Source: Rickettsiales bacterium (lineage in GTDB: Bacteria > Pseudomonadota > Alphaproteobacteria > Rickettsiales > SXRF01). From it: a DNA stretch of 64,000 bases. Below, piece after piece: positions 1 to 64,000 of the stretch (within the stretch, counting starts at the first letter, position 1; every line of letters starts with the position of its first letter). The stretch lies in assembly GCA_947459535.1 (NCBI GenBank), contig CANHDY010000001.1, positions 4,653 through 68,652 of the forward strand, written 5' to 3'. The position numbers were made by a program, and so were the translations under genes. The notes under the pieces were generated by a model. It did not search any database, was not told where the DNA came from, and was given only the letters and a program-made list of their open reading frames with translations.

Positions 1-1
1 C

Positions 2-604
2 GATGAACAGGCAGTCATACACCTGAAAGACCGCGTGTGCAGCACCTATGGCGGCATTGATATTCTGCACAACAACGCCGCCACCAAACCTGCCGATCTT
101 GCGCGTTTCTTTGATAGCGTGGAAACGTTTCAAGATGATATCTGGCAGGAAGTCATGCGCGTGAATGTTGATGGCATGTTTCTCGTTGCCAAGCATATCG
201 GCGGTGAAATGGCCAGACGTGGTCGTGGCAGCATCATTCAAACGGCTTCCATCTATGGCATTCTAGCGCCCGACCAGCGCATTTATGAAGGGTCAGACTA
301 TCTTGGCCACCACATCAACACCCCCGCCGTCTATAGCGCTTCCAAAGCAGCCGTTGTCGGGCTGACACGCCACCTCGCCACCTATTGGGCAGGGCGCGGC
401 GTGCGCGTGAATACGCTCACACCGGGCGGGGTGGAAAGCGGCCAGAACCAGACCTTCAAGGATCGCTACAGCGCCCGCGTACCCCTTGGCCGAATGGCGC
501 AGCCGCAGGAAATGACTGGTGCGCTGGTGTTTCTGGCTTCCGACGCCTCCAGCTACATCACCGGCCAGAATATCATTGTTGATGGTGGCCTGAGTGCGTG
601 GTAA
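2..604 (+). CDS. SDR-family oxidoreductase, 5' end outside window
   Basis: Frame is open from nt 2. Motifs 'ILHNNAA', 'YSASKAAV' (Y-x3-K) and 'ITGQNIIVDGG' are typical of SDRs. Confidence 0.85.
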   Translation, partial: DEQAVIHLKDRVCSTYGGIDILHNNAATKPADLARFFDSVETFQDDIWQEVMRVNVDGMFLVAKHIGGEMARRGRGSIIQTASIYGILAPDQRIYEGSDYLGHHINTPAVYSASKAAVVGLTRHLATYWAGRGVRVNTLTPGGVESGQNQTFKDRYSARVPLGRMAQPQEMTGALVFLASDASSYITGQNIIVDGGLSAW

Positions 605-668
605 AGGGTTGGCCGATTTGAATTCAATCGGGTTTGCCTGAGAGCAGACCAATCATCTAGGAGGCACC

Positions 669-1514
669 GTGTTTAACCCGCAAGAACAAGATTTTGCAAC
701 CATCCGCGCCTGGGGTCTGGATACCAATCCGCTGCGCGCGCTCGAAGATTTCAAACCCGAGCAGCTCGATCTGCGCTGGAACAACCCCTATCAGCACGAG
801 GCGCATGCCATCTACACGCAGAAGCGCAAAGATTACATGCAGCAGAAAAACTATGATCATTACTACAAAACCGCACATAAGCCGATTGATCGCAAGCGCT
901 GGGAATACCTCAAGGATCGCAAAGCGTGGTACATCGCACCATTGGAGTGGGAACGCTTCGCCGCGCCGGATGTCAGGCGCGTGCTGGATCTTGGGTGCGG
1001 CGATGGTGATGTCACGCAGCGCGTGGCAGACTTTATTGCACAGTGCTGGAAAAAGCAGGGTTATGGCGGACACGCGCTGGAAATTGTCGGCTACGACCTG
1101 AATGCTTCGCGCATCATCAATGCCAGAGAACATTGCACGTCACCGCACCCCATGATCACCCTGCGCTTTGATGAGTGCGATGTCGTGGGCAAGGGCATTG
1201 TTGATGCAGATAAGCACTTTGACTACGCGCTGACCACCGGTGTCTTCGAGATCCTTGAAGATGAACCGGCCGAGCGCTTCATGGCGGAGATCTGCCGTGT
1301 CAGTGCCAAAGGAATTTATGTGGAAGATCTTGCTGATGCTTACCCGGGCGGCTATCCGCGTGATGATTTTGCCAGCATGTTTGCGCGCCAGGGTTTCAAG
1401 CTGGTTCGCGACCACACCATCCTCACCGAGCCGTTCCAGGCTCAGGGCAGTGCGGATCCCATGAAACTCTGGCCGATGCTCAAAGATCGCTTGATGTTTG
1501 CTGTCAGGGCCTGA
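669..1514 (+). CDS. class I SAM-dependent methyltransferase
   Basis: Motif I 'VLDLGCGDGD'. AGGAGG at 659-664 lies 4 nt upstream of the GTG start. Confidence 0.7.
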   Translation: MFNPQEQDFATIRAWGLDTNPLRALEDFKPEQLDLRWNNPYQHEAHAIYTQKRKDYMQQKNYDHYYKTAHKPIDRKRWEYLKDRKAWYIAPLEWERFAAPDVRRVLDLGCGDGDVTQRVADFIAQCWKKQGYGGHALEIVGYDLNASRIINAREHCTSPHPMITLRFDECDVVGKGIVDADKHFDYALTTGVFEILEDEPAERFMAEICRVSAKGIYVEDLADAYPGGYPRDDFASMFARQGFKLVRDHTILTEPFQAQGSADPMKLWPMLKDRLMFAVRA

Positions 1515-1517
1515 GGC

Positions 1518-2798
1518 GTGCCCACACTACTGTTTGTCACTTATGGGGGCGGGCATGCGCGCATGCTCATTCCCGTCATTCAGGCATTACAGCAACATTC
1601 CGCACTGAACATTCAGGTGCTGGCACTCACCACTGCCGCCGCCATGTTCAAGGATCATAACATTGCCTGCCATGGTTTTCTCGATTTTGTGACCGCTGAC
1701 GATACGCAGGCACTGGCCATCGGTGAGCATCTGGCGGCCACCCACCACCGTGATGAAAGCGGTATCGCGAAAGACGAATCAATCGCATATCTCGGGCTAT
1801 CCTACCACGACATGGTGCAGCGTCTGGGGGAGCAGCGCGCGCGCGAGCAATTTGAACGCGAGGGCAGGCAAGCCTTTATTCCTATCAGCGTCATGGAGCG
1901 TGTGCTGGATCGCATCCGGCCGGATCTGGTGGTTGTCACGAACTCTCCACGCAGCGAGCGCGCCGTGGTGGAAGTCGCGCGCCGGCGCAGCATTCCGAGC
2001 ATTGCACTGGTAGATCTTTTTGGCATGCTTCATTTTCATGTGCTGGAGGCAGACTATCTTTTTGTCATGAGCGAGAAGGTCATCGACAATCTCGAGCGCG
2101 AGGGCGTGCGCGTGCCGCGGCAGAACTATCGCCTGATTGGCAACCCGGCGTTTGACGCTGCGTACGATTATCGCGGTAATCGTAACACCGAGTGGCTGCG
2201 CATGCATCTGCCGCAGCTTCCTAACGGTATGAAAACGCTGCTATGGGTGGATATGCCCGCTTACTGGCACGTGCCAAGCCTGACCCTGCATCAACGCAGT
2301 GAAGAAGAAGTCATCCGCGATCTCGAGGACTGGGCTGCGGCCTGCATATCCTGCGATGCAGCGCTGCTTATCAGACCACACCCGTCACAGCCACGCGCGC
2401 CCTATGATCGCTGGCTGAAAAACCGCTCCATGCCACATGCTTACTATGCAGGAAATCTTCCGCTTTATCCGCTGCTGAGCGCTGTGGATGCGGTTTCCAC
2501 CTATACTTCCACGGTTGGTCTGGAAGCTGTGCTGATGGAAAAACCACTCATTCAGCTGCAATATTACGAAGGGCCGTGCGATATGCCGCTTGCAGCATGG
2601 GGCTTGGCATGGCAGGTCAGCAGCCCCAGCGGCATGGCCGCAGCGCTCAAAGGCGCGCTCTATGACACAACAGCCACACGCTCGCATCAGGCCACAGCCA
2701 GAAAGCTACTGCCTCAGGAAAAAGCCGCCCCCGCCGCTGCGCGCGCGATCATCGAGATTCTCTCACGGCACACCGGCAATAAAATTCTTGAGAATTGA
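1518..2798 (+). CDS. putative GT-B / TagF-like transferase of the sugar cluster
   Basis: N-terminus 'LLFVTYGGGHARM' and C-terminal 'RPHP...AVSTYTSTVGLEAVLMEKPLI' resemble GT-B or glycerophosphotransferase folds. Context only; no firm family call. Confidence 0.35.
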   Translation: MPTLLFVTYGGGHARMLIPVIQALQQHSALNIQVLALTTAAAMFKDHNIACHGFLDFVTADDTQALAIGEHLAATHHRDESGIAKDESIAYLGLSYHDMVQRLGEQRAREQFEREGRQAFIPISVMERVLDRIRPDLVVVTNSPRSERAVVEVARRRSIPSIALVDLFGMLHFHVLEADYLFVMSEKVIDNLEREGVRVPRQNYRLIGNPAFDAAYDYRGNRNTEWLRMHLPQLPNGMKTLLWVDMPAYWHVPSLTLHQRSEEEVIRDLEDWAAACISCDAALLIRPHPSQPRAPYDRWLKNRSMPHAYYAGNLPLYPLLSAVDAVSTYTSTVGLEAVLMEKPLIQLQYYEGPCDMPLAAWGLAWQVSSPSGMAAALKGALYDTTATRSHQATARKLLPQEKAAPAAARAIIEILSRHTGNKILEN

Positions 2799-3413
2799 AA
2801 GCCCGCTAGCGCCGCTTTTTTCGGGGTGAAACTGCACCCCATACACCTGCCCTCGCCGCACCGCTGCACAGATGGAAAGCCCATGATATTGAACCTCAGC
2901 CAGGCAATCATCGCCATGGCTGGGCTGCGCCATGTAGGAATGCACAAAATAAACATCGCGCGGCATGTCGCCAGCCAGAGGTGCCAGCGGGGTTTCTGCC
3001 CAATCCTGGCCGCGAGCGGGACAAAGCGGGCTCCAGCCAATATGCGGAATTTTAAGTGACTGGCCGCGGCCATCCTGCGGTGGAATACGCACGACACGGC
3101 CGGCCATGATGCCAAGTCCCTCATGCTCTCCATATTCCTCCCCCACCTCAAACAACACCTGCATGCCAACACAGATGCCAAGGTAAGGCCGGCCGGCCAT
3201 GAGATAAGCGCGCAGTGGTTCCACCAGACTCAGCTGCCTAAGCGCCTGCATGCAATCCGCAAAAGCGCCTACCCCCGGCAGCACCAGCCTATCTGCCGCC
3301 GCGATATCTTCTGCTCGCTGGGTCACGCGCACCTCTGCCCCCACATGCGATAATGCGCGCACGACACTCAGCAGGTTACCTGCGCCATAATCCACCACCG
3401 TGACCTGCGTCAT
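2763..3413 (-). CDS. glutamine amidotransferase, HisH paralog (sugar-cluster type)
   Basis: 'VVDYGAGNL', the nucleophile motif 'GICVGMQ', and 'FHPEKS'. Overlaps the upstream HisF paralog. Confidence 0.85.
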   Translation of the reverse strand: MTQVTVVDYGAGNLLSVVRALSHVGAEVRVTQRAEDIAAADRLVLPGVGAFADCMQALRQLSLVEPLRAYLMAGRPYLGICVGMQVLFEVGEEYGEHEGLGIMAGRVVRIPPQDGRGQSLKIPHIGWSPLCPARGQDWAETPLAPLAGDMPRDVYFVHSYMAQPSHGDDCLAEVQYHGLSICAAVRRGQVYGVQFHPEKSGASGLSILKNFIAGVP

Positions 3414-4168
3414 ACCTTCCTCACCGCCATTCCCCCGCTGCTCAGCGCCTGCTTGATATCGGCAACAGAGCAGCGCTGGTAATGCAGCAGATCAGCCGCC
3501 GCCACCGCATCCACCCCGGCCTGCGCTGCGGCCAGCGCATGCGCCGGTTGCCCCATGCCGCCACTGGCAATCACTGGCACATTCACCGCAGCTGCCACGG
3601 CCGCAAGTAATGCAACATCAAAGCCGCGACGCGTCCCTTCACGATCCACCGAGGTAATGAGCAGCTCACCCGCTCCCAGCGCCACGGCCTGCTGTGCCCA
3701 TGCCACGACATCGCGTCCGCTGCGCTCGCGGCCATTATCCGTGTAGGCCTCCCAGTGTCCGGGGGATTGTTCTTTGGCCTCAATCGAAACCACCACACAT
3801 TGCGCACCAAGATGCTGCGCCAGTTCTGATACCAGCTCTGGCCGGGCTATTGCCGCGGTGTTGATAGCGATTTTATCTGCCCCAGCGCGCAGAACCTGCC
3901 GCGCATCGTCAAGGCTGCGAATGCCACCGCCCACAGTAATCGGCACAAAGACATGCTGCACAGCGCGTTCGATGATATGAGACAGTTGATTACGGCCATA
4001 AAGACTTGCCACCGCATCCATGAACAGCAGCTCATCGGCACCCTGCTCATAATAGCGCACAGCATAGCCATGCGGATCCCCCACCACCCGCAGTCCCTCG
4101 AGATGCACGCCTTTAATCAGGTTGGGTCCTTTAATATCGAGGCGGGGAATCAGCCTGATATGTCGCAT
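3410..4168 (-). CDS. imidazole-glycerol-phosphate-synthase cyclase-like subunit, HisF paralog
   Basis: 'RLIPRLDIKG', 'GADKIAINT', 'GAGELLITSVDREGT'. Start set at the internal ATG at 4168, which overlaps the upstream stop codon (TGATG). Confidence 0.85.
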   Translation of the reverse strand: MRHIRLIPRLDIKGPNLIKGVHLEGLRVVGDPHGYAVRYYEQGADELLFMDAVASLYGRNQLSHIIERAVQHVFVPITVGGGIRSLDDARQVLRAGADKIAINTAAIARPELVSELAQHLGAQCVVVSIEAKEQSPGHWEAYTDNGRERSGRDVVAWAQQAVALGAGELLITSVDREGTRRGFDVALLAAVAAAVNVPVIASGGMGQPAHALAAAQAGVDAVAAADLLHYQRCSVADIKQALSSGGMAVRKV

Positions 4169-5499
4169 CAGGCAGCCGCTCTGTCTTCGTGCCACACTGC
4201 ATGGCGCAGGCGCCAGCCGCCCTGATCATACTCCCACAGGTGCGGCGAACGGAACTGATCGCACAGCGCCATGAAATAATCCTTATCCATGATCGGCTGA
4301 TCAAAACAGCGCGATGCCACCGGAAACTCATTCTCCGGAAGGCTGAGATAGCGCCATAATTCATCCGCAAACCGATCCGGAAATTCGTGGTCAAAGCGCT
4401 TCACCAGCGCAACGCCCTCCTCGCGGGTAATGTCGCCGGAGCGGATTTCCTGCGCGGCATCATACGTCGCGCGGCCAATACCGAACTTAATGCCCGTTGT
4501 GTAGTAATGCAGATCATCGATGCGGTCATCAATGCTGTTATATTTGCTGTAAGTGCCCGGCGTGCGTTCGGGCGATGCCTGAAAACCGCCATGCTCAACC
4601 GCGTAATAATAGCAGCTCTGCGGGTGCCATTTCAGATAATAGCCAAGATAGTGCACCTCGATTTTTTTCTGTTTAATCTGCTCAGGATCCGCGGGAAGAT
4701 ACGGCTGCAGATCATTATCATCGAGCCCGAAATCTGATTTCAGCGAAGCGACAGAAACGCCGCCTAGGTGAATCTTGCTTTGGTCGCTGGCGGCAAAATA
4801 GTTCCAATCACGACGTGATTGTCCGGCATCGGCGATAGGGTTGCCATATTCTGCTTCATTCTCACCATAGATCACCAGTGGAATATCATGCAGCGCAGCC
4901 ATCTTCGGCGCCAGATTCTTCTGCCCAAGAATAAACGGTTGGAACGGGTGCAGCAACACATCCACCGCCAGCCGTGTCAGCAGCCTGTGCACACGGCCGT
5001 TAGGGGTCATCAGATAATTGTCGAACCCGGCATGGATCCAGCTTTGAAAATTCTGCCAGCCCCAGCTGGTGTAGATATGCGGCGCCCAGGTGCAGGTGAG
5101 CGGATGCATGCCATAGCGATGTTTGAGAATATGCGCAGCGTAAAAGCTGTCCTTGCCGCCAGAACCCGGCACCAGACAATCATACCCGCCATCATGACGA
5201 CGAAATCGGTCGCACAGCTCGCGCAGCTCGCGGTCGCGCGCTTCCCAGTCAATCGTCTGGCGTTTGCGTTCACTCAAACGGCAGGCATCACAAACGCCCT
5301 GCTCATCAAAATGAATGGTCGCCTTTTTGCTTTCTATGGTGTGAGAAAATTCAACCGCTGAGTTCGGCCGCTGGTTGGAAATCACGCAGCGCTGGCAGAA
5401 CGCCACATGCCCGGGCAGGCCATATTTGGCCTCGCGGGAGGTGGCAGCTGAAGCAAATCGGCTATAGTCAACAGGTTTGGGTCGGGGGATACGCATCAT
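4168..5499 (-). CDS. N-acetyl sugar amidotransferase (PP-loop; PseA/WbpG-like)
   Basis: PP-loop 'SGGKDS' and N-terminal CxxC pairs. Translationally coupled to the HisF/HisH paralogs. Confidence 0.75.
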   Translation of the reverse strand: MMRIPRPKPVDYSRFASAATSREAKYGLPGHVAFCQRCVISNQRPNSAVEFSHTIESKKATIHFDEQGVCDACRLSERKRQTIDWEARDRELRELCDRFRRHDGGYDCLVPGSGGKDSFYAAHILKHRYGMHPLTCTWAPHIYTSWGWQNFQSWIHAGFDNYLMTPNGRVHRLLTRLAVDVLLHPFQPFILGQKNLAPKMAALHDIPLVIYGENEAEYGNPIADAGQSRRDWNYFAASDQSKIHLGGVSVASLKSDFGLDDNDLQPYLPADPEQIKQKKIEVHYLGYYLKWHPQSCYYYAVEHGGFQASPERTPGTYSKYNSIDDRIDDLHYYTTGIKFGIGRATYDAAQEIRSGDITREEGVALVKRFDHEFPDRFADELWRYLSLPENEFPVASRCFDQPIMDKDYFMALCDQFRSPHLWEYDQGGWRLRHAVWHEDRAAA

Positions 5500-5569
5500 G
5501 GTTTTTTCCTTGCACTTGCCGACTATTAGTCATAATGGGATGGAGCGTCAATTAGTTAGATAGCCCTGC

Positions 5570-6145
5570 ATGCAAATATATCCGATGTTCAAACGGCTGC
5601 TTGATGTCGCGCTGAGCATGGTGGCAATGCTGGCTCTGCTGCCACTATGGCTGCTGGTGGCGCTTCTGGTTCGCCTGAGTTCTCCCGGCCCCGTGCTTTA
5701 CAAACAGCGTCGCACCGGCAGGCACGGCAAGGAGTTCATGCTGTATAAGTTTCGCTCCATGGTTGTAAATGCAGATCAGCTGGGGCCGCTATCCACCCAA
5801 TTGCATGACCCGCGCATCACCCCATTGGGCAGAATCCTGCGCCGCACCGGGCTGGATGAACTACCCCAGCTGCTGAACGTCATCGCCGGGGATATGAGCC
5901 TGATTGGCCCGCGTCCAAACACCCCTTCGCAAGAGCCCACCTATCCGAGCGAAGTATGGGAAAAGCGCCACCATGTGCGCCCGGGCATCACTGGTCTTGC
6001 TCAGGTGAGTGGCCGCAGCAACTTAACCAGCGAGCAGCAATCGACCTATGATCTAGATTATGTAAATCGCCTCGGATTCTGGCTGGATTTTCACATATTG
6101 TGGAAAACTCTATTGGTCGTCCTCAGCGGTCGCGGAGCAAATTGA
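5570..6145 (+). CDS. small monotopic phosphoglycosyl (sugar) transferase, PglC/WbaP-C-like
   Basis: One N-terminal hydrophobic helix, then 'YKFRSM', 'DELPQLLNV' and 'MSLIGPRP' motifs. Confidence 0.85.
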
Positions 6146-6984
6146 TGATGCACACCATCCTGATCACGAATGATACCGCGCTGGCTCATGATGCTGAGAC
6201 CGCTGGTGTCAGCCGTATCATGGTGGATCTGGAATCGATTGGCAAAAAAGAGCGTCAGGCCAGCCGCACTACCTTTATCAGCAGCCACACGCTGCAAGAC
6301 ATTGCCGCAATACGCAGCGCCATCCGCAAGGCAGAGCTGATCGTGCGTATCAACCCTCTGCATGCCGGCTCGCCAGAAGAAATCGAAGCTGCAATCGCAT
6401 CGAAAGCAGACTGGGTCATGCTGCCGATGATCACCGCCACCGCTCAGGTAAAAGAAGCGCTGGCGCTTGTAGCTGGCCGCGCGAAGCTGCTACCGCTGAT
6501 CGAAACCGCCTACTCCATGCAGCATCTGGGGGAGATTCTCTCTGACAATGCTATCGGTGAATATTACATCGGGCTTAATGATCTTCATCTTTCACTCGGC
6601 ATGGATTTTCTGTTCGAGCCGCTGGCGCGCGGCATGGTGGATACCATGGCAGCCGAGCTGAAAGCCCATCACAAACCCTTCGGATTTGGCGGTCTGGGCG
6701 CGCTTTCCGGCACCTCAGAACTACCGGCTCTGCAGGTGCTGGCTGAACATGCGCGTCTGGGGTCTAACTGCGTGATTCTTTCGTCACGTTTTCACAAAGA
6801 TCTCGCCCTGTCGGAGGCTGCGGGAAGAAAAGAACGTCTGGCAAGCGCCGTGCGTGAGATACAGCAGCACTACGAAGCGCTCTGCCGCCGCACGCCAACG
6901 CAGCAGATGCAGGATTTCAGCACCACGCGTCATCGCATCCTTGAACTTGCAGACATGGCGCGCCAGAAAAGGATCAGCGCATGA
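6145..6984 (+). CDS. HpcH/HpaI aldolase / citrate-lyase-beta-like protein
   Basis: 'IMVDLES' and an overall TIM-barrel-like pattern. Start set at the ATG at 6145, which overlaps the upstream stop (TGATG). Confidence 0.45.
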   Translation: MMHTILITNDTALAHDAETAGVSRIMVDLESIGKKERQASRTTFISSHTLQDIAAIRSAIRKAELIVRINPLHAGSPEEIEAAIASKADWVMLPMITATAQVKEALALVAGRAKLLPLIETAYSMQHLGEILSDNAIGEYYIGLNDLHLSLGMDFLFEPLARGMVDTMAAELKAHHKPFGFGGLGALSGTSELPALQVLAEHARLGSNCVILSSRFHKDLALSEAAGRKERLASAVREIQQHYEALCRRTPTQQMQDFSTTRHRILELADMARQKRISA

Positions 6985-8066
6985 CACGCCGCACCTACAT
7001 CATAGCGGAAGCTGGTGTAAACCATAATGGCTCGCTGGATCATGCGATGACGCTGATTGATCTGGCGGTTGACTGCGGTGCGGATGCGGTGAAGTTTCAG
7101 CTGTTTGTGCCCGAGCTGCTGGTCACAGCCAGCGCGAAAACCGCAGAGTATCAAGCCAACAATCTTGCTGACCACCGCGTATCTCAGCGCGAGATGCTGC
7201 GCAGCCTCACACTACCAGAAGGCGCCATGGCCAGTTTAAGCCGCGCCTGTCAGCAGCGTGGCATTGATTTTCTCTGCACCCCGTTTGATCTTCAGAGCCT
7301 GCGGGAATTGCTGGCCACCACCACCATGCGCTATCTGAAACTTGCCTCCGGCGAAGTCACTCATGCACCGTTGCTGCTAGCGGCGGCACAAAGCGGCCTT
7401 CCCGTGATTCTTTCCACCGGCATGTCCAGCCTTGATGAAATCAATACGGCACTTTCCATTCTTCATCATGGCATTAAGCGCGCCTCCGGCTATCCGGATC
7501 CGTCGGCGGTGCTGCGCCCTGATACGCTCTCAGCGCTGGCTGAGCACGTGGTGCTGCTGCATTGTGTCAGCCAATACCCTGCGCCTTATCCAAGCCTGAA
7601 TCTACGTGCGATTGAAACCTTGTCAAAAGCATATGGCCTGCCTGTTGGCTATTCCGATCACAGCATGGGCATTATGGCGCCGGTCGCCGCCGTTGCCATG
7701 GGTGCCTGCATGATTGAAAAACACTTAACCTACGACACCAGCGCACACGGGCCCGATCACAAAGCCTCGCTGGATGCGGCAACCTTCCGTCAGATGGTTG
7801 AGGCCATCCGCAACACTGAAATGGCGCTGGGTGATGGCACCAAGCAATGCCAGCCACAGGAAGAAGATACCCGCCAGATTGCGCGGCGCAGTATCGTCGC
7901 CGCTGCCCCCATTCGCCGCGGCGAGCTTTTTTCAGCGGACAATCTGGTGTGCAAGCGACCGGCAGGGGGCATCAGCCCGAATGATTACTGGTCGCTGCTG
8001 GGCAAAGCTTCCCTGCATGATTACGAGGCCGACACGCCCCTTACCCCCGACGAATCCGCCAGATGA
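6981..8066 (+). CDS. neuB: N-acetylneuraminate / legionaminate synthase (NeuB family)
   Basis: 'IIAEAGVNHNGS', 'GYSDHS', and a C-terminal SAF-like segment. Confidence 0.9.
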   Translation: MTRRTYIIAEAGVNHNGSLDHAMTLIDLAVDCGADAVKFQLFVPELLVTASAKTAEYQANNLADHRVSQREMLRSLTLPEGAMASLSRACQQRGIDFLCTPFDLQSLRELLATTTMRYLKLASGEVTHAPLLLAAAQSGLPVILSTGMSSLDEINTALSILHHGIKRASGYPDPSAVLRPDTLSALAEHVVLLHCVSQYPAPYPSLNLRAIETLSKAYGLPVGYSDHSMGIMAPVAAVAMGACMIEKHLTYDTSAHGPDHKASLDAATFRQMVEAIRNTEMALGDGTKQCQPQEEDTRQIARRSIVAAAPIRRGELFSADNLVCKRPAGGISPNDYWSLLGKASLHDYEADTPLTPDESAR

Positions 8067-9151
8067 GAAACGCCATGCCTGATAGCCCGCCTTTTGCCAT
8101 GATTCCCCCTGAGCGCGCACAGATAAGGCATGACGCCACGCTGATGGAAGCCATTCGCTTCATCGATAGCTCCGAGGCGCGCATCGCGCTTGTGATTGCG
8201 GATGATGGGCGCATGATTGGCTCTGTCACGGATGGTGATATCCGCCGCGGCCTGATCGCTGGCTGCACGCTGGAGTCTCCAGTCAGCAAAGCCATGCATC
8301 CGAACCCGTCGGTCATGGCGGCGAGCAGCACGCGTCAGGATATCATCCACGGCATGCGGCAGGCACAGGTGAAGCAGATGCCGCTGCTCAATCCTGATGG
8401 CACAGTGCATGGCATCGTCACCTACGATGCCCTGACCGGTTTTCTCAAAGTTGATCGCAACAACGATGTCATCATCATGGCAGGCGGCCGCGGGCAGCGT
8501 CTTTTGCCCATCACTGCGGACATCCCCAAACCGATGATCGATGTGGGCGGCAAGCCCATCCTGGAGCACATCCTCAAACAATTTGTTGATCAGGGCTTTT
8601 ATCGCTTTACGCTGGCCGTCAATTATCTCAGCCACATGATCGAATCTCACTTCGGAAACGGTAAGCAGTTCGGCTGCCAGATACGCTACCTGCACGAGCG
8701 CGAATTTCTGGGCACCGCCGGGGCACTCTCGTTACTTGACCCCGCACCGGATTCCAGCATGCTGGTCATCAACGGCGACATTCTCAGCAATGTCAATTTT
8801 GGTGACCTGATGGATTATCATCTGCATAGCGGCGCGATTGCCACTGTTTGTGCCCGTCATCACCGCACCGAAGTTCCCTATGGCGTCATCCGCATGCATG
8901 AAGGCAGGCTGGAAACCATTGTCGAAAAGCCGGTGCATGAAGATTTAATCAGTGCTGGCATTTACGCGCTGCATCCAGAGGCACTGGCTTTCATTCCCAA
9001 GGGTCAGCCGGCAGACATGCCATCGGTGCTGATGTCGCTGGCAAACTCCAACCGCCATGTTGCCGTCTACCCGATGCGCGAGGACTGGCTGGATATTGGC
9101 CGCCATGACGACCTCGAACGCATTCGCCTGCAGATGCACAGCCAGTCATGA
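8063..9151 (+). CDS. CBS-domain nucleotidyltransferase (PtmE-like sugar-1-phosphate NTP transferase)
   Basis: N-terminal CBS pair ('GSVTDGDIRR', 'GIVTYDAL') followed by 'IIMAGGRGQRL'. Confidence 0.8.
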   Translation: MRNAMPDSPPFAMIPPERAQIRHDATLMEAIRFIDSSEARIALVIADDGRMIGSVTDGDIRRGLIAGCTLESPVSKAMHPNPSVMAASSTRQDIIHGMRQAQVKQMPLLNPDGTVHGIVTYDALTGFLKVDRNNDVIIMAGGRGQRLLPITADIPKPMIDVGGKPILEHILKQFVDQGFYRFTLAVNYLSHMIESHFGNGKQFGCQIRYLHEREFLGTAGALSLLDPAPDSSMLVINGDILSNVNFGDLMDYHLHSGAIATVCARHHRTEVPYGVIRMHEGRLETIVEKPVHEDLISAGIYALHPEALAFIPKGQPADMPSVLMSLANSNRHVAVYPMREDWLDIGRHDDLERIRLQMHSQS

Positions 9152-9822
9152 CCATTCTCCTGCTCACCAAAAAAGACCGCTGGTCAGCCCACGCCGCAAG
9201 CCTCACGCAGGCCATGCTGCCATCGCCGGTATTGTGGCATCAGGGACAACCCTCAGATCCCGCGCCAGAGAGCTTTAACCTGCCATCGCTGAAGCTGGTT
9301 ATTTCATTTCTTTCGCCGTGGATTGTGCCTGCCAGCGTGCTTGAAAAAGCTGAGCTTGCCATCAATTTTCACCCGGGATCGTGTGATTACCCCGGCACTG
9401 GCTGCTACAATTTTGCGCTCTATGAAGGTGCTGAAAAGTTTGGCGCGGTGTGCCATCACATGCTGCCGCGTGTGGATACTGGCGCTGTGATTGCCGAAAC
9501 ATTGTTTCCGGTTTTCCCGCACGACACGGTGGAAACGCTCAAACTCAGAACCATGGTCACCATGCTGGAAATGCTGCATGTGCAGCTTGCGCGCTATGCC
9601 AGCGGCGAGCCATTTGCCCATCACCACCGGCAATGGACAAGACCCGCTTTCACACGACGCCAGCTCAACGCGCTGTGCGAAATAACAGAAAACATGCCGC
9701 CGCAGGAAAAGCAGCGCCGCATTCGCGCTACGACCTATCCCGGCTATCCCGGCCCCTACCTGCTCAAAGAAAATGGCGAAAAGATACCCTATCATGTGCC
9801 GCCTGGGCCGCCCCTTGCCTGA
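9148..9822 (+). CDS. formyltransferase-family protein
   Basis: 'INFHPGSCDYPG' and 'HHMLPRVDTGAVI' resemble the formyl_trans_N core. Confidence 0.55.
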   Translation: MTILLLTKKDRWSAHAASLTQAMLPSPVLWHQGQPSDPAPESFNLPSLKLVISFLSPWIVPASVLEKAELAINFHPGSCDYPGTGCYNFALYEGAEKFGAVCHHMLPRVDTGAVIAETLFPVFPHDTVETLKLRTMVTMLEMLHVQLARYASGEPFAHHHRQWTRPAFTRRQLNALCEITENMPPQEKQRRIRATTYPGYPGPYLLKENGEKIPYHVPPGPPLA

Positions 9823-9903
9823 ATAGCCATCAGAGCTGCATAATGCTTGCAGACAGCCCCCCGCTCGGTCTAATCTGGCCACATTGAATCGCCCAGACAC
9901 TCC

Positions 9904-10902
9904 ATGACCACACCACAAACGATCCTCATCACCGGCGCTGAAGGTTTTATTGGCTCGCATCTCGCAGAAGCGCTCGTGCGCCAGGGCAGGCGCGTGCGGG
10001 CGATGGCGCTGTATAATTCTTTTGGGCGCTATGGCTGGCTGGATACGCTGAGCCCCGAGATTCGCTCGCAGCTTGAGCTGGTGATGGGCGATGTGCGCGA
10101 CCCGTTTTCGGTGCGCGAGGCGATGAAAGGCTGCGATGGTGTGATGCATCTCGCCGCGCTGATTGCCATTCCTTATTCTTACGCAGCGCCAGCTTCCTAC
10201 GTCGAAACCAATGTCATGGGCACACTGAATGTCATGCAGGCTGCGCGCGATCTTGGCGTGCAGAAAGTGGTGCATACGTCCACCTCAGAAGTCTATGGCA
10301 CTGCGAGAATCGTGCCGATTCCAGAAAGCCACCCGCTGGTTGGGCAGTCACCTTATTCAGCCAGCAAAATCGGCGCAGATCAGATGGCCTATTCCTACTA
10401 CGCCTCGTTCGGCACCCCCGTTGCCACCGTGCGCCCATTTAACACCTTCGGGCCGCGCCAGAGCCTGCGCGCGGTCATCCCCACCATCATCCTGCAGGCA
10501 CTTGCCGGCAAAGGCGAGCTTTCGCTGGGTGCCACCACCCCCACACGCGACTTTAATTATGTGGATGATACCGTATCCGGAATGATTGCCATACTGGATC
10601 ATCCTGCCGCCATCGGCGAGGTCATCAATATCGGTAGCGGCCGCGAAATCTCCGTGGCAGACACCGTGAAGATGATCGAAACGCTCACCGGTAAAACCCT
10701 GACCATCCACACCGACAGCGCGCGGCTGCGACCGGAAAATAGCGAGGTCGAGCGCCTGTGCTGCGACCATAGCAAAGCCCAAAAGCTGCTTGGCTGGAAG
10801 CCGCGTATCACGCTGGAAGACGGCCTGAGCGAAACCATCCGCTGGTTTGCGGATCCTGCCAACCGCGCACATTACCACGATGTCACGCGCTACACCGTCT
10901 GA
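9904..10902 (+). CDS. NAD-dependent sugar 4,6-dehydratase/epimerase (LegB-like)
   Basis: 'ILITGAEGFIGSHL' Rossmann motif and 'YSASK'. Confidence 0.85.
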   Translation: MTTPQTILITGAEGFIGSHLAEALVRQGRRVRAMALYNSFGRYGWLDTLSPEIRSQLELVMGDVRDPFSVREAMKGCDGVMHLAALIAIPYSYAAPASYVETNVMGTLNVMQAARDLGVQKVVHTSTSEVYGTARIVPIPESHPLVGQSPYSASKIGADQMAYSYYASFGTPVATVRPFNTFGPRQSLRAVIPTIILQALAGKGELSLGATTPTRDFNYVDDTVSGMIAILDHPAAIGEVINIGSGREISVADTVKMIETLTGKTLTIHTDSARLRPENSEVERLCCDHSKAQKLLGWKPRITLEDGLSETIRWFADPANRAHYHDVTRYTV

Positions 10903-12055
10903 AATTCTTGCGGCAACTCTTAAGGTGCTGGGCGAAAGCCCGCGCCCCCATGCGCTGCATGAGCCACTCTTTGCCGGCAATGAAAAAGCCTATGTTGCGT
11001 CCTGTATTGATGAAGGTTGGGTATCATCGGTTGGCAGCTTTGTGGATCGCTTCGAGCGCGAACTGGCGGCAGCCTGCGGCGCGACCCATGCGGTAGTGAT
11101 GGTCAATGGCACCTGCGCGCTGCAGGTGGCGCTGCATCACTGCGGTGTGGCGCCGGGCGATGAGGTGCTCATGCCATCGCTCACCTTTGTGGCCACAGCC
11201 AATGCCGCAAGCCATCTTGGCGCAGTGCCGCACTTTGTGGAGGTGGAGGAAACATCGCTCGGTATTTGCCCAGAAGCGCTGCGGCGCCATCTTGCGCGCG
11301 TTGCCACCACTCAGGCCGGCACCACCATCAACCGCCTCACCGGCCGCCCGCTTCGGGCGCTGATTCCGGTAGATGTGTTTGGTCATCCCTGCCAGCTGGC
11401 AGCGCTGAGACAGGTTGCCGAGGAGTTTTCACTGGCACTGATTGAGGATGCGACCGAAGCGCTGGGCAGCCAGCGTGCGGGCACGCCGGTCGGCAATTCG
11501 GGCGTGGCTGTGCTCAGCTTCAACGGTAATAAAATCATCACCACTGGTGGCGGCGGCGCCATTTTGCTGGAAGATGAAGCCAGTTATCGGCGCATCAAGC
11601 ATCTCACCACCACTGCTAAACAACCGCACCGCTGGGCCTTTGATCACGATGCTGTGGCGTGGAATTACCGCCTGCCGAACCTCAATGCCGCGCTGGGTGT
11701 CGCGCAGCTTGAGCAGCTGCCGCGTTTTGTTGCCGCCAAGCGTTTGCTTGCTGAGCGCTACATTCAGCAGTTTGAAAATGTGCATGGCGTGCGTATTCTG
11801 AAAGAGCCATCAGGCACCAGCAGCAACTACTGGCTGGTGTCATTGCTGCTGGATGAAGCCTCTGGCGAAACGCGCGATGCATGCCTCGCCCAGCTGCATG
11901 ATGAGGGCATTCTCGCCCGCCCGGTCTGGACACCGCTGCACCAGCTCGCCATCTATCAGTCCTGCCCGCGCGATCAGCTCACACTCACCGAATCACTCCA
12001 CCAGCGTCTTATCAGCCTGCCCTCCAGCGCGAAATATGGATTTGCCTATGTCTAG
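10880..12055 (+). CDS. DegT/DnrJ/EryC1 aminotransferase (LegC-like)
   Basis: 'LHEPLF...YV..CI..GWVSS', 'AVLSFNGNKIITTGGGG'. Start set at the internal ATG at 10880. Confidence 0.85.
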   Translation: MSRATPSEILAATLKVLGESPRPHALHEPLFAGNEKAYVASCIDEGWVSSVGSFVDRFERELAAACGATHAVVMVNGTCALQVALHHCGVAPGDEVLMPSLTFVATANAASHLGAVPHFVEVEETSLGICPEALRRHLARVATTQAGTTINRLTGRPLRALIPVDVFGHPCQLAALRQVAEEFSLALIEDATEALGSQRAGTPVGNSGVAVLSFNGNKIITTGGGGAILLEDEASYRRIKHLTTTAKQPHRWAFDHDAVAWNYRLPNLNAALGVAQLEQLPRFVAAKRLLAERYIQQFENVHGVRILKEPSGTSSNYWLVSLLLDEASGETRDACLAQLHDEGILARPVWTPLHQLAIYQSCPRDQLTLTESLHQRLISLPSSAKYGFAYV

Positions 12056-13199
12056 AAAAATAGCCGTCATCACCGCCACCCGCGCCGAATATGGCCTGCT
12101 ACGCTGGACGATGCGTGAAATTCTTGAGCGCGGCGGCGAGCTTCAGCTGATTGCGACCGGCACTCACTTAAGCGCGGCGCATGGCATGACCCTGCGCGAT
12201 ATTGAGGCCGATGGATTTGATGTCACCGCCTCCATCGATATGAAGCAATCCGGCGACCGGCCGAAAGATATCATCCGCGCCATGGTGAGGCTCAGCCAGG
12301 AGCTGGCAAGCCTGCTGCCGAAACTCTCCCCAGACCTGCTGGTCATTCTCGGCGATCGCTATGAAATGCTGGCTGCCGCCAGCAGCGCGCTGATGTTTAA
12401 CCTGCCCATCGCCCATATTCATGGCGGTGAAGTCACGGAAGGAGCCATGGATGAATCCATCCGCCACGCCATCACCAAGCTGAGCTACTGGCATTTTGCC
12501 ACCGCCGAACCTTACGCACGCAGAATCATGCAACTTGGCGAAGAGGCTGGCCGCGTTTTTATTGCTGGTGCGCCGGGTATTGATAACATTTACCGCCTGC
12601 CGCTGCTGCCCCGCGAGGCGCTGGCAGAGGATTTAAAACTGGCACTGAACTCGCCGCTGATACTCCTTACCTACCATCCGGAGACCCTTGCTGCGGTATC
12701 GCCGCTTATGCAGCTGGAAGAGGTACTGGCCGCCCTTGAAAGCAGGCCGGATGCCACGCTGATCATCACCGGCGCGAATGCCGATAGCGGCGGCGCGGCC
12801 ATCAATGATCGCCTGCGCGCCTTCGCTGAGCAGCGCCCACAAACGGTTTTTTCGCCGTCGCTCGGTTCACTTCGCTATTTAAGCGCCATCCGCGCGGCGG
12901 ATGTGGTGCTGGGCAATTCCTCCAGCGGCATGATCGAGGCGCCGGTGCTTGCCACCCCCACGGTCAATATCGGCGATCGCCAGAAGGGTCGCCTGCGTGC
13001 CCCCAGTGTCATCGACTCCGCGTGCGAGCGCAGCGCCATCTCCGCAGCGCTGGCGCAGGCGTTGCTGCCAGCATTCAAACAGGGGCTTGAGCCATGGCAG
13101 GCGCTGGGCAGACCCGGGCAGGTCGCGCCGATGATTGCAGAAAAACTGCTCTCGCTTGAGATACCAGCGCGTCCGGTTAAGCCATTTGTTGATTTTTAG
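12048..13199 (+). CDS. neuC: UDP-N-acetylglucosamine 2-epimerase (hydrolysing), NeuC/LegG-like
   Basis: 'KIAVITATRAEYGLL' and 'HIHGGE'. Start is ATG 12048; ATG 12036 is an alternative. Confidence 0.85.
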   Translation: MSRKIAVITATRAEYGLLRWTMREILERGGELQLIATGTHLSAAHGMTLRDIEADGFDVTASIDMKQSGDRPKDIIRAMVRLSQELASLLPKLSPDLLVILGDRYEMLAAASSALMFNLPIAHIHGGEVTEGAMDESIRHAITKLSYWHFATAEPYARRIMQLGEEAGRVFIAGAPGIDNIYRLPLLPREALAEDLKLALNSPLILLTYHPETLAAVSPLMQLEEVLAALESRPDATLIITGANADSGGAAINDRLRAFAEQRPQTVFSPSLGSLRYLSAIRAADVVLGNSSSGMIEAPVLATPTVNIGDRQKGRLRAPSVIDSACERSAISAALAQALLPAFKQGLEPWQALGRPGQVAPMIAEKLLSLEIPARPVKPFVDF

Positions 13200-13235
13200 C
13201 TTTCCAAGCCACCGAAATTCATTAATAATAAGCGC

Positions 13236-13907
13236 ATGATCAAATTTGAAAACCACGCCTTCAAAGGCCTCGATACCGAGTTCAACAATCTCTACGGTAT
13301 GATTCAGCAGATGGCGGGCATGGTCTCGGAGCAGCTGCGCCTGTTTGATGAAGCACTCAGTGAGCAGATTCGCGACAATGCGGATGCCAAGCAGCTCGAT
13401 AAAAAAATCAATGCGCTTGAAATTGAGATTGAAAATGCTGTCGCTGCCATTTTGTCGCGCTACACCCTGATTGGCGATGAGCTGCGCTTCACCGTCACCA
13501 TGCTCAAGCTCTCCTCCACGCTGGAACGCATGGGTGATATGGCCAAAAACTGCGTCAAGCGCACCGTTCGGCTGGTTCGGCCGGTGCAACCCGCCTTTGT
13601 ATCCGAAGCGCATAGCCTCAAAAAATTGATTGATACGATGCTGATGAGCAGCATGAGCCTTGTGCAGGAATATGATGAAACCAAAGCCGTAGCCCTGCTC
13701 GCGCAGGAGGATGAGGCGGACGGCCTGTATAAGAAAACTCAGCTGCTGCTGCAGCAGGATCTCGGCGATCATGCACAGCTCGTGGAATCAACCCACATGC
13801 TCTTCATCATCAAAAATCTCGAGCGCATGGCGGATCTGGCGCTCGAGATCGTGAAACTCTGCCACTATATCCATCTCGGCAGCAAATTCGAGCGCCCCAC
13901 CCTTTAA
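13236..13907 (+). CDS. phoU: phosphate signalling protein PhoU
   Basis: Two PhoU repeats with 'LERMGDMAKN' and 'LERMADLALE'. Confidence 0.8.
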   Translation: MIKFENHAFKGLDTEFNNLYGMIQQMAGMVSEQLRLFDEALSEQIRDNADAKQLDKKINALEIEIENAVAAILSRYTLIGDELRFTVTMLKLSSTLERMGDMAKNCVKRTVRLVRPVQPAFVSEAHSLKKLIDTMLMSSMSLVQEYDETKAVALLAQEDEADGLYKKTQLLLQQDLGDHAQLVESTHMLFIIKNLERMADLALEIVKLCHYIHLGSKFERPTL

Positions 13908-14395
13908 TCAAATATTTCGTCGGGATAAACGCCCCAGAGGCGTTTTTTTTCTGCCCAGCCGCGGCGTCCTTCCACTTGAAGCCGGCACCAGTCGCGCTCA
14001 CACTCCATCATCGAGGCAATCACCCCCGGCTTGGCTTTCAGTAGCGGCTTGGCATCGGCCTTGCTGTTGTGAAGCAATAGACACGGCTCCTTGCCGATAA
14101 TCATGGCATAGCGGCTGCCATCGATCATCATTTTATGAACCCAGCCGGTGGCGCCTTCTGCATCACGAATCTTGCGCCAGAAATCAAATTCTTCAATCAC
14201 CTCCACCGGCATATTCTGGCGACGATAAATCCATGCGATGGGATAGCGTGTGCCCGGGCCGGTGCGCACATTCGTCTCTTCATTTTTAAGGCTAACAAAA
14301 CGTGGAATCGGCAGGCCGGAATCCGCCAGCGGCGCGGCAAGGGCAGCGCTCGCCGCAAATATCCCAGATATCAGCCAGAAAAAAACAAATCTCAT
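13904..14395 (-). CDS. secreted SH3-like domain protein (DUF1058-like)
   Basis: Signal peptide, then 'PIPRFVSLK...NVRTGPG' and 'GWVH'. Confidence 0.7.
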   Translation of the reverse strand: MRFVFFWLISGIFAASAALAAPLADSGLPIPRFVSLKNEETNVRTGPGTRYPIAWIYRRQNMPVEVIEEFDFWRKIRDAEGATGWVHKMMIDGSRYAMIIGKEPCLLLHNSKADAKPLLKAKPGVIASMMECERDWCRLQVEGRRGWAEKKRLWGVYPDEIFD

Positions 14396-14416
14396 CTTTT
14401 GAATCTACATCACAAG

Positions 14417-15148
14417 CTACTGGTTTACAATAATCTTTATTGTTCTTGCCTGCCCTAAAAGCCCATCATAGCACCATAGCCTGCCCGAAAGCGACTGGCC
14501 GATGCCAAGCAGCTCCTTGATGGCTTCCAGCGCCTGCATGCTGCCGAGCATGCCAGCAAGCGGGCCGGCAATACCTTCCTGCGCGCAAGTAACCTCGCGC
14601 TGGGGCATCTCATGCACCAGATCGCGGTAGCCGGGGTGCGGCGCGCCAAAGTAGGGTTTAAAGGTGGAAAGCTGCGCTTCAAAACCGCTAATAGCGGCAG
14701 AGATCAGCGGCTTTTTTTCTGCCTCGCAGCTATCGGCCACCACAAACCGCGTGGCAAAATTATCCGAGCCATCCAGCACCACATCAAACTCCCGCACCAA
14801 TTCGCGCGCATTCTCCGCGTGGATGCGGCGCGGAAAAAGCGTCAGTTCCACATCGGGATTCAGCTCATTCACGCGATCCGCCGCCGCCTCGATCTTCAGC
14901 CGCCCCAAATCCCCCATCTCATACATCACCTGCCGCTGCAAATTGGAAAGCTCCACACGGTCATGCTCGCAGATGCCAATATGCCCAATGCCTGCTGCCG
15001 CCAGATAGGAAATCGCCGCGCTTCCTAGCCCGCCCGCGCCAATCACCAGCGCCGATGAAGCAAGCAGCTTTTCCTGCCCGGCCTCGCCGATCTCCGGCAA
15101 AACAAGGTGGCGCGCATAGCGGCGTTTTTGATCGTCGGTGAGTGGCAT
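14417..15148 (-). CDS. moeB: ThiF/MoeB/HesA-family adenylyltransferase
   Basis: 'RYARHL.LPEIG..GQ', 'VIGAGGLGS', 'SNLQRQ'. Confidence 0.8.
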   Translation of the reverse strand: MPLTDDQKRRYARHLVLPEIGEAGQEKLLASSALVIGAGGLGSAAISYLAAAGIGHIGICEHDRVELSNLQRQVMYEMGDLGRLKIEAAADRVNELNPDVELTLFPRRIHAENARELVREFDVVLDGSDNFATRFVVADSCEAEKKPLISAAISGFEAQLSTFKPYFGAPHPGYRDLVHEMPQREVTCAQEGIAGPLAGMLGSMQALEAIKELLGIGQSLSGRLWCYDGLLGQARTIKIIVNQ

Positions 15149-15233
15149 AGGTTTCGTAGGTTGCGAAGGTTACGAAGGTTGCGTAAGCTAAACCTACGAA
15201 ACTTACGAAACATACGCAACCTCCGTAACCTCC
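15149..15233. repeat. nonamer array inverted repeat: ~4x GGTTNCGNA then ~5x TNCGNAACC
   Basis: Read directly. Fills the whole spacer between the divergent start codons at 15148 and 15236. Confidence 0.9.
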
Positions 15234-15235
15234 CA

Positions 15236-15754
15236 ATGCCCTACCGCTTCACCCTTCTCTACCTGCTGCTTATTCCGCTGGTAAACTGGGCATTTTCCTG
15301 GACACCGCTCGTCGCGCTGCCGGACGGCGGCATGTGGTCGCCTTTTTCGATTGCAGTGGGGCTGATTCTGGTGGTGCGTGATTTCGCCCAGCGCGAGATC
15401 GGGCAGTATATCTTCATCCCGCTCATCATCGGGGTGGCGATCTCGTTTCTGATGGCGCCGCCGGAAATCGCCGCCGCTAGCGGCATTGCATTTTTCGTCA
15501 GCGAGCTGGTGGACTGGGCGCTTTACACCTTCACCAAAAAACCGCTTTCCACCCGTGTGATGATCTCCAGCCTCGCCAGCGCGCCGGTCGATAGCATCAT
15601 CTACTTATCTGGTGCAAATATGGCCATTCCCGGCCTCTTCAGCTGGTGGACACTGGGCACCATGATCATAAGCAAATTATTGGGCGCGTATGTAGTGTAT
15701 CGCATACTGAGGAAAAGAGAGCGCTCCTCGTCATTCCCCGAATTTCGCCAGTAG
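15236..15754 (+). CDS. VUT-family (YhhQ/DUF165-like) membrane protein
   Basis: Polytopic profile with 'VVRDFAQREIG' and 'APVDSIIY'. Start set at ATG 15236; the ORF-track N-terminus is a translated repeat. Confidence 0.6.
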   Translation: MPYRFTLLYLLLIPLVNWAFSWTPLVALPDGGMWSPFSIAVGLILVVRDFAQREIGQYIFIPLIIGVAISFLMAPPEIAAASGIAFFVSELVDWALYTFTKKPLSTRVMISSLASAPVDSIIYLSGANMAIPGLFSWWTLGTMIISKLLGAYVVYRILRKRERSSSFPEFRQ

Positions 15755-15770
15755 GTGAAATTATAGGGGA

Positions 15771-15879
15771 ATCCATCCAGAAATGTCAGCAGACATTTCT
15801 GGGACGCAAAAGGTCTACTGACCTTTTGCTATTCTGGATCCCGGATAAATTTTTTTACTAAAAAAATTTCCGGGATGAC
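15771..15879. repeat. composite GTCAT/ATCCAG...CTGGAT/ATGAC palindromic element (MITE-like) with two internal GTC..GAC hairpins
   Basis: atccatccag + hairpins at 15777-15802 and 15806-15829 + ctggatcccggataaattttttt..aaaaaaatttccgggatgac. Confidence 0.75.
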
Positions 15880-15880
15880 G

Positions 15881-16840
15881 TCATTCGGCAAACAAATCGG
15901 TAGAAATATACCGCTCCGCCATCGATGCCGCGATGACGACGATCCGCTTGCCTGCCATCTCCGGCCGCGCCGCCACTTCCAGCGCTGCTGCCAGCGTTGC
16001 GCCGGAGGAAATCCCCACCGGCAGCCCCTCAAGCCGCGCGGCTTTGCGGGCGGTGGCAAAGGCGGTGTCGTTTGAAATCGCGATCACTTCATCGAGCAAA
16101 TCACGTATCAGCACATCGGGCACAAACCCCGCGCCGATGCCCTGAATTTTATGCGGCCCCGGCTTGCCGCCGGAGAGCACCGGCGAATCTTCCGGCTCCA
16201 CCGCGATGATTTTAATGGCGGGGTTCTTCGCTTTCAGCACACTGCCCGTGCCGGTGATGCAGCCGCCGGTGCCCACACCGGAAATAAACACATCGAGCGC
16301 GCCGCCCGTATCGCGCCAGATTTCCTCAGCGGTGGTGCGGCGATGAATGGCGGGGTTCGCCTCGTTTTTGAATTGCTGCAGCATCAGCGCATTCGCGTTT
16401 GCCGCCACAATCTCCTCTGCCTTGGCAATTGCGCCTTTCATGCCTTGTTCTTTGGGCGTTAGCACCAATTCGGCGCCCAGAAATTTCAGCATCTTGCGGC
16501 GCTCCAGCGACATGCTCTCAGGCATGGTGAGTGTGAGCCGGTAGCCCTTCGCCGCGCAGACAAAGGCCAGCGCAATACCGGTATTGCCAGAAGTCGGCTC
16601 CACGAGCAGCGTATCTGATTTCAGTTTGCCGCTAGCCTCAGCGGCTTCAATCATTCCGAGGGCGATACGGTCTTTCACCGATGAAAGCGGGTTAAAAAAC
16701 TCGGCCTTCACCAGAATCTCTGCTTTTGCACCAGCATCCTTCGCCAGCGCATTCAGGCGAATCAGCGGCGTGTTGCCAATCGTCGCGAGAATATTCTCAT
16801 AAATCCGGCCGCGGCCGGGCGCGTCAAGCTGAGTGGTCAT
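15881..16840 (-). CDS. cysK: cysteine synthase A
   Basis: 'SVKDR', '[11 protein letters not shown]', 'GVGTGG'. Confidence 0.95.
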
Positions 16841-17298
16841 GGTTTTGCTGCCTTGATGCCGGTGGATCCAAAACCGCCAGCGCCGCGCGCTGTTTCATCC
16901 AGCGCGGAAACCTCCTGCCATGCGGCAGTAGTGACCGGCGCAATCACCAGCTGGGCGATACGCATGCCGCGCTCAATCACAAACGGCTCGTGGCTTAAAT
17001 TCACCAGCAGAACCTTCACCTCACCGCGATAATCCGCATCAATCGTTCCGGGCGCGTTACAAACCGTCACGCCATGCTTGAATGCCAGCCCCGAACGCGG
17101 GCGCACCTGCGCCTCATAGCCTTCCGGCAGCGCCATCGCAAAACCAGCAGGAATCAGCTGGCGCTCCAGCGAACCAAGCGTGAGCTTTCCTTCCACCGCC
17201 GCCATCAGATCCATGCCCGCTGCATGGCCGGTGGCATAGGCCGGCAGCGGCAGATCCGCCCCGTGGGGAAGCTTAGTCATGTGAATTGTGATAGTCAT
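16837..17298 (-). CDS. dut: dUTP diphosphatase
   Basis: 'AAGMDL', 'RSGLA', '[10 protein letters not shown]', '[10 protein letters not shown]'. Confidence 0.95.
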
Positions 17299-17344
17299 TG
17301 TTTTCTCCTTGTCGTCCCAGATGCAGTTAGCGGGGTCTGGTCAT

Positions 17345-17644
17345 TCAATCGCCATCACCACCAAAATCAGAACTATCATCATTGGAGCCATCTTCATCTT
17401 TTTTGCTGTGGGTACTACCAAATGACCAGCGTCCTGTATCATCAACGGTTATATTCTTTGTATCTGCATTATAATTATACTCACCTGTGGAAGACATCAC
17501 TACAATCCATATGATTGCAAATAACACCATCAAAGGAACTAAATAATTGTATGCAATCCAATGCTTCAGCACAAACCAAATTATCACTTCTGCAATTATC
17601 AACCGCCCTGAAAATAGCCATTTCCAATCAAGATTTTTGAGCAT
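17345..17644 (-). CDS. hypothetical small membrane protein, AT-rich orphan
   Basis: Two hydrophobic helices and an acidic tail. Visibly more AT-rich than its neighbours. No family recognised. Confidence 0.45.
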   Translation of the reverse strand: MLKNLDWKWLFSGRLIIAEVIIWFVLKHWIAYNYLVPLMVLFAIIWIVVMSSTGEYNYNADTKNITVDDTGRWSFGSTHSKKDEDGSNDDSSDFGGDGD

Positions 17645-17659
17645 ACTCAACTCTTTTTT

Positions 17660-17689
17660 CTGGATTACTTCGCTTACGCTCGTAATGAC
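17660..17689. repeat. half element CTGGAT...AATGAC
   Basis: ctggattacttcgcttacgctcgtaatgac. Confidence 0.6.
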
Positions 17690-18924
17690 GATAGTATTTC
17701 CTTCACCAGCCTCTCAGCCACTTGGGTTTTACTCTTCTTCGGCCATGGGTGCTGGCCATCTTTGGAAATGAATATCACCCGATTGTCATCATCACCAAAC
17801 ACTTTACCGCCGGAAACATCGTTGGCAAGCACCCAATCAGCGCCCTTGGCGTGATATTTCTTAGCCGCATGGCTTGCAAGCTTCTCGGTTTCTGCCGCAA
17901 AACCAACCACCAGGCGCGGGCGCTTCGTTTTGTGCTGCGCCACGCTTTTTAAAATATCCGGGTTTTCCTCAAGCTCCAGCGCCGGTTTTTTCCCCGTCTG
18001 TTTTTTGATTTTCTGCGCGGCTGGTTTCACATGCCAGTCCCCCACTGCGGCGGCAAACACCGCCACATCCACCGGAAGCAGCCTGTGCACCGCCTCATGC
18101 ATCTCGCGCGCTGTGGTCACATGCACGACCGAAACACCCGCAGGATCAGCAAGCTGCGTCGGCCCCGAAACCAGCGTCACCTTCACACCCACCTTGGCAA
18201 GCGCCGCCGCAATCGCATGCCCCTGCTTGCCGCTGGAGCGATTGGCAATATAGCGCACCGGATCAATCGGTTCATGCGTCGGGCCAGAGGTGACGAGAGC
18301 GGTGATACTCTTTGACCCCCTCTCCCTTTCAGGGAGAGGGTTGGGGTGAGGGTTATGTCTTTTACCCCCCTCACCCTGCCCTCTCCCCGCAGGGGAGAGG
18401 GTTCTAAGCACCACTTCCACAATCTCCTGCGGCTCGGCCATACGCCCGGGGCCTTCTTCGCCGCAGGCCAGCATGCCGACACCCGGCTCGATCACTTCCG
18501 CGCCGTCAGCCTTGAGCTGCGCCACGTTGCGCTGCGTGGCGGGGTGGCGCCACATCTGCGTGTTCATCGCTGGTGCTACGAGCAGTTTTTTATTGTTAGC
18601 AAGCAGCGTGGCGGTTGCCATATCATCGGCAATCCCATGCACCATCTTGGCGATAATATCGGCAGTTGCAGGTGCCACGAGCAGCAAATCCGTTTCGCGT
18701 GAGAAACGAATATGCCACATGTCCTTCTTTTCCTTGGGCGAGAATAAATCCGTGGAAACGGGATTGCCCGAAAGCTTTTCCAGTTCTTTCACATTCACAA
18801 ATTCGCTGCCGCCGCGCGTGACAATGCAGTGCACACCAATCTTCTTTTGACGCAGCAGGCTAATAAGCGCCGGCGCCTTAATCGCCGCAATCGAACCGCT
18901 GATGATGAGGGTAATGGAGGGCAT
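17674..18924 (-). CDS. coaBC: bifunctional phosphopantothenoylcysteine decarboxylase/synthetase
   Basis: 'ISGSIAAIK', 'PAMN..M', 'VTSGPTHEPIDPVRYIANRSSGKQG'. Start set at 'MPSITLII'; upstream codons are a translated repeat. Confidence 0.9.
   Translation of the reverse strand: MPSITLIISGSIAAIKAPALISLLRQKKIGVHCIVTRGGSEFVNVKELEKLSGNPVSTDLFSPKEKKDMWHIRFSRETDLLLVAPATADIIAKMVHGIADDMATATLLANNKKLLVAPAMNTQMWRHPATQRNVAQLKADGAEVIEPGVGMLACGEEGPGRMAEPQEIVEVVLRTLSPAGRGQGEGGKRHNPHPNPLPERERGSKSITALVTSGPTHEPIDPVRYIANRSSGKQGHAIAAALAKVGVKVTLVSGPTQLADPAGVSVVHVTTAREMHEAVHRLLPVDVAVFAAAVGDWHVKPAAQKIKKQTGKKPALELEENPDILKSVAQHKTKRPRLVVGFAAETEKLASHAAKKYHAKGADWVLANDVSGGKVFGDDDNRVIFISKDGQHPWPKKSKTQVAERLVKEILSSLRA
18316..18403. 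repeat. G/C-rich tripartite palindromic element, family A (CCCTCTCCC..GGGAGAGGG / GGGGTGAGGG..CCCTCACCC / CCCTCTCCCC..GGGGAGAGGG)
   Basis: Three consecutive hairpins read directly. Lies inside coaBC. Confidence 0.85.
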
Positions 18925-18942
18925 AGCTACCACATTTAAAGT

Positions 18943-18970
18943 GTCATCCCGAGCTTGTCGAGGGATCTCA
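18943..18970. repeat. GTCATCCCGAGC-type half element
   Basis: gtcatcccgagcttgtcgagggatctca. Gives the spurious 'EIPRQARDDT' N-terminal extension of the coaBC ORF. Confidence 0.6.
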
Positions 18971-19009
18971 AGATCTTTCGACTTCCCCCGCAATAAATGC
19001 CGGGTTCGC

Positions 19010-21763
19010 TCAAGATGACAACTGTTTTAGTTTATACAGTATCTCCAGCGCTTCTTTTGGCGAGAGTGTATCGGGGTTGATGCTTTCTAACTCTGCCAAA
19101 ACCGTCTCTCCTTTTGCGGGAGGTGGCTGATTGGCGGGGGTAGAAGAATAGCTAAAGAGCGGCAAGCTCGCCGGCACCTCCTGCGAATGTTCTGCCTCAA
19201 GCTGGCGCAGAATCTCGCTGGCGCGGCTTATCACCGGCTCAGGCAGCCCCGCCAGCTTCGCCACGTGAATACCGTAGGAACGATCCGCCGTGCCGCTCGT
19301 CACCTCATGCAGAAACACCAGCTCGCCCTTCCATTCCTTCACTTTCATCGTGTAGCAGGCAAGCGCTGGCAGCGTGCCCGTCAGCTGGGTCAGCTCGTGG
19401 TAGTGGGTGGCAAAAAGTGCGCGCGCTTTGGTCACATGGTGCAGATGCTCCACCACCGCCCACGCGATGGAAAGACCATCAAACGTCGCGGTGCCACGCC
19501 CAATTTCATCAAGGATAATCAGCGAGCGCGAGGTGGCCTGATTCAAAATGGTGGCGGTTTCCACCATCTCCACCATGAAGGTGGATTGCCCGCGCGCCAA
19601 ATCATCCGCCGCGCCCACGCGTGAAAACAGCTTATCCACGATGCCAACACGCGCCGATTCCGCCGGCACAAAACCGCCCATCTGCGCCATGATGGCGATC
19701 AACGCATTCTGGCGCAGGAAGGTTGATTTACCGGCCATGTTCGGGCCGGTGAGCAACCACAAATGCTTATCGGGTGCAAGGCTGGTATCATTGCCGATGA
19801 AAGGTTGCTGGCTGGTTTTGGCCAGCGCCGCCTCCACCACCGGATGACGCCCCTTTCGAATCTCAAACTCCAGCGATCCGTTGATTTCCGGGCGAACATA
19901 ACGGCGTTTGGCGGCAAGCTCAGCCAACGCCGCCACCACATCAAGATGCGCCAGCGCACGTGCGGACGCCACCACGCGCGGCGCGGCGTCAAGCACCTCA
20001 GCGACCAGCTCCGCAAAAATCTCAAGCTCCAGTTTCAGCGCCTTATCACCCGCTTCGCTGATGCTGCGCTCCAGCTCAGAAAGCTCCACGGTGGTGTAGC
20101 GCAGATTATTCGCCAGCGTCTGGCGGTGGATAAAATCCTGCGTCACCTTACTCTGGTGCGCCTGCGTAATTTCAATGTAATAACCAAGAATGTTGTTATA
20201 GCGAATCTTCAGTGTATTGATGCCGGTGGCGTCAATGTAGCGCTGCTGCAGCGCCGCGATGCGCCGCGCGCCCTCATGCTTCAGCGAGCGCAGCTCGTCG
20301 AGCGCCGCATGGTAGCCGCTGGCGATAAAATCACCGTCGCGCGCAAACAGCCCCGCCTCCGGTTTGATCGCGGACTTAAGCCGCTGGATGAGTGTTTCAT
20401 GGCCGCCCAGCTCGCCGCGCTTCTGCGCCAGCTCCTCTGGTAGTGCTGACGAGTCCTGCAGCTCCAGTGCCATGCGAATCTGCTGCGCGGCGTCCAGCGC
20501 CTGAGCAATGGAGAGTAAATCCCTTGGCCCACCGCGCGCAAGCGACAGCCGTGCCAGTGCCCGCTCCATATCTGGCGCATTCTTGAGCTGTTCGCGCACG
20601 GCGCTGCGAAGGCTGGCTTCATCTTTAAACAGCATCACCTGCTCCTGCCGGCGAAGAATCGCCTGTGGGTCGGTCAGCGGCGCGCATAGCCAGCTGGCCA
20701 GCAGCCTTGCGCCGCTGGCGGTGACGGTCTCATCCATTACCCAAAACAGGCTACCCCGGCGCTCGGCGGATAAGGTCTGCATCAGCTCAAGGTTGCGCAG
20801 GCTCGCCGCATCAATCTGCATGTGGCTGGCTGGCAGCTGACGCGTGGGTGCATCCAGACGCGGCATCGCGGTTTTCTGCGTGAGGCGCACATAATCCAGC
20901 AGCACGCCACACGCCGCCAGCTCGCCCGGCATGAAATCCCCAAACACACTCAGCGTCGCCACGGCGTAATACTCGGTCATGATGCGCGTAGCGCGCGCCG
21001 GATCAAACAGATGGGCGGGCAGCCGCGTCAGCTGGCTCTGCCACATCGGCTGCCATGCACTTTGCTCGCCGTCTGCCAGCAGAATCTCGCGCGGGGCAAT
21101 GCGCGAAAGTTCGGCGGCGATCTGCTCCGGCGCCACCATCGCCACACGAAACTCACCGGTGGTGATGTCCAGCCAGGCAAGGCTTGCCGACGCCTGCCCG
21201 CGAGCTGGCGCCACCAACGCGCATAAATACTGCGAACTGCGGCCATCAAGCAGCGTGTCTTCAGTAATCGTTCCCGGCGTCACAATACGCACCACATCGC
21301 GCGCCACCACTGCTTTGTAACCGCGTTTTTTGGCTTCTTCCGGTGTTTCCAGCTGCTCGGCAATGGCCACGCGCAGCCCGGCGCGGATCAGCTTTTCAAG
21401 GTAAGTATCATAGGCATGCACCGGCACGCCGCACATCGGAATATCCTCGCCGGCATGCTTGCCACGCTTGGTCAGCGCAATATCCAGTACCTGCGACGCC
21501 ACCGCTGCATCCTCAAAAAACAGCTCGTAAAAATCGCCCATGCGATAAAACAGCAGACAGTCCGGATGCGCCGCCTTCAGCGCCAGATATTGCGCCATGG
21601 CGGGCGTCGTTTTTTCCTCCCCCCCTTGAGGGAGGAGGTTAGGAGGGGGGGTGACAACTGTTCTGCCTGAGCGTATGTCACCCCCCACCCCGCCCTCCCC
21701 CTCAAGGGGGGAGGGAGAAATATCTTCCAAAACAACTGCTTGTTTAGCCATACCCATTGTCAC
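19010..21763 (-). CDS. mutS: DNA mismatch repair protein MutS
   Basis: 'TPAMAQYL..K....[14 protein letters not shown]', 'GPNMAGKST', 'DEIGRGT'. The N-terminus contains a repeat element, so the start is uncertain. Confidence 0.92.
21616..21716. repeat. tripartite palindromic element, family B (C7/G7 type)
   Basis: cctcccccccttgagggaggagg / gggggggtgaca..tgtcacccccc / ccctccccctcaagggggggaggg. Lies inside the mutS 5' region. Confidence 0.85.
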
Positions 21764-21831
21764 AAAAACTTAATTTTTATTTATGCCGATGGGTACTATA
21801 CTAGCAGCTATCGTCATGACAAAGGAAAAAC

Positions 21832-22402
21832 CATGAGCGCCATCAGCCCGGATCATTTCAGACCCAAACAAACTGCGGCGCAAATCGCCATCACTATCAA
21901 ACATTACCGGCTGGACGGCGAAAATTCATCGGCCATGCCAAGAGCAAACGCAGCCAGCGCAAAACCACACCGTGAAAGCTTTGGCAGAGCGCTGGATGAT
22001 GATGCACCACTTAACTCGGAGGCACAGCAACTTGCAGAACAACTAGACGCCCTGATTCGCGGTGAAAATCTCAGAGATGAGCAGGGATTTATGATAGCTG
22101 CCCGCGCGTTTATTGATGCCAAAATAGAAGCTGAGCAGCATCTGATAGAAGAAAAAAATAGTGGCGTTAGCAATGAGGTACAGAGCTTACTTATTGGCAG
22201 CACTGATGCCAATTCGGAAAGTAAAGCCCCGCGAGAAGTAATGGTAAAGAGATCTGCCAGTCTTGACCAGCGCGCAGCCGCAGAAATCGAAAGCGGCGAA
22301 AAACGAATTGAAAATTACCGAGCCGTTCAAACGCTATTCAATGATCTTTCTGCGGTATTAGAAAATGGCCGCGAGCAATCCGGCGGGCGCGGCGTCGCCT
22401 GA
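21832..22402 (+). CDS. hypothetical protein
   Basis: AAGGA lies upstream of ATG 21832. Helical and charged composition. No family recognised. Confidence 0.45.
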
Positions 22403-22494
22403 GCCGGTTCGATTTTCCTTGCCTTTCGCCTGTTCTTGTGCGATGCACATTTTTCCTTTGTAAAACACCAACTTATGCTGCGGTGCAGCATAAG

Positions 22495-22584
22495 CACGTG
22501 GTTATCGTGGCTCGTGGTTATCGTGGTTGAATAAAATTTTCACGACAATCACGATAGTCACGACAATCACGGCCATCACGAGCC
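22495..22584. repeat. CGTGGTT-unit array (arm 1), AT loop, CACGA-unit array (arm 2)
   Basis: cgtggttat cgtggct cgtggttat cgtggttg / aataaaatttt / cacgacaat cacgatagt cacgacaat cacggccat cacgagcc. Confidence 0.9.
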
Positions 22585-22589
22585 TTAAA

Positions 22590-24908
22590 ATGACCAAATA
22601 CGAAAAAGAACCGATCACCGACGCCGAAGCCCTCGCCTACCACGCGGAAGGCCAGCCCGGCAAGCTCTCCATCCTGCCGACCAAGCCGCTGATGACGCAG
22701 CGCGATCTGTCGCTGGGCTATTCGCCGGGTGTGGCGGTGCCCTGCCTTGAGATTGAGAAAGACCCTTCCAAAGCCTACGACTACACCGCGCGCGGCAATT
22801 TTGTGGCGGTGGTATCAAACGGCACCGCCGTGCTCGGCCTTGGTAATCTTGGCGCGCTCGCCAGCAAACCGGTGATGGAAGGCAAGGCGATTTTGTTTAA
22901 GCGCTTTGCGGATATTGATGCGATTGACCTTGAGGTTGATACGCGCGATGCGGACGAATTCATCAACTGTGTGAAGCTGCTCGGGCCCAGCTGGGGCGGC
23001 ATTAATCTGGAAGATATTGCGGCGCCGGAATGTTTCATCATCGAGCAGAAGCTGCGCGAGGTAATGGATATTCCCGTGTTCCACGATGACCAGCACGGCA
23101 CCGCCATCATCACCGCCGCCGGCCTCATCAACGCGGCGCACCTGACCGGCCGTGATTTTAAAGATATTAAAATGGTGGTGCTCGGCGCCGGCGCGGCGGG
23201 CATAGCGTGCCTGGAGCTGGTCAAGCGCATGGGCATTAAGCACGAGAATGCTCTGCTCGTCGATAAATCCGGCGTCATTTACGAAGGCCGCACCGAAGGC
23301 ATGAACCAGTGGAAATCCGCCCATGCGGTCAAAACCAGCAAACGCACGCTGGCAGACGCGATGGAAGGCGCGGACATGTTCATGGGACTGGCCGCGAAAG
23401 GCGCCGTCACTAAAGAGATGGTGAAATCGATGGCGAAGAACCCGATTATTTTCGCCATGGCGAATCCCGATCCGGAGATCACGCCGGAAGATGTGCGCTC
23501 GGTCAGAAGCGATGCGATTATTGCCACCGGCCGCAGCGACTATCCGAACCAGGTCAATAATGTGATGGGCTTTCCATACATCTTCCGCGGTGCGCTGGAT
23601 TGCCGTGCCTCGCAGATCAATGAGGAGATGAAAATCGCGGCCGCTGAAGCCATCGCCGCGCTCGCGCGTGAAGATGTGCCGGAAGAAGTACTTGCCGCCT
23701 ATGCTGGCCGCCAGATGGAATATGGCCCGGAATACATCATTCCCGCGCCGTTTGACCCAAGGCTGATGACCACCGTGCCGGTGGCCGTGGCGCAGGCCGC
23801 GATGCGCACCAAAGTGGCACGCAAACCGATCATCGATATTGGCGCTTATAAAAAAGAGCTGGCCGCCCGCCGCGACCCGACCGCCAACTCCATGCAGCAG
23901 ATTTTCGATAAAGTACGCGAAAATCCGCAGCGTGCGATTTTTGCTGAAGGCGAAGAAGAAAAAATCATCCGCGCTGCCGTACAGTGGCGTGATAATGGCT
24001 ACGGCCAGCCGATCTTAGTGGGCCGCGAAGAGCGCATCCACGAGCTGATGAAAAAAATGGGCGTGGTCGATTATAACAATATCGAAGTCGCCAATGCCGC
24101 GAAAAGCAAGCATGTCGATGAGTATATTGACTATCTCTACCCTCGCCTCAACCGTCAGGGCTTCCTCTACCGCGACGTCGCGCGCATGGTGAAAAATGAT
24201 CGCAATATCTTCGCTGCCTGCATGTTGCAGGCGGGGCATGGCGACCTGATGATCACCGGTATGACGCGCAACTATAGCATGTCGCTCGATAACATCACCC
24301 GCGTGATTGATGTGAAAAAGGACGAGTTCCTGTTTGGCATCACCATGGTGATGGCCAAGGGTAAAACCCTGTTCTTCGGCGACACTGCCGTGCAGGAACT
24401 GCCGGAAGCGGAAAAGCTTGCCAAGATCGCTGTTTCCATGGCAACCAAAGCGCGCAAAATGGGTCATGACCCGCGCGTAGCGCTGCTTTCCTACTCCACC
24501 TTCGGCAACCCGATGCGCGAGAAATCCGCGCGTATCCGCGACGCCGTGAAAGTGCTCGATAACATGAAGGTCGATTTCGAATATGACGGCGAGATGTCCG
24601 CTGAAGTGGCGCTGAACAAAGAGCTGATGAGCCTCTATCCGTTCTGCCGCCTCTCGGCACCCGCCAACGTGCTGGTCATGCCGGCGCTGCATTCGGCGCA
24701 TATCGCCTCAAACCTGCTGCAGGAGCTTTCCGACAACGTCACCATCGGGCCGATCACCATGGGGCTTTCGCGCCCGGCGCAGATTGTGCAGATGTCGGCA
24801 ACGATTTCGGAAATCTTAAACCTTGCCGCCATCGCTGCGATGGAAGCGATCGAGGAGCAGCAATCCAAAATCGCACCGATCAAAAAAGGCAAAAAGGCGA
24901 AAGCTTAA
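22590..24908 (+). CDS. maeB: NADP-dependent malic enzyme (with PTA-like C-terminal domain)
   Basis: 'DLSLGYSPGVA', 'FHDDQHGTA', 'GAGAAG', and a long PTA-like C-terminal domain. Confidence 0.92.
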   Translation: MTKYEKEPITDAEALAYHAEGQPGKLSILPTKPLMTQRDLSLGYSPGVAVPCLEIEKDPSKAYDYTARGNFVAVVSNGTAVLGLGNLGALASKPVMEGKAILFKRFADIDAIDLEVDTRDADEFINCVKLLGPSWGGINLEDIAAPECFIIEQKLREVMDIPVFHDDQHGTAIITAAGLINAAHLTGRDFKDIKMVVLGAGAAGIACLELVKRMGIKHENALLVDKSGVIYEGRTEGMNQWKSAHAVKTSKRTLADAMEGADMFMGLAAKGAVTKEMVKSMAKNPIIFAMANPDPEITPEDVRSVRSDAIIATGRSDYPNQVNNVMGFPYIFRGALDCRASQINEEMKIAAAEAIAALAREDVPEEVLAAYAGRQMEYGPEYIIPAPFDPRLMTTVPVAVAQAAMRTKVARKPIIDIGAYKKELAARRDPTANSMQQIFDKVRENPQRAIFAEGEEEKIIRAAVQWRDNGYGQPILVGREERIHELMKKMGVVDYNNIEVANAAKSKHVDEYIDYLYPRLNRQGFLYRDVARMVKNDRNIFAACMLQAGHGDLMITGMTRNYSMSLDNITRVIDVKKDEFLFGITMVMAKGKTLFFGDTAVQELPEAEKLAKIAVSMATKARKMGHDPRVALLSYSTFGNPMREKSARIRDAVKVLDNMKVDFEYDGEMSAEVALNKELMSLYPFCRLSAPANVLVMPALHSAHIASNLLQELSDNVTIGPITMGLSRPAQIVQMSATISEILNLAAIAAMEAIEEQQSKIAPIKKGKKAKA

Positions 24909-24914
24909 CCTATT

Positions 24915-24946
24915 CCCTCTGCCTTTGGGAGAGGGTTAGGGGTGAG
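24915..24946. repeat. family A element, partial
   Basis: ccctctgcctttgggagagggttaggggtgag, located between the maeB and relE stop codons. Confidence 0.7.
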
Positions 24947-24951
24947 CGCTT

Positions 24952-25215
24952 TTACTCATACACATCCTTGCGATGATCAATCGCAGTGATGACGACGCAT
25001 CGTCGCATCGGATCGATGAGATAGATCACGCGATAATCACCAACGCGCAGGCTGCGTAGACCCGAGAGGTTATGCCTGAGTGGCTTGCCAAACATTAAGG
25101 GTTCGCTGCCAAGTTTTTTTTCGATTGCATCAGCAACCTGCTGCCTAACTGCTTTCGGGAGTAACGGAATATCGACCTCTATGACGTCCGGTCGATATTC
25201 AATCGGCCAGCTCAT
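24952..25215 (-). CDS. RelE/ParE-family type II toxin
   Basis: 87 aa with 'LRSLRVGDYRVIY.I'. Overlaps the upstream antitoxin by 4 nt. Confidence 0.75.
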   Translation of the reverse strand: MSWPIEYRPDVIEVDIPLLPKAVRQQVADAIEKKLGSEPLMFGKPLRHNLSGLRSLRVGDYRVIYLIDPMRRCVVITAIDHRKDVYE

Positions 25216-25433
25216 TTCCAGGCATCTTTATGTGGAATATTTTTGCCGCCTTTGGCGAGTCGCTCATCCGACAATCTTGAAAAGTATAAATCTTCCTGAA
25301 GCTCAAGCCCCAACTCAATCAAATCTTTCGCCGCCATGGAGACACTCTTGCCCTCATGCTTGGCAAAGAGCGACAGCATCTCATGTAAATCCTTGTTCAT
25401 GGTGATGTTCACGCGCGGCTGGTTGGTGGGCAT
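25212..25433 (-). CDS. ribbon-helix-helix antitoxin
   Basis: 73 aa. The N-terminal 'RVNITMNKDLHEML' fits a beta-strand plus helices pattern. Paired with the toxin. Confidence 0.65.
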   Translation of the reverse strand: MPTNQPRVNITMNKDLHEMLSLFAKHEGKSVSMAAKDLIELGLELQEDLYFSRLSDERLAKGGKNIPHKDAWK

Positions 25434-25454
25434 AGCAATCTCCTTTCATTAAAC

Positions 25455-25470
25455 GTTACACTAGTGTAAC
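25455..25470. promoter_or_regulatory. perfect 16-bp palindrome GTTACACTAGTGTAAC, candidate TA operator
   Basis: Lies about 20 nt upstream of the antitoxin start on the transcribed side. Confidence 0.5.
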
Positions 25471-25572
25471 ACCTGCGTCAAGCAACAAAGATTCTCGAAA
25501 GGCATGCAGCACATTTACCGCTGCCCCGGAAGAGGAAATATTTTCTCATCCCATTGATATAATGGATAAAAT

Positions 25573-25588
25573 TGTTTCACGTGAAACA
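25573..25588. repeat. palindrome TGTTTCACGTGAAACA (copy 1)
   Basis: Perfect 16-bp palindrome with a CACGTG core. Confidence 0.9.
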
Positions 25589-25605
25589 TTTTTCTTGCCC
25601 TCAAT

Positions 25606-25689
25606 CCCCTCTCCCCTCCGAGGAGAGGGTTAGGGTGAGGGGGACAGCGGTTTAGGCCTCTCCCTTCCAGGGAGAGGGTTAGCGGAGGG
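25606..25689. repeat. two family A elements in tandem
   Basis: cccctctcccctccgaggagagggttagggtgaggggg and cctctcccttccagggagagggttagcggaggg. Confidence 0.8.
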
Positions 25690-25698
25690 TTATCTCAA

Positions 25699-25718
25699 AT
25701 TGTTTCACGTGAAACAAT
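25699..25718. repeat. palindrome ATTGTTTCACGTGAAACAAT (copy 2)
   Basis: Perfect 20-bp palindrome. Shares AAATTGTTTCACGTGAAACA with copy 1. Confidence 0.9.
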
Positions 25719-25819
25719 TTTGACAGTGAATGTCACAAATCATCAATACAATTTCACCGACTTTTCACATTCCTTGCCATCGCAGCCTGCTATAATGGGC
25801 GGTATAAAGGAGATACCCC

Positions 25820-26188
25820 ATGTCCCACCCGGCTTTTAACCAGAATTCTGAAATGTCCGCCATGCGCGAGGACTTAGCCAATCGTGCCTTTCGAATCAAA
25901 ATGGTGGGGTCTGTGCTTACCTTAGGGCTGGTGGCATTAGCGATCGTAATGCCCGGACTAGGTGTAACGGGAATGCTACTGACACTAGGCACTTCTGCGC
26001 TGACGGCATTGATCACCACTCGAGCAGCCAAACGCCTGGAAATAGACCAGGAGTTTCTGGAAAGCCGCATGCAAGGGCGCAACTGGTGGAACGGCTATAA
26101 AATGGAAATTGGCGGACAGCCCGATATCAGCATCGCCGCGCCGAGCTTGCCCAGCATTGCTGAAAAATCAGTAGGTCGTAAGCAGTAG
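25820..26188 (+). CDS. hypothetical membrane protein
   Basis: AGGAG lies 6 nt upstream of the start. Two predicted TM helices. Confidence 0.5.
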   Translation: MSHPAFNQNSEMSAMREDLANRAFRIKMVGSVLTLGLVALAIVMPGLGVTGMLLTLGTSALTALITTRAAKRLEIDQEFLESRMQGRNWWNGYKMEIGGQPDISIAAPSLPSIAEKSVGRKQ

Positions 26189-26509
26189 CTACTCTTTAAA
26201 ATCCCACGGCTTCACGCGGTACTGCATTTGAATCAGCATCGCCTTACCGATGCGCAGGCTGAAAAGCGCCCCAAAGATAATGAACGGCAGCCAGATCGCC
26301 GCGTGCACCCAGTAGGGCGGCTGGAGCTTGATGTCGAGTATCGCCGCGCCCACGGCCGCCAGCGCACCCACAATCACAATCCCGAAGAAAGCAGGCCCAT
26401 CCCCCTGCTCATGCTCCTTAAGCGGCAGGGCGCACACACCGCAGCGATCCACCACCGTGGTCAGGCCAGAAAAAAGCCTACCCTTGCCGCAGCGTGGGCA
26501 AGCGAGCAT
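26189..26509 (-). CDS. DUF983-family zinc-ribbon membrane protein
   Basis: 'CPRCGKG.LF........C..C' followed by TM helices. Stop/start overlap with ctaE. Confidence 0.75.
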   Translation of the reverse strand: MLACPRCGKGRLFSGLTTVVDRCGVCALPLKEHEQGDGPAFFGIVIVGALAAVGAAILDIKLQPPYWVHAAIWLPFIIFGALFSLRIGKAMLIQMQYRVKPWDFKE

Positions 26510-27474
26510 CAGTGATGGCTTGCGATCTTGGCAAAGCCGCCGCTTTTCACAAAGCGCGCGCCAAACACCACCGCCGCGACCAGCATGCCTACCATGAAAA
26601 AAATGGACATCAGTAGCATGAAATCGAGCACACCCGGCTTATTGGCAAAATCGATGTAGATAAAGATGAACAGAAACAGCCACACCGCATCAACAAAATG
26701 CCAGTACCACGCAGCAAACTCAAAACCGAGATGTTTTTGCGGAGAGAAATGTCCCTTGTAAGCGCGCACAAGGCACACAGCGAGGAAGATGGTGCCAACA
26801 ATCACATGGAAGCCATGAAAACCAGTCGCCAGATAGAAATTCGTGGCATACACGCCGTCTTTGAAGCCAAACGCGGCATGCGAATATTCATAGGCCTGGC
26901 AGATGGTGAAAATCACGCCCAGAATCACCGTATACCACAGTGCCTGAATGGTTCCTTTCTGGTCATTCTGCAGAATGCACCAGTGCGCCCAGGTAACGGT
27001 CGTGCCGGAAAGCAGCAGAATCAGTGTATTCAGAAATGGCAGATGAAACGGATCAAACGGTACAATGCCAGCCGGCGGCCACACACCATGCGCGATTGCC
27101 CAGATATCGTCCTGCGTCACAGGCAGCTTGGGCAGTGTGCTGGCGTTGAAGAATGACCAGAAAAATGCCGCGAAAAAGAGCAGCTCCGACACGATAAACA
27201 GCACCATGCCAACGCGCAGACCATGGCTCACAGGCGCGGTGTGCGCCTTGTCTACCACTGATTCTTTCACCACATCTCTCCACCAGCCATACATGGTGTA
27301 AAGCGAAAGCGTGAATCCGCCGAGCAACACCACAAACCCGATCTGATGCTTGTGAAACGCGAGCGCCGCGCCGATCGCCAGCGTCATCAGCGATAATGCG
27401 CCAAGTAGCGGCCACGGGCTGGGATTCACCAGATGATACGGATGGGTCTGACCGCTGTGATGATGATGCGCCAT
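26509..27474 (-). CDS. ctaE: cytochrome c oxidase subunit III, with C-terminal extension
   Basis: 'HPYHLVNPSPWP' and 'AAWYWHFVDAVWLFLF'. About 45 extra C-terminal residues include one hydrophobic helix. Confidence 0.9.
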   Translation of the reverse strand: MAHHHHSGQTHPYHLVNPSPWPLLGALSLMTLAIGAALAFHKHQIGFVVLLGGFTLSLYTMYGWWRDVVKESVVDKAHTAPVSHGLRVGMVLFIVSELLFFAAFFWSFFNASTLPKLPVTQDDIWAIAHGVWPPAGIVPFDPFHLPFLNTLILLLSGTTVTWAHWCILQNDQKGTIQALWYTVILGVIFTICQAYEYSHAAFGFKDGVYATNFYLATGFHGFHVIVGTIFLAVCLVRAYKGHFSPQKHLGFEFAAWYWHFVDAVWLFLFIFIYIDFANKPGVLDFMLLMSIFFMVGMLVAAVVFGARFVKSGGFAKIASHH

Positions 27475-27511
27475 AGCAAATAGCTCCTTAGATTCAGTGA
27501 TGTTCTAGCGA

Positions 27512-28027
27512 TTACTTATTAAGAAAAAATGTATAGGACAAGGTAATTGTATTCACGTGCTTGAGGTCAGGATCATCCATGATTTTGGGGTCGATAAAGA
27601 ACGACACTGGCATATCGACTTTCTGGCGCGCCTCAAGGGTTTGCTCTTCAAAGCAGAAACAGGCGATTTTCACAAAATACTGCCCGGCGCGATGCGGCAC
27701 GACATTGTACGTGGCCATGCCAACCAGCGGTTTATCGGTCTTATTTTCCGCGACATAATAGGTCAGGCCGTGCTCCCCTACCCTCACGGTGCGCTTCGCC
27801 TCGCCCGGCTTGAAACCCCACGGCAGATTGAGATCAGTATCCGCATTAAAGGTCACGGTAATAGCGCGGTCATAGACTTTATCCGGAAGCTGCGTGGCGG
27901 TTTGTGTGGTGCCGCCATAGCCGGTGACCTGACAAAACAGACGGTAGAGCGGCACGGATGCATAGGCCATCATGAACATGCCAAGCGCAATCGCGGCGCT
28001 GTTAATCACTAAAGAACGATGTTTCAT
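27512..28027 (-). CDS. ctaG: cytochrome c oxidase assembly protein CtaG/Cox11
   Basis: 'PLYRLFCQVTGYGGT', 'CFCF'. Confidence 0.9.
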   Translation of the reverse strand: MKHRSLVINSAAIALGMFMMAYASVPLYRLFCQVTGYGGTTQTATQLPDKVYDRAITVTFNADTDLNLPWGFKPGEAKRTVRVGEHGLTYYVAENKTDKPLVGMATYNVVPHRAGQYFVKIACFCFEEQTLEARQKVDMPVSFFIDPKIMDDPDLKHVNTITLSYTFFLNK

Positions 28028-28153
28028 AAGTTTTATTGCGGCGACATCTTCATGAGCGTCATACCATAAAACAGCACCATCAATACCAGCAAAATAACCA
28101 GCATGAAGATATTTTTGCGTCGCTGCGTGCGATGCGCGGGACCATGGGGCACG

Positions 28154-28315
28154 TTATTGCTCGGTTTTATTGCGCCGTACGAAATCCAGCACCAGCAGCA
28201 AAAACAGCGTAAACAAGCTGCCGAGCACAAAGCTCGCCCCCATCAGGTAGATCACATTCTGTGAAAACTCCAGCAGCGCTTGGGATTTTTCAGGAGTGAG
28301 AGGAACTTTTTCCAT
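28154..28315 (-). CDS. small single-TM protein between ctaB and ctaG (not in ORF track)
   Basis: My own translation: MEKVPLTPEKSQALLEFSQNVIYLMGASFVLGSLFTLFLLLVLDFVRRNKTEQ*. GGAG lies 8 nt upstream of the start. Confidence 0.45.
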   Translation of the reverse strand: MEKVPLTPEKSQALLEFSQNVIYLMGASFVLGSLFTLFLLLVLDFVRRNKTEQ

Positions 28316-28330
28316 GACGGTAACTCCAGC

Positions 28331-29248
28331 TTACAAAATAATCAGCGGCTGAAACCATAGATGATCTGCCACCAATATCGAGAATAACATAAACAGATAT
28401 AGGATCGAAAAGCCAAAGGTTTTTTTCGCCCAGCCGTGGGTGGGATCGGTGAGTACGCCATACACATGATAGAGAAAAACCGCGCCAAGCAGCAGCGCCG
28501 ACACCGCATAGAGCACCCCTGAGAAACCCAGCAGCGGCAGCGATAACGTCGTCGCAGCGAGCAGCCAGGTATACAACATCATCATGGTTTTGGTTTTAGC
28601 ATCACCGCACACCACTGGCATCATCGGCACGCCAGCCTTGGTGTAGTCTTCATTTTTATACAGCGCCAGTGCCCAGAAATGCGGCGGCGTCCAGAGAAAA
28701 ATAATAGCGAAAAGAATGATCGGATACAGCGTGACATCGCCCGTCACCGCCGCCCAGCCGATCAGCGGTGGAAACGAACCCGCCGCACCGCCGATCACGA
28801 TATTCTGCGGCGTCGAGCGCTTGAGCCACATGGTGTAGACCACCGCATAAAAGAAGATCGCAAAGGCGAGAATGCCCGCCGCCAGCCAGTTCAGTGCAAG
28901 CCCCATCAGCATAACGGACAGCGCCGCCATAAACAGACCAAGCGCCAGCGCATCATCCGGAGCGATGCGTCCCGCCGCCACTGCGCGATGCTGCGTGCGG
29001 CGCATGATCGCATCGATATCGCGGTCATACCACATGTTGATCGCCGCGCCAGCACCACTGGCCAGCGCAATGCACGCCAGCGCCATCACATATTGAAACG
29101 GATGCAGGCTACCGGGCGCCACCGCCATACCGGCGAAGCCGGTGAAGACGACCAGCGACATCACCCCCGGCTTCATCAGCGAGACATAATCGCGGATGGT
29201 GGAGGTGGTGGATAGAGGAATGGGTGAAAGCTGAGCGGATGAGTGCAT
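28331..29248 (-). CDS. ctaB: heme o synthase (protoheme IX farnesyltransferase)
   Basis: UbiA-type motifs 'NMWYDRDID' and 'LWTPPHFWALA'. Confidence 0.92.
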   Translation of the reverse strand: MHSSAQLSPIPLSTTSTIRDYVSLMKPGVMSLVVFTGFAGMAVAPGSLHPFQYVMALACIALASGAGAAINMWYDRDIDAIMRRTQHRAVAAGRIAPDDALALGLFMAALSVMLMGLALNWLAAGILAFAIFFYAVVYTMWLKRSTPQNIVIGGAAGSFPPLIGWAAVTGDVTLYPIILFAIIFLWTPPHFWALALYKNEDYTKAGVPMMPVVCGDAKTKTMMMLYTWLLAATTLSLPLLGFSGVLYAVSALLLGAVFLYHVYGVLTDPTHGWAKKTFGFSILYLFMLFSILVADHLWFQPLIIL

Positions 29249-29275
29249 GGCAATAGTTATACACCAGCCATTTTT

Positions 29276-30667
29276 CTACGCTACAGAATTTGGTGTAGGG
29301 CTAGTTAAAGCAAGCGACGTTTTTGCAGAAAAGCTTAGATTGTGCATGATGGTATTATCAGCGGATAACTCAACCCCCTTTGAAATTGGCGTTCCGGTCA
29401 CTTCTTTAGCCGCCTCTTTTGCATCATTGTTAGCTTTTTCCTTGGCTTTCCTTACCTGCACTTCTGCATTAAATTCACTAACATTCCTCCGGATGGCTTC
29501 TTCGTCCTTGGCAAAATCCGTCGTATGTGGCGCCGCCATATCCTGGCCACCATAAGCCATGCGCATAAGCCCCTCTGGCGTTTCTGTGATAGCTGTTTTA
29601 CCCCTTATTATGATGTCCTCAGCCGTTACTCCGTTGATGATCGGAACGTAAGCCTCACGAATGCGTCCTTCCGGGGTGATATCGCGCTCTTTTAACCCCG
29701 CAGTCGTGCCCTCAACCACGGCATTACCCTCTTTGGTAATCACATAGGCATGAGGAGATATATGGTGTTTCCAGTTCTTGTCCCACCCCGATTCCGTGAG
29801 TATTTTATTGATGTAAGTTTCATCGATCAGGTACTCGCCATTTCTATGCCGAACCATGCAAATGTTTGAAATCATCATATGGTTGGGCACGCGCGCATCA
29901 TCAAGCAAGATACTCATGATCGGCGCATAATGGCGGCAGACCAGCTCGCCTTTTTGCATTTCGGCGAAATCTACCGGCTTTCCGCCGATAAACTGCCGTT
30001 TGGGATGGTAAACGGCTTCGTACTCTGCCGAATTTGCCTTACTATTCCCAAGCGTGTGGTGGCCATAAGCGCCGTAAGCAGCATAAACATCGGCGACAAT
30101 CAGGTTAGTGATTTTCCTTTCACGCTGATGCACATCCGCAATAAATTCCGGCGATTCTTTGACAGCGTAACGATCGCCATATTCTTTCGCCTTGATGCGT
30201 AGTTCTTTGAGCCTCGGATCGCGTGAAAGATCATATTCCACAAACGGATCAAGCGCTCTCCTCTCCTGATAACCCAGCATCACTTCTGTAGACGTTGCAC
30301 TCTTTACGCTCCCATGCACTTGAGCAGTTTTTGCTAAAACAGCTGAATCTGCTTTATACCAGTAAGCGTCAGGATTTAGCGCGCTATACCCTTCCGGTAT
30401 AGTTTTTGGTTTGAAGCGATTGCCAACTGCTTTGACTACGCCGTGATCGCCAAACACCATGCCGTCTTTTTTGACAAAGTCTCCGATGAGACTACCGGCC
30501 ATCGCCGCAGCCGGAATCGCCAGCCACGCAAGCCAACCCGATGTCATACCGCTGAATAATCCAACAATCGCAAGCCCGGCGCCCACCAAAGCGCCTAAGG
30601 GCGCACCGGTTCCTAATTGCCCGGCAACCTCTGAAATCCCCGTTTCTTCAACCCACGATTTGGCCAT
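29276..30667 (-). CDS. hypothetical protein: N-terminal glycine-zipper TM pair plus transglutaminase-like Cys/His core
   Basis: 'GTGAPLGALVGAGLAIVGLFSGMTSG' near the N-terminus. 'GELVCRHYAP' (C244) and 'PHAYVITKEGNAVVEGT' (H306) further in. More AT-rich than the flanking cta genes. Confidence 0.6.
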   Translation of the reverse strand: MAKSWVEETGISEVAGQLGTGAPLGALVGAGLAIVGLFSGMTSGWLAWLAIPAAAMAGSLIGDFVKKDGMVFGDHGVVKAVGNRFKPKTIPEGYSALNPDAYWYKADSAVLAKTAQVHGSVKSATSTEVMLGYQERRALDPFVEYDLSRDPRLKELRIKAKEYGDRYAVKESPEFIADVHQRERKITNLIVADVYAAYGAYGHHTLGNSKANSAEYEAVYHPKRQFIGGKPVDFAEMQKGELVCRHYAPIMSILLDDARVPNHMMISNICMVRHRNGEYLIDETYINKILTESGWDKNWKHHISPHAYVITKEGNAVVEGTTAGLKERDITPEGRIREAYVPIINGVTAEDIIIRGKTAITETPEGLMRMAYGGQDMAAPHTTDFAKDEEAIRRNVSEFNAEVQVRKAKEKANNDAKEAAKEVTGTPISKGVELSADNTIMHNLSFSAKTSLALTSPTPNSVA

Positions 30668-30718
30668 ACCACACCTGCATTTGTTTAACTATTTTAAGCA
30701 AAAAGACTCAAAATAACA

Positions 30719-30784
30719 AATGACAGTATGGTGACACTTATAAGACAGGATAATGACAGTATGGTGACACTTATAAGACAGGAT
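30719..30784. repeat. perfect 2 x 33-bp tandem repeat
   Basis: aatgacagtatggtgacacttataagacaggat occurs twice. Lies in the AT-rich region upstream of the 463-aa orphan. Confidence 0.95.
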
Positions 30785-30817
30785 AATATAATGATATATA
30801 TATCTTTATTTTACCAA

Positions 30818-30857
30818 CTGGATCCCCGGATCGCGCTTACGCGCGTCCGAGGATGAC
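30818..30857. repeat. half element CTGGAT...GGATGAC
   Basis: ctggatccccggatcgcgcttacgcgcgtccgaggatgac. Confidence 0.7.
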
Positions 30858-30860
30858 AGA

Positions 30861-30889
30861 AATCTAAGCGGCGAATCCGCTAAGATTTA
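30861..30889 (-). terminator. hairpin after ctaD (possible terminator/attenuator, no T-run)
   Basis: aaatctaagcgg-cgaat-ccgctaagattt, a 12-bp stem with one mismatch. Confidence 0.35.
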
Positions 30890-30892
30890 CAG

Positions 30893-32503
<1,611 letters not shown>

Positions 32504-32530
32504 CTAGTTTAAATCTGACTCTGATTAGTG

Positions 32531-33361
32531 TTAGTTCGTTGCTTTGGCTTCGGCCGGCTTGAGTGCTGCCGGGTCGATGCCCGCTTTTTTCTGCTGAGCG
32601 CTCACCCAGCTTGCAAATTCTTCCTTGCTCACCACGCGCACCTCAATCGGCATGAACCCATGACCCACGCCGCACAGCTCCGAGCACTGACCATAGAAGG
32701 TGCCAGTTCTGGTGGCTTTAAACCATGTTTCATTCAGGCGGCCGGGCATGGCGTCGCGCTTCACACCAAAAGCAGGCATCGCCCAGGAATGAATCACATC
32801 CGCACCGGTCAGCAGCACGCGCACCTTGGTGTCTACCGGCACCACCACCGGATTATCCACCGAAAGAAGGCGCACCTGTCCTTCTTTAATGTCCTTATCT
32901 GGAATCATGCGCGACTCGAATTCAAAACCGCCGTGGCTCGGGTACTTATATCCCCAGTACCATTGATAGCCGGTCACTTTCAGATCCATCTCCGCCTGCT
33001 CGGTATCTTCCATAAAGTAATGCACACGCAGGCTGGGGATCGCAATCGCCACCAGGATGATGATCGGCACCACCGTCCAGATAATTTCGAGCTTGGTATT
33101 GTGGGCGGTTTTGCTGGGAACGGGGTTGGCCTTGCGGTTAAACTTCACGATAATAACCACCAGCAGCGCCAGCACAAACAGCGTGATGGCAGTAATGATG
33201 ACCAGCAGCAGGTTGTGATCGGCGTTCAGGCGCTCCATCACCGGCGTCGCGGCCTGCTGGAAGCCAAGCTGCCATGGCTCAGCAAGGCCAATGGTTTCCG
33301 CCATTGCGGGAGCAGAGAAACATGCGACAAGTGAAGCTAAAATAAAGCGAAGCTTAGTCAT
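32531..33361 (-). CDS. ctaC: cytochrome c oxidase subunit II
   Basis: Signal peptide, and the CuA motif 'HSWAMP...CSELCGVGHGFM'. Confidence 0.95.
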   Translation of the reverse strand: MTKLRFILASLVACFSAPAMAETIGLAEPWQLGFQQAATPVMERLNADHNLLLVIITAITLFVLALLVVIIVKFNRKANPVPSKTAHNTKLEIIWTVVPIIILVAIAIPSLRVHYFMEDTEQAEMDLKVTGYQWYWGYKYPSHGGFEFESRMIPDKDIKEGQVRLLSVDNPVVVPVDTKVRVLLTGADVIHSWAMPAFGVKRDAMPGRLNETWFKATRTGTFYGQCSELCGVGHGFMPIEVRVVSKEEFASWVSAQQKKAGIDPAALKPAEAKATN

Positions 33362-33478
33362 GATAACCTTATCAAATGTAATGAAATGAGAGCCAGCGAC
33401 TATGTAACGCGCTTTGTACTTGCTTGCAACCGTTTTTCACGGCAATCTTAGCATATTGCAGCCAATAAATCTAGACTG

Positions 33479-34924
33479 ATGAGTATGAATAGCACCACCC
33501 CGGAATCGCTTTTCTTTTCAGGAACCAGCCTCGACCAGGTTCGGGCGCAGCAGCTAGTCTCGTCCGCCCTTGACGGCATGGATGACGGCGAGCTGTTTTT
33601 GGAATACATCCAGTCGGAATCGCTGGCTTTTGATGATGGCCGCCTGAAAAATGCCAGCTTTAATACCGCGCAGGGCTTTGGGCTTCGCAGCGTACTCGGC
33701 GAGGCCACCGCCTATGCCCACGCCTCGGAAATCAGCGAAGCAGCGCTTGCCCGCGCTGCCCAGACCGTACGCGCCGTGAACCATGGCCAGAAACCCGTTC
33801 ATGCCAGCATGGCGCCCGCCTTTGGCACCAACCGCAAGCTCTACCGCGATATCAACCCGCTGAAGGAAGTGGCGTTTGAGGTGAAAGTAGCGCTGCTGCA
33901 GGAGATTGATGCTTACCTGCGCGGCAAGGATGCGCGTGTGAAGCAGGTTTCCGCCTCCATTTCGGGGCAGTGGCAGGCGGTGCATATTATGAAAGCAGAC
34001 GGCAGCGCCGCAAGCGACATCCGCCCGCTGGTGCGCGTGAATGTCAGCGTGATTGTCGAAGAACATGGCCGCCGCGAATCCGGCTCCAGCGGCGCGGGCG
34101 GCCGCGTGGCTTATGCACAATATATAGGCGAAGGCGGCTGGAAAAAGCTGGCGGATGAAGCGCTGCGGCAAGCGCTGGTGAACCTTGAGTCCATCCCCGC
34201 CCCGGCCGGCGAAATGCCGGTGGTGCTGGGGAATAGCTGGTGCGGCGTTTTGCTGCATGAAGCGATCGGCCACGGGCTGGAAGGTGATTTCAACCGCAAA
34301 GGAACCTCGGCATTTGCCGGGCTTATGGGCAAACAGGTCGCAAGTAAAGGCGTCACCATCGTCGATGATGGCACGATTGTTGATAAGCGCGGCTCGCTCT
34401 CGATTGATGATGAAGGCACCCCAACCTCACGGACCACGCTAATTGAGGATGGCATCCTTGTTGGCTATATTCAGGACAGGCTAAATGCCCGCCTGATGAA
34501 CATGCGCGCCACCGGCAATGGCCGCCGCGAAAGCTTCGCTCACCAGCCCATGCCGCGCATGACCAACACCTATATGTTAAATGGTGAAGGCACACGCGAA
34601 TCGATGATCGCCTCGGTGAAGCGCGGTATTTATGCGGCGCATTTTGGCGGCGGCCAGGTGGATATCACCTCCGGCAAATTCGTGTTTTCTGCTTCCGAAG
34701 CCTACCTGATTGAAAACGGCAAAATCACCGCGCCGCTGAAAGGCGCAACCCTGATTGGCAACGGCCCCGACTGTCTCACCAAAATTCGCGCCATCGGGAA
34801 TGACACGGCGCTGGATGATGGCGTCGGCACCTGCGGCAAAGCCGGCCAGTCTGTGCCCGTCGGCGTCGGCCAGCCCTCCCTTCTCATTGATGCAATGACG
34901 GTGGGTGGGACGGCTGTCGGATGA
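33479..34924 (+). CDS. tldD: metalloprotease TldD
   Basis: 'HEAIGHGLEGD', 'GNGRRESF', 'VGTCGKAGQ'. Confidence 0.92.
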   Translation: MSMNSTTPESLFFSGTSLDQVRAQQLVSSALDGMDDGELFLEYIQSESLAFDDGRLKNASFNTAQGFGLRSVLGEATAYAHASEISEAALARAAQTVRAVNHGQKPVHASMAPAFGTNRKLYRDINPLKEVAFEVKVALLQEIDAYLRGKDARVKQVSASISGQWQAVHIMKADGSAASDIRPLVRVNVSVIVEEHGRRESGSSGAGGRVAYAQYIGEGGWKKLADEALRQALVNLESIPAPAGEMPVVLGNSWCGVLLHEAIGHGLEGDFNRKGTSAFAGLMGKQVASKGVTIVDDGTIVDKRGSLSIDDEGTPTSRTTLIEDGILVGYIQDRLNARLMNMRATGNGRRESFAHQPMPRMTNTYMLNGEGTRESMIASVKRGIYAAHFGGGQVDITSGKFVFSASEAYLIENGKITAPLKGATLIGNGPDCLTKIRAIGNDTALDDGVGTCGKAGQSVPVGVGQPSLLIDAMTVGGTAVG

Positions 34925-35016
34925 CGGCTGACGGCTCACGAAAAAATCAGAAATTCATAGAAAACCTAGTCGATTCCGCCCATTTTCTTACTTGTCATCC
35001 GCCATCCGTCATCCGT
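34909..35016. repeat. CGGATGA/CGGCTGA heptamer arm (34909-34940) and TCATCCG arm (34993-35016), ~52-nt spacer
   Basis: Read directly. Arm 1 overlaps the last tldD codons and the stop codon. Confidence 0.8.
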
Positions 35017-35133
35017 TTATGACAGTTCCATGACAGTTCGGTTACGGAACCGTGAAGATTGCATCCACGGGCGTTTTAGCATTTGTGCTCTGTTTGGTTT
35101 TCGATAAGATGAGTACATAGAGGAACACAAATT

Positions 35134-35319
35134 ATGAGTCTCGATATGCCACACCTTCCCCTTGATCAGCTGACCTTCTCCAATGTGGATAGTGCATTGG
35201 TAGCCGGTGGCACCAACCTTGCTATCAGCCAAGCTTCAGTCGGTGGCGGCATGGATGCAACAACCACTTTTGCACAAAATATTGGCATGGCTCGCCGGGA
35301 TGATGGTTTAGGCATCTAA
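35134..35319 (+). CDS. small hypothetical protein (61 aa), monocistronic
   Basis: GAGGA lies 9-10 nt upstream of the start. Followed by a strong intrinsic terminator at 35341-35370. Confidence 0.5.
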   Translation: MSLDMPHLPLDQLTFSNVDSALVAGGTNLAISQASVGGGMDATTTFAQNIGMARRDDGLGI

Positions 35320-35340
35320 CCTATTCAGCTACATGTAACA

Positions 35341-35370
35341 AAAAAGCGGCCTTCGAGCCGCTTTTTTTGT
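35341..35370 (+). terminator. rho-independent terminator
   Basis: aaaaAGCGGCcttcgaGCCGCTttttttt: GC stem followed by a T-run. Confidence 0.75.
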
Positions 35371-35381
35371 GTTTACGTGCC

Positions 35382-35470
35382 GTCATGCCCGTGAAAACGG
35401 GCATCCAGCGCGCCGCGTCTGCGGCGAAATGGTATTAAGTAGACTGGATTCCCGCTTTCGCGGGAATGAC
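35382..35470. repeat. composite element: GTCATGCCCGTGAAAACGGGCATCCAG - spacer hairpin - CTGGATTCCCGCTTTCGCGGGAATGAC
   Basis: Read directly. The spacer holds the hairpin cgccgc-gtct-gcggcg. Confidence 0.8.
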
Positions 35471-35577
35471 GAAATAAATAACCCTCTCAGAGCACCCAGA
35501 AAACGCTTTTCATTTACATTCCATGCTTTTTCAGTATAGTATCAATCTATTGCGCACAAAACGGGCGATAGACTAGC

Positions 35578-35934
35578 ATGTCCACAAAATGGAGCTCCCA
35601 GATACTCGGTCGCGGCTCGGTCAATTTCGATGACCTGCTGAAGGACGAGTATTCCATTATTCTGCTGCAGGGCAAGAACACCTTCGGCGACATGATCTAT
35701 TGCTACGTGAAAGTGACCCTACCTAATATGCAGAAACTTCAGGCTGCGCTGAAAATGGGGGGCAATTTCAGTCCCAGTGATTTCGGCGAGGTGATCGCTG
35801 CAGCCAAAGGCCAGCCCAGCGCCGAGGTGAAAGCGGAGATCGGCCGGCTTTACCCGATGCTCGACACCCCGCAAGTCATGCATGAGGCCGTTGCCGCAGC
35901 AGCCTCTGAAAAAAAAGCGTGGGATGAATTCTAA
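35578..35934 (+). CDS. hypothetical protein (118 aa)
   Basis: Intact ORF with coding-like composition. No clear SD and no family recognised. Confidence 0.45.
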   Translation: MSTKWSSQILGRGSVNFDDLLKDEYSIILLQGKNTFGDMIYCYVKVTLPNMQKLQAALKMGGNFSPSDFGEVIAAAKGQPSAEVKAEIGRLYPMLDTPQVMHEAVAAAASEKKAWDEF

Positions 35935-35935
35935 T

Positions 35936-36022
35936 CGGATGACGGATGACGGTTGTCGGATGACGAAGCATCTGCTTTAGTGTTTTTTGTCATCTGTCAT
36001 CCGTCATCTGTCATCCGCCACC
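35936..36022. repeat. CGGATGA heptamer arm, loop, GTCATCY heptamer arm
   Basis: cggatga cggatga cggttgt cggatga ... gtcatct gtcatcc gtcatct gtcatcc gccacc, then the lgt ATG. Confidence 0.9.
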
Positions 36023-36850
36023 ATGCTCACCTTCCCCAATATCGACCCCATCGCGCTTGAGCTAGGACCGCTTGCCATTCGCTGGTATTCGCTGGCTTAT
36101 ATTGCAGGGATATTGCTGGGCTGGTGGATTATCGTGCGCGAGCTGGCCGCCCGCCCGCTGGAAAACTTAAATAAAAAAGCCATCGATGACATGATCGTCT
36201 GGGCGATTATCGGCATCATGCTAGGCGGCAGGCTGGGCTACTGCCTGTTTTATAAACCATCTTACTACCTCGAAAATCCGCTGGAAATCCTTCAGCTCTG
36301 GCAGGGCGGCATGTCGTTCCATGGCGGCTTTGCCGGCTTTGTGCTCGCTTTTTATCTTTTCTGCCGCAAATACAACGTACGCTTCCTCGCGCTGATGGAT
36401 CTGATGGCCTGCGTCGCGCCGATTGGCATCGGGCTTGGCCGCCTCGCCAACTTCATCAATGGTGAACTTTATGGCCGCGTTACCGATTCACCGCTCGGCA
36501 TGATCTTCCCACACAGTGACGGCCAGCCGCGCCACCCCAGCCAGCTTTATGAGGCTTTTTCCGAAGGGCTGATTTTATTCATGATCATGATGTGCTTGCT
36601 GAAATTGTCCACACTCCGCGACCGCGCGGGAGCCTTGTCCGGCCTGTTTTGTATCGGTTACGGAACTGCCCGCATTATTTGTGAGTTTTTCCGCGAGCCG
36701 GATGCTTATCTGGGTTTCCTCTTTGCCGGTGCCACCATGGGGCAGCTGCTGAGTCTGCCGATGATTTTCATCGGTATATATCTGATATGGAAATCATCCC
36801 CCTCACCCGCCGCTTCGCGTCCTCCCTCTCCCCGTCGGGGAGAGGGTTAG
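36023..36850 (+). CDS. lgt: prolipoprotein diacylglyceryl transferase
   Basis: 'IRWYSLAYI' and 'GGMSFHGG'. The last ~17 codons and the stop codon lie inside a palindromic element. Confidence 0.9.
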   Translation: MLTFPNIDPIALELGPLAIRWYSLAYIAGILLGWWIIVRELAARPLENLNKKAIDDMIVWAIIGIMLGGRLGYCLFYKPSYYLENPLEILQLWQGGMSFHGGFAGFVLAFYLFCRKYNVRFLALMDLMACVAPIGIGLGRLANFINGELYGRVTDSPLGMIFPHSDGQPRHPSQLYEAFSEGLILFMIMMCLLKLSTLRDRAGALSGLFCIGYGTARIICEFFREPDAYLGFLFAGATMGQLLSLPMIFIGIYLIWKSSPSPAASRPPSPRRGEG

Positions 36851-36860
36851 GGTGAGGGGG
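36798..36860. repeat. family A element (nested hairpins)
   Basis: cccccctcaccc...ccctctccccgtcggggagagggttagggtgaggggg, spanning the lgt 3' end. Confidence 0.85.
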
Positions 36861-36865
36861 TAAAT

Positions 36866-37942
36866 ATGAACGATTTACTTTCCATCATCAAGGAACGCAT
36901 CGCTGAAAACGGGCCGATTCCGGTTTCGGAATATATGAGCCTGTGCCTTGCCCATCCTGAGCATGGCTATTACATGAAACGCGACCCGCTGGGCAAGGAT
37001 GGCGATTTTATTACGTCACCGGAAATCTCTCAGGTTTTTGGGGAATTGCTGGGTCTTTGGATCGCAAACCAGTGGGAAAAGCAAGGAAAGCCAAACGCCA
37101 CCCTGCTTGAAATGGGCCCCGGGCGCGGCACACTGATGAATGACGCCCTGCGCGCCACTAAAAAAATTAAGGGATTGCATGATGCGGTCTCGGTTCGTCT
37201 GCTGGAAATCAGCCCGGCGCTGAAGCAAAAACAATGGCAGCTGCTGGCGGGCAAGCACCATGATCTCGGCTGGCTGGAATCACTCGATTCACTGCCGCTA
37301 GAGCCCCTTTTTGTGGTGGCCAATGAGTTTTTTGACGCCCTGCCAATCAGGCAGTTTGTATGGCAAAATGAGAAGTGGCATGAGCGTTATGTTGGAATGG
37401 ACGGCGATCAACTTAAGTTCGTCATCGCGAGTGAGCGAAGCGAGCGTGGCGATCCAGACTGGATTGCTTCACCTTCGGCTCGCAATGACGGTGAGATTAA
37501 AGAAATTTGTGAACCAGCAACTGAAATCATTTCAAAGATCTCAAGCCATATTAAAACCTATGGCGGCGCGGCGCTCATCATTGATTACGGCTACAATGAA
37601 GGCAACGGCGACACGCTCCAGGCCATGCGTCGCCACCAGTATTTTGAAATATTTTCAAAGCCCGGTAGCGCCGACATCACCGCCCATGTCGATTTCGCCG
37701 CCCTCAAAGAAGCGGCAGAAAAAGCAGGCGCCAAAGTATTTGGCGCGACGCCGCAAGGGCGTTTCCTGATGAAGATCGGCGCCGGCCAGCGCACCCAGAA
37801 ACTCTGCGGAAGCGCCTCGCAGGAACAAAGCAGAGAGCTGATCTCGGGTCTCGATCGCCTCGCTTCCCCGGAAAAAATGGGCGAACTATTCAAAGTGCTG
37901 GCGATATTGCCGCCAGATGCCATGCATGCGGAGGGTTTTTAA
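36866..37942 (+). CDS. MidA/NDUFAF7-family SAM-dependent methyltransferase (DUF185)
   Basis: 'DFITSPEISQVFGEL', 'EMGPGRGTLM'. Carries a 69-bp palindromic element in frame. Confidence 0.8.
   Translation: MNDLLSIIKERIAENGPIPVSEYMSLCLAHPEHGYYMKRDPLGKDGDFITSPEISQVFGELLGLWIANQWEKQGKPNATLLEMGPGRGTLMNDALRATKKIKGLHDAVSVRLLEISPALKQKQWQLLAGKHHDLGWLESLDSLPLEPLFVVANEFFDALPIRQFVWQNEKWHERYVGMDGDQLKFVIASERSERGDPDWIASPSARNDGEIKEICEPATEIISKISSHIKTYGGAALIIDYGYNEGNGDTLQAMRRHQYFEIFSKPGSADITAHVDFAALKEAAEKAGAKVFGATPQGRFLMKIGAGQRTQKLCGSASQEQSRELISGLDRLASPEKMGELFKVLAILPPDAMHAEGF
37421..37489. repeat. compact composite element GTCATCGCGAG...ATCCAGaCTGGAT...CTCGCAATGAC
   Basis: 69 bp. Lies inside the midA-like CDS. 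Confidence 0.85.
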
Positions 37943-38781
37943 TGCTCTTTCCCCTCACCTCTTCCAATCTCGACTTACCACACATCCGCCACGGCTTTTT
38001 CAGCCGCAGTGGCGGCGTGAGTCAGGGTATCTACGCATCGCTGAACTGCGGCCCCGGCTCCGGCGATAATCTGGAACATGTGGGCAAAAACCGCCAGCGC
38101 GTAAGCAGCCACATGGGTGCACCGCTCATCACCTGCCATCAGGTTCACAGCAGCGAGGTGGTGACGGTTGAGATGCCATGGCAGCAAGGGCAGGCACCGC
38201 AGGCCGATGCGATGGTAACGAATCAGCCCGGCATCGCGCTGGGTATCCTGACGGCGGATTGCCTGCCGGTACTTTTTGCTGATCGCAGCCAGCGCATCAT
38301 CGGCGCGGCGCATGCCGGCTGGAAGGGTGCCTTCACCGGCGTACTGGAAAACACCATTGCCGCCATGAAAGCCCTTGGCGCCAGCGACATTGCCTGCGCC
38401 ATTGGCCCCGCCATTTCGCAGCCCTCTTATGAAGTCGGCCCGGAATTTTATGAGCGTTTCACGAAAATATACTCCCCCAGCTTGCGGGGGGAGATAGAGG
38501 GGGGTGATCATGCAACACTGCAAACTCACCCCCCCTACCCCCCCGCAAGCGGGGGGGTAATAAACAATGACCAATTCTTCATCCCCTCTTCCCGCGAAGG
38601 CCATCACCTCTTCGACCTCAAGGGCTATGCGCTGGCGCGGCTCAAAAATGCGGGCGTTGAGGCGGAACTTCTTGACCGCGATACCTGTTTTGAAGATGAT
38701 AGCTTCTTCAGCTTCCGCCGCGCCACCTTAATCGGCGAACGTGGCTATGGCAGGCAGGTTTCGGTAATATCATTAGTATAG
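37942..38781 (+). CDS. pgeF: peptidoglycan editing factor PgeF (YfiH/laccase-domain family)
   Basis: 'QVHSSEVV', 'ADAMVT', 'TADCLPV', 'HAGWKG'. Carries an ~87-bp element in frame. Confidence 0.85.
   Translation: MLFPLTSSNLDLPHIRHGFFSRSGGVSQGIYASLNCGPGSGDNLEHVGKNRQRVSSHMGAPLITCHQVHSSEVVTVEMPWQQGQAPQADAMVTNQPGIALGILTADCLPVLFADRSQRIIGAAHAGWKGAFTGVLENTIAAMKALGASDIACAIGPAISQPSYEVGPEFYERFTKIYSPSLRGEIEGGDHATLQTHPPYPPASGGVINNDQFFIPSSREGHHLFDLKGYALARLKNAGVEAELLDRDTCFEDDSFFSFRRATLIGERGYGRQVSVISLV
38472..38558. repeat. tripartite palindromic element, family B
   Basis: ctcccccagcttgcggggggag / ggggggtga..tcacccccc / acccccccgcaagcgggggggt. Lies inside pgeF. Confidence 0.85.
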
Positions 38782-38783
38782 CT

Positions 38784-38897
38784 GTCATCCCCGCGAAAGC
38801 GGAGATCCAGTTATAAACTTGACGAAAAATGTCTACTGACATTTTTCTTCTCTGGATCCCGGATAAATTTTTCTACTGAAAAATTTTCCGGGATGAC
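38784..38897. repeat. composite element with GTCTACTGAC hairpin
   Basis: gtcatccccgcgaaagcggagatccag + gaaaaatgtctactgacatttttc + ctggatcccggataaattttt..aaaattttccgggatgac. Confidence 0.85.
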
Positions 38898-38913
38898 AAC
38901 AAAGGATAATTCT

Positions 38914-39786
38914 ATGACTCTCATTCCCTTTGACGATCGTGATGGATGGATCTGGTTTAACGGCACGATGGTGCCGTGGCGCGATGCCAAGGTTCATGTG
39001 CTGACACATGGCCTGCATTATGGTTCCTGCGTGTTCGAAGGGGAGCGGGCGTATGGCGGCAAAATTTTCAAAAGCCGCGAGCATGCTGAGCGACTATATA
39101 AATCCGGTGAACTGCTTGGCTTCAAAATCCCCTTTGATGTTGAAACGCTGATGCAGGCGAAAGAAGAAGTGATTTCGAAAAATAATCTGGTGGATGCGTA
39201 CCTGCGCCCGGTGGCGTGGCGTGGCAGCGAAATGATGGCCGTTTCAGCGCAGCAGACAAAAATCCATGTCGCCATCGCCGCATGGCAGTGGCCGAGCTAT
39301 TTCGGCAAAGAAGCGAAAGAAAAAGGCCTGCGCCTGCAGGTAGCGCGCTGGGCACGCCCCGCGCCCAACACCGCCCCCACCGCCAGCAAAGCGGCCGGAC
39401 TTTACATGATCTGCACCATCAGCAAACACGAAGCCGAGGCCGCCGGCTACAATGATGCGCTGATGTATGATTATCGCGGCTTTGTTGCGGAAGCCACCGG
39501 CGCGAATGTGTTTTTCATGATGGACGGCAAGCTCCACACCCCGAAACCGGATTGCTTCCTGGACGGCATCACGCGCCGCACGGTGATCGATCTCGCGCGG
39601 CAGCATAAGATCGAGGTCGTTGAGCGCCATATCAAGCCGGACGAGCTGGCGCATGCGACCGAGGCCTTCCTCACCGGCAGCGCCGCCGAGGTCATGCCCA
39701 TTGGCAGCATCGAAGGGCAGCATTTCGTTGTCGGCGAGGCAACCAAGATGTTGATGGGGGCTTATCAGCAAGCTGTAAGCAATTAA
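38914..39786 (+). CDS. ilvE: branched-chain amino acid aminotransferase
   Basis: 'HGLHYGSCVFEGERAY'. AAGGA lies upstream of ATG 38914. The earlier ATG at 38893 lies in a repeat terminus. Confidence 0.9.
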   Translation: MTLIPFDDRDGWIWFNGTMVPWRDAKVHVLTHGLHYGSCVFEGERAYGGKIFKSREHAERLYKSGELLGFKIPFDVETLMQAKEEVISKNNLVDAYLRPVAWRGSEMMAVSAQQTKIHVAIAAWQWPSYFGKEAKEKGLRLQVARWARPAPNTAPTASKAAGLYMICTISKHEAEAAGYNDALMYDYRGFVAEATGANVFFMMDGKLHTPKPDCFLDGITRRTVIDLARQHKIEVVERHIKPDELAHATEAFLTGSAAEVMPIGSIEGQHFVVGEATKMLMGAYQQAVSN

Positions 39787-40190
39787 CCCACCTCTTGCCC
39801 GCCGTTTCTTTCAGTAAAAACTTCTGTCATTCTTTTCAGCTCGGCTTTTGTATGTTCGCCCATTTCCGGCTTGATCGCGTTATTAATACCTAGAGATTGT
39901 TTTATTAAATCTTGATCAACATTATTTTTATTCATGATTCCATAGGTTTCCATCGTTGCTAGTGCAGCGACAAGATCCTCTTTATTATATTGACTATATA
40001 GCTTGGAATCTCCGCTTTGAATCGCTTTTAGAATTAACTCTGCAGCAAAAATCCTTCTTTTTTCTTCTTCCGTATAATGATTCATGTATTTTTGATTGTT
40101 TAGCTCGTCTATCAGATTAGCATTTTCTCGATAAGCCGCTGCATTAATCAAAAACCCATCAATATCTTCTCTTTTAAACTGCGTTCCCAT
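39783..40190 (-). CDS. hypothetical protein, AT-rich orphan (135 aa)
   Basis: GGAG lies 5 nt upstream of the ATG at 40190. Visibly AT-rich. No family recognised. Confidence 0.45.
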   Translation of the reverse strand: MGTQFKREDIDGFLINAAAYRENANLIDELNNQKYMNHYTEEEKRRIFAAELILKAIQSGDSKLYSQYNKEDLVAALATMETYGIMNKNNVDQDLIKQSLGINNAIKPEMGEHTKAELKRMTEVFTERNGGQEVG

Positions 40191-40315
40191 GGTTACTCCG
40201 TGCAAATAATTTAGAAATTAACGTTGCGATTCTAGCTACAGTTAATAGCGATTGAATAGACCAATATAGGGTTTTTATTCAAAATTCACAGAACTGTAAT
40301 AATTCCGATTTCACC

Positions 40316-40882
40316 CTAATTCAAATATTTCCACCCGGTTTTCACATATGCATAGCCGGTGACCAGCGTCAGGATCGCAGCGAGCCAGAGGAAAAAGCGC
40401 CCCAGCGTTTCCGCGTGCAGCCACTCAGGCCCGCCCGCCCCCAGCAGTAGCAGGAAGATCGCAGTCATCTGCACGGCGGTTTTCCATTTGGCAAGCTTCG
40501 AAACCGGCACACTCACGCGGATTTCCGCCAGAAACTCGCGTAGCCCCGACACCAGAATCTCGCGGCATACAATCGCAATCGCCGGAATAATATCAGCGCG
40601 GGTCGTATCGTCGGTGTTGGACTGCACCAGTAGCAAGAGGGCAGTCGCCACCAACAGCTTATCAGCAATGGGATCAAGAAACCGCCCCACGGCGGATTCC
40701 ACCTGCCATTTACGCGCCACATAGCCATCCAGCCAATCGGTGATGCAGGCGAGCAGAAACAGCCCGGACGATAGCCAGAAACCCCAGTTGCCTTTAAGAA
40801 AAAACACCAGCACCAGCGCCGGTATCACCGCGATGCGGAAATAGGTGAGGTAATTGGGAAGGTTCTTCTTAAATGTGGTCAT
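40316..40882 (-). CDS. pgsA: CDP-diacylglycerol--glycerol-3-phosphate 3-phosphatidyltransferase
   Basis: CDP-alcohol transferase motif 'DWLDGYVARK...GRFLDPIADK'. Confidence 0.9.
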   Translation of the reverse strand: MTTFKKNLPNYLTYFRIAVIPALVLVFFLKGNWGFWLSSGLFLLACITDWLDGYVARKWQVESAVGRFLDPIADKLLVATALLLLVQSNTDDTTRADIIPAIAIVCREILVSGLREFLAEIRVSVPVSKLAKWKTAVQMTAIFLLLLGAGGPEWLHAETLGRFFLWLAAILTLVTGYAYVKTGWKYLN

Positions 40883-40959
40883 CGTGGTTCGTGGTTATCG
40901 TGGCTCGTGATAAACGGCTACCACGATACTTAACCACGACGGCCACGGCAACCACGATC
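40883..40959. repeat. CGTGGTT-unit array inverted repeat
   Basis: Fills the complete spacer between the cysA stop (40960) and the pgsA start (40882). Confidence 0.9.
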
Positions 40960-42144
40960 TTACTCGAAAACCCTGACCTGCTTCGGTCTGACATACAGCT
41001 TATCATGCTTGCTAATCGCCAGCTGGTCAATAATCGCTTTGGGCACCTCCGCCTGAATGATGCTGCCATTGCTGCGCTGCATCTCCAGCTTGGCAAGCGA
41101 GCCGGCGGGGTTGATGTGAATCACACTCGCCGGAATATATTCATGATCGCCTTCCGGCTCCTTAGTCACAAACATCTCGTGCGGGCGCGCATACATTTTC
41201 ACCGGCACCCCGCGCTCTTTGAGCGCCGCGCGCACCTTGCCACGCGCGCTGGCTTTTTTGGTGATCTCCGGCATCGGCAGCAGCATATCCGGCACGATTT
41301 TTCGTAGTGACCCCAGCCAGCCTTCCTGCTTTGCCACCTGCATCGCGGCTGGCTTTGCTTCCCATAAATCATCTTCGGCGAGGTGAGTATTGCCCGCAGC
41401 ATCACGCCAGCCGAGAAACTCGTTATAATTGCCAAGAAAATCATACACAAAACCATTGGCGGGGGTGTGATACACCTCATCCGGCGTGCCGGTCTGCTCG
41501 ATTTTTCCTGCGTTCATTACCACCACACGGTCGGCCACTTCCATCGCCTCTTCCTGATCGTGCGTGACAAACAGGGTGGTGATGTGCAGCTCGTCATGCA
41601 GCCTTCTCAGCCAGCGCCGCAGCTCTTTGCGCACCTTGGCATCCAGCGCACCAAACGGCTCATCAAGCAGCAGCAGCTTCGGCTCCACGGCAAGCGCGCG
41701 TGCGAGCGCCACACGCTGGCGCTGGCCGCCGGAAAGCTGGCTGGGGTAGCGATCATAAAAATTATCAAGATGCACAAGGCGCAGCAGGTTCATCACCCGC
41801 TCGGTAATCTGCTCGTAAGGCAGGCGCTCGCGCTTTGGCCGCACACGCAGGCCAAATGCCACATTCTCAAACACCGTCATGTGGCGAAACAGCGCATAAT
41901 GCTGAAACACAAACCCGACTTTACGTTCACGCACATGCTGGTGGGTGGTGTCGATGCCATGCACCAGCACCTTGCCGCTATCCGGCATATCCAGCCCGGC
42001 GATCATGCGCAGCAGCGTGGTCTTGCCGGAACCAGAAGGCCCGAGCAGCGCCACCAGCTCGCCATCTTTCACGCTCAGGTCAACGCCAGCCAGCGCATGA
42101 AAGTCGCCAAATGATTTATGAATCTGGATTAGTTCAATGGTCAT
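40960..42144 (-). CDS. cysA: sulfate/thiosulfate ABC transporter ATP-binding protein
   Basis: Walker A 'GPSGSGKTT', signature 'LSGGQRQR', Walker B 'LLLDEP'. Downstream of cysTW. Confidence 0.9.
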
Positions 42145-43024
42145 GGTTTGCCTTTAGTTCCTTCGCATACCTAGCCTCAACTGCGTATTTTAGCAACAAA
42201 GTGAGCACGGCCAGTAAGGTCAGCAGCGACGCGACCGCAAACGCCGCTACGAAATTATATTCATTATACAGAATCTCCACATGCAGCGGCACAGTGTTCG
42301 TCTGCCCCTTGATATGGCCGGAAACGACTGACACTGCGCCAAACTCGCCCATCGCCCGTGCATTGCACAGCAGTACGCCGGAGAGCAGCGCCCATTTGAT
42401 ATTGGGCAGCGTCACGCTGATGAAGGTACGAAAGCCCGATGCGCCAAGCAGAATCGCCGCTTCCTCTTCTTCGCTGCCCTGCTCTTCCATCAGCGGAATC
42501 AGCTCACGCGCCACAAACGGAAAGGTGACAAAGATGGTGGCAATCACCAGGCCGGGCACCGCAAAAATAATCTGGATATCGTGTGCAGCGAGCCACTCGC
42601 CCAGCGCCGAATGCGCGCCAAACAGCAGCACATAAATCAGGCCGGAAATCACCGGCGAGACGGAAAACGGCAAATCAATGAAGGTGATGAGCAGGCGCTT
42701 GCCGGCAAATTCATATTTGGCAATCGCCCAGGAGGCGCAGAGGCCAAACACCACATTAAACGGCACCGCAATCGCCGCCACCAGCAACGTGAGCTCGATG
42801 GCCGACAGCGCATGGCGGTGGGCAAGCGCATCTGCGTAAGCCTCCCAGCCCTTTGCAAACGCTTCTGCAAAAACCACCGCCAGCGGCAACGCCACCAGCG
42901 CCAGCATGAAGCCAAGCGCGACAGCAATGAGCACCAACTTCACCCACCATGGCTCTCCTAAAATCTCCCTCTCCCTTTTAGGGAGAGGGTTGGGGTGAGG
43001 GTTATCAGTCCAAATGACGCTCAT
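42134..43024 (-). CDS. cysW: sulfate ABC transporter permease CysW
   Basis: Permease EAA-type region '[15 protein letters not shown]'. The first ~20 codons lie in a repeat element, so the start is uncertain. Confidence 0.85.
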
Positions 43025-43062
43025 AAAACCCCCCTCCTAACCTCTCCCCTTAAGGGGGGAGG
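42967..43062. repeat. family A-like tripartite element at the cysT/cysW junction
   Basis: ccctctcccttttagggagagggttggggtgaggg ... cctctccccttaaggggggagg. Confidence 0.85.
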
Positions 43063-43876
43063 AATATCTGGATTGTAACCAGTTAATGAGTAGCAGCAAC
43101 GCGAATGATGCAAGCAGCATCACGCAGGCGATGGCGGTGGCGCCTGCCACATCATATTGCTCCAGCTTCACAACAATCAGAAGCGGCACAATTTCCGACA
43201 CGCCGGGAATATTGCCCGCGATAAAAATCACCGAGCCATATTCGCCGAGCGCGCGGGCAAAGGCCATGGCAAAGCCGGTCGCGAGCGCCGGTAGCACCGA
43301 AGGCAATAACACGCGCGTAAAAAGCTGCCAGCGCGAAGCGCCAAGGCTCACCGCCGCCTCTTCCACCTCGCGGTCAATGTCTTTTAAGACCGGCTCCACC
43401 GTGCGCACGACAAACGGCAGCCCGACAAATACCAGCGCTGCAAAAATCCCCAGCGGCGTGAACGCCACCTTGATGCCAAGCTCATTAAGCGGAGCGCCGA
43501 GCCAGCCGCTGGGGCCATAAAGCGTCGCCAGCGCGATGCCAGCCACCGCCGTCGGCAGGGCAAAGGGTAAATCCACCATCGCATCTAACATTTTGCGACC
43601 GGCAAAACGGTAGCGCACCAGCACCCACGCGAGAATCAGCCCGAAACATGCGTTCACCGCCGCCGCCGCCAGCGCAAGGCCAAAGCTTATTTTATAAGCA
43701 TGCACCACGCGATCAGAGGTCACGGCTTTCATGATCTCCGGCCAGCTGAGCGTGGCTGTTTTCACAAACAGTCCGGCCAGCGGAATCACCACCACCAGCA
43801 GCAGCGCCGCCAGCGTAAACGCCATGGTGATGCCAAAGCCCGGCAGAATGGAAGGTTGTTTGAGTTTCATATACAT
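43037..43876 (-). CDS. cysT: sulfate ABC transporter permease CysT
   Basis: 'EEAAVSLGASRWQLF'. The last 8 codons and the stop codon lie in a repeat element. Confidence 0.85.
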   Translation of the reverse strand: MYMKLKQPSILPGFGITMAFTLAALLLVVVIPLAGLFVKTATLSWPEIMKAVTSDRVVHAYKISFGLALAAAAVNACFGLILAWVLVRYRFAGRKMLDAMVDLPFALPTAVAGIALATLYGPSGWLGAPLNELGIKVAFTPLGIFAALVFVGLPFVVRTVEPVLKDIDREVEEAAVSLGASRWQLFTRVLLPSVLPALATGFAMAFARALGEYGSVIFIAGNIPGVSEIVPLLIVVKLEQYDVAGATAIACVMLLASFALLLLINWLQSRYSSPLKGRG

Positions 43877-43878
43877 AC

Positions 43879-43956
43879 GTCATGGCGAGCGTAGCGAAGC
43901 CATCCAGTTTGGCAAGTCTGGATTGCCGCGTCGGCCTTTGGCCTCCTCGCAATGAC
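43879..43956. repeat. compact composite element GTCATGGCGAG...ATCCAG..CTGGAT...CTCGCAATGAC
   Basis: Read directly. Lies between the cysT start and the recJ stop. Confidence 0.85.
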
Positions 43957-43960
43957 GGAA

Positions 43961-45769
43961 CTATGACGCAAGCGATACATCTTCGATCATCAGCTGCGCG
44001 GTGATGTTGCCGTTATAGTGGTTTTCCTTAAGGTGGCCAATCAGCGAAATCTCCTTGCCGCGTGAAGAAAGTAGGCTGTCGCCCAGCTTGGTACCCACCG
44101 CGCGAAAGGCAATGGCGTTCAGGCGGGCGTTACTCAGGCGGTCGATCAGCAGCGTGCGGATATGCTGCTCGCCCACAATCTCCGGCTTCAAATTCACGGC
44201 ATGATCCACCATCAGCCGCACCGAAGGGTTGCCCTGCCCGAACGGCTCCAGCTGTTTCAGAGTATCGATCAGCTGGGTGGTCGCGCCGCCCACCGCCACA
44301 CGCGCATCAATTCGGTAGTGACGCTTTCGCGATATGTCGCCCACTTGGCGGCGAATATGATCACCAAGGAATTGTTCCAGCTGCGGAATATATTCTTCTT
44401 TGACCGTAAAGCCAGCCGCCATGGCATGACCACCGCCCGCAACCAAAAGGCCGCTGCCCAGCGCCGCAATCACCGCCGCGCCCAGATCCACCCCGCTCAC
44501 ACTGCGCGCCGAGGCCTTGCCCACACCATCTTTCAGAGCGATCACCGCGCACGGCACATTAAAACGTTCCTTCACCCTGCCCGCGACAATGCCGATTACC
44601 CCCGGGTGCCAGCCCTCGCCGGAAAGCAGCAGCACCGGCGCATTCTGCGGCGCGCACTCAGCAAGCGCCATGGCTTCTTCCAGCACACCCGCCTCAATGG
44701 CGCGGCGCTCTTCGTTGTAGCGCTCCAGCTCAGCGGCAAGCATCGTTGCCTCTTCTTCATTCTCGCTGGTGAGAATACGCACACCAAGATCCGACTTGCC
44801 CACGCGCCCGCCAGCATTGATGCGCGGCCCCAGAATAAAACCGCAATGATAGGCCGCAAGCTGACCATCGGCGCGCGCGGTCTGCAGCAGCGTGCGAATG
44901 CCGATATTCTGCTTAGCTGCCATCACTTTCAGCCCTTGCGCGACCAGTGCGCGGTTAGCGCCGATAAGCGGCACCACATCCGCCACCGTGCCCAGCGCGA
45001 CAATATCGAGGAGTTGTTTCAGGTCAGGTAAAGGTCGTGGTTCGTGGTTCGTGGTTCGTGGTTCGTGATTTCGCAGCACTCGATTCACCGCCACACACAG
45101 GAGGAATGCCACGCCCACCGCTGCAAGGTACGTATGCGGTGAGGTTTCATCGAGCCGGTTGGGGTTCACCAGCGCAAGGCATTTAGGTTTTTTCGCCTCA
45201 CCCTGATGATGATCCACCACCACCACATCCAGCCCCGCGTCATGCGCTGCCTCCAGCGGAGCAAAGGAAAGTGTGCCGCAATCCACCGTAATGACAAGGC
45301 TGGCGCCCTGCTCTTTCAGCAAAAGCAGGCCAGCGCTATTAGGGCCATAACCCTCCTTCATACGATCCGGAATATAAACCAATGGCTCGCTGCCCAGCGC
45401 ACGCAAATAGCGCACCAGCAGCGCAGAAGACGTCGCGCCATCCACATCATAATCGCCCCAGATGGCGATGGTTTCCCCCGCCAGCACCGCCGCCGCCACA
45501 CGCTCTGCCGCCACCTCCATATCCAGCAAATGTGCTGGATCCGGCAAAGATGATTTAAGGCTGGGATTAAGGAAATCATGAACCTGCTCAGTGGTAACAC
45601 CGCGCGCTACCAGAATTCGTGAGAGTATCTCTGGTAGATCATGCGCGTGCATCACCTGCTGCACCAGATGCTCAGGGGCTTGGCTAAATTGCCATGAAGC
45701 GCCGGTCGCGGAAACGAGGTGAGAGGATGATTGGATGATTGGATGATGAAGTGAGTTTGTGCTATGCAT
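43961..45769 (-). CDS. recJ: single-stranded-DNA-specific exonuclease RecJ
   Basis: DHH motifs 'IWGDYDVDGATS', 'VVVDHH', 'GGGHAMAAG'. Contains an in-frame heptamer tract. Confidence 0.92.
   Translation of the reverse strand: MHSTNSLHHPIIQSSSHLVSATGASWQFSQAPEHLVQQVMHAHDLPEILSRILVARGVTTEQVHDFLNPSLKSSLPDPAHLLDMEVAAERVAAAVLAGETIAIWGDYDVDGATSSALLVRYLRALGSEPLVYIPDRMKEGYGPNSAGLLLLKEQGASLVITVDCGTLSFAPLEAAHDAGLDVVVVDHHQGEAKKPKCLALVNPNRLDETSPHTYLAAVGVAFLLCVAVNRVLRNHEPRTTNHEPRPLPDLKQLLDIVALGTVADVVPLIGANRALVAQGLKVMAAKQNIGIRTLLQTARADGQLAAYHCGFILGPRINAGGRVGKSDLGVRILTSENEEEATMLAAELERYNEERRAIEAGVLEEAMALAECAPQNAPVLLLSGEGWHPGVIGIVAGRVKERFNVPCAVIALKDGVGKASARSVSGVDLGAAVIAALGSGLLVAGGGHAMAAGFTVKEEYIPQLEQFLGDHIRRQVGDISRKRHYRIDARVAVGGATTQLIDTLKQLEPFGQGNPSVRLMVDHAVNLKPEIVGEQHIRTLLIDRLSNARLNAIAFRAVGTKLGDSLLSSRGKEISLIGHLKENHYNGNITAQLMIEDVSLAS
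45036..45070. repeat. direct heptamer tract (CGTGGTT)x4 + CGTGATT inside recJ
   Basis: Read directly. Translated on the minus strand as RNHEPRTTNHEPRP. Confidence 0.95.
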
Positions 45770-45817
45770 GAAATATGATTATCACCTAAACATTCAAATA
45801 TCCATCCATCCAACTGA

Positions 45818-45844
45818 CAGGATCCCCGCTTTCGCGGGGATGAC
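45818..45844. repeat. half element CAGGATCCCCGCTTTCGCGGGGATGAC
   Basis: Read directly. Its ATGAC terminus supplies the first ATG of the O-methyltransferase ORF. Confidence 0.75.
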
Positions 45845-46502
45845 AAACGTGCCCCGCGAACATATCACCCCGAACATCGACTATATCCGCAAGCTCTACG
45901 CGCCGCAAGACAGCTTGCTAGCCAGCATTGCCGACACATTGAAAAAGCTGGATATCGCGTGGCAGGTAGGCCCCGAAGAGGGCAAGCTGCTGCAGCTGCT
46001 CATTCGCCTAAGCGGCGCGCGGCGCGTGGTGGAAATCGGCACGCTTGTTGGCTATTCCACGATCTGGATGGCGCGCGCCCTGCCAGATGGCGGCCAGATT
46101 TTCACCATCGGCAAAGACCCTGAGCATAATGCCATGGCGAAACATTTTTTTGACCAGTCCGATGTGGCTGAGCGCATCACCCTGCTCGAGGGCGACGCGC
46201 ACCTGATCCTGCCGGTGCTTTCCAAACAAGCGCCTTACGATATGGTGTTTATCGATGCCGATAAAATCAGCTATCCGGATTATCTGGATTGGGCAGAGGA
46301 AAATATCCGCCCCGGCGGGCTGATTGTGGCAGATAACACGCTGCTGTTTGATGCCGCTTCGCTGGATGCACCGCCGCCCGGCATTGCCCCCAAAACATGG
46401 CAGGCCATGCGCCGCTTTAACGAACGCTTAGCCGATAAAAATAAATTCTTCGGGCTGATTATTCCGACCGCGGAAGGAATGAGCGTGGCGGTGAAAATGT
46501 GA
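45840..46502 (+). CDS. class I O-methyltransferase (caffeoyl-CoA OMT/YrrM-like)
   Basis: 'VVEIGTLVGYSTIWMA', 'FIDADK'. The start ATG lies in the GGGATGAC repeat terminus, so the start is uncertain. Confidence 0.8.
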   Translation: MTNVPREHITPNIDYIRKLYAPQDSLLASIADTLKKLDIAWQVGPEEGKLLQLLIRLSGARRVVEIGTLVGYSTIWMARALPDGGQIFTIGKDPEHNAMAKHFFDQSDVAERITLLEGDAHLILPVLSKQAPYDMVFIDADKISYPDYLDWAEENIRPGGLIVADNTLLFDAASLDAPPPGIAPKTWQAMRRFNERLADKNKFFGLIIPTAEGMSVAVKM

Positions 46503-46504
46503 CT

Positions 46505-46667
46505 GTCATCCCGGAAAATTTTGCAGGAGCAAAATTTATCCGGGATCCAGTGAAGCAAAAAGTCAAAAGACTTTTTGTGTTTTACTATTTGACGACCAAA
46601 GTCTACTGACTTTGATCTTTTCTGGATCCCGTGCTCGCTACGCTACTGCTTCGCTCCACGGGATGAC
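46505..46667. repeat. composite element with two internal GTC..GAC hairpins
   Basis: gtcatcccggaaaatttt..aaaatttatccgggatccag + hairpins at 46555-46577 and 46597-46614 + ctggatcccgtgctcgc..gctccacgggatgac. Confidence 0.85.
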
Positions 46668-46671
46668 GGCT

Positions 46672-47217
46672 TCAATACCCAAGCACGTCCAGAATTTCTT
46701 CGAGCTCATCAACCACATGATAATAGGTCGCGACTTCGGTTTTGGCGAATTTCTGCTCGATGATGTTTTTCATCAGCGCAATCAGCGGATCCCAGTAGCC
46801 CTGATAGTTAAAAATAATGACCGGCTTATCGTGCAGCAGCAGCTGCTTCCACGTTAAAATCTCAAACATCTCATCCATGGTGCCGAAGCCGCCGGGGAAC
46901 ACAATAAAGGCATCCGAGCGGTCAAACATGTTCTGTTTGCGCTCGTGCATGGTGTTCACGATGATGATTTCAGTGAGCGACTGATGCTCGTTTTCGATGT
47001 TGCGAAGTGATACTGGGAATACACCCGTCACATGGCCGCCGGCCTTCATGGTCGAGTTCGCCACCGCGCCCATCACACCGCAATCACCGCCGCCATAAAC
47101 GAGCGTGATGCCGCGCGAGGCAAGCAGCTTTCCGAATTCAGCACCGATATCGAGGAATTTTTTATCAACCGCATTGGATGCGCCGCAAAAGACGCACAGA
47201 GATTTGTTTTGTTTCAT
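46672..47217 (-). CDS. LOG-family (TIGR00730) nucleotide phosphoribohydrolase
   Basis: 'VYGGG..GVMG', 'PGGFGTMDE'. Confidence 0.85.
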   Translation of the reverse strand: MKQNKSLCVFCGASNAVDKKFLDIGAEFGKLLASRGITLVYGGGDCGVMGAVANSTMKAGGHVTGVFPVSLRNIENEHQSLTEIIIVNTMHERKQNMFDRSDAFIVFPGGFGTMDEMFEILTWKQLLLHDKPVIIFNYQGYWDPLIALMKNIIEQKFAKTEVATYYHVVDELEEILDVLGY

Positions 47218-47286
47218 TGGCTTCCTGCTAGTATTTTTCCATCTTCTCGTACACTATTATTCTACGTCCGCAAAGGTTACTTTTTC

Positions 47287-48069
47287 GTGAAAAACATTAA
47301 AACTATTGTGATTACAGGGGCTAGCAGCGGCCTAGGGGCGGCGCTGGCCAGAGCTTACGCGCGCCCGGGGGCGCAGCTGCACCTGCTTGGCCGAAACGAG
47401 GAAAGGCTGCAAGAAATCGCCAATCTTTGCATGGAAAACGAGGCGAGCGTTCGTACTTATGCGGTGGATGTCACCAGCCGCGAGGCAATGGCCGCCTGCC
47501 TGCATGCCATTGACCGCGAAAGCCCAGTTGATCTGGTAATTGCCAATGCCGGCATCTCCGCGGGCACCGGCGGCGGCACCGAAGATGACGAGCAGGTGCG
47601 CCGTATCTTTGCCACCAATGTGGATGGCGTTTTAAATACCATACAGCCGCTGATTGAACCGATGGCCGCACGAAAGCGCGGGCAGATCGTCATCATCAGC
47701 TCGCTCGCGGGCATCCGCGGCCTGCCCTCCTGTCCGGCCTACAGCGCCTCGAAAGCCGCGGTGCGTTATTATGGCGAGGCACTGCGCGGTGTTTTAGGCA
47801 AACATGGCGTGCGGGTGAATGTGGTCTGCCCCGGCTATATCGATACGCCGATGACCAAGGTGAATGACTTCCCGATGCCGCTGATGATGAGCGCGGATAA
47901 AGCAGCCTCCACCATTATGCGTGGCTTGGAAAAAAACCGCTCGCGCATCGCTTTTCCACTGGCGCTGCATGCGCCGCTCTGGCTTCTTTCCTGTTTTTCA
48001 CCAACACTTACCGACTGGTTTTTCGCCAGACTTCCGGCTAAACCAATGGCAGCTTCATCAGCGCGCTGA
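47287..48069 (+). CDS. SDR-family oxidoreductase
   Basis: 'ITGASSGLG', 'YSASKAAV'. GTG start chosen to avoid overlapping the LOG gene. Confidence 0.8.
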   Translation: MKNIKTIVITGASSGLGAALARAYARPGAQLHLLGRNEERLQEIANLCMENEASVRTYAVDVTSREAMAACLHAIDRESPVDLVIANAGISAGTGGGTEDDEQVRRIFATNVDGVLNTIQPLIEPMAARKRGQIVIISSLAGIRGLPSCPAYSASKAAVRYYGEALRGVLGKHGVRVNVVCPGYIDTPMTKVNDFPMPLMMSADKAASTIMRGLEKNRSRIAFPLALHAPLWLLSCFSPTLTDWFFARLPAKPMAASSAR

Positions 48070-49366
48070 TGCGGGCGAGAATGGCGCGGCAGCGGTGATA
48101 AAGCTCAGGATTGCCAATCATGGCCGGGGTGAGTTCGCCGGGGTAATCGCTGGCGATGATGGCCTCGAGCCCAGCTATCAGCGCATCGTCCGCCAGCACA
48201 TTCACACGGGCTTTCATCGCGGCGATCTGCGCTTCATCCATCACCACACGCAGGCGCAGGCAGGCAGGCCCGCCGCCATTATTCATGCTCTGGCGCAGGT
48301 CTGCAAAGCGAATATCATCAATCGGATTGGTTGCATCCTGGCGCAGCCGCTCCATCACACGCGCCGCCTTGCCGGCGTATAAATCGCGCGTTTCCGTGGG
48401 GGCAATCACCGTCATACCGCCATCCGGCCGCGTGATAATCTGGCTGTTGAAAAAATAAGTATGCACCGCCTCTTCAACCTCAAGTTCGCCGCGCGGAATC
48501 ATGAGCGTCGTCAAGCGTTGGTTGGTCGCTCGGTGGTAGGCGGCGCGAATGCGCTCGATATCATCAGCGCCGCTTACATAGGCCGACTCATGCGCGAGGA
48601 GCACATGCTGGTTAGAAACCGCAATCACATCATTGTGAAACACCCCCTGCTTAATCACCTCCGGATGTTGCTTCACATACAATGCACGCTCGTTTGCGAC
48701 ATGATGCTGCCTGCGAATCTCATCAAAAGCGGATAAGGGCTGGCGCGCGCTTGGCGGGTCATCCGCACGACCATCCGTGCCGTAAACATAGACATTCAGG
48801 CCGGGTGAATCATGGCGCGAGCTGAGGCGCATATGGTTTGCCGCACCTTCATCACGAAAACCCTTGCTTGCATCCAGCGGCGCGTGCACGTGCGTGCGCG
48901 GTACATCCTTGAACATGGCGGCAAGCACGCGGTAAGTATCCGCCGCCTCAATACGCCGGTGCAGGTTGGTGTGAAGATTAGCAACGGTCAGATGCAGCTG
49001 GCCGTCGCCGCTATCGCTGGCGGTGGTCACGGTCGCGGCGTTGGCCGTCCACATCGCAGAGCTGGAGGTCATTTTTTCCAGCAGCTCTGGCTTTTCACGC
49101 GCAGCGGTGCGAATCACCTCATCATCGCTGCCGGAGAAAAACTCCCGCAAGACCGGCAGATGCGGGCGAAGCTGCGGCGGCATGATGCCCGCCGTGATGC
49201 CCAGCGAGCGAAGGAGAGAAACCAGAGCCAAGGCTTGAAACGCTGCCTGTTTTGGGCTAGAGCTTAGTCCGCGGTTAAGGTTTGAGGCGACATTGTCGCC
49301 AGAAAGCCCACCGTAATTATGGGTGGGGCCAGGCAGCCCCACAAAGATCACTTCTTCTGCACGCAT
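48038..49366 (-). CDS. astB: N-succinylarginine dihydrolase
   Basis: 'VGLPGPTHNYGGLS'. Length and overall pattern match AstB. ATG at 49372 is an alternative start. Confidence 0.85.
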   Translation of the reverse strand: MRAEEVIFVGLPGPTHNYGGLSGDNVASNLNRGLSSSPKQAAFQALALVSLLRSLGITAGIMPPQLRPHLPVLREFFSGSDDEVIRTAAREKPELLEKMTSSSAMWTANAATVTTASDSGDGQLHLTVANLHTNLHRRIEAADTYRVLAAMFKDVPRTHVHAPLDASKGFRDEGAANHMRLSSRHDSPGLNVYVYGTDGRADDPPSARQPLSAFDEIRRQHHVANERALYVKQHPEVIKQGVFHNDVIAVSNQHVLLAHESAYVSGADDIERIRAAYHRATNQRLTTLMIPRGELEVEEAVHTYFFNSQIITRPDGGMTVIAPTETRDLYAGKAARVMERLRQDATNPIDDIRFADLRQSMNNGGGPACLRLRVVMDEAQIAAMKARVNVLADDALIAGLEAIIASDYPGELTPAMIGNPELYHRCRAILARISALMKLPLV

Positions 49367-49370
49367 ACTC

Positions 49371-50711
49371 ATGAGCTCTACCACACACCTGCTTGAGACA
49401 ATTTTCAACCACGATTTTGCACGCCTTGAGAAACCTCAGGATTTTCAGCATATTTTCTTTGATACGGCGCTGGATCTGGAGGAGCTGGAGCAGGTATTTG
49501 CTCATATTCAGCCACAAACCCTGACGATCGGCGGCCGCGACATCACCTCAGCGATGACCATCAAGGGCAAGAAATCACCCACTGCGCCCTTTTGCATCCT
49601 CGCGCAGCTGCACGGCAACGAGCCAGCAGGCCTTGCTGGCATCCTCATGGCCATGGCGCTGTCTGAAGCAGGGCTTTTGGAAGAAGATGTGGTGGCGGTG
49701 ATTGGTAACCCGCTGGCAGCCGCGCAATATTTCAAAGCACGCAAAGATGCGCCCGAGGCACGTCAGGAAACGCGAGATGCGTTTCGCTGCGGCGTGGCGG
49801 ATGACGGCTCGCTGCTGCCGGACATGAACCGTATTCCGACCGATTTTCTGTCGCGCACAGCGGATTCGCATCACATCAAACGCGCGCAGGAGCTTTATCA
49901 TATCGGCCAGCATATTTCCGGCATCGCCGATATCCACACCGCGCGCGGCAACATGATTCTCATCACCGATCATAAGCGCGATCAGGATTTAAAATTTTCG
50001 CCGATTCGTAGCGTGCTGATTGGTCTTGCTGACGCAATTTCTGCTCACGCCTCCGGCGCTGTGACGCTGCAAACGCTCAAAACCATCCTCGCGCCACTGC
50101 CAAATATTGGCTATCAGGTTGGCATCGAAGCCGGTCGCCACGAAGAGCCCTATGCGCCGCACGTGGCCGCCTCGTTCATTCTTTCGGCGCTTCACACGCT
50201 GGGGCTGACCGCGGTCAAACCGCTGCACGAAAAAGAAAACGGCGCTTTCACGGGTTATCATGTCAAACCACGCATCACCTACGCCGACCTGACGACAAGC
50301 GGCAACGCCCGGCCAGATGATGAGATTTACATGGTCACCGAATGCCACTCGGCGGATGCCATCCCTAAACAAAGCGACCGTGTGGTGGTGAAGCTGAAAG
50401 ATGGTAGCTACCAAGTCCAGACTATTTTAGAAAATATCATCAGCCCCAAGGGCGAGCTGGCATATGCCATCTATCAGTACGATGAGATGGTGCATATCAA
50501 GAAAGACCATGTCGTGGCACTCGCCGTTCCTTCGGGCGTGACCTACCGCACGCCATTTGACCTGTGGGGCATTTTCTTTTCCAAATCCAGCTCGCTCTAT
50601 GACAAAGACCCCGCCGTGGGCCCCTGGCCGCTTACGCCGGATAAACTCGCCAGCACCAAATTCTGCTATCCGTGCCAGCTGGAAAAACTGAAGATTGCAT
50701 TCACTAGCTAA
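49371..50711 (+). CDS. succinylglutamate desuccinylase/aspartoacylase-family zinc hydrolase (AstE-like, long form)
   Basis: 'QLHGNEPAG' zinc motif. Adjacent to astB. Longer than AstE proteins as I recall them. Confidence 0.6.
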   Translation: MSSTTHLLETIFNHDFARLEKPQDFQHIFFDTALDLEELEQVFAHIQPQTLTIGGRDITSAMTIKGKKSPTAPFCILAQLHGNEPAGLAGILMAMALSEAGLLEEDVVAVIGNPLAAAQYFKARKDAPEARQETRDAFRCGVADDGSLLPDMNRIPTDFLSRTADSHHIKRAQELYHIGQHISGIADIHTARGNMILITDHKRDQDLKFSPIRSVLIGLADAISAHASGAVTLQTLKTILAPLPNIGYQVGIEAGRHEEPYAPHVAASFILSALHTLGLTAVKPLHEKENGAFTGYHVKPRITYADLTTSGNARPDDEIYMVTECHSADAIPKQSDRVVVKLKDGSYQVQTILENIISPKGELAYAIYQYDEMVHIKKDHVVALAVPSGVTYRTPFDLWGIFFSKSSSLYDKDPAVGPWPLTPDKLASTKFCYPCQLEKLKIAFTS

Positions 50712-50732
50712 ATTAGCTATAATAATAGCTAA
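50712..50732. promoter_or_regulatory. inverted repeat TTAGCTAT-aata-ATAGCTAA overlapping TATAAT, candidate TA operator/promoter
   Basis: Lies directly upstream of the phd-like gene. GGAG lies 7 nt before ATG 50748. Confidence 0.45.
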
Positions 50733-50747
50733 TATTGGAGATGACGA

Positions 50748-50999
50748 ATGCTTAATATTTCCGCGACAGAAGCCAAAAATCACCTTGCTGGAGTCATGGA
50801 AAATGCTCTGAAAGAGCCGGTGGTGATTGAAAAAAATGGAAGACCCTATGTGGTGATGATGTCTGTTGCAGAATTTGAAAAAAGCGCTTCCAGGCGTCAC
50901 AAGGAATCCTTCCTTCGCCTTTGCCATGAGCTTGGCAAACGTGCCGAGAAGCGCGGCATGACGCCAAAAATTCTGCAATCAATCCTACGCGACGCCTAA
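50748..50999 (+). CDS. Phd/YefM-family antitoxin
   Basis: 'ATEAKNHLAGVMENALKEPVVIEKNGRP.VVMMS..EF'. Confidence 0.8.
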   Translation: MLNISATEAKNHLAGVMENALKEPVVIEKNGRPYVVMMSVAEFEKSASRRHKESFLRLCHELGKRAEKRGMTPKILQSILRDA

Positions 51000-51388
51000 T
51001 GCGTCTGGTCATTGATACCAATGTTTTAATCAGCGCATTGTTTTGGCCAACTTCAATCGTCAGCGAGCATATTTTCAATCTGCTCCAGAATCACACTATT
51101 CTGCGCTCCAGTGAAACTTACGCTGAGCTTGCTGAAGTCATCATGCGACGTAAATTTGATGATTATTTATCAACCGCTGAGCGCGAATTATTTCTTGCCT
51201 CATTTCTAGAAATCAGCGAGCCGATACTGATCACCAAACGCGTCAGCAAGTGCCGTGATCCACGCGATAACAAGTTTCTGGAACTCGCCGTTTGCGGCAA
51301 GGCAAGCAGTATCATCACAGGTGACAAGGATTTACTCGCGCTGCATCCGTTTAGACGCATCAAGATCATGAATCCTGCATCGCTATGA
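50999..51388 (+). CDS. PIN-domain toxin (VapC-like)
   Basis: 'LVIDTNVLISA' and 'IITGDKDLL'. Start overlaps the antitoxin stop codon. Confidence 0.8.
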   Translation: MRLVIDTNVLISALFWPTSIVSEHIFNLLQNHTILRSSETYAELAEVIMRRKFDDYLSTAERELFLASFLEISEPILITKRVSKCRDPRDNKFLELAVCGKASSIITGDKDLLALHPFRRIKIMNPASL

Positions 51389-52852
51389 CATGACCACATC
51401 TTTGTTCTGCGCAATGCGGCGGAAATGGGTCTGGCGCGTAAACGCCGCCAGTGGATCAGCGCTGTTTAAAATCTCGCCGCAGCCGGAATGTTTATTGCCG
51501 CCAAAACCCATGCCATAAGCCGGGGTGCCGGTTCCCTTCGGCGAATTAATGAGGATGTGGCCTGCCTCCGCGCGCGCCGCAAACAAATCTGCTTCGCTTT
51601 GGCTCTGGGTATAAAACGCTGCGACCAGCCCGCTATTTTCCGGCGCATTCACCATGCTGATGGCCTCATCCAGCGTCTCATACGGCACCACATAAAGCAG
51701 CGGCGCAAACGTTTCTTCATGCATCGCAGCCGTCTGGGTAGAAAGCAGCACCAGCGCCGGCTCCGTGCGATACACGCCAGCGGGGCTATCTAGTTTCGCG
51801 CCCATCACAATCCGCCCGCCTTCCTTCTGTGCCTTAGCCTTCGCCGCCTCAAAGCGCCTGTAGCCATCTTCATCAATCAATACTGCATAGCCATAAGCAT
51901 TCTCAGGATCGCTGGCCTGCGCAGCCATAAATTGCCTGAGCAATTGTTCCAGAATCGAAACGGACTCATCGTAAAGGCTGCGCTGGATAAACAGACGGCG
52001 CGTGTTGGTGCAGCGCTGGCCGGTGGTGCCAAGAAACGAGGTTAGAATGGCGGCAAGCGACCAGTTTAAATGCTCTTTGCTGACATGGTTTGAAATAACA
52101 ACGCCGTTATTGCCGCCCAGCTCCAGAATCGGAGGTATGCTGTTGTTCTTCTTGGCGGCCAGTAGTTTTTTAATGCCCATGCCCATCCCAACACTGCCGG
52201 TGGCCGATACCATATCCACCGATTCATGCGCCACCAGCGCCTCGCCCACCTCGCGCCCGCCAATCGCCACCTCGAGCAGGCCCGCATCTGCGCCCATCAC
52301 ACGGTCAAACACGGCTTTAACCGCCAGCGCCGTGAGCGGTGTTTTTTCCGATGGCTTCCACAGCACGCTATTGCCCGCAAGCAGCGCCGGCGCCAGACTC
52401 CAATGCGCCACAGCAATAGGAAAATTAAACGATGTAATCAGCCCCACCACCCCCACTGGCGGGCGCTCCTTGCGGCGGCTCATACCGCCCTGCTCGGGCA
52501 GCGTCGCCTGCTTGATGGTGTTCGTGATGGTAGCCTCCGCGCTGTCGGTTTCGGCGAGCGCTTCTTTCATGGTTTTGCCAGCTTCCTCCGACAAAATCGC
52601 TGCAATCACCTCGCGCTGCTCTTTAAGTGCAGCGGCGTATTGCACGAGTTTTTTCTCACGCTCGCTGGCCGCAAGCGCCGCCCATGCGCCCTGCGCACGG
52701 GTCAGCTTGCTGAGTTTGTCAGAAATGGTGGCGGGTAAATCCAGTGGGATCGTCGCAATCAGCGCGCCGTGGTGCGGGCTGTGCACCGCAAGGCCGGAAG
52801 GCGCTGTCTTGATCGCGAGTTGATGCATGGCATCGGCAAACGAATGTGGCAT
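51383..52852 (-). CDS. aldehyde dehydrogenase (AstD position; ALDH7-like active-site motifs)
   Basis: 'ELGGNN', 'GQRCTNTRRLFI'. Start set at 'MPHSFADAM'. Confidence 0.8.
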   Translation of the reverse strand: MPHSFADAMHQLAIKTAPSGLAVHSPHHGALIATIPLDLPATISDKLSKLTRAQGAWAALAASEREKKLVQYAAALKEQREVIAAILSEEAGKTMKEALAETDSAEATITNTIKQATLPEQGGMSRRKERPPVGVVGLITSFNFPIAVAHWSLAPALLAGNSVLWKPSEKTPLTALAVKAVFDRVMGADAGLLEVAIGGREVGEALVAHESVDMVSATGSVGMGMGIKKLLAAKKNNSIPPILELGGNNGVVISNHVSKEHLNWSLAAILTSFLGTTGQRCTNTRRLFIQRSLYDESVSILEQLLRQFMAAQASDPENAYGYAVLIDEDGYRRFEAAKAKAQKEGGRIVMGAKLDSPAGVYRTEPALVLLSTQTAAMHEETFAPLLYVVPYETLDEAISMVNAPENSGLVAAFYTQSQSEADLFAARAEAGHILINSPKGTGTPAYGMGFGGNKHSGCGEILNSADPLAAFTRQTHFRRIAQNKDVVMS

Positions 52853-52875
52853 AGGCACCGCCTGAAAGTTTTTGC

Positions 52876-62174: not shown

Positions 62175-62633
62175 TCAGGCAGAGAAACTAACAGAACCTT
62201 CTGCCGCAGGAGCAATAGGCGCCGTGGTGGTGGCCGGCGCAGCCGCCGGTTCACTGGCAGGCAATGTGCCCTGATCGATATCGTGCCAGACATCGCGCAT
62301 CTGCTTTAATTCGGCAATGATTTCATCGCAGCCCTCAAGGCTGGCCGAACGATGGATAGCAAAAATGCGGCTGTCGATGGAAGAATAGAACTGGTAGAGA
62401 ATCTTCGCAATATCGCGGCCATTTTCAAAATCAAGGCAGGATTGTAGACCAAAGATAATCTCGCTTGCCTTGATGAGCAGATGATAGCGATCTTCAATGC
62501 GTTTTTCCGCAATCGCCTCTTTGACCTGCTGGAGATAGCGAATGGCGGCATCATACAGCATGACAATCTGCTTAGTGCGCGCCACCGTCTGCGTGGCTGA
62601 GGCGTAGGCCTGATATTTCTGCCTGCTGGTCAT
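62175..62633 (-). CDS. fliS: flagellar export chaperone FliS
   Basis: 'MLYDAAIRYL' and 'I..GL...LDFE.G..IA..L..FY'. Confidence 0.88.
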   Translation of the reverse strand: MTSRQKYQAYASATQTVARTKQIVMLYDAAIRYLQQVKEAIAEKRIEDRYHLLIKASEIIFGLQSCLDFENGRDIAKILYQFYSSIDSRIFAIHRSASLEGCDEIIAELKQMRDVWHDIDQGTLPASEPAAAPATTTAPIAPAAEGSVSFSA

Positions 62634-62638
62634 GCCAG

Positions 62639-64000
62639 TTAGTTTTCTCCATTCATCGCGCGCTGGTTGGCATCAAGGCTCTGAAGCAGCGTGTTAACAC
62701 GCGTAATAGCCTGCTCGAGCGCACTGAATTTAGCAAGCAGTTCTTCACGATAGCGCTCGACCTGAGCATCAATGCGCTTGATATCTTCCTGCAGCTTGGT
62801 ATCGGAGGTTTTGATGCTTTCAAGCTCAATTTCGAGCGCACCCACATCTTGTTTAAGAATTTCATCGCTGAGATTATAAATGCGATCCGCAATGCCCTGC
62901 GTAGCACTGACCGCAATACTGGAAGAAAGCGTGCCTGCATATACCATCACCAGCCCTTCCAGCGCCGTGCCCCTTTGCCCCTCAAGGCGAATACCGCTGG
63001 GGCTGTTGCCTGAACCCAGCACAAAAGAACCTGTCAAATCAAGAGTCACTGGGCCACCTGAGCCTGCATAAGTCGCTTTGTAGCTGGCGGTTGCGGTAAT
63101 GCCTGCATCACTGAATACGCCATTAGGATTCACACTTGACGAGAGAAGGTTAGTATCAACACCATTGACAGTGCTGGTGAATTTAAGGCGGAACTTATTC
63201 GGTGCTGTCTCTACCACTTCAGCAGTTACACCGGTGGTTGCACTCACCGCATTAAACTTATCGCGAATCTGGTTCAACGAGTCACCCGCCACCAGATCAA
63301 TCGCCACGCTATTGATGATCACCGCACCGGCTTTAATCTGATTACTATCCGGGCTGGCAGCCACGACGGGCGCATTCGCGTCCACAATCTCGTAGATTTT
63401 AGTCTGCTGCACGGCGTAGGGGTTGACTTCCAGCGTAAAATTATTCGCGGTCAGTGCATTGGTGCGTGAAAAAACACGCAGATTCTGGTTGTTTGAAACA
63501 AAATCAAACTCAAAGAGCCGTCGCACCTGATCAAAGTTACTGGAGATTGCCTCGGTGAGCTTACCTTCATCAACATTCAAAATATTGCGCACCAGCGGGT
63601 TTTCATCCGACTCCGGAAGATCCGCCGACACCACACCAATATCCGCAAGGCGGCTAAAACCGCTGCCAAGACCGGATACAATCGTGGAAAGCTGCGAGGA
63701 AACGCTACTTAGGCTGCTGCGTAGCACCGAGCTGTTGCTCAGCACTGCCGTATCAGCATACGTACCATCAGGATTTACCTGCGTCTGCTTGGCGGCAAAA
63801 ACTTTCAGATCATTATAGGCATTGATGAAATTAATGATGCCGCCCTTGACCACCTGCGCATCCGGACTGATATTGATGGTGATTTCAGTGGGATCCGGCT
63901 CTGGCGGCGTGGTGGTGAGAATATTCAGCGTCAACCCGGGCACGAGATCGGTCACGCTGTTGGACTGCCTGGTAATTTCCGTGCCATTGAACTTGAAAAC
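62639..64000 (-). CDS. fliD: flagellar filament cap protein FliD, N-terminus outside window
   Basis: Frame is open to nt 64000. C-terminal coiled coil 'RYREELLAKFSALEQAITRVNTLLQSL'. Confidence 0.85.
   Translation of the reverse strand, partial: VFKFNGTEITRQSNSVTDLVPGLTLNILTTTPPEPDPTEITINISPDAQVVKGGIINFINAYNDLKVFAAKQTQVNPDGTYADTAVLSNSSVLRSSLSSVSSQLSTIVSGLGSGFSRLADIGVVSADLPESDENPLVRNILNVDEGKLTEAISSNFDQVRRLFEFDFVSNNQNLRVFSRTNALTANNFTLEVNPYAVQQTKIYEIVDANAPVVAASPDSNQIKAGAVIINSVAIDLVAGDSLNQIRDKFNAVSATTGVTAEVVETAPNKFRLKFTSTVNGVDTNLLSSSVNPNGVFSDAGITATASYKATYAGSGGPVTLDLTGSFVLGSGNSPSGIRLEGQRGTALEGLVMVYAGTLSSSIAVSATQGIADRIYNLSDEILKQDVGALEIELESIKTSDTKLQEDIKRIDAQVERYREELLAKFSALEQAITRVNTLLQSLDANQRAMNGEN

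Follow-up and report, generated by a model that had tools for sequence, protein, structure and literature searches.

The 87-nt spacer between the divergent moeB/ThiF-family and VUT transporter genes (15149-15235 of the window, as the 64-kb stretch of DNA analysed here is called) consists of two tandem nonamer arrays arranged as a palindrome, designated array A, which lies far beyond chance and belongs to an already published kind of repeat rather than to a new class. New here are the 7-9-nt units, the several unit families, the absence of G-tracts, and the alphaproteobacterial host. We read the spacer as a palindromic, STRR-like long-unit SSR that would have arisen by slippage and arm-to-arm copying, be tolerated at gene boundaries only with its G-rich arm first, and have generic effects, with promoters possibly included in array A; roughly half of our confidence goes to this account. 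The host is an uncultured alphaproteobacterium, and the MAGs that represent its nearest species carry the label Alphaproteobacteria or Rickettsiales; the dataset covers ~78 kb of its genome together with a handful of relatives.

Array A is the sole non-coding DNA between the two genes and reaches from ATG (15148 on the complement) to ATG (15236). The start codon of the moeB/ThiF-family gene (14417..15148, minus strand; Pfam ThiF, E = 1.2e-68) lies at 15146..15148, where it reads 'cat' on the complement, and a single A at 15149 separates it from the first unit. The G-rich arm (15150..15185) is composed of four tandem nonamers of the type GGTTNCGNA, namely GGTTTCGTA (15150-58), GGTTGCGAA (15159-67), GGTTACGAA (15168-76), and GGTTGCGTA (15177-85). 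It is followed by a 9-nt centre or loop, AGCTAAACC (15186..15194), and by the G-poor arm (15195..15230), in which four tandem nonamers of the type TNCGNAACC, that is, TACGAAACT (15195-203), TACGAAACA (15204-12), TACGCAACC (15213-21), and TCCGTAACC (15222-30), precede a terminal TCCCA. The start codon of the VUT gene (15236..15754, plus strand; Pfam Vut_1) occupies 15236..15238, and the distance from the array is 1 nt to the moeB ATG and 5 nt to the VUT ATG.

An earlier note on this DNA had described the whole spacer as a nonamer inverted repeat touching both start codons, with about four forward and five reverse units. The sequence itself, Tandem Repeats Finder, and a repeat search all agree with this description, the count being 4 + 4-5 with the degenerate centre as the fifth reverse unit. 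Tandem Repeats Finder reports a period of 9 with 4.2 copies (82% matches) and 3.4 copies (86%), and the repeat search gives arms of 37 nt that are 78% complementary and 9 nt apart, along with several of the slipped hairpin registers that had been anticipated. With up to two mismatches allowed, the two-unit pattern GGTTNCGNAGGTTNCGNA has eight matches in the window against 0.51 expected, six of them within the moeB-VUT spacer, and the unit GGTTNCGNA is confined to this spacer within 78 kb (the window plus its extensions).

By their Pfam matches, moeB/ThiF and VUT are both real genes, and conserved N-termini in relatives back both start codons. The N-terminus of moeB, MPLTDDQKRRYARH, is matched in two relatives (L003 and L004), that of VUT is conserved in L003, L004, and L167, an identical VUT protein is called on independent contigs, and independent gene callers place its start at 15236. 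As the note had remarked, an ORF caller nevertheless translates the array, since the open frame 15107..15754 reads through it as 'RFRRLRRLRRLRKLNLRNLRNIRNLRNLP'; this 'RLRRLRRL...' frame stays open because the period is 9 nt and is an artefact.

With regard to expression signals, it had been stated that neither gene has a visible promoter or Shine-Dalgarno (SD) site, in contrast to many other genes of the window. The first part agrees with the scans, including a consensus promoter scanner that returned no promoter at site A or site B. The contrast is only half true, as an SD-like motif at -14 to -9 was seen in ~12 of the 31 gene starts examined; because over half of these starts lack one, moeB and VUT are ordinary in this respect. 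A regex scan detected a candidate VUT promoter at 15161..15189 on the plus strand (TTGCGA at 15161-66, N17, TAAGCT at 15184-89) and a candidate moeB promoter at 15191..15219 on the minus strand (TTGCGT at 15219-14, N17, TAGGTT at 15196-91), which mirrors that of VUT about the dyad. Both fall below the threshold of the consensus scanner. At site A of the window, L003, and L167, the pattern TTGCGN-N17-TANNNT straddles the dyad on five of six gene sides. Embedded divergent promoters in array A, with weak hexamers, are suggestive and no more, and the match carries limited weight because TTG is frequent in a G/T-rich arm by construction.

The window contains at least five paired arrays (array A and at least B-E), one decayed pair (G), and one single array (F), so that the recurrence with different units at four other loci which the note had listed is fully seen in B, C, D, and E, with G and F in addition. 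Array B (22497..22584, plus strand) has CGTGGTTAT/CGTGGCT units, an AT-rich loop, and then TCACGANNN units, and its 3' end is 5 nt short of the maeB ATG at 22590. In array C (34909..35016, plus strand), which overlaps the tldD stop codon, GACGGCT/CGGATGA units are followed by a 52-nt loop and GTCATCC units, while array D (35936..36017, plus strand) has CGGATGA units, a loop, and GTCATCY units, and takes up the whole 88-nt spacer that separates the stop codon at 35934 from the lgt ATG at 36023. Array E (40883..40957, minus strand), with CGTGGTT-type units and their complement, fills a 77-nt spacer between the stop codon of an ABC-ATPase gene (40960-62) and the ATG of a CDP-alcohol phosphatidyltransferase (pgsA-like) gene at 40882. 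The single-armed array F (45035..45067, minus strand) is (TCGTGGT) x 4.7, lies in frame inside recJ, and reads NHEPRTTNHEPR. Array G (45725..45811), located between recJ and an O-methyltransferase gene, consists of three copies of GGATGATT and a decayed partner, ATCCATCCATCC (45800-11).

At least three unit families thus occur in 64 kb, and unit length ranges from 7 to 9 nt even within one array. CGTGGTT recurs at three loci (arrays B, E, and F), as does GGATGA/TCATCC (arrays C, D, and G), and an exact 20-mer, CGTGGTTATCGTGGCTCGTG, is common to arrays B and E. According to the Pfam annotation, the functions of the adjoining genes are unrelated. No further arrays were found in the ~14 kb beyond the window that L163 and L164 provide. 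A paired-array detector gave a single match in 726 kb of metagenome loci, which is the relative L086, versus at least five in the 64-kb window, and ~5 sites in 1.2 Mb of unrelated genomes, distributed over four of them (Gemmatimonadales, Emticicia, a gammaproteobacterium, and Prosthecobacter). The class is therefore strongly enriched in the lineage of the window, yet present in several phyla.

In 15 of 16 arrays, comprising all 11 of this clade and 4 of the 5 from unrelated phyla, a polarity rule holds whereby G is frequent in the 5' arm (G fraction 0.33-0.46) and scarce in the 3' arm (0-0.23). The values for array A are 0.39 for the left arm and 0.11 for the right, and in arrays B, D, and E, as in A, it is the G-poor arm that faces the start codon. 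Because the element is a palindrome, the G-first polarity is true on both strands, and any downstream gene faces the G-poor arm. The units of that arm, TACGAAACC, TCACGACAA, and GTCATCC, are devoid of ATG, GTG, and TTG as well as of GGA and GAGG, whereas their complements contain them. Most simply, the rule would reflect selection that filters out start codons and SD-like sites upstream of genes, although an embedded promoter would also explain it.

Orthologous sites were compared in relatives whose MoeB proteins are 94% (L002, with flanks of ~95% DNA identity to the window), 92% (L165), 88% (L003), 75% (L167), 74% (L166), 70% (L004), 70-71% (L168 and L169), 69% (L005), and 61% (L007) identical to that of the window. 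In addition, a metagenome scan with Lgt, which recovered mostly distant alphaproteobacteria, gave L086 as the only syntenic relative (Lgt 62%; syntenic over 35.6-47 kb of the window). Site A carries an identical array in four assemblies (window, L001, L164, and L002) and the same array with point changes in L003. In L167, the spacer is 66 nt long and contains 3+3 units of the same nonamer family, which come within 1 nt of either ATG, and in L165, L166, and L004 the spacer is likewise filled, with a TGTCATCC...GGATGACA palindrome in place of the array.

Turnover is also evident at site B, upstream of which a promoter- or operator-like block (CTTGCMT-N17-GATGCA) and a palindrome, CTTATGCTGCGGTGCAGCATAAG, are conserved. 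The window and L004 have a TCACGA core in common there, with a period of 9 nt in the former (CGTGGTTAT/TCACGA) versus 7 nt in the latter (CGTGACT/TCACGA). L002 has a different unit, GTGCTTG/CAAAGCC, despite flanks that are ~95% identical to those of the window. Arm complementarity scores at this site are 26-35 within a genome and 8-16 between L002 and other genomes, so both arms of L002 must have changed together. REP-type hairpins are found here in L003 and L166, and no hairpin is found in L005, L007, and L169, in which a short leader bears an SD-like AGGA/GGTGGA. With regard to L086, the spacer at site D is again 88 nt long, with the unit AGGTTAT/ATAACCT; at site E a 4-nt ATGA stop/start overlap without any spacer stands where the window has its 77-nt array; and at site G there is an intact pair 2 nt before the ATG, with a predicted fold of -58 kcal/mol. 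Array F is an in-frame expansion, RecJ being 8 aa longer in the window than in L086. No arrays were detected in 11 and 21 kb of L168 and L169, respectively, which indicates that arrays are confined to a subclade. In all array-clade relatives that were examined, sites A and B bear a hairpin of some kind. Arrays are thus gained, remodelled, replaced, and lost between relatives, at junctions to which REP- and MITE-like hairpins are drawn as well. The note had seen in the recurrence a system rather than an accident: recurrence does speak against accident, but the gain, loss, and replacement at orthologous sites speak against a system.

The oldest and classic example of this repeat kind is provided by the STRR (short tandemly repeated repetitive) elements of cyanobacteria, which are intergenic tandem heptamers belonging to few unit families per genome. 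They were reportedly described in heterocystous cyanobacteria by Mazel and co-workers in 1990, and are said, in work attributed to Vioque in 1997, to form a hairpin that lengthens helix P12 of RNase P RNA. The arrays of the window are likewise intergenic tandem arrays in few families, in another phylum and with other units. They also share with REP/BIME/REPIN sequences and MITEs (such as the Correia elements of Neisseria, which supply promoters and RNase III sites) the character of small intergenic palindromes that colonise gene-end spacers, are transcribed as stem-loops, and vary between strains. However, REPs and MITEs occur as nearly identical copies that are scattered over the genome and have defined ends, the former having a RAYT partner and the latter target-site duplications, whereas the arrays are tandem units of variable sequence without terminal repeats or duplications.

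A close published counterpart exists in Xanthomonas, in which 70-75 inverted pairs of GGGAATC heptamer arrays were reported per genome, while Nostoc has few inverted pairs only (Rehm et al. 2015, PMC4692102). Most Xanthomonas pairs are located 0-50 bp from ORF ends, the sense strand being the C-rich one ahead of start codons and the G-rich one after stop codons; the single or paired type is kept between related species while lengths change; and no tie was found to surface or phase-variable genes or to transposons (PMC4692102). In both cases, a unit array is followed by a nearby reverse-complement array with the G-rich arm first (the 'convergent' arrangement). On the other hand, Xanthomonas uses one genome-wide, G-quadruplex-capable unit, in contrast to the several 7-, 8-, and 9-nt families of the window, with mixed periods and no G-tracts. 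TAACTGA arrays in Beggiatoaceae, cyanobacteria, and Bacteroidetes stop ~1 nt short of start codons, in spacers that seldom contain a canonical RBS, with a strong orientation bias and a few arrays in frame inside ORFs, and binding of S1, Csp, or CsrA has been proposed for them (MacGregor 2015, PMC4679880). The window arrays resemble these in ending a few nt from a start codon, in their orientation bias relative to the gene, in their RBS-poor spacers, and in the occasional in-ORF copy; the TAACTGA arrays differ in having a single unit, in being nearly all single and direct (1 inverted among 170), and in having no predicted structure. In Geobacter metallireducens, tandem heptanucleotide sites 'mostly found in pairs' (4-5 heptanucleotides, on opposite strands, multicopy, between and within genes) were annotated as putative binding sites of a global regulator, either protein or RNA, a function that is predicted only (Aklujkar et al. 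2009, PMC2700814); paired tandem heptanucleotides are common to both, while units and phylum differ. The suggestion of an undescribed element class therefore has to be withdrawn, as the architecture was published in Xanthomonas (PMC4692102) and Geobacter (PMC2700814), is approached by the MacGregor arrays (PMC4679880), and has its classic case in STRR.

Array A has the features of a long-unit inverted SSR, with at least three tandem units of 5-11 nt, a G-rich-first inverted partner, and a distance of no more than ~50 bp from an ORF start. It has no GGG runs of the kind that define the Xanthomonas/Nostoc motif, and a G-quadruplex reading was rejected for want of G-tracts. Other identities were discarded as well. 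A REP/REPIN is not indicated, as array A has no second copy in the window, L163, or L164 and the other arrays differ in unit; nor is a MITE, as the flanks CAT-A and TCCCA-ATG form no direct duplication. The spacer contains no terminator-like site and both neighbouring genes point away from it, which disfavours an intrinsic terminator. Reading the CGTGGTTAT units as DnaA boxes gives agreement at only 6 of 9 positions, in an unfit context, and the GGA motifs of arrays C and D, considered as CsrA-type sites, lie within the stem rather than in loops. An assembly artefact was dismissed on the identity of array A in four independent assemblies. A scan of the whole window with Rfam covariance models gave 0 matches at gathering score, and a tRNA/tmRNA scan gave none.

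RNA folding was predicted for both strands. The fold of array A is -39 kcal/mol on the plus strand (z = -5.25) and -45.5 kcal/mol on the minus strand (z = -5.58), and that of array D is -51.9 kcal/mol (z = -7.41). Folds are strong, with z from -4 to -7.4, in arrays A, B, D, and E and at site G of L086; array C (z = -0.56) and array B of L002 (z = -1.99) fold no better than shuffled sequences. Of seven co-directional arrays, three fold better on the sense strand and three on the antisense strand, with one tie, and there is no sense-strand excess of G-U pairs; this lack of a sense/antisense bias in MFE or G-U counts does not support a function in RNA alone. If the whole element is taken as transcribed, the cost of opening the start region (-18 to +12) is highest among 31 genes for lgt (24.0 kcal/mol) and the pgsA-like gene (22.9 kcal/mol), near the median of ~10 kcal/mol for VUT (12.2) and moeB (10.3), and lowest of all for maeB (2.0). 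Uniform occlusion of ribosome-binding regions was rejected as a general mechanism, since array genes span the lowest to the highest opening energies.

Under the preferred reading of a boundary-tolerated SSR, a short native motif at a gene boundary would be amplified by replication slippage into a tandem array, and an inverted copy would be made and kept complementary via intrastrand template switching or gene conversion between the arms. The pair would then grow until the tiny spacer, from a stop or start codon to the next start codon, is filled. Selection would act as a filter, so that only elements with the G-poor arm toward the start codon are tolerated, this arm being acceptable there because it lacks ATG/GTG/TTG and SD-like GGA/GAGG. 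Later, an element may be remodelled, lost, or displaced by REP-like or MITE-like hairpins. In arrays B, D, and E, both arms would be transcribed and form a long 5'-UTR or intercistronic stem-loop, probably with generic effects like those of REP, BIME, and Correia sequences, on mRNA ends and processing and, variably, on the start site. Array A may in addition supply both promoters, with a TTGCGN in each G-rich arm and a -10-like TANNNT at the dyad, in which case each mRNA would start just past the centre and its leader would be the unstructured, G-poor, SD-less arm of ~40 nt. The arrays are best read as something other than gene-specific switches.

Several observations pull against parts of this account. 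The retention of array A from the window to L167 (75% MoeB), always from ATG to ATG, looks more like maintenance than drift. The universal hairpin at sites A and B in the array clade could mean that a hairpin is selected and not just permitted, and the recurrence of unit families at separate loci hints at dispersal or a sequence-specific factor instead of purely local seeding. Furthermore, array A is identical in four assemblies, one of them at ~95% DNA identity, so slippage is not fast here.

A bolder possibility, which we hold to be distinctly unlikely, is that paired arrays are self-renewing promoter-plus-leader units that face outward both ways. Successive -35-like TTGNNN boxes would then line the G-rich arm, with the -10 element in the AT-rich dyad, and the G-poor arm, free of structure, start codons, and SD sites, could serve as a leader for SD-independent initiation. 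If so, cassettes swappable with REP/MITE hairpins would have replaced ancestral SD leaders and stop/start overlaps in one alphaproteobacterial subclade, and the G-first polarity across phyla would be a functional signature of the repeat class.

The main rival to the preferred reading, conceivable if on balance unlikely, is that the RNA structure is adaptive. Long stem-loops in 5' leaders or between cistrons would be selected as RNase III substrates, as 5'/3' stabilisers, or as a gate on SD-independent initiation, and the units could vary freely while the arms pair. The strong folds of arrays A, B, D, and E and of site G in L086 fit this idea, as do the arms that remain complementary through unit replacement, the other long hairpins, not plain sequence, that L003, L004, L165, and L166 carry at sites A and B, and the top opening costs of lgt and the pgsA-like gene. 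One report (PMC12721329) offers an RNase III precedent beside heptamer SSRs in Haemophilus. Such selection is difficult to reconcile with the strand symmetry of G-U pairs and stability, with an accessibility effect so inconsistent that maeB ranks lowest of all while VUT and moeB are average, and with array C and the L002 array B, which fold like their shuffles. A comparison by hand of array A between the window and L003 found no clear compensatory changes, the outer unit losing pairs; relatives at 70% identity do without any hairpin, and one array lies inside coding sequence.

The remaining alternatives assign the array a role as a binding site, a switch, or a coding sequence. An array of sites for one or more sequence-specific proteins, on DNA or single-stranded RNA, would involve an iteron-like or global regulator or else S1, Csp, or CsrA; the same units at several loci, the global-regulator annotation by the Geobacter curators (PMC2700814), and the S1/Csp/CsrA proposal of MacGregor (PMC4679880) favour it. 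We nevertheless regard it as improbable, given at least three unit families in 64 kb, unit lengths of 7-9 nt in one array, functionally unrelated adjoining genes, and units that differ at orthologous sites in close relatives (site B in the window vs L002, site D in the window vs L086). A contingency locus, in which copy-number changes would switch or tune moeB or VUT in the style of phase variation, could invoke a tandem SSR in promoter or leader position and the difference in copy number between distant relatives, 4+4-5 in the window vs 3+3 in L167. This proposal is very hard to credit, however, as the units are imperfect (82-88% matches), the window, L001, L164, and L002 share one and the same array, and moeB and VUT are housekeeping genes; phase variation was judged equally negatively for Xanthomonas (Rehm et al., PMC4692102). 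Finally, the 9-nt period that keeps the frame open from 15107 into VUT could be taken to encode an Arg/Leu-rich N-terminal extension from an upstream GTG or TTG. This is almost certainly wrong: the extension would have its start within moeB, which is read from the other strand; L004, L165, L166, and L167 lack it or have something else in its place; and it precedes a conserved N-terminus that begins at the ATG at 15236, a start on which independent gene callers agree.

Long-unit tandem repeats, heptamers among them, are abundant in many bacterial genomes, and the clade described here amounts to a compact natural experiment on them. The same junctions carry an array, an array of other units, another hairpin, or nothing, while the arms co-evolve and the G-first order is strict. 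It thereby becomes testable whether the polarity comes from selection against start codons and SD-like sites or from an embedded promoter, and whether arm homogenisation is mechanistic or selected. A warning for annotation also follows, as such arrays yield false N-terminal extensions and false long ORFs. Separately from these arrays, positions 18942-19020 of the window hold a true MITE-like element of this clade, which L002 lacks.

Paired arrays of tandem 7-8-mers, like those of the window, also occur in two unrelated genomes, an Emticicia and a gammaproteobacterial MAG (L049, 11100-11480; L064, 186-255 and 15876-16032), where they are much longer. Their units include GAATGAGT/ACTCATTC and GTTTAGT, the latter with at least 17 copies, and the polarity with the G-rich arm first is found there as well. 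One of these arrays stops 4 nt 5′ of an ATG, and one adjoins a tRNA gene.

Within the window, a MITE-like palindrome of 79 nt (TGTCATCCCGAGC...GCTCAAGATGACA, 18942-19020) separates mutS from the gene that follows, and its termini, GTCATCC/GGATGAC, are the unit of array C (at the tldD stop) and array D (before lgt). It is absent from the relative L002, whose flanks are ~95% identical, and elements sharing its termini fill the moeB/VUT spacer in the relatives L004, L165, and L166. A heptamer array in recJ (45035-45067, minus strand; unit ACCACGA in sense, 4.7 copies) belongs to the unit family common to arrays B (before maeB) and E (40883-40957). It is in frame and read as the peptide NHEPRTTNHEPR, which makes RecJ of the window 8 aa longer than that of the syntenic relative L086.

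In front of maeB, the palindrome CTTATGCTGCGGTGCAGCATAAG (22473-22495) and an upstream CTTGCMT-N17-GATGCA block are kept in all relatives (L002-L007, L166, and L169), independently of whether an array is present. Together, they resemble a promoter combined with the operator of some regulator. With regard to the O-methyltransferase gene, its probable true start, the ATG at 45840, is overlapped by a REP-like GC hairpin (GGATCCCCGCTTTCGCGGGGATGAC, 45820-45846), through which gene callers run the ORF upstream (MKYDYHL...IPAFAGMT).

Two intervals of the window carry small ORFs. The predicted product of a low-GC ORF of 101 aa (17345..17650) is a small membrane protein whose tail is acidic, and the L002 interval matching 17300-17700 comprises only ~80 nt. 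On the 3′ side of array C, the region 35019-35577 contains an 11-nt tandem duplication (ATGACAGTTCC, 1.9 copies) followed by ~540 nt whose sole ORF, of 61 aa, yielded no family match.

Several other repeats are present in the window. The family CCCTCTCCC...GGGAGAGGGTTAGGGTGAGGGGG occurs at 18318-18401, 25607-25678, 36843-36860, and 42981-43003, and two of its copies lie immediately 5′ of the start codons at 36866 and 43024, for which they provide an SD-like GGAGG. AT-rich intergenic DNA at 30719-30787 holds a perfect tandem duplication of 33 nt (AATGACAGTATGGTGACACTTATAAGACAGGAT, 2.1 copies), and a further hairpin, GGATCC...GGATGACA, follows at ~30822-30858. Finally, two near-identical hairpins at gene ends (ATCCCGGATAAATTTTT / AAAAATTTCCGGGAT; 15838-15876 and 38856-38894) look like terminators and make up a small repeat family.

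Follow-up and report, generated by a model that had tools for sequence, protein, structure and literature searches.

A co-varying hairpin as the inner module of intergenic repeat units that carry predicted Ssn recognition motifs in uncultured alphaproteobacteria

To our knowledge no description of the Ssn nucleases and the SRM hairpins predates 2025, and we know of no role for them outside Neisseria; nor do we know of any function assigned, in more than 20 years, to the inner "RS" parts of NIME-type mosaics. The 28-nt NTS of Neisseria, CGTCATTCCCGCGMAVGCGGGAATCYRG, contains the dRS3 repeat (ATTCCC-N8-GGGAAT) and has been generalised to Ssn-related motifs (SRM) in many bacteria (Chenal et al., 2025, Nat Commun 16:2388, PMC11893778). 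The Ssn proteins are 94-aa GIY-YIG nucleases which bind the SRM as a single-stranded DNA hairpin, not as double-stranded DNA or RNA, and their cut site lies a few nucleotides 5' (upstream) of the motif. The identity of the SRM loop is dispensable for Ssn, extra sequence at the loop position is tolerated, and the motif typically stands on both sides of ssn genes (PMC11893778). The NIMEs, in which dRS3 inverted repeats flank the RS elements, were stated not to be seen outside Neisseria (Bentley et al., 2007, PMC1797815).

The DNA analysed here, referred to as the window, is a 64-kb stretch in which a preliminary description had reported four hairpins sharing the core GTCTACTGAC. All four copies were verified with their coordinates and sequences (cores at 15813, 38831, 46601 and 62090, all on the + strand); dinucleotide-preserving shuffles gave an expected mean of 0.01 copies, and none of 100 shuffles reached four. 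Three of the four are hairpin 1 (HP1) of a larger repeat unit of approximately 79 nt. The same three fall in a 77-nt direct-repeat family (D2), which is matched by a reverse copy at 46504-46580, and in the repeat analysis D2 and the inverted families I1/I2 link the copies as 73-77-nt repeats.

The unit is composed of GACG, HP1, a TWTT linker and a 44-nt long-form SRM (CTGGATCCCG-27 nt-CGGGATGAC). HP1 itself consists of an A-rich arm, GTC, a T-N-C-T loop, GAC and a T-rich arm, while the second half of the unit is a hairpin, ATCCCG/CGGGAT, with an inner hairpin. On the strand which Ssn would read, HP1 lies 3' of the SRM, usually at a spacing of 11 nt. An identical 79-nt geometry is common to 20 units, and a covariance model of the unit recovered 29 full units in 385 kb. 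Units are arranged head-to-head or face a short SRM, GTCATCCCCGCGAAAGCGGGGATCCAG (GTCATCCC..GGGATCCAG), and fill the intergenic gaps. Head-to-head pairs make up the mosaics at 15729-15879 and 46505-46668; that at 38783-38897 is a single unit opposite the short hairpin TGTCATCCCCGCGAAAGCGGAGATCCAG. The modules of the window are the following:

15729-15776, + strand: long-form SRM/NTS-type hairpin of mosaic 1, CGTCATTCCCC...GGGGAATCC, overlapping the stop codon of ORF 15107-15754
15777-15802, - strand: HP1 of the inverted partner unit of mosaic 1, GTC-TGCT-GAC, with an 11-bp perfect stem
15806-15829, + strand: HP1 of mosaic 1, the index copy, gcaaaagGTC-TACT-GACcttttgc, with a 10-bp stem
15834-15879, - strand: long-form SRM of mosaic 1, GTCATCCCGG...CCGGGATCCAG, with a loop lengthened into an A/T hairpin whose apex is ACT/AGT
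30818-30857, + strand: solo long-form SRM in reverse orientation, CTGGATCCCCGG...CCGAGGATGAC
35381-35471, no strand assigned: SRM mosaic without HP1, in which short SRMs at 35381-35408 (+) and 35444-35471 (-) stand around the GC-rich hairpin cgccgcGTCTgcggcg at 35411-35426
38783-38810, + strand: short SRM of mosaic 2, TGTCATCCCCGCGAAAGCGGAGATCCAG
38824-38847, + strand: HP1 of mosaic 2, gaaaaatGTC-TACT-GACatttttc, with an orthologous copy in the related contig L028
38852-38897, - strand: long-form SRM of mosaic 2, its inner apex also C-TACT-G on the + strand
43878-43957, - strand: variant SRM pair (stems ATGGC and ATTGCG); the corresponding site of L028 is occupied by an HP1 unit
45818-45844, - strand: solo short SRM, GTCATCCCCGCGAAAGCGGGGATCCTG
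46505-46550, + strand: long-form SRM of the partner unit of mosaic 3
46555-46577, - strand: HP1 of the partner unit of mosaic 3, GTC-TTTT-GAC
46597-46614, + strand: HP1 of mosaic 3, caaaGTC-TACT-GACtttg, with 7 bp of perfect stem and, beyond them, a C.A mismatch
46622-46668, - strand: long-form SRM of mosaic 3, of the TGCTC...CTCCA subtype

Four modules of the window match the published SRM pattern (HGTCWYN(0-2)YYVSBRHN(0-5)WNVSBRGN(0-2)RNCYNB; PMC11893778), and 35444-35471 is the exact Neisseria NTS consensus CGTCATTCCCGCGMAVGCGGGAATCYRG. A strict stem-based scan counted 11 SRM-like sites in the window, where shuffles gave 1.08; at least eight of the 11 are clear SRMs. The long-form modules keep the SRM flanks and the outer stem around a longer loop, and with their 44 nt they fit the reported tolerance of Ssn for extra loop sequence (PMC11893778). 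Judged by their outer stems and by the oriented flanks GTCAT...ATCCAG, the outer hairpins of the mosaics are NTS/SRM motifs, and predicted recognition sites for Ssn. By the same comparison HP1 is not an SRM: on inspection GTCTAC and GTCAGT both fail GTCWY, no C follows the palindrome, and the stem is A/T-rich. The hosts also differ, Ssn having been studied in Neisseria and the present motifs being known, from sequence alone, in uncultured alphaproteobacteria.

A keyword search of Chenal et al. (2025, PMC11893778) revealed no companion hairpin like HP1. In the literature at large neither HP1 nor the apex which it shares with the SRM was found described, matches to the core string being primers and unrelated sequences, and Rfam at gathering thresholds gave no match over the whole window.

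The heptamer GGATGAC/GTCATCC, which forms the SRM 5' arm, also occurs in direct and inverted runs at 34911-34942, 34993-35016, 35936-35967 and 35990-36020. Two small ORFs, 35134-35319 and 35578-35934, are enclosed by these arrays. The latter (118 aa) was considered as a candidate ssn gene and rejected, having neither a Pfam match nor a GIY-YIG motif.

As in the NIMEs, inverted repeats of the 20-bp type bracket short intergenic modules of lower GC content (Bentley et al., 2007, PMC1797815), and the content of the mosaics turns over at syntenic sites. Unlike the NIMEs, each mosaic holds only one or two units, with no long arrays in the window or in the related loci, and in place of more than 100 RS families there is one conserved family of inner hairpins, usually at a fixed spacing. 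The literal dRS3, ATTCCC-N8-GGGAAT, is present in one window module only (35444-35471), the others being ATCCCC/ATCCCG variants, and the inner segments measure 30-70 nt versus 50-150 bp in the NIMEs. With the REP/BIME/REPIN sequences the mosaics share the intergenic palindromic inverted doublets, the folding as single-stranded DNA hairpins and the compensatory stem changes; as with RAYT, a small single-copy nuclease gene is flanked by the repeats. The enzyme encoded beside the repeats is, however, of the GIY-YIG type and not HUH/Y1 as in the IS200/IS605-like REP/RAYT system, no RAYT gene was noticed, and no GTAG is conserved at the foot of the stem, this tetranucleotide being limited to the loop, where the reverse strand carries it.

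Inside the window the perfect stem of HP1, including GTC/GAC, amounts to 10 bp at 15806-15829 and 38824-38847 and to 7 bp at 46597-46614. Of the four copies to which mutually compensating flanks had been attributed, that at 62084-62105 can be extended perfectly by 1 bp only and needs a 1-nt bulge. Among the further GTC/GAC hairpins which had been listed as related, those at 15777-15802 and 46555-46577 read GTC-TGCT-GAC and GTC-TTTT-GAC on the - strand and are HP1 in the inverted partner units; cgccgcGTCTgcggcg is a different, GC-rich hairpin. With the partners counted, three units of the window lie on the + strand and two on the - strand, so that the apparent bias (four of four cores on the + strand) is gone. 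The core had also been called invariant, which is true of the window only: the 28 related HP1 copies display five loops (TACT 15, TGCT 9, TCCT 2, TTCT 1 and TTTT 1), with the consensus T-N-C-T and the apex C-TNCT-G. Of the 28 copies, 25 to 27 carry the most frequent form at each of the three GTC/GAC pairs.

The covariation of the stem, on the other hand, is real, and a statistical check on these 28 copies showed a structure conserved with compensatory changes. Paired cells make up 95.7% of the total, a percentage which is inflated, as the copies are related to one another and both the patterns and the model used to gather them presuppose the hairpin; seven of the ten pairs have changed on both sides. 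Double-sided changes occupy 43 cells, compared with 13.1 in shuffles (none of 500 reached 43) and at most 11 in slid controls, and there is not one G-U pair in 280 cells. For the whole unit 93% of cells are paired and 14 of 27 pairs have changed on both sides. On the unit strand the eight transition-type mismatches of HP1 (in about seven copies) are without exception C.A or A.C, which places G.T wobbles on the strand with the SRM that Ssn could read; helix 2 has no such bias (4 G.T versus 2 A.C). We take this asymmetry as no more than a hint.

The apex C-TNCT-G is not confined to HP1. It recurs 40 nt away as the apex of the inner hairpin of the long SRM, that is, in the extended loop. In 247 kb of DNA from this lineage TNCT/AGNA loops account for 82 of 186 strand-counted perfect C-N4-G hairpins, and every perfect hairpin with a C-TNCT-G apex (41 of 41) lies inside a mosaic unit. 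The hairpins are real and their stems co-vary, but HP1 is the inner module of an intergenic repeat and not the free-standing signal that had been proposed.

One might nevertheless expect a distinct protein, such as a second nuclease, a recombinase or a transposase, to recognise HP1 independently of Ssn, since GTC/GAC and three loop positions (1, 3 and 4) hardly vary, in contrast to the outer stem, which is free to do so. The repetition of the apex in the SRM loop and the existence of one solitary copy away from any SRM are in keeping with such a protein. We consider it unlikely, however, because no candidate gene was found, the 247 kb hold no perfect HP1 hairpin away from SRMs, no GTAG of the HUH/RAYT type is conserved at the stem foot, and the solitary copy is both imperfect and species-specific. 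That copy is situated in a flagellar region with the following features:

62084-62105, + strand: solitary GTCTACTGAC hairpin with a bulged stem and no SRM nearby, between fliS (62175-62633, -) and fliK (60223-62064, -)
62110-62125, - strand: sigma-54-type promoter for fliK, TGGCACGGCGATTGCA, TGGCAC-N5-TTGCA

The fliK ORF carries a Flg_hook domain. Its sigma-54-type promoter is conserved in relatives with 67-76% FliS identity (contigs L141, L144, L146 and L148), and the leader downstream of it differs from one relative to the next, often with a small hairpin of its own. On the usual -24/-12 spacing the +1 of fliK is predicted near 62099, which is the first core base on the - strand; the 5' arm of the hairpin is then probably not transcribed. 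The solitary hairpin had been assigned to the 5' leader of fliK, outside any larger element. While there is indeed no SRM nearby, this copy is the least convincing of the four: situated immediately downstream of the promoter, it straddles the predicted +1, is bulged, and is not conserved, being present in the near-identical L138-L140 and absent from the other four contigs named above. It may be a stray module or a coincidence.

As single-stranded DNA HP1 folds by itself into a hairpin of 7-10 bp, with -5 to -10 kcal/mol (-5.7 kcal/mol for the copy at 62084-62105) and the unit with about -24 kcal/mol (z about -9). The folding of HP1 as RNA, with -9.5 to -16 kcal/mol, is comparable to that of a canonical terminator at 35343-35369 (-14.3 kcal/mol), and raises the question whether HP1 is an intrinsic terminator or a stabiliser of mRNA 3' ends, with its link to the SRM incidental or the mosaic a REP-like transcript-end element. 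Like Rho-independent (bidirectional) terminators, the HP1 elements are palindromic A-tract/stem/T-tract sequences at gene ends. The mosaics end 2-20 nt from ORF ends, in tandem (10), convergent (4) or, once, divergent contexts; in forward orientation HP1 is followed by TATTCT or TTTTCT (TWTTCT), and some MAG copies, with TTTTCT, would pass a T-tract rule. Moreover, in contig L096 the HP1 position is taken by an ordinary terminator-like hairpin with A-tract, GC-stem and T-tract.

Several properties do not suit a terminator. A simple terminator scan flags none of the hairpins at 15777-15829, whose tail has four T in eight; the GC core measures only 3-4 bp, and the conserved loop, with an apex common to the SRM loop, is not needed for termination. 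Between tandem genes about half of the units point with transcription and about half against it, and a unit in reverse lacks a U tract. G-U pairs are lacking altogether, and mosaic 2 precedes the likely start of ilvE by about 17 nt. Altogether we regard an action of HP1 in RNA as improbable, and more so than that of a separate recognition protein, even though the RNA-stable hairpin and its TWTTCT tail may lend HP1 a terminator-like side role.

A near-consensus sigma-70-like promoter, CTGACA-18-TATAAT (11/12), runs from 15789 to 15760 on the - strand, antisense into ORF 15107-15754. It is made up of the HP1 core and the adjacent SRM loop; as a general property of the unit such a promoter was rejected, the spacing not being kept in other units.

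In a genome scan for the core, N11 and CTGGATCCCG, three MAGs of uncultured alphaproteobacteria were the only ones to show this architecture. The outer module alone (CTGGATCCCG-N27-CGGGATGAC) was present at no fewer than 120 metagenome loci from many environments, with very diverse interiors, and HP1 stood upstream in about 10 of the 127 matches listed. The outer module is consequently widespread and HP1 lineage-specific. A search of plasmids with the 116-nt mosaic (blastn) gave no match. In viral contigs the core, N11 and CTGGATCC gave 12 matches, all of a single phage gene family with neither hairpin nor SRM, which we put down to chance multiplied by relatedness. The contigs of the FliS homologues belong to MAGs named "Rickettsiales bacterium", one of which (L138, GCA_964654615.1) is essentially of the same species as the window. 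For the CysK encoded in the window there was no exact match on record.

Contig L028 is syntenic with 32765-45681 of the window at about 85% identity and contains an ortholog (89% identity) of the mosaic at 38783-38897. In this ortholog an A-T pair of the HP1 stem has become C-G in place by a double change, and in the core GAC has become GGT, giving two G.T pairs on the SRM-forward strand. At two other syntenic sites the content differs: the window at 35381-35471 and L028 at about 11030-11130 have SRM pairs with different stems and inner hairpins, and the variant SRM pair at 43878-43957 corresponds to an HP1 unit at 1793-1900 of L028. It follows from the different stems that SRM stems turn over or change in a compensatory manner, and from the retained ortholog and the differing sites together that mosaics are both kept and replaced. 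Double units 79-90% identical to those of the window stand beside unrelated genes in five further contigs (L014, L031, L044, L108 and L114).

This rapid turnover between relatives might suggest that HP1 is functionless "RS"-like filler, its symmetry kept by palindrome copying or gene conversion and not by selection. The RS elements between dRS3 repeats of Neisseria are, after all, many families without known function (PMC1797815), and stem variants seen in the ortholog, such as gcaaaat/attttgc, are also found at other copies, so that conversion could mimic compensation. Filler is difficult to reconcile with the near-invariance of GTC, GAC and T-N-C-T across contigs with unrelated flanking genes, with the 11-nt spacing to the SRM, usually fixed, with the same apex in a second hairpin, or with transition-type mismatches that fall on one strand in eight cases out of eight. 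Its probability we place between those of the two alternatives above, and thus low.

No ssn gene was detected in the 64-kb window (tblastn, E <= 1). Of the 120 metagenome loci listed, which were chosen by SRM pattern only, seven have an ORF of 93-102 aa with a GIY-YIG domain (Pfam PF01541, E 1e-13 to 1e-15) within about 300 nt of an SRM. In contig L014 the order is gatC, SRM, predicted ssn (4532-4810), inverted SRM, gatA, at approximately 3 kb from two HP1 units. Four further predicted ssn homologues (L149-L152) show 82-86% identity and the same bracketing SRMs; in all five contigs the SRMs are inverted and have the stem ATCCCCGC, which is that of the short SRMs of the window. These are IS-like SRM-ssn-SRM cassettes of about 380 nt with a predicted GIY-YIG protein of 93-98 aa:

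L014, 4490-4870: SRM-ssn-SRM cassette
L149, 5597-5970: SRM-ssn-SRM cassette
L150, 3843-4216: SRM-ssn-SRM cassette
L151, 8347-8715: SRM-ssn-SRM cassette
L152, 9967-10343: SRM-ssn-SRM cassette

In L014, L149 and L150 the cassette lies between gatC and gatA, and in the other two contigs it lies elsewhere; altogether three or more different genomic sites are occupied. Their protein belongs to a family with 6862 members at E <= 1e-15 in a protein collection; PDB and NCBIfam gave weak generic GIY-YIG matches only. The cognate nuclease of the SRMs is predicted to be the Ssn-like protein of these cassettes, carried by related contigs. In all five cassettes with inspected flanks HP1 is absent, which implies that Ssn does not need HP1 at its own gene.

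The reading to which we incline, and which we hold to be probable with some reserve, is that the intergenic mosaics are NIME/BIME-like structures built around SRMs, in which HP1 is the accessory, inner part and serves the nuclease site as a structural partner. Replication, repair or DNA uptake would expose the region as a single strand, on which HP1 and the SRM would fold next to each other; HP1 might then stabilise or modulate Ssn, or an associated protein, at that site. Spreading or conversion of the unit would copy HP1 together with its SRM. We infer that HP1 most likely has its role in single-stranded DNA beside the SRM, on account of the mixed orientation of the units, the lack of G-U pairs, the conserved apex and the tether to a site of a nuclease which binds single-stranded DNA only; any effect on Ssn itself would be a further step in the same inference. 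The preliminary description had suggested a protein- or nuclease-recognition hairpin in either DNA or RNA. Its tether to SRM-matching hairpins makes a role for HP1 in single-stranded DNA near a nuclease site plausible, whereas RNA is disfavoured (no G-U in 280 cells, mixed orientation, no Rfam match) and HP1 is itself no SRM. Counting against a partnership with the SRM are the lack of ssn in the window and of HP1 at the five cassettes, and the solitary copy at 62084-62105, with no SRM, is not accounted for by it.

A bolder proposal, no likelier in our view than a separate recognition protein, is that the HP1-SRM unit is a non-autonomous mobile element, analogous to a REPIN or MITE and mobilised via single-stranded DNA by the Ssn which the cassettes encode. 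HP1 and the SRM-loop apex (C-AGNA-G on the strand read by Ssn) would in that event form a second sequence-specific contact for excision, end protection or integration. If true, this would be the first repeat-spreading system driven by a GIY-YIG enzyme, and would provide a function for the "RS" modules of NIME-type mosaics.

Returning to HP1 as an accessory partner of the nuclease site, the outer parts of the mosaics belong to a system known since 2025, and HP1 with its shared apex is a new accessory part. NIME-like mosaics and IS-like SRM-ssn-SRM cassettes are thus seen in uncultured alphaproteobacteria. The regular two-hairpin unit, with its usually fixed spacing and its shared apex, offers a substrate for studying the effects of a neighbouring hairpin on binding and cutting by Ssn or on the spread of repeats.

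On inspection HP1 fitted neither the attC site of an integron nor an IHF site, nor any restriction/methylation motif. A number of other repeats were observed in the window. A perfect 33-nt tandem duplication (AATGACAGTATGGTGACACTTATAAGACAGGAT, two copies, 30719-30784) closely precedes the solo SRM at 30818-30857. A second intergenic palindromic family, CCCTCTCCC..GGGAGAGGGTTAGGGTGAGGG, unrelated to the SRM mosaics, occurs at 18318-18401, 21611-21720, 25607-25694, 36824-36864 and 42967-43062, and resembles the enterobacterial BoxC repeats. Around its members two copies of a 25-nt palindrome, AAAATTGTTTCACGTGAAACATTTT, at 25568-25592 and 25697-25721, lie approximately 100 nt apart and are possibly an operator pair. 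Lastly, the 16-nt repeat GTGGTTATCGTGGCTC is found in tandem at two distant intergenic sites, 22498-22526 and 40875-40919.

Follow-up and report, generated by a model that had tools for sequence, protein, structure and literature searches.

The CoaC-CoaB linker of coaBC in a Rickettsiales genome holds a boxC/PIT/TMECO-type palindromic pair in an open reading frame

Results

An in-frame palindromic element between the two domains of coaBC

The window (the whole 64-kb stretch of DNA that we analyzed) contains an 88-bp GC-rich palindromic repeat at 18316-18403, inside coaBC. This repeat had been predicted to be three consecutive hairpins of about 88 bp, and an inverted-repeat search agreed, resolving the segment into three perfect inverted repeats with arms of 9-10 bp. 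The search also gave an outer palindrome of 28 nt with 82% complementarity. Over the whole window, the inverted-repeat listing comprised mostly unrelated short palindromes. The features of the locus were as follows.

17674..18927, minus strand: coaBC coding sequence, 417 aa from the ATG, frame intact
18400..18918, minus strand: CoaC domain (Flavoprotein, PF02441; Pfam), residues 4-176
17767..18303, minus strand: CoaB domain (DFP, PF04127; Pfam), residues 209-387
18316..18403, minus strand: inverted pair of boxC/PIT/TMECO units, as assigned from sequence; in-frame translation coaBC T176-G204, 29 residues
18318-18327/18331-18340: hairpin 1 of the inverted-repeat search, arm 10 nt, gap 3 nt
18344-18352/18368-18376: hairpin 2 of the same search, arm 9 nt, gap 15 nt
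18379-18388/18392-18401: hairpin 3 of the same search, arm 10 nt, gap 3 nt
18318..18352, plus strand: unit 1, CCCTCTCCC-TTTCA-GGGAGAGGG-TTG-GGGTGAGGG, exact match to the published TMECO pattern (PMC4666352)
18368..18401, minus strand: unit 2, reversed relative to unit 1, CCCTCTCCC-CTGCG-GGGAGAGGG-CA-GGGTGAGGG, second loop 2 nt, not 3
18344..18376, no strand assigned: central stem in which the third arms of both units pair (GGGTGAGGG / CCCTCACCC), with a 15-nt AT-rich loop

The coaBC ORF runs through the element and stays open because the insert is a multiple of three in length and has no stop codon. The sequence is consistent with the in-frame read-through that had been predicted across 18316-18403. 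The ORF-encoded insert, ~29 residues, is rich in Gly, Pro, Arg and Glu. Residues 176-204 fall between the two Pfam domains, and the original prediction was correct in placing the insertion exactly between the decarboxylase and synthetase halves. Its size of ~30 aa needed revision, since the CoaC-CoaB linker is 46 aa long in the window and the modal linker (~60 of 120 homologues) is 24 aa, a net gain of ~22 aa. The insert was absent from most CoaBC orthologues, some of them 78-81% identical, and an ancestral linker common to repeat-free genomes was looked for among these orthologues and not found. In the AF2 model, residues 180-205 formed a coil with pLDDT <50 between a helix (166-177) and a strand (209-214), and the insert residues are predicted to be disordered. 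On the M. smegmatis CoaBC structure (6TGV) the insert position mapped between residues 180 and 181, in a small inter-domain loop.

The 2-nt CA second loop of unit 2 is rare, occurring in 9 of 197 units sampled. Judging from the codons, this loop appears to shift the frame and to sidestep the in-frame TGA (GGG-TGA-GGG) that a 3-nt loop would carry. Folding of the DNA strand predicted three hairpins (-31.8 kcal/mol, z = -6.5), and the mRNA strand had a predicted fold of -64.5 kcal/mol (z = -6.6).

An independent ENA metagenome contig carried the identical sequence, with 0 differences in 1320 bp, and the element was also present in the NCBI MAG GCA_033763775.1 and in a Logan assembly. The same element on independent assemblies is therefore no assembly artefact. 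A chimeric repeat collapsed into coaBC during assembly or binning has in its favor only the general difficulty of repeat assembly in MAGs; with the element in coaBC of four independent assemblies from different sources and its flanks collinear with relatives, we regard the chance of such an error as negligible. Some yeast mitochondria have GC-rich palindromic inserts that are bypassed in translation, and the coaBC element might likewise be bypassed, or be removed from the mRNA, or the gene might be a pseudogene or split. However, four independent linker copies have an open, stop-free frame and a length divisible by three, both CoaBC domains of the window keep every residue invariant across a 25-homologue alignment, and the sole usable start codon of mutS lies upstream of the mutS element in both genomes compared. 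An untranslated element is thus hardly credible.

The element matches the boxC/PIT/TMECO motif

Work on boxC in E. coli is said to go back to Bachellier in the 1990s, and PIT (potential intrastrand triplex) elements were reportedly studied by Hoyne & Maher in 2000 and 2002. The G-rich strand of boxC/PIT is reported to form an intrastrand purine-motif triplex in vitro. The published TMECO pattern is 5'-CCCTCNCCC N3-6 GGGNGAGGG N3 GGGNGAGGG-3', and the same study covers the inverted ("palindromic") pairs of the motif (Holder 2015, PMC4666352). A strict search of the window with this pattern found 3 sites where 0 were expected, one of them at 18318-18352 on the plus strand; unit 2, on the minus strand, departed from the pattern only by its 2-nt second loop. 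When a 101-nt query around the element was searched by blastn, 3550 of 5426 E. coli genomes had a match to positions 8-92 (84%) at 78-79% identity, and all these matches lay in unannotated intergenic DNA, such as the mrcB-hrpB pair of K-12. On sequence grounds, the coaBC element is an inverted pair of the boxC/PIT/TMECO triplex motif and not a new element. The label "tripartite" is better replaced by two inverted units of 35 nt, the third arm of one pairing with that of the other. The element had also been called different from Rickettsia palindromic elements (RPEs), which holds in that the sequence family is unrelated and is incomplete in that the element is the long-known, widespread boxC/PIT/TMECO repeat and matches intergenic copies of E. 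coli K-12. A gathering scan of the whole window with Rfam gave no match.

Copies elsewhere in the window and in other genomes

The window has 12 occurrences of GGGAGAGGG where 0.31 would be expected, a count reached in 0 of 100 shuffles, and GGGTGAGGG occurred 6 times against 0.36 expected. We counted ~8 element loci in the 64 kb, with pairs at coaBC, mutS, pgeF and 42964-43065. The copies outside coaBC included the following.

38471..38560, plus strand: variant pair of the CTCCCCC..GGGGGGAG type, in frame in pgeF/yfiH (ORF 37942-38781), encoding YSPSLRGEIEGGDHATLQTHPPYPPASGGV
21614..21715, minus strand: variant pair in frame in the mutS N-terminal extension, after the conserved start MAKQAVVL and ahead of the MutS_I domain
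36800..36860, plus strand: boxC unit with an upstream CCCCTCACCC arm at the lgt C-terminus, the last ~17 residues of lgt
42964..43065, no strand assigned: intergenic boxC unit 42967-43001 with an inverted variant unit 43031-43065
25606..25700, plus strand: two tandem direct boxC-like units, intergenic
24917..24950, plus strand: degenerate boxC unit, intergenic, just downstream of the maeB stop codon

The TAG stop codon of lgt derives from the TTA loop of its boxC unit, and the variant unit at 43031-43065 encodes the C-terminal SSPLKGRG* of an ABC permease (ORF 43037-43876); both units of this last pair were kept in a relative. Another in-frame related element was found in a methyltransferase gene of the window.

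Among 130 pairs sampled from many phyla, 6-7 lay inside Pfam-verified genes with domains on both sides, the hosts being Mfd, IleRS, MnmE, IcmF, an HrpB-like helicase and LysC-LysA. The IleRS pair occurs in a cultured Sphingomonas hominis strain, and contig L004 carries an in-frame copy in ThiF. The raw number of open-frame pairs, 42 of 130, was rejected as too high: none of 20 further candidates had Pfam domains on both sides, which leaves 6-7 of 130 with support. Searching proteins by word index with 41 aa from around the insert returned no candidate. HMMER, run exhaustively with a 34-aa peptide against 1.84 billion representatives, gave only 5 matches; all 5 were spurious ORFs over repeat arrays (HPHPNPLPSRERG...), so the search could not serve to count host proteins. 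In E. coli K-12, 23 of 23 boxC copies were "always located intergenically" (PMC4666352); this placement is a descriptive trait of one species and no structural definition of the family.

The coaBC linker has been colonized repeatedly

The linker sequences indicate that the CoaC-CoaB linker is a recurrent insertion site, with pairs in at least three lineages that differ in variant or frame. Homologue P0016 (contig L004, 57% identity) has a linker pair with different loops, P0013 (L187) has a pair that differs in both variant and frame, and P0050 (L186) has a collapsed solo hairpin. Unrelated palindromic repeats occupied the same linker in P0002, P0005, P0012 and P0045. In a neighbor-joining tree, the window and P0001 were nested among P0002, P0003 and P0004, all without the element.

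The window and P0016 linker copies have position, frame and the rare CA loop in common. There is a small chance that these two copies have a common origin, through either ancient presence with many losses or transfer. Lateral transfer of the coaBC segment between the two lineages was considered and rejected, as similarity in the element flanks did not exceed that in the rest of the gene. An ancestral linker, or one ancient insertion in all carriers that was precisely lost in most lineages, would account for these common features, and the solo hairpin of P0050 indicates that collapse does happen. It would nevertheless need at least 10 independent precise losses on the tree, and the P0013 copy is of a different variant in a different frame. 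Furthermore, the loops and central spacer are completely different between the window and L004, and a pgeF element of the same kind differs between 93%-identical genomes. We therefore consider a single ancestral origin very unlikely.

Turnover and conservation between close relatives

The pgeF copy was missing from GCA_033763775.1, the closest relative (93% nucleotide identity). Gain or loss between genomes that are ~93% identical points to recent turnover. MITEs are marked by terminal inverted repeats and a target-site duplication. The coaBC element is palindromic over its full length; comparison of the filled and empty pgeF sites revealed no visible duplication, and ~21 bp of host sequence had been replaced. 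A logo built from the flanks of 34 complete pairs in other genomes showed no target consensus, and its first two flanking bases only extend the pyrimidine stem. The part of the window's ORFs examined yielded no transposase, and the pgeF site and the 34 flanks yielded no target-site duplication or conserved target, so mobility is deduced only from presence and absence between genomes.

The mutS copies of the window and its relative were of a different variant and had a different loop, both in frame, and their stems were kept by paired changes (window versus L001). The coaBC element differed from that of L001 at 1 of 88 positions, and the rest of the gene had a mean of 7.0 differences per 88 bp. 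This hints at a constraint on nucleotides or structure, for which a purely neutral passenger would have no use. Together with the stable predicted mRNA fold, the paired changes in mutS and the repeated insertions exactly at domain boundaries in several proteins, it agrees with a functional module in which a stable mRNA structure or triplex/G-quadruplex-prone DNA at the domain boundary is selected, or the peptide is useful. A ribosome pause might let CoaC fold or assemble before CoaB emerges, coaBC expression might be tuned, or the Gly/Pro/Arg/Glu peptide might be a useful flexible spacer in the dodecamer. We find such a function unlikely, given that most orthologues have no insert, that unrelated repeat families sit at the same site in other lineages, that the same element also occurs in intergenic DNA and C-terminal tails, and that PIT elements in E. 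coli had neither promoter or terminator activity nor an in vivo effect (PMC4666352).

Discussion

In our judgment an inverted boxC/PIT/TMECO pair probably landed in the CoaC-CoaB loop, is read through in frame and persists as a selfish or neutral passenger under filtering selection. The family is GC-rich, prone to form hairpins and triplexes, and scattered over many bacterial genomes; selection would act on the element only as a filter. Its stems (CCCTCNCCC / GGGNGAGGG) should be stop-free in two of the three frames, and within genes only copies with frame-keeping loops and length, in tolerant linkers, loops or termini, would survive. Such a survival filter would lead to the repeated colonization of the coaBC linker and to window copies that serve as C-terminal tails and stop codons. 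A pair could decay by recombination between its two outer hairpins (25-nt direct repeats), leaving a solo hairpin. Spread would most likely occur by mobilization in trans as hairpin-forming single-stranded DNA, by analogy with Y1 transposases/RAYTs. REPINs are mobilized by RAYT transposases; we know of no RAYT for boxC.

It is doubtful that boxC/TMECO pairs are an active cross-phylum mobile element that inserts in a site-directed manner, in place of random insertion followed by filtering, and whose structure is then kept by selection in genes. Site-directed insertion would fit the arrival of a pair at one and the same coaBC codon in at least three lineages and at one pgeF loop in two lineages; nucleotides more conserved than the host gene and paired stem changes agree with a selected structure. 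The possible benefit would come from a highly stable structure, in mRNA or DNA, where two domains meet, for example through a co-translational pause. If this were true, boxC pairs would be a general and overlooked source of inter-domain linkers in bacterial proteins.

The boxC pairs that appear in frame in essential genes (in this window coaBC, pgeF and mutS; in other genomes IleRS, Mfd, MnmE and IcmF), their repeated insertion into one inter-domain loop and their turnover between 93%-identical genomes bear on protein evolution, annotation and repeat movement. For annotation, peptides such as HPHPNPLP.RERG and GRGQGEG flag repeat-derived segments. Direct experimental handles are the pgeF site, which is polymorphic, and the Sphingomonas hominis strain in culture, which has its pair in IleRS.

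Comparison with known systems

The coaBC pair has the pattern, the inverted-pair form and the dispersed copies of E. coli boxC/PIT/TMECO, with ~79% identity over the whole pair. Unlike the boxC copies of E. coli K-12, it lies in frame within an essential gene and not between genes; its host is an uncultured alphaproteobacterium, and one unit has a 2-nt second loop. Our genome scan also found pairs far outside Proteobacteria, in Planctomycetota, Chloroflexota, Myxococcota, Nitrospirota and Vampirovibrionales.

Rickettsia palindromic elements were reportedly described by Ogata in Science (2000) and Genome Res (2002). The likeness to RPEs that had been proposed holds as far as sequence and modelling go, in that an insert in frame in an essential gene occupies a predicted disordered loop. 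Both are in-frame palindromic repeats in unrelated housekeeping genes, at fold-tolerant sites and in many genes per genome. On the other hand, the boxC sequence family is unrelated and GC-rich where RPEs are AT-rich, it is not limited to one genus, and the peptide of the coaBC element is of low complexity and predicted to be disordered. The element is also 88 bp long, whereas RPEs have been summarized as ~150 bp (PMC10969869). It works like an RPE, and we do not file it as one because boxC explains all of it, it is GC-rich and the host is not Rickettsia.

The intragenic GTAG/CGTC REPs are an earlier record of in-frame palindromic repeats outside Rickettsia (Di Nocera 2013, PMC3733652). These too are short GC-rich hairpins, often inverted dimers and also found within genes, where a dimer contributes 20-30 aa; the host proteins are often modular, repair enzymes and tRNA synthetases among them (PMC3733652). 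Each boxC unit differs from REPs in its third, G-rich arm, and none of the REP end tags GTAG, CTAC, CGTC and GACG was present in 18308-18412. The enterobacterial repeats ERIC and RU-1/2/3, MITE-like and also met within genes, are likewise small, with open frames and in-frame fusions, but they exceed the boxC pair in size, carry terminal inverted repeats and come from other sequence families (Delihas 2007, PMC2759123). The coaBC insertion is probably a real case of selfish DNA within genes, in which both the element and the phenomenon are already known. It joins two literatures, that of boxC as an enigmatic intergenic DNA-structure motif since the 1990s and that of RPEs and intragenic REPs as textbook intragenic selfish DNA.

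An in-frame palindromic element in the coaBC linker

An inverted-repeat search of the window identified three perfect inverted repeats in the element, with an outer palindrome of 28 nt. The outer hairpins were 25-nt direct repeats lying 61 bp apart. Two 9-mers were enriched in the window: GGGAGAGGG (12 observed against 0.31 expected) and GGGTGAGGG (6 against 0.36).

Features of the coaBC element and its host gene
Within window 18316-18403: inverted repeat 1, CCCTCTCCCT/AGGGAGAGGG, gap of 3 nt
Within window 18316-18403: inverted repeat 2, GGGTGAGGG/CCCTCACCC, gap of 15 nt
Within window 18316-18403: inverted repeat 3, CCCTCTCCCC/GGGGAGAGGG, gap of 3 nt
Window 17674-18927 (from ATG), minus strand: coaBC ORF, containing the element
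Product residues 4-176: CoaC, Flavoprotein domain (Pfam)
Product residues 209-387: CoaB, DFP domain (Pfam)

In the ORF the element reads as residues T176-G204 (29 aa). The original prediction of three hairpins read in frame between CoaC and CoaB was correct in every detail that the inverted repeats, the ORF and the Pfam domains allowed us to check; the feature is real and had been correctly spotted. The element sequence was matched at 100% on an independent ENA contig (L008) and was also found in one NCBI MAG and one Logan assembly.

Elsewhere in the gene, the C-terminus SSLRA* including the stop codon (window 17655-17695) derived from half of a 'GTCATTRCGAGC' palindromic repeat. The ~350 bp separating coaBC and dut (window 17300-17670), which hold an AT-rich 101-aa ORF (17345-17650), were missing in contig L001 of a close relative, where the two genes overlap.

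The element is absent from most orthologues

We compared the linker, taken as the residues between GRMAE and xVTSGPT, in 120 homologues. As had been predicted, the insertion was missing from most orthologues: the linker was 24 residues in ~60 of the 120 but 46 in the window protein. The closest relative (P0001, 93% identity) also carried the insert; P0003 (78-81% identity), P0004 (71-74%) and P0006-P0011 had short linkers. In a neighbour-joining tree made with the variable linker excluded, the window protein and P0001 were nested among insert-free sequences. The contrary reading, an ancestral linker common to the orthologues, was found neither among the 120 homologues nor in the tree. When the insertion was mapped on structure, the AlphaFold2 model (mean pLDDT 83) placed it in a predicted disordered coil between the domains (residues 180-205, pLDDT < 50), flanked by the helix that closes CoaC (166-177) and the strand that opens CoaB (209-214). 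The match to M. smegmatis CoaBC (6TGV, E = 6e-75) had its alignment gap between chain residues 180 and 181.

The element matches the boxC/PIT/TMECO family

The three hairpins make better sense as a 35-nt unit present twice in opposite orientations. The unit consists of a C-rich arm, a loop, a G-rich arm, 2-3 nt and a second G-rich arm; the middle hairpin is formed by the 'third arms' of both units paired together. A full-text literature search with the sequence led to Holder et al. 2015 (PMC4666352). There the unit, named boxC, then PIT (potential intrastrand triplex) and then TMECO, has the pattern CCCTCNCCC-N3-6-GGGNGAGGG-N3-GGGNGAGGG and 3610 copies across 262 proteobacterial genomes. The 23 copies in E. 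coli K-12 are 'always located intergenically', and five pairs occur 'in an inverted repeat configuration'. The single strand forms a triplex in vitro, but the unit acts as neither promoter nor terminator and has no in vivo effect (PMC4666352).

Window 18318-18352 matched the published pattern exactly, and the window held three matches against 0 expected. A blastn search with a 101-nt query around the element gave matches in 4430 of 5426 complete E. coli genomes; in 3550 of them one alignment spanned 84% of the query at ~79% identity, in every case in unannotated intergenic DNA. The K-12 example, between mrcB and hrpB, had an architecture identical to that of the coaBC element column by column. 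An Rfam scan of the window did not find a family for the element. Because the TMECO pattern and the E. coli similarity both matched, the element belongs to the boxC/PIT/TMECO family and is itself already known. It shares the pattern, the E. coli similarity and the pair arrangement, and lacks only the property 'intergenic', which is a descriptive one. The earlier statement that the element sequence is different holds relative to Rickettsia palindromic elements (RPEs) but overlooks this identity.

Repeated insertion at one linker

P0016, a 57% identical homologue, had a boxC pair in the same linker position; other members of its clade, which is distant from the window protein, have 24-25-aa linkers. 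Its pair had the same stems as the window pair, with different loops and central spacer. In P0013 the linker pair belonged to another variant (CCTCCCCCC/GGAGGGGGG, TTA loop) and was read in a different frame (...EVRRG...PLPNPPPAGEG). P0050, with a linker of normal length, had a single in-frame hairpin (CCCTCTCCCCGCAGGGAGAGGG, read LSPQGEG), the remnant expected from recombination between the outer hairpins of a pair. Unrelated palindromic repeats, translated as 'SLAMT'-type and 'CGMTG'-type sequences, occupied the same site in P0002, P0005, P0012 and P0045. Several independent insertion events thus struck one 5-7-residue stretch of the linker.

The window and P0016 copies may nevertheless descend from a common origin, as they agree in frame and in an unusual 2-nt 'CA' second loop, carried by 9 of 197 broadly sampled units. 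However, their flanks were without excess similarity. A canonical 3-nt loop in their frame would give GGG-TGA-GGG, i.e. a stop, so that the shared CA loop can be explained by open-frame selection.

Other copies in the window and its relatives

Three intergenic boxC loci were found in the window, along with repeats at the following genes.

Palindromic repeats at other genes of the window
37942-38781, plus strand: pgeF/yfiH ORF; variant boxC pair in frame at 38471-38560
19010-21763, minus strand: mutS ORF; boxC-variant pair in frame at 21614-21715
36800-36860: boxC unit at the lgt 3' end; C-terminal tail ...SPSPAASRPPSPRRGEG*
43031-43065: boxC unit at the ABC permease 3' end; C-terminal tail and stop ...SSPLKGRG*
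36866-37942, plus strand: Methyltransf_28 ORF; non-boxC palindromic repeat in frame at 37421-37489

The pgeF pair adds ~29 loop residues (35 residues against 6 in the Caulobacter structure 1XFJ). It was missing from the orthologue in the closest relative, GCA_033763775.1 (94% protein, 93% DNA identity), and a 65% identical homologue (P0134, contig L130) had a similar variant at the matching loop. In both the window and L001 the mutS pair follows the conserved start MAKQAVVL and precedes the MutS_I domain; the two pairs differ in stems, variants and loops and are both in frame, and mutS of L004, the contig encoding P0016, has no pair. The TAG stop of lgt comes from the TTA loop of its unit, in place of which L129, another contig of the close relative, has unrelated hairpins. 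The methyltransferase repeat GTCATCGCGAG...CTCGCAATGAC is translated as FVIASERSERGDPDWIASPSARNDG; the same gene in the relative carries two single in-frame boxC units (L129 9401-9440 and 9527-9551), one of which occupies the site of the window repeat. On L004 a boxC pair (6689-6791) falls inside a ThiF-family gene, and the called ORF runs through it, giving a protein of 301 aa against 241-247 in relatives. Several further palindromic elements differed in presence between the window and L129/L001. The window lineage is full of small palindromic repeats that turn over within ~7% nucleotide divergence.

At least two further palindromic families have GTCAT...ATGAC ends (GTCATCCCG...CGGGATGAC and GTCATTGCGAGC...CTCGCAATGAC). 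At corresponding sites, only one of the two 93%-identical genomes carries them (window 18940-19020, 43876-43960, 46500-46680; L129 14168-14265). Tandem boxC units in the window are directly flanked by the 24-bp palindrome AAATTGTTTCACGTGAAACAATTT, in one copy on each side (25568-25593 and 25697-25720), which may be a duplicated operator; in the corresponding region of the near-identical contig L008, bounded by the malic-enzyme gene and a 122-aa ORF, an RHH/ParE toxin-antitoxin pair is called. Nested 15-19-nt inverted repeats (TAGGTTTCGTAGGTT / AGGTTACGAAGGTTGCGTA ...; window 15148-15231), at the start of ORF 15107-15754, had no relation to boxC.

Distribution across bacteria

A pair-core scan over 185,579 species genomes gave at least 120 loci. 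The matches listed came from Pseudomonadota, Planctomycetota, Chloroflexota, Myxococcota, Nitrospirota, Desulfobacterota and Vampirovibrionales, a range that exceeds the proteobacterial one given in 2015. In a sample of 130 pairs, 42 were spanned by an open frame with at least 60 codons on each side. Of 30 such pairs checked against Pfam, 6 had domains on both sides; thus ~5% of the sampled pairs elsewhere were truly intragenic, against 3/8 loci in the window (Fisher p = 0.013).

Intragenic boxC pairs in unrelated bacteria
In frame: Mfd, HrpB-like helicase, IcmF, MnmE, IleRS and a LysC-LysA fusion
IleRS pair: contig L070, 4855-4960, Sphingomonas hominis HHU CXW
Further contigs with intragenic pairs: L009, L033, L063, L065 and L072

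Xdh was one more, ambiguous case. The pair core pattern also occurred on 55 IMG/VR viral or proviral contigs (L131-L185), a possible vehicle for cross-phylum spread.

Proposed persistence and spread

We infer that the element is a passenger surviving where it is harmless. The frame is kept, the loop is predicted to be disordered, the element is missing in most orthologues, its family is dispersed, and it varies among close relatives. A functional or structure-constrained element is improbable in our judgement. We retain that reading as an outside chance because only 1 of the 88 positions differed between the window and L001, against a mean of 7.0 differences per 88 bp (mainly at third codon positions) in the rest of coaBC, which is at odds with strict neutrality of the passenger, and because the mRNA structure over the element was very stable (-64.5 kcal/mol).

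For the passenger, boxC stems specify no residues but Pro/Ser/Leu or Gly/Arg/Glu, and two of their three frames are free of stops. Only a TTA loop (giving TAG or TAA) or GGG-TGA-GGG introduces a stop, so loop variant and frame would decide survival inside genes; the same kind of loops terminate lgt and the ABC permease.

The 8-nt flanks of copies in the window genome were 77% A+T by manual count, against 45% overall. No conserved target was found when flanks of boxC pairs were compared. Compared with the empty pgeF site, the filled one had ~21 bp of host DNA replaced, not split, and no target duplication was visible. Our best guess, of low confidence, is that the units would be mobilised in trans as single strands folded into hairpins, much as Y1 transposases/RAYTs do.

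Comparison with known systems

As a translated, in-frame palindromic repeat, the coaBC element works like an RPE; unlike RPEs, it is GC-rich and its host is not Rickettsia. Because boxC fully accounts for its sequence, and given this composition and host, we do not class it as an RPE. GTAG and CGTC REP families also occur in frame outside Rickettsia, as singles and dimers encoding 20-30 aa (PMC3733652); no GTAG or CGTC tag could be read in the coaBC element. Reviews have already raised the possibility of a general mechanism (PMC10969869). We found no prior report of translated boxC or of repeated linker insertion in the literature, which is weak evidence given incomplete coverage. The apparent novelty lies in the translation of this particular, much-studied 'intergenic' motif within essential genes, and in the repeated hits on a single linker.

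What the first reader, a model, noticed from the sequence alone, without database searches (positions are those of the whole stretch)
21616..21716. Family-B palindromic element sits in the 5' end of mutS, either translated or supplying a new leader
The ~100-bp element has three parts: cctccccc..gggaggagg, gggggggtgaca-N19-tgtcacccccc, and ccctcccc-ctcaa-gggggaggg. It lies between the first ATG of the ORF (21763) and the conserved '[11 protein letters not shown]...[12 protein letters not shown]' block. No ATG, GTG or TTG exists between the element and that block except the Met inside 'PAMAQY'. So either ~50 element-derived residues ('[38 protein letters not shown]') are part of MutS, or translation starts at that internal Met. 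In the second case the element's GGGGGAGGA, ~16 nt upstream, would act as the SD.
Basis: partly seen in the sequence, partly recalled or inferred. Interest (0 to 1): 0.6.

Follow-up and report, generated by a model that had tools for sequence, protein, structure and literature searches.

The report
Selfish palindromic repeat translated within MutS
A ~100-bp G/C-rich palindromic repeat of the type known from E. coli as 'BoxC' sits in frame in the disordered N-terminal tail of the mismatch-repair gene mutS of an uncultured alphaproteobacterium and is most likely translated; it is one of several protein-coding palindromes in this genome, a pattern best known from Rickettsia, and not a new start site.

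Summary
Window 21615-21716 is a ~100-nt nested palindrome (RNA fold -78 kcal/mol, z = -5.6). It lies between two in-frame ATGs (21757, 21751) and the conserved TPAMAQY block of mutS.

It belongs to a known repeat family, the BoxC / PIT / 'TM_ECO' triplex-motif repeats, arranged as an inverted pair. Seven copies occur in the 64-kb window.

Relatives settle the start question. Two sister lineages (MutS 77% identical) lack the element. Their MutS begins MASQAAVLDKELEAA-TPAMAQY, which is homologous to the window's [10 protein letters not shown]...TTPAMAQY. So the ancestral start is ATG 21751, and the element inserted into the coding sequence of the N-terminal tail.

Three close genomes (95-97% MutS identity) carry three different alleles at this site: 121, 118 and 43 nt. 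All are in frame, and mutS is under strong purifying selection (dN/dS about 0.04).

Sister copies are unambiguously translated inside coaBC and pgeF.

The proposed SD lies 17 nt from the internal ATG and is buried in the stem, so the 'new leader/SD' reading is disfavoured.

Verdict: an in-frame, translated, selfish palindrome. It behaves like a Rickettsia palindromic element (RPE), but it is a BoxC-type repeat in a new host. Interest is moderate.

The parts
19010..21751 (-). mutS coding sequence as inferred here. It encodes 913 aa and starts at ATG 21751 ([10 protein letters not shown]...). Gene callers also use ATG 21757.
   Evidence: Pfam MutS_I-V all match, with MutS_I profile position 1 at T of TPAMAQY. 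The start Met is homologous to that of the element-free relatives L090, L093 and L095. dN/dS is 0.04 among the three close genomes.
21615..21716 (-). BoxC-type nested palindrome, an inverted pair of degenerate triplex motifs. It is inserted in frame in the N-terminal tail codons and encodes about [34 protein letters not shown].
   Evidence: Inverted repeats and pattern matches. Fold of -78 kcal/mol. Alignment to the sister copies and to the E. coli hrpB-mrcB BoxC pair. Absent from lineages B and C. AlphaFold gives pLDDT below 50 and no secondary structure for this segment.
21749..21751 (-). Most likely mutS start codon (ATG). It is 35 nt upstream of the palindrome.
   Evidence: It aligns with the ATG of MASQAAVL (L093, L095) and MALRDQVI (L090); the window's other ATG, at 21757, aligns with non-ATG sequence in L093.
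21795..21822 (-). Sigma-70-like promoter TTGTCA-16-TATAGT, with its -10 box 43 nt upstream of ATG 21751.
   Evidence: Promoter scan, 10 of 12 matches. Identical in L083 and L084. A TATAAT box sits 42 nt before the start in the element-free L093. This is a consensus match only, not shown to function.
21596..21598 (-).
   Evidence: Met at this position in 74 of 80 relatives that all start further upstream. It lies inside helix 1 of the model.
21616..21620 (-). SD-like GGAGG in the 3' arm of the element.
   Evidence: It is 17 nt from ATG 21598 and base-paired in the MFE and centroid structures.
17674..18924 (-). coaBC. It carries an in-frame sister element at 18314-18401, in the linker between the CoaC and CoaB domains ([32 protein letters not shown]).
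   Evidence: Pfam Flavoprotein 26-198 and DFP 231-409, numbered from the TTG start of ORF 17674-18993. Exact match to the published TM_ECO pattern. Conserved in L083 and L084. Absent in L093 and L095.
37942..38781 (+). pgeF/yfiH (Cu-oxidase_4). It carries an in-frame sister element at 38471-38557 inside the single domain.
   Evidence: One Pfam stretch spans the insert. About 29 extra residues relative to Caulobacter 1xfj. The insert is absent from L085 and L086-L088.
42962..43063 (.). Closest full-length sister copy, between cysT and cysW. The cysT stop codon lies in a hairpin loop.
   Evidence: BLAST and sequence. Exact TM_ECO pattern match.
36800..36860 (.). Sister copy overlapping the lgt stop codon. 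It ends 5 nt before ATG 36866.
25603..25690 (.). Intergenic sister copy. All six frames are closed.
24915..24945 (.). Degenerate solo motif just after the malic-enzyme stop codon.

Best explanation
The element is a member of the BoxC / PIT / 'TM_ECO' family of G/C-rich palindromic repeats. Its unit is a CCCTCNCCC-loop-GGGNGAGGG hairpin followed by a third G-block, and here two units form an inverted pair.

In the ancestor of the window's species group, a copy landed inside the coding sequence of the short, non-conserved N-terminal tail of MutS. It sits between codon 11 and the E-x-x-T-P that caps helix 1 of the mismatch-binding domain.

Transcription most likely starts from the conserved sigma-70-like promoter at 21822-21795. 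Translation most likely starts at the ancestral ATG 21751, which has an SD-less, AT-rich leader like many genes in this window. The ribosome then reads through the palindrome.

The palindrome adds about 35 Gly/Pro/Ser-rich residues, predicted to be disordered, ahead of an otherwise normal MutS. It is tolerated because it is in frame, stop-free and located in a flexible tail.

Shown: the family identity, the insertion into ancestral coding sequence, the preservation of frame, and purifying selection on mutS. Inferred: the actual start codon, read-through translation, and the neutrality of the insert.
For: FAMILY
- Three copies in the window match the published TM_ECO pattern exactly, against 0 expected. 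The pattern comes from PMC4666352.
- The coaBC copy is 78-79% identical over 85 nt to intergenic E. coli loci, including the hrpB-mrcB BoxC pair.
- The mutS copy aligns to these arm by arm.

INSERTION INTO CODING SEQUENCE
- Lineage C (L093, L095) has MASQAAVLDKELEAA-TPAMAQY and lineage B (L090) has MALRDQVIDIPREAEAA-TPAMAQY.
- The window has [11 protein letters not shown][35 aa][10 protein letters not shown].
- The leader and the -10 box are homologous between the filled and empty versions.

FRAME KEPT
- Between identical anchors the three lineage-A alleles measure 121, 118 and 43 nt. All are 1 mod 3 and all are open in the gene's frame.
- The window and L083 alleles differ at roughly 40% of positions (my estimate by eye from the alignment, not computed), while dS of the gene is only 0.08-0.12.

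GENE IS FUNCTIONAL
- dN/dS is 0.036-0.046.

TAIL AND START
- 80 of 80 relatives keep (T/S)P and have an in-frame start upstream of it.
- The Pfam MutS_I profile starts at that T.
- In the model, helix 1 starts at the P and residues 1-36 have pLDDT below 50.

PRECEDENT IN THE SAME GENOME
- Sister copies are read through in the coaBC linker and inside the PgeF domain.
- Close relatives have an empty pgeF site.
- A relative carries an in-frame copy in recJ.

INITIATION
- The palindrome begins at +36 from ATG 21751, beyond the 13-nt ribosome footprint measured in E. coli (PMC5435973).
- Many genes in the window lack an SD.
- NCBI annotation MDX2112484.1 starts at MAKQ.
Against: - There are no expression or proteomic data; the organism is known only from metagenome assemblies.
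- Only three alleles are available. Two indels both being multiples of 3 has a chance probability of about 1 in 9.
- A second sense frame is also stop-free through all three alleles, so the absence of stops says little.
- A -78 kcal/mol hairpin sits 35 nt into the coding region, with a possible G-quadruplex (GGGGGAGGGCGGGGTGGGGGG). It could slow elongation strongly.
- The internal ATG 21598 exists and cannot be excluded as a second, minor start.
- Gene-caller and PGAP starts are predictions.
Confidence: 0.8

Rival explanations
1. New leader: after the insertion, translation shifted to the internal Met (ATG 21598). The element is then an untranslated structured 5' leader, possibly supplying GGAGGA as SD.
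For: - ATG 21598 is the only canonical start between the element and the conserved block.
- A GGAGG lies upstream of it.
- Another copy of the family does place a GAGGGGG arm 5-8 nt before a start codon (ATG 36866).
- A very stable hairpin in a coding region is costly.
Against: - The SD spacing is 17 nt, and the motif is paired in the stem.
- This start would delete the T-P that is invariant as (T/S)P in 80 of 80 relatives. T-P sits at the start of the Pfam MutS_I profile and of helix 1.
- Met at that position is part of the conserved motif in 74 of 80 relatives that start upstream.
- The three alleles keep the upstream frame.
- The ancestral promoter, leader and ATG are retained unchanged.
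Confidence: 0.1
2. Initiation inside the element at GTG 21688, using the hairpin arm GGGGGAGGG as SD about 5 nt upstream. This would give a 30-residue tail.
For: GTG 21688 is in frame and preceded by GGAGG at canonical spacing.
Against: - Both the GTG and its SD are buried in the long stem.
- The GTG is absent from the L084 allele. In the L083 allele the corresponding stretch reads GGT GAG, so this start is not conserved among genomes in which mutS is under selection.
Confidence: 0.03
3. The insertion impairs or switches mutS. In this reading the gene is poorly expressed or phase-variable, through slippage in the C7/G7 runs or deletion between the hairpins, and the element acts as a mutator switch rather than a passenger.
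For: - There are three structurally different alleles among genomes with dS of about 0.1.
- The window allele has C6, G6, C7 and G7 runs. In the whole window, runs of 7 are found only in the mutS and pgeF copies of the element.
- BoxC/TM motifs are linked to local genomic instability in E. coli (PMC4666352).
Against: - All three observed alleles are in frame.
- mutS has dN/dS of about 0.04.
- The long runs are not conserved: L083 has none of 5 or more.
- No frameshifted allele was seen.
Confidence: 0.07

Closest known systems
BoxC / PIT element / TM_ECO intrastrand-triplex motif of E. coli and other proteobacteria (Holder et al. 2015, PMC4666352)
   Same: - Same motif (CCCTCNCCC-N3-6-GGGNGAGGG-N3-GGGNGAGGG).
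- Same inverted-pair architecture of about 85-100 bp.
- 78-79% nucleotide identity between the window's coaBC copy and E. coli copies.
- Association with locally variable sequence.
   Different: - In E. coli MG1655 the motif is reported as always intergenic. Here three of seven copies in the window lie in frame inside genes, and two more overlap stop codons.
- The mutS copy is a degenerate variant rich in G and C runs.
- The host is an alphaproteobacterium known only from metagenomes.
Rickettsia palindromic elements (RPE; Ogata et al. 2000 and 2002, as summarised in PMC10969869 and PMC1166351)
   Same: - Short palindromic repeats that insert in frame into housekeeping genes.
- They are translated, sit in tolerant parts of the protein, and coexist with intergenic copies.
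- Presence/absence polymorphism between relatives.
   Different: - Unrelated sequence: G/C-rich BoxC type rather than the AT-rich RPE families.
- About 100 bp rather than about 100-150 bp.
- The host has about 55% G+C, flagellar genes and sulfate-transporter genes. It is not a Rickettsia.
Intragenic ERIC/RU elements of enterobacteria and QMITEs of Coxiella (PMC2759123, PMC5896051)
   Same: Small repeats that occasionally create in-frame fusions, or replace gene ends and supply stop codons.
   Different: Those are sporadic cases, mostly at gene ends or in hypothetical genes. Here, insertions inside conserved enzymes recur within one 64-kb block.

Membership tests
BoxC / PIT / TM_ECO repeat | Motif 5'-CCCTCNCCC N3-6 GGGNGAGGG N3 GGGNGAGGG-3' present in multiple copies | tested here: met
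   Three exact matches in the window (18318, 36824, 42967) against 0 expected in 100 shuffles. The pattern is taken from PMC4666352.
BoxC / PIT / TM_ECO repeat | The mutS copy itself fits the motif | tested here: inconclusive
   There is no exact match. The arms read CCCTCCCCC / GGGGGAGGG / GGGTGGGGG with a shortened second loop, a degenerate variant. The allele at the same site in L083 is canonical (CCCTCTCCC TTT GGGAGAGGG TT GGGTGAGGG) apart from a 2-nt loop. The arm-by-arm alignment holds.
BoxC / PIT / TM_ECO repeat | Two motifs in inverted configuration forming an ~85-100 bp palindrome, as at five E. coli loci | tested here: met
   Alignment with the E. coli hrpB-mrcB pair.
BoxC / PIT / TM_ECO repeat | Nucleotide similarity to E. 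coli copies | tested here: met
   78-79% identity over 80% of the coaBC copy. 3152 of 5426 E. coli genomes hold such a place.
BoxC / PIT / TM_ECO repeat | Intergenic location (as reported for E. coli MG1655) | tested here: not met
   Copies lie inside mutS, coaBC and pgeF. This is a behaviour reported for one genome, not a sequence criterion.
BoxC / PIT / TM_ECO repeat | Forms an intrastrand purine-motif DNA triplex | not testable with these tools
   Only hairpin folding could be computed. A G4-type motif is present on the sense strand.
Rickettsia palindromic elements (RPE) | Palindromic repeat inserted in frame in conserved protein-coding genes, with the ORF kept | tested here: met
   mutS, coaBC and pgeF in the window; recJ and a Methyltransf_28 gene in relatives.
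Rickettsia palindromic elements (RPE) | Insert lies where it does not disturb the fold (surface, linker or tail) | tested here: met
   MutS tail with pLDDT below 50 and no secondary structure. CoaBC interdomain linker. PgeF insert between two aligned blocks of 1xfj; its surface position was not modelled.
Rickettsia palindromic elements (RPE) | Sequence belongs to one of the RPE families, and the host is Rickettsia | not tested
   No RPE models were available. The window has 48-60% G+C, and the nearest MutS in the genome collection is 62% identical. I do not file it as an RPE.
MITE | Terminal inverted repeats plus target-site duplication | tested here: inconclusive
   The whole element is a palindrome, so TIRs are trivially present. 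The flanks are A/T-rich, but no consistent duplication was seen at the mutS or pgeF filled and empty sites.
MITE | Presence/absence polymorphism between close relatives (mobility) | tested here: met
   The pgeF copy is only in the window genome. The mutS and coaBC copies are only in lineage A. The recJ copy is only in lineage B.
REP / RAYT-associated repeats | GTAG or CGTC tag at one end of the palindrome | tested here: not met
   No such tag appears at the ends of any of the aligned copies. The tag definition is from the abstract of PMC3733652. A RAYT gene was not searched for.
   GGAGG is 17 nt from ATG 21598 and paired in the MFE and centroid structures.

The most novel reading that the evidence does not exclude
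The palindrome in the first 50 codons of mutS may be more than a passenger: it could act as a built-in instability switch for mismatch repair. Its C7/G7 runs and its directly repeated hairpins generate frequent frameshifts, deletions or conversions. Three alleles among genomes with dS of about 0.1 fit this. Such changes would lower, abolish or restore MutS, letting the population cycle between mutator and non-mutator states. Loss of MutS would itself raise the reversion rate at the runs.
Probability: 0.08. Interest if true: 0.8.

Novelty: new variant of a known kind. Interest (0 to 1): 0.5.

Why it matters
Protein-coding palindromes have been treated as a peculiarity of Rickettsia, and BoxC/triplex-motif repeats as strictly intergenic. 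Here the BoxC-type repeat, and at least two other palindrome families, sit in frame inside conserved enzymes of a free-living-looking alphaproteobacterial lineage: MutS, CoaBC, PgeF, and in relatives RecJ and a methyltransferase. Filled and empty sites occur among genomes only 3-25% diverged in MutS.

That offers a natural series for asking how such repeats move, why they are tolerated in proteins, and whether they seed new peptide segments.

For annotation, it shows that the long MutS N-terminus is real. Gly/Pro-rich 'low-complexity' inserts of this type should not be trimmed, nor used to move start codons.

The location in mutS itself, with long homopolymer runs, raises a testable link between repeat instability and mutation-rate control.

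Tried and rejected
1. The protein search with the MutS N-terminus listed nothing above 70% identity and omitted the query's own cluster. Close relatives were reached only through exact cluster look-ups and contig look-ups.
It returned only relatives of 62% identity or less. These were useful for the (T/S)P statistic but not for empty sites.
3. The one metagenome scan, with back-translated MAKQAVVLE, gave ten chance matches and no mutS. No further alleles were obtained.
4. Exact look-ups of MutS starting at GTG 21763, ATG 21751 or ATG 21598 found nothing. Only the ATG 21757 product is on record.
5. The inverted repeat TACCCAT...ATGGGTA around the start (I4) looked like an operator, but it is disrupted in L083 and L084. 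I treat it as chance.
6. I first thought all in-ORF copies were read in one identical register. Codon-level comparison shows indels between copies shift the register in the first arm, so I claim only that each uses a stop-free frame and yields similar Gly/Pro-rich peptides.
7. Rfam had no family at gathering threshold anywhere in the window.
8. No intrinsic terminator follows the element on the sense strand. The one terminator-like hit nearby lies on the antisense strand inside the coding sequence.
9. No consistent target-site duplication could be defined.
Full report
**1. What is in the sequence**

On the minus strand an ORF runs from a stop at 21772-21770 through GTG 21763, ATG 21757 and ATG 21751 to a stop at 19010. 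It carries all five MutS Pfam domains, and MutS_I profile position 1 falls on the T of TPAMAQY.

Its three inverted repeats are at the stated coordinates, and none is expected by chance. The whole of 21615-21716 also folds as one long hairpin: -78.2 kcal/mol, z = -5.6.

No canonical start lies between the element and the Met of PAMAQY. An in-frame GTG (21688) lies inside the element, and 21763 is a GTG rather than an ATG.

**2. It is a repeat, and a known one**

A search for pyrimidine/purine hairpins and BLAST of the element found related copies at these positions:
- 18314-18401
- 24915-24945
- 25603-25690
- 36800-36860
- 38471-38557
- 42962-43063

A full-text search for the arm sequences led to Holder et al. 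2015 (PMC4666352). That paper describes the E. coli 'BoxC' / PIT / 'TM_ECO' motif, CCCTCNCCC-N3-6-GGGNGAGGG-N3-GGGNGAGGG. It was found 3610 times in 262 proteobacterial genomes, often as inverted pairs, and 'always located intergenically' in MG1655.

Three window copies match that pattern exactly, against 0 expected. The coaBC copy is 78-79% identical over 85 nt to E. coli chromosomal loci such as the hrpB-mrcB spacer. The mutS copy aligns arm by arm with them, although it is a degenerate variant rich in G and C runs. Rfam has no family for it.

**3. Sister copies are translated**

- The copy at 18314-18401 lies in frame in coaBC, exactly between the Flavoprotein (26-198) and DFP (231-409) domains.
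- The copy at 38471-38557 lies in frame inside the single Cu-oxidase_4 domain of a PgeF/YfiH homologue. It adds about 29 residues between two blocks that are contiguous in Caulobacter 1xfj.
- Two further copies overlap stop codons, of lgt and of cysT.

So in this genome the family is routinely part of coding sequence.

**4. Relatives**

The ordinary homology searches gave nothing closer than 62-70% identity. Exact-sequence cluster look-ups and contig look-ups gave three groups:
- Lineage A: the window, GCA_033763775.1 (L083, L085) and GCA_964654615.1 (L084). MutS is 95-97% identical.
- Lineage B: L086-L092.
- Lineage C: L093-L096.

MutS of lineages B and C is about 77% identical to the window's.

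In lineages B and C, MutS begins MALRDQVIDIPREAEAA-TPAMAQY and MASQAAVLDKELEAA-TPAMAQY, with no element. The window has [11 protein letters not shown][element][10 protein letters not shown].

At the DNA level, the -10 box, the AT-rich leader and the ATG of lineage C line up with TATAGT (21800-21795) and ATG 21751 of the window. The window's other ATG (21757) aligns with non-ATG sequence.

The element therefore inserted into the coding sequence of the ancestral N-terminal tail, and the ancestral start is upstream of it.

**5. The frame is maintained**

Between identical anchors, the three lineage-A genomes carry three different alleles:
- 121 nt in the window.
- 118 nt in L083: a canonical BoxC-type version, with stem differences that keep the pairing.
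- 43 nt in L084: a single hairpin, as expected from a 78-nt deletion between the two outer hairpins.

All three lengths are 1 mod 3, and all three are open in the gene's frame. The rest of mutS has dN/dS of 0.036-0.046 with dS of 0.08-0.12. The gene is therefore functional, and the element changes much faster than synonymous sites.

By contrast, the coaBC copy is about 93% conserved among the same genomes.

**6. Why the internal Met is unlikely to be the start**

- (T/S)P is kept in 80 of 80 alphaproteobacterial MutS. Each of these has an in-frame start upstream of it, and Met at the PAMAQY position is part of the motif in 74 of 80.
- An AlphaFold model built on 61 sequences places the start of helix 1 at that Pro. 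Residues 1-36 have pLDDT below 50, and residues 1-49 have no secondary structure.
- The palindrome begins at +36 from ATG 21751, outside the 13-nt footprint within which hairpins block initiation in E. coli (PMC5435973).
- Many genes in the window have no recognisable SD, and neither does the element-free mutS of lineage C.
- NCBI's annotation of the L083 protein starts at MAKQAVVL.

**7. Mechanism and rivals**

My best reading, at about 0.8, is a selfish BoxC-type palindrome translated as a disordered insert of about 35 residues in the MutS tail.

The rivals are:
- Initiation at ATG 21598, with the element as leader (0.1).
- Initiation at GTG 21688 inside the element (0.03). This GTG is not conserved among the alleles.
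- An impaired or switchable mutS (0.07).

The switch idea rests on the three alleles, on the C7/G7 runs that occur in the window only in the mutS and pgeF copies of the element, and on the reported instability around BoxC motifs. Against it, all three alleles are in frame, the gene is under strong purifying selection, and the runs are not conserved.

**8. Comparison with what is known**

As a sequence family it is BoxC / PIT / TM_ECO. As a phenomenon it works like the Rickettsia palindromic elements. Of 728 RPEs in R. felis, 85 lie in ORFs (PMC1166351), and RPEs are described as unusually frequent in-frame inserts (PMC10969869). I do not file it as an RPE, because the sequences and the host differ.

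The wider pattern across the syntenic block:
- recJ carries an in-frame BoxC-type insert in lineage B only.
- One loop of a Methyltransf_28 enzyme carries three different palindrome families in three genomes.
- pgeF is filled only in the window genome.
- Lineage C has no BoxC-like cluster in the two 22-kb loci examined, L093 and L095.

Recurrent, polymorphic, protein-coding palindromes outside Rickettsia, built from a repeat thought to be intergenic, make this a new variant of a known kind. It is of moderate interest.

**9. Limits**

There are no expression data and only three alleles. The single metagenome scan for more alleles found only chance matches. The taxonomic placement of the lineage is unresolved. 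No target-site duplication or transposition mechanism could be defined.

Noticed in passing
window 25572-25589 and 25698-25716: The intergenic element copy at 25603-25690 is bracketed by two copies of the palindrome TTGTTTCACGTGAAACA. Both boxes are conserved in the relative L083, although half of the element between them has been replaced there. They could be operator sites or a duplicated target.
   Followed up: partly
window 37430-37500 (inside ORF 36866-37942): A palindrome of a different family (GTCATCGCGAG...CTCGCAATGAC) lies in frame in a Methyltransf_28 gene and encodes ASERSERGDPDWIASPSARNDG. The same protein loop carries two split BoxC half-motifs in L085 and a third palindrome family (AKAGIQ..LDPRFRGDDG) in L088. 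This looks like an insertion hot spot.
   Followed up: partly
window 36800-36866: The lgt stop codon (36848-36850) lies inside a BoxC-type copy. That copy's GAGGGGG arm sits 5-8 nt before ATG 36866 of the next gene, so here the element may really supply an SD. The copy is conserved in lineage B (L088) but replaced by another palindrome in L085.
   Followed up: partly
window 42962-43063: The copy between cysT and cysW holds the cysT stop codon (TAA) in a hairpin loop. An ATG at 43024 in its central loop opens the cysW ORF. CysT lengths vary from 276 to 282 aa among relatives.
   Followed up: no
L086 5534-7459 and L088 5534-7459 (recJ): RecJ of lineage B is 641 aa, against 602 aa in the window (43961-45769). 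The difference comes from an in-frame BoxC-type insert (NPHPNLLPRREKELTSPSPYQGEGRGEG) and a longer C-terminus. This is a second DNA-repair gene hit by the family.
   Followed up: partly
window ~18940-18970 and ~45817-45845: Short palindromes of further families occur upstream of the likely coaBC start (GAGATCCCTCGACAAGCTCGGGATGACAC) and near the 5' end of ORF 45759-46502 (CAGGATCCCCGCTTTCGCGGGGATGAC). The first makes the coaBC ORF look 23 codons longer than its homologue in L083.
   Followed up: no
window 21645-21707 and 38486-38557: All G or C runs of 7 in the 64-kb window lie in the mutS and pgeF copies of the element. The mutS sense strand also carries a four-tract G-quadruplex motif with 1-nt loops (GGGGGAGGGCGGGGTGGGGGG).
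   Followed up: partly
window 25718-26188 and 29138-29208, compared with L083: Relative to the 92-97% identical genome L083, the window has about 470 extra bases, including ORF 25820-26188, and lacks a gene of about 1 kb (364 aa) present in L083. Both indels lie in the cox gene neighbourhood.
   Followed up: no
L090 5201-6445 (coaBC of lineage B): At the same interdomain linker where lineage A has the BoxC copy, lineage B has a different insert (RAQRSNPVSGSPRPLRSLAMTG). A similar peptide, SLRAKRSN..PV, recurs at the C-terminus of the same protein.
   Followed up: no

Follow-up and report, generated by a model that had tools for sequence, protein, structure and literature searches.

The window, by which we mean the whole 64,000-nucleotide stretch of DNA analyzed here, contains a gene for a methyltransferase of the MidA/NDUFAF7 family (midA). 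Its product matched the Pfam family Methyltransf_28 (PF02636; E = 2.9e-68), and its best match in the PDB was 1zkd (E = 7e-89). A first-pass annotation, made from the sequence, had described a palindrome of 69 bp at positions 37421-37489 that is read through as 23 codons of this gene without a stop. The palindrome and its coordinates were borne out, with inverted-repeat and folding results in agreement, and so was its in-frame position within the open reading frame (ORF) that matches PF02636. The features discussed below are collected in Table 1.

Table 1. Coordinates in the window of midA, the element inside it, and other repeats
Feature	Coordinates	Strand	Description
Host gene midA	36866..37942	+	MidA/NDUFAF7-family SAM-dependent methyltransferase (PF02636), 358 aa; Pfam and PDB matches
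Whole element in midA	37420..37490	.	Inverted dimer of two CGTC-tagged REP arms; tags outward, CCAG tails facing a 1-nt spacer
Left arm of midA element	37420..37457	+	cgtc ATCGC gagtgagcgaagcgagcgtg GCGAT ccag
Right arm of midA element	37459..37490	-	Minus-strand reading cgtc ATTGC gagccgaaggtgaa GCAAT ccag
Second full copy, same arm type	43878..43957	.	cgtc ATGGC..GCCAT ccag / cgtc ATTGC..GCAAT ccag
Half copy, single arm	17660..17690	-	Minus-strand reading GTCATTACGAGCGTAAGCGAAGTAATCCAG
Canonical CGTC-1 dimer	35381..35471	.	cgtc ATGCCCGT gaaa ACGGGCAT ccag / cgtc ATTCCCGC gaaa GCGGGAAT ccag
CGTC REP dimer between yfiH and ilvE	38783..38898	.	ATCCCCGC gaaa / ATCCCGGAAAA, 17-nt loop
CGTC REP dimer	46504..46668	.	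In L001 and L003, other small GC hairpins occupy the orthologous spacer

The left arm of the midA element has a 5-bp basal stem around a 20-nt interior that contains GCGAAGC, and the right arm, ATTGCTTCACCTTCGGCTCGCAATGAC on the plus strand, exactly matches one from a Chloroflexi MAG (L093). The ends of the element form an inverted repeat of 12 nt that is 92% complementary (CGTCATCGCGAG at 37420-37431 and CTCGCAATGACG at 37479-37490), and an inner stem is formed by GCGATCCAG and CTGGATTGC (37449-37457 and 37459-37467). As RNA, the 69-mer was predicted to fold into a single long hairpin of −31.2 kcal/mol (z = −3.07), which 1 of 200 shuffled sequences equaled; as DNA, the predicted fold had −18.2 kcal/mol (z = −2.77). 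Taken singly, the arms folded no better than shuffled sequences (z = +0.55 and −0.32). Three of the six frames of the element are free of stops.

This organization is that of the CGTC-tagged REP superfamily (Di Nocera, De Gregorio and Rocco 2013, BMC Genomics 14:522; PMC3733652). According to that paper, its units have an unpaired 5' CGTC (or TGTC or CCTC), a stem that starts with AT, and a CCA tail, and they occur mostly as inverted dimers with a variable spacer. Copies are mostly intergenic, and the in-frame copies catalogued there code for 20 to 30 residues; the superfamily is found mainly in Alphaproteobacteria and in five phyla in all. Its families CGTC-1 to -4 have a stem of 8 to 9 bp and a loop of 4 to 5 nt, and it includes Neisseria dRS3 (CGTC-1) and the Rickettsia elements RPE-6 (equal to CGTC-1) and RPE-4 (equal to CGTC-4). 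In both the midA copy and the copy at 43879, cgtc starts both arms, ccag ends all four arms, and the first two pairs of the stem are A-T (ATCGC...GCGAT, ATTGC...GCAAT, and ATGGC...GCCAT). The arms are inverted, and their layout agrees with that of the Rickettsia conorii and E. litoralis dimers listed in PMC3733652. We conclude that positions 37420-37490 very probably hold a non-autonomous palindromic repeat of this superfamily, an inverted, REPIN-like dimer that lies in a stop-free frame in midA. We assign it to the superfamily rather than to one of the described families because its arms, with their 5-bp basal stem and interior of 12 to 22 nt, lack the longer stem and short loop of those families, and because single arms are unstable. 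As far as the text descriptions of the four published CGTC families allow, the ATTGC...GCAAT arm type differs from all of them.

Two further copies named in the first-pass annotation, an intergenic one at 43879-43956 and a half copy at 17660-17689, also proved to be real. The former matches the midA copy in architecture, with a spacer of 10 nt between the arms compared to 1 nt in midA, and fills the 84 nt that separate the ORFs at 43037-43876 and 43961-45769, both on the minus strand. The half copy overlaps the 3' end of the ORF at 17674-18993(-) and, as read off the sequence, provides its final codons (SLRA) and its stop. A hidden Markov model (HMM) of 220 family-member arms, all from other genomes, was run on the window and recovered four of the five arms that had been named (37421-37456, 37460-37489, 43919-43956, and 17661-17689), with no further arm below E = 0.3 in the whole window. 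The model missed one arm, on the left of the second copy (43879-43903, GTCATGGCGAG), for which the evidence comes from the exact-pattern and palindrome results. The motif ATCCAG-N(0-30)-CTGGAT occurs four times in the window compared to 0.12 expected, while the 11-mer end alone is marginally enriched (5 matches compared to 1.8 expected), all five matches falling within the three loci. The window also holds a canonical CGTC-1 dimer at 35381..35471, and this genome thus carries the classical families of the superfamily.

We looked across genomes for the family with the pattern GTCATNGCGAG-N30-60-CTCGCNATGAC, which was matched in at least 120 genome stretches. Among the matches listed, the carriers were Alphaproteobacteria, Chloroflexota, Bacteroidota, Planctomycetota, Verrucomicrobiota, Cyanobacteria, Omnitrophota, Berkelbacteria, Legionellales, and Tisiphia. 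The internal arm sequence GCGAAGCAATCCAG was conserved too, though the search pattern did not impose it. The family consensus for the arm ends reads ...GCAATCCAG, and the arm consensus is GTCATTGCGAG, then CGAAGC or GAGCGAAGCGAC, then GAAGCAATCCAG; the spacers between the arms measure about 0 to 25 nt among 125 copies. The window element had no blastn match among plasmids, and the family consensus matched plasmids of Novosphingobium and Methylosinus, including a Novosphingobium megaplasmid with at least 40 such places. Single arms were also seen in prophages of Helicobacter canis, one of them a lone arm inside a gene annotated as a transposase. A full-text literature search with the REP-coded peptides and with 12-mers from the element returned nothing relevant.

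The flanks of 124 copies from other genomes bear on how the element might move. Position −1 is C in 65% and T in 25% (C/T in 90%), giving a CGTC or TGTC tag, and position +1 is G or A in 96%. No target-site duplication was found at these flanks, which are instead inverted-complementary (Y..R) and extend the palindrome. With inverted ends of 11 to 12 bp, a short length, and many copies both genic and intergenic, the element might be taken for a classical MITE, that is, an internally deleted insertion sequence (IS) with terminal inverted repeats and target-site duplications. The flank census largely refutes this reading, since direct repeats are absent; the whole element is palindromic rather than its ends alone, and no parent IS was found near 120 loci. 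We therefore consider a MITE origin highly improbable.

REPINs, which reportedly go back to work by Nunvar et al. in 2010 and Bertels and Rainey in 2011 on REPs and RAYTs, are inverted REP doublets that form one hairpin, are non-autonomous, and leave no target duplication; they have a GTAG-type tag, a cognate RAYT gene flanked by REPs, and lineage-specific sequences. The copies described here are built alike, with two inverted REP units that are separated by a variable spacer and fold into one long hairpin; they also share a conserved unpaired 5' tetranucleotide and the absence of a target duplication, and so might be mobilized by a RAYT (an IS200/IS605-like tyrosine transposase), as are the GTAG REPs of Pseudomonas and Escherichia coli. 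However, the tag is CGTC and not GTAG, and whereas REPIN/RAYT pairs are lineage-specific, the present arm type is conserved from phylum to phylum. When the 1870 ORFs of 120 loci, each of 8 kb, were compared all against all by BLASTP, neither a RAYT-like gene nor any other specific neighbor recurred beside the copies; the neighbors that did recur were of generic kinds (ABC ATPases and LysR regulators, for example). Di Nocera et al. (PMC3733652) likewise report that CGTC REPs have no dedicated transposase and that no RAYT was found flanked by CGTC units. Mobilization by a RAYT is on these grounds unlikely.

The first-pass annotation had proposed that a GTCAT/ATGAC family colonizes coding sequence with the frame intact. 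This interpretation is supported: the element is a dispersed repeat, and, besides the midA copy, a copy lies in frame in an unrelated MAG (L107), inside the GATase domain of a real GuaA gene. Among 125 mostly intergenic copies, lengths modulo 3 were distributed 48/43/34, with no sign of a bias toward multiples of three, so that preservation of the frame looks like a selective filter and not a property of the element. Twenty-nine of the 125 copies fell within long open frames, mostly in GC-rich genomes in which such frames are unreliable, and of three open-frame copies checked against Pfam, only that in GuaA was confirmed to be truly in frame. A read-through of a glycosyltransferase in L137 was rejected as an in-frame copy; it looks like two genes joined across a spacer.

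In MidA, the element codes for residues 186-208 (VIASERSERGDPDWIASPSARND). An AF2 model of the protein, with a mean pLDDT of 85 but of 58 at residues 191-200, places them between predicted strands at 182-187 and 211-214 and has a short helix at 198-201. In orthologue alignments, which the first-pass annotation had suggested as a check, the 23 codons sit between the nearly invariant F185 and the invariant E213, where the family varies most. They do not align to conserved MidA residues, an outcome that would have counted against the first-pass interpretation. At this position the loop measures just 9 to 16 residues in about 45 of the 120 closest homologues. The insertion is not a clean gain of 23 codons: the short-loop relatives carry about four residues (e.g., F-IPED-GEITE) that are absent from the window. 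The variability of the loop and the confidence of the model suggest that the 23 REP-coded residues would be harmless to MidA, the peptide being a neutral passenger and not a functional module.

At the position of the element, distant MidA proteins (1zkd, those of Rhizobiales, and eukaryotic NDUFAF7) carry a native segment that is similar in length but unrelated. This similarity in length, the short predicted helix, and the stable hairpin could be taken to mean that the segment is native or adaptive in MidA or that it acts as a regulatory hairpin in the mRNA. Such a role is very hard to reconcile with a family that is also intergenic, in the window and in many phyla, and with close relatives that have unrelated palindromes or no insert at all. 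Model confidence is low for the segment, and no Rfam family matched anywhere in the entire window at the gathering threshold. We give this reading very little credence.

The native segment of the distant proteins faintly resembles the REP-coded peptide (F-x-I-A-x-E ... R-D/N). We considered whether this segment (FGIANE...VRDAP) might be an ancient decayed REP and left the resemblance as what we take to be a coincidence.

The same slot in midA holds different sequences in different relatives. In L003, a syntenic relative whose MidA is 80% identical in amino acids, it contains a canonical CGTC-1 dimer, CGTC ATTCCCGC GAAA GCGGGAAT CCAG...CTGG ATCCCCGC TTTC GCGGGGAT GACG. This dimer has the same nucleotide boundaries as the element in the window (TTC / GG), and 36 bases upstream are identical; the boundaries are also identical in L085. 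L001 (GCA_033763775.1), the nearest public relative of the source organism, has a different palindromic sequence. The slot peptides VIPAKAGI, RFRGND, and IPASAGMT in P0003, P0004, P0007, P0009, P0013, and P0020 match CGTC-1 peptides in Additional file 3 of PMC3733652. P0014 and P0016 have a 69-bp element of the arm type and at the codon boundary seen in the window. In L010 and P0020 the GTCAT end is read in another frame (CHPCESRDP), and the insert in L006 likewise terminates in another frame (IPASAGM). Versions that look decayed were found in P0015 (ATASVAKQDSLP..PPREG), P0054 (..WLDRIAQSAPHND), and P0098 (VVPEESGVS..IPDPGNL), and a single-REP remnant, WIPASAGTTKE, was found in P0083 and P0085. 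A scan of metagenomes found few close relatives. The similarity of the window and L085 elements (85.5%) was considered as proof of common descent and rejected, as copies in unrelated phyla reach up to 84%.

Intergenic slots give a similar picture. Apart from the midA slot, five orthologous spacers are filled in both the window and L003, and at least four of the five differ in stems, loops, or repeat family. The site of the yfiH-ilvE dimer is filled in L001 and L003 as well as in the window. The copy at 43879 is missing at the orthologous place in L001, where the flanks differ too, and L003 has other CGTC REPs there instead. No clean empty site was recovered for this copy or the midA copy. The 5' segment of lgt-midA is 86% identical between the window and L001, compared to 90 to 95% elsewhere, which hints at recombination.

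These patterns are open to more than one history. It is quite possible that dimers preferentially enter the midA loop and the intergenic slots and that the window, P0014/P0016, P0003, L010/P0020, and others each gained theirs independently. P0014 and P0016 have the window-type element yet are nearer to the short-loop forms (67 to 72% amino acid identity) than to the window (62%), some inserts are read in other frames, and the window element is about as similar to copies in unrelated phyla as to that of L085. Matsutani et al. [quoted passage not shown] Against a hotspot, the flank preference, YC/GR, is far too weak to pick out one position in a 1-kb gene, the grouping comes from a neighbor-joining tree without bootstrap, and the exact boundaries and identical flanks of the window and L003 also fit a replacement inside a slot that was inherited.

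An ancestor of the clade may, alternatively, have gained one REP dimer, which would then have decayed, lost one half, or been overwritten by gene conversion, allelic recombination, or REP exchange. This history is quite possible too. It accords with the decayed versions and single-REP remnants in the slot, with the boundaries shared by the window, L003, and L085, with the spacers that are filled in both the window and L003 with differing content, and with the hint of recombination in lgt-midA; for Rickettsia, Matsutani et al. (PMC3767692) favor a common origin. On the other hand, the roughly 45 short-loop homologues would require many independent precise or nearly precise losses, no donor for conversion was identified, and the differing frames argue for at least some separate events.

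A more speculative and rather unlikely idea is that CGTC REP dimers fill fixed slots whose contents are actively exchanged by an enzyme, possibly one of strand-specific HUH type that cuts at the outward CGTC tags. One dimer would be excised and another would take its place between the two nucleotides that had flanked it, whether in a gene or in a spacer. Such exchange would explain the unrelated arm types at identical boundaries and flanks in the window and its 80%-identical orthologue, the differing content of at least four of the five other spacers between the window and L003, and the near invariance of one arm type across more than 10 phyla.

The midA copy, a non-autonomous repeat, probably arrived or was exchanged by way of trans-acting machinery for the spread of CGTC REPs or by recombination with a different allele. 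It would persist because 23 extra residues in the loop spare the enzyme, and the frame would be kept because selection removes disruptive insertions.

The in-frame insertion of REPs and RPEs into surface loops has been on record since 2000-2013, and the midA copy alone is of little weight; MidA joins the list of genes with an in-frame REP or RPE. [quoted passage not shown] One loop of midA appears across it as a short loop, with a single REP, with dimers of at least two REP types, with another palindromic family, and with decayed copies, and very close relatives (90 to 95% DNA identity) already differ there. The ATTGC-type arm is also strikingly conserved across distant phyla. We know of no enzyme that moves CGTC REPs, and so uniform a family offers a good handle for finding one.

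[quoted passage not shown] Like them, the element here is a palindrome in frame in an intact housekeeping gene, at a place tolerated by the fold (a variable loop of low pLDDT); unlike them, its host is an uncultured alphaproteobacterium and not Rickettsia. [quoted passage not shown] The same authors found that, at one and the same locus, the RPE group may differ among Rickettsia orthologues or the insert may be atypical.

QMITE2, the IS1111-target REP of Coxiella burnetii (Wachter et al. 2018; PMC5896051), is, by description, also a small palindromic REP with a conserved stem and a variable tip, and relatives have been reported in Bradyrhizobium and Rhodopseudomonas. Unlike the element here, it is described as a GTAG REP, and its full form has terminal inverted repeats and direct repeats of 7 to 11 nt. 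Neisseria dRS3, again by description, consists of short clustered ATTCCC-N8-GGGAAT units without the arm type seen here.

The closest system is the CGTC superfamily itself, CGTC-1 units of which occur both in the window and at the midA slot of an orthologue. Our copies differ from it in that their peptides (VIASE.., ..ARND, SLRA.., and ..LAMT) are absent from the published list of intragenic REPs and in that their range of phyla is wider than the five given there. The GTCAT/ATGAC family named in the first-pass annotation is not a novel one: its repeats belong to a superfamily already known (PMC3733652), with in-frame copies on record. The midA copy is an ordinary example of it, and in-frame colonization of this kind is already documented.

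The sequence that the first-pass annotation had quoted for 37421-37489, as a GTCAT/ATGAC palindrome translated in frame, matched the window exactly. Extended by one base on either side, this midA element is a palindrome with 12-nt outer arms (CGTCATCGCGAG and CTCGCAATGACG, 92% complementary) and an inner stem, GCGATCCAG/CTGGATTGC, flanking a single base. As RNA, the 69-mer folded into one long hairpin of −31.2 kcal/mol (z = −3.07), equaled by 1 of 200 dinucleotide shuffles; as DNA it also formed one long hairpin (−18.2 kcal/mol, z = −2.77). Rfam gave no support for a structured-RNA role. The host ORF encodes a Methyltransf_28 protein (PF02636, E = 2.9e-68) whose closest solved structure is 1zkd, followed by 5ztz, a Dictyostelium NDUFAF7 homologue. 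The 23 codons of the element read VIASERSERGDPDWIASPSARND, and three of its six frames are stop-free.

The two further copies listed, at 43879-43956 (from sequence and palindrome results) and 17660-17689, are real. A profile of 220 arms from family members in other genomes recovered four of the five arms listed, with no further match in the window below E = 0.3; the remaining one, the second copy's left arm (43879-43903), scored under the profile threshold and is backed by exact-pattern and palindrome results. The half copy overlaps the end of an ORF, and the text of Di Nocera et al. (PMC3733652) notes that REPs frequently do so.

Features of the midA element, its relatives and the MidA loop (window positions unless a contig is named)
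Feature	Location	Strand	Content
Host gene midA	36866-37942	+	358 aa; midA element in frame
midA element, left arm			cgtc ATCGC [20 nt] GCGAT ccag
midA element, right arm			minus strand: cgtc ATTGC [14 nt] GCAAT ccag
Second copy, two arms	43879-43956		cgtc ATGGC [12] GCCAT ccag + cgtc ATTGC [22] GCAAT ccag
Half copy at ORF end	17674-17690	-	Last four codons (SLRA) and TAA stop of 439-aa ORF 17674-18993
Canonical CGTC unit	35448-35470		cgtc ATTCCCGC gaaa GCGGGAAT ccag
Partner of that unit	35382-35404		cgtc ATGCCCGT gaaa ACGGGCAT ccag
GuaA insert, L107	CAYNRM010000012.1, 4466-4543		78-bp ATTGC-type dimer; peptide VIARPRSGAAISKNSEIASEGAPRND
Short MidA loop	~45 of 120 homologues		9-16 residues, e.g. 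FIPEDGEITE
Window's arm type in loop	Six homologues		P0001, P0006, P0008, P0012, P0014, P0016
CGTC-1 dimers in loop	Seven homologues		P0003, P0004, P0007, P0009, P0013, P0020, P0114
Apparent single CGTC-1 unit in loop	Four homologues		P0064, P0065, P0083, P0085
Decayed-looking versions in loop	Several homologues
Unrelated loop segment	One clade		42-46 residues

The arms share one layout: cgtc, a stem beginning with AT, an interior, the complementary stem and ccag. GCGAAGC, a heptamer that forms an unusually stable DNA mini-hairpin, was frequent in the interior. Neither single arm of the midA element folded better than shuffled sequence. Tagged hairpins numbered 17 in the window versus 2 to 4 in shuffles. 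The grammar of the midA element and the second copy matches the one by which Di Nocera, De Gregorio and Rocco (2013, PMC3733652) define the superfamily of CGTC-tagged REPs: an unpaired CGTC (often TGTC) tag, stems opened almost invariably by A-T pairs, a CCA tail and units that in most cases form inverted dimers. According to the same text, hosts are chiefly alphaproteobacterial, with five phyla in total, intragenic copies are on record and there is no dedicated transposase; CGTC-1 is equated with RPE-6 of Rickettsia and dRS3 of Neisseria, CGTC-4 with RPE-4. As described there, the four families have stems of 8-9 bp and loops of 4-5 nt, whereas the arms of the midA element have a 5-bp stem and a long interior. 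Because of this architecture, and because its arms do not fold alone, we place the element, with some uncertainty, within the superfamily but in no described family, the comparison being with the published text.

We scanned species-representative genomes for GTCATNGCGAG-N30-60-CTCGCNATGAC, and at least 120 stretches matched. Among the matches listed, hosts included Bradyrhizobium, sphingomonads and Methylocystaceae, as well as Chloroflexota, Bacteroidota, Pirellulales, Opitutaceae, Microcoleus, Omnitrophota, Berkelbacteria, Deltaproteobacteria, Legionellales and a Tisiphia endosymbiont. The commonest arms among them were GTCATTGCGAGCGCAGCGAAGCAATCCAG and GTCATTGCGAGCGAAGCGAAGCAATCCAG, positions outside the imposed pattern were conserved too, and the spacer between arms varied. 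The right arm of the midA element is identical to an arm in a Chloroflexi MAG (L093), and the megaplasmid of Novosphingobium resinovorum carries the family in at least 40 places. The flanks of the 124 copies listed prolong the palindrome (Y at −2/−1, R at +1/+2); these copies lack direct repeats indicative of target duplication, and no gene recurred beside the copies listed. Stop codons were somewhat rarer in copies than in shuffles (3.1 versus 2.3 of six frames open), with no excess of lengths divisible by three among the matches listed (length classes 48/43/34), where they appeared mostly intergenic. One in-frame copy outside midA was confirmed, in the glutamine amidotransferase (GATase) domain of GuaA, the GMP synthase, in a gammaproteobacterial MAG (L107); both the GATase domain, spanning the insert, and the C-terminal domain are still detected by Pfam.

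Two further observations concern distribution. Among the matches listed (L086-L205), a 29-nt arm, GTCATTGCGAGCG(A/C)AGCGAAGCAATCCAG, hardly varies between Bradyrhizobium and hosts in Bacteroidales, Chloroflexota and the candidate phyla radiation. Prophages of Helicobacter canis and Helicobacter sp. (BK070053-57, BK070154) carry up to four lone family arms each (31-36 nt, 89-94% identity), one of them within a gene whose annotation reads transposase family protein.

An alignment of the 120 closest MidA homologues placed the element (residues 186-208) in the most variable stretch of the protein, between the nearly invariant F185 and the invariant E213. CGTC-1 dimers in this loop were recognised by the published peptides VIPAKAGI, RFRGND, CESRDP and IPASAGMT. 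In distant MidA proteins (1zkd, Rhizobiales, eukaryotic NDUFAF7) a native segment roughly as long as the insert occupies this place, so the length of the window protein is not exceptional. Relative to short-loop relatives there is no clean +23-codon event. The claim of an in-frame palindromic family member within the MidA coding sequence holds with that qualification, and with the further one that the family was already published. In an AlphaFold model (mean pLDDT 85, pTM 0.87), residues 186-208 lie between strands 182-187 and 211-214, with residues 191-200 at pLDDT 58.

The Rhizobiales-type segment, F-G-I-A-N-E ... V-R-D-A-P, spans 29 residues from F to E, the length of the REP-coded segment, and bears a faint end-to-end likeness to REP-coded F-V-I-A-S-E ... 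A-R-N-D (window residues 185-213); this is probably coincidence. A second MidA loop (columns 187-200 of alignment A1; window residues ~166-170) takes repeats too: LPSPLGGEGQGE/IPSPQRGEGQGEG in P0002/P0007, and in P0014 CHPREGGD, a peptide resembling the translation of one lone CGTC-1 unit.

We then compared relatives at the same slot. L003, a syntenic stretch (lgt-midA-yfiH-ilvE) with an 80%-identical MidA, carries a 66-bp canonical CGTC-1 dimer bounded by TTC and GG as in the window, preceded by 36 identical bases. The nearest public relative, L001 (GCA_033763775.1), 90-95% identical across most of 21 kb, has another palindromic sequence, CCCTCCCCC-TCAAT-GGGGGAGGG, of nearly equal coding length. 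In L085 (P0014; 62% protein and 65% gene identity) the same codon boundary holds an element, again 69 bp long, of the arm type seen in the window; it is 85.5% identical to the window's, a likeness no higher than that of copies from unrelated phyla (up to 84% among the matches listed). P0014 and P0016 group with short-loop forms, and in two further orthologues (L010 and L006) the element ends are translated in frames different from the window's. Besides midA, five orthologous spacers (30.7, 35.4, 38.8, 43.9 and 46.5 kb) are filled in both the window and L003, and stems or loops differ in at least four of the five.

At L003 17620-17866, orthologous to 43879-43956, a CGTC-1 unit (CGTC ATTCCCGC GA ... 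AA GCGGGAAT CCAG) has a loop apparently split by a ~70-nt insert and adjoins a ATCCCGGAAAA-type unit. The next gene, yfiH/Cu-oxidase_4 (37942-38781), has an in-frame ~81-nt insert of a different palindromic family at 38478-38562 (CCCCCAGCTTGCGGGGGG ... CCCCCCCGCAAGCGGGGGGG; peptide SLRGEIEGGDHATLQTHPPYPPASGG) that the 93%-identical L001 gene lacks. A third family, CCTCTCCCC-GTC-GGGGAGAGG then GTTAGGGTGAGGG (peptide ..PSPRRGEG), forms the Lgt C terminus at 36800-36862 (3' end of lgt, 35987-36850), a place at which L001 carries a CGTC dimer whose loop is 5 nt; the family also fills a spacer at 42955-43070 that in L003 holds an ATTGC-type REP dimer. The lgt-midA 5' segment (35018-37357 versus L001 8188-10489) is 86% identical against 90-95% in the rest of the 21 kb, which points to import by recombination, in the course of which the midA loop may have been exchanged as well.

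The midA element thus belongs to a repeat family, forms a hairpin, lies in a protein loop and occupies a slot that other family members use. Such REPs might spread through an enzyme acting in trans, or recombination among copies or alleles might carry them; intragenic copies would survive only where the frame is kept and the loop is permissive, and the REP-coded MidA peptide would be without function. A possible reading that the data allow, and the sole one that would raise the interest of the finding if true, is that fixed slots actively exchange their REP cassettes.

The element is a CGTC-tagged REP/RPE-like in-frame insertion, an already known kind, with an arm type that does not fit the four CGTC families as their published text describes them. 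ATGAC is the characteristic motif of Rickettsia RPE-4, -6 and -7 (Matsutani et al. 2013, PMC3767692). Rickettsia orthologues carry differing RPE groups at one locus, for which that study left hotspot versus common origin undecided; the midA slot and the other spacers match this pattern, and for the midA slot we likewise give about equal weight to an insertion hotspot and to a common origin of the inserts.
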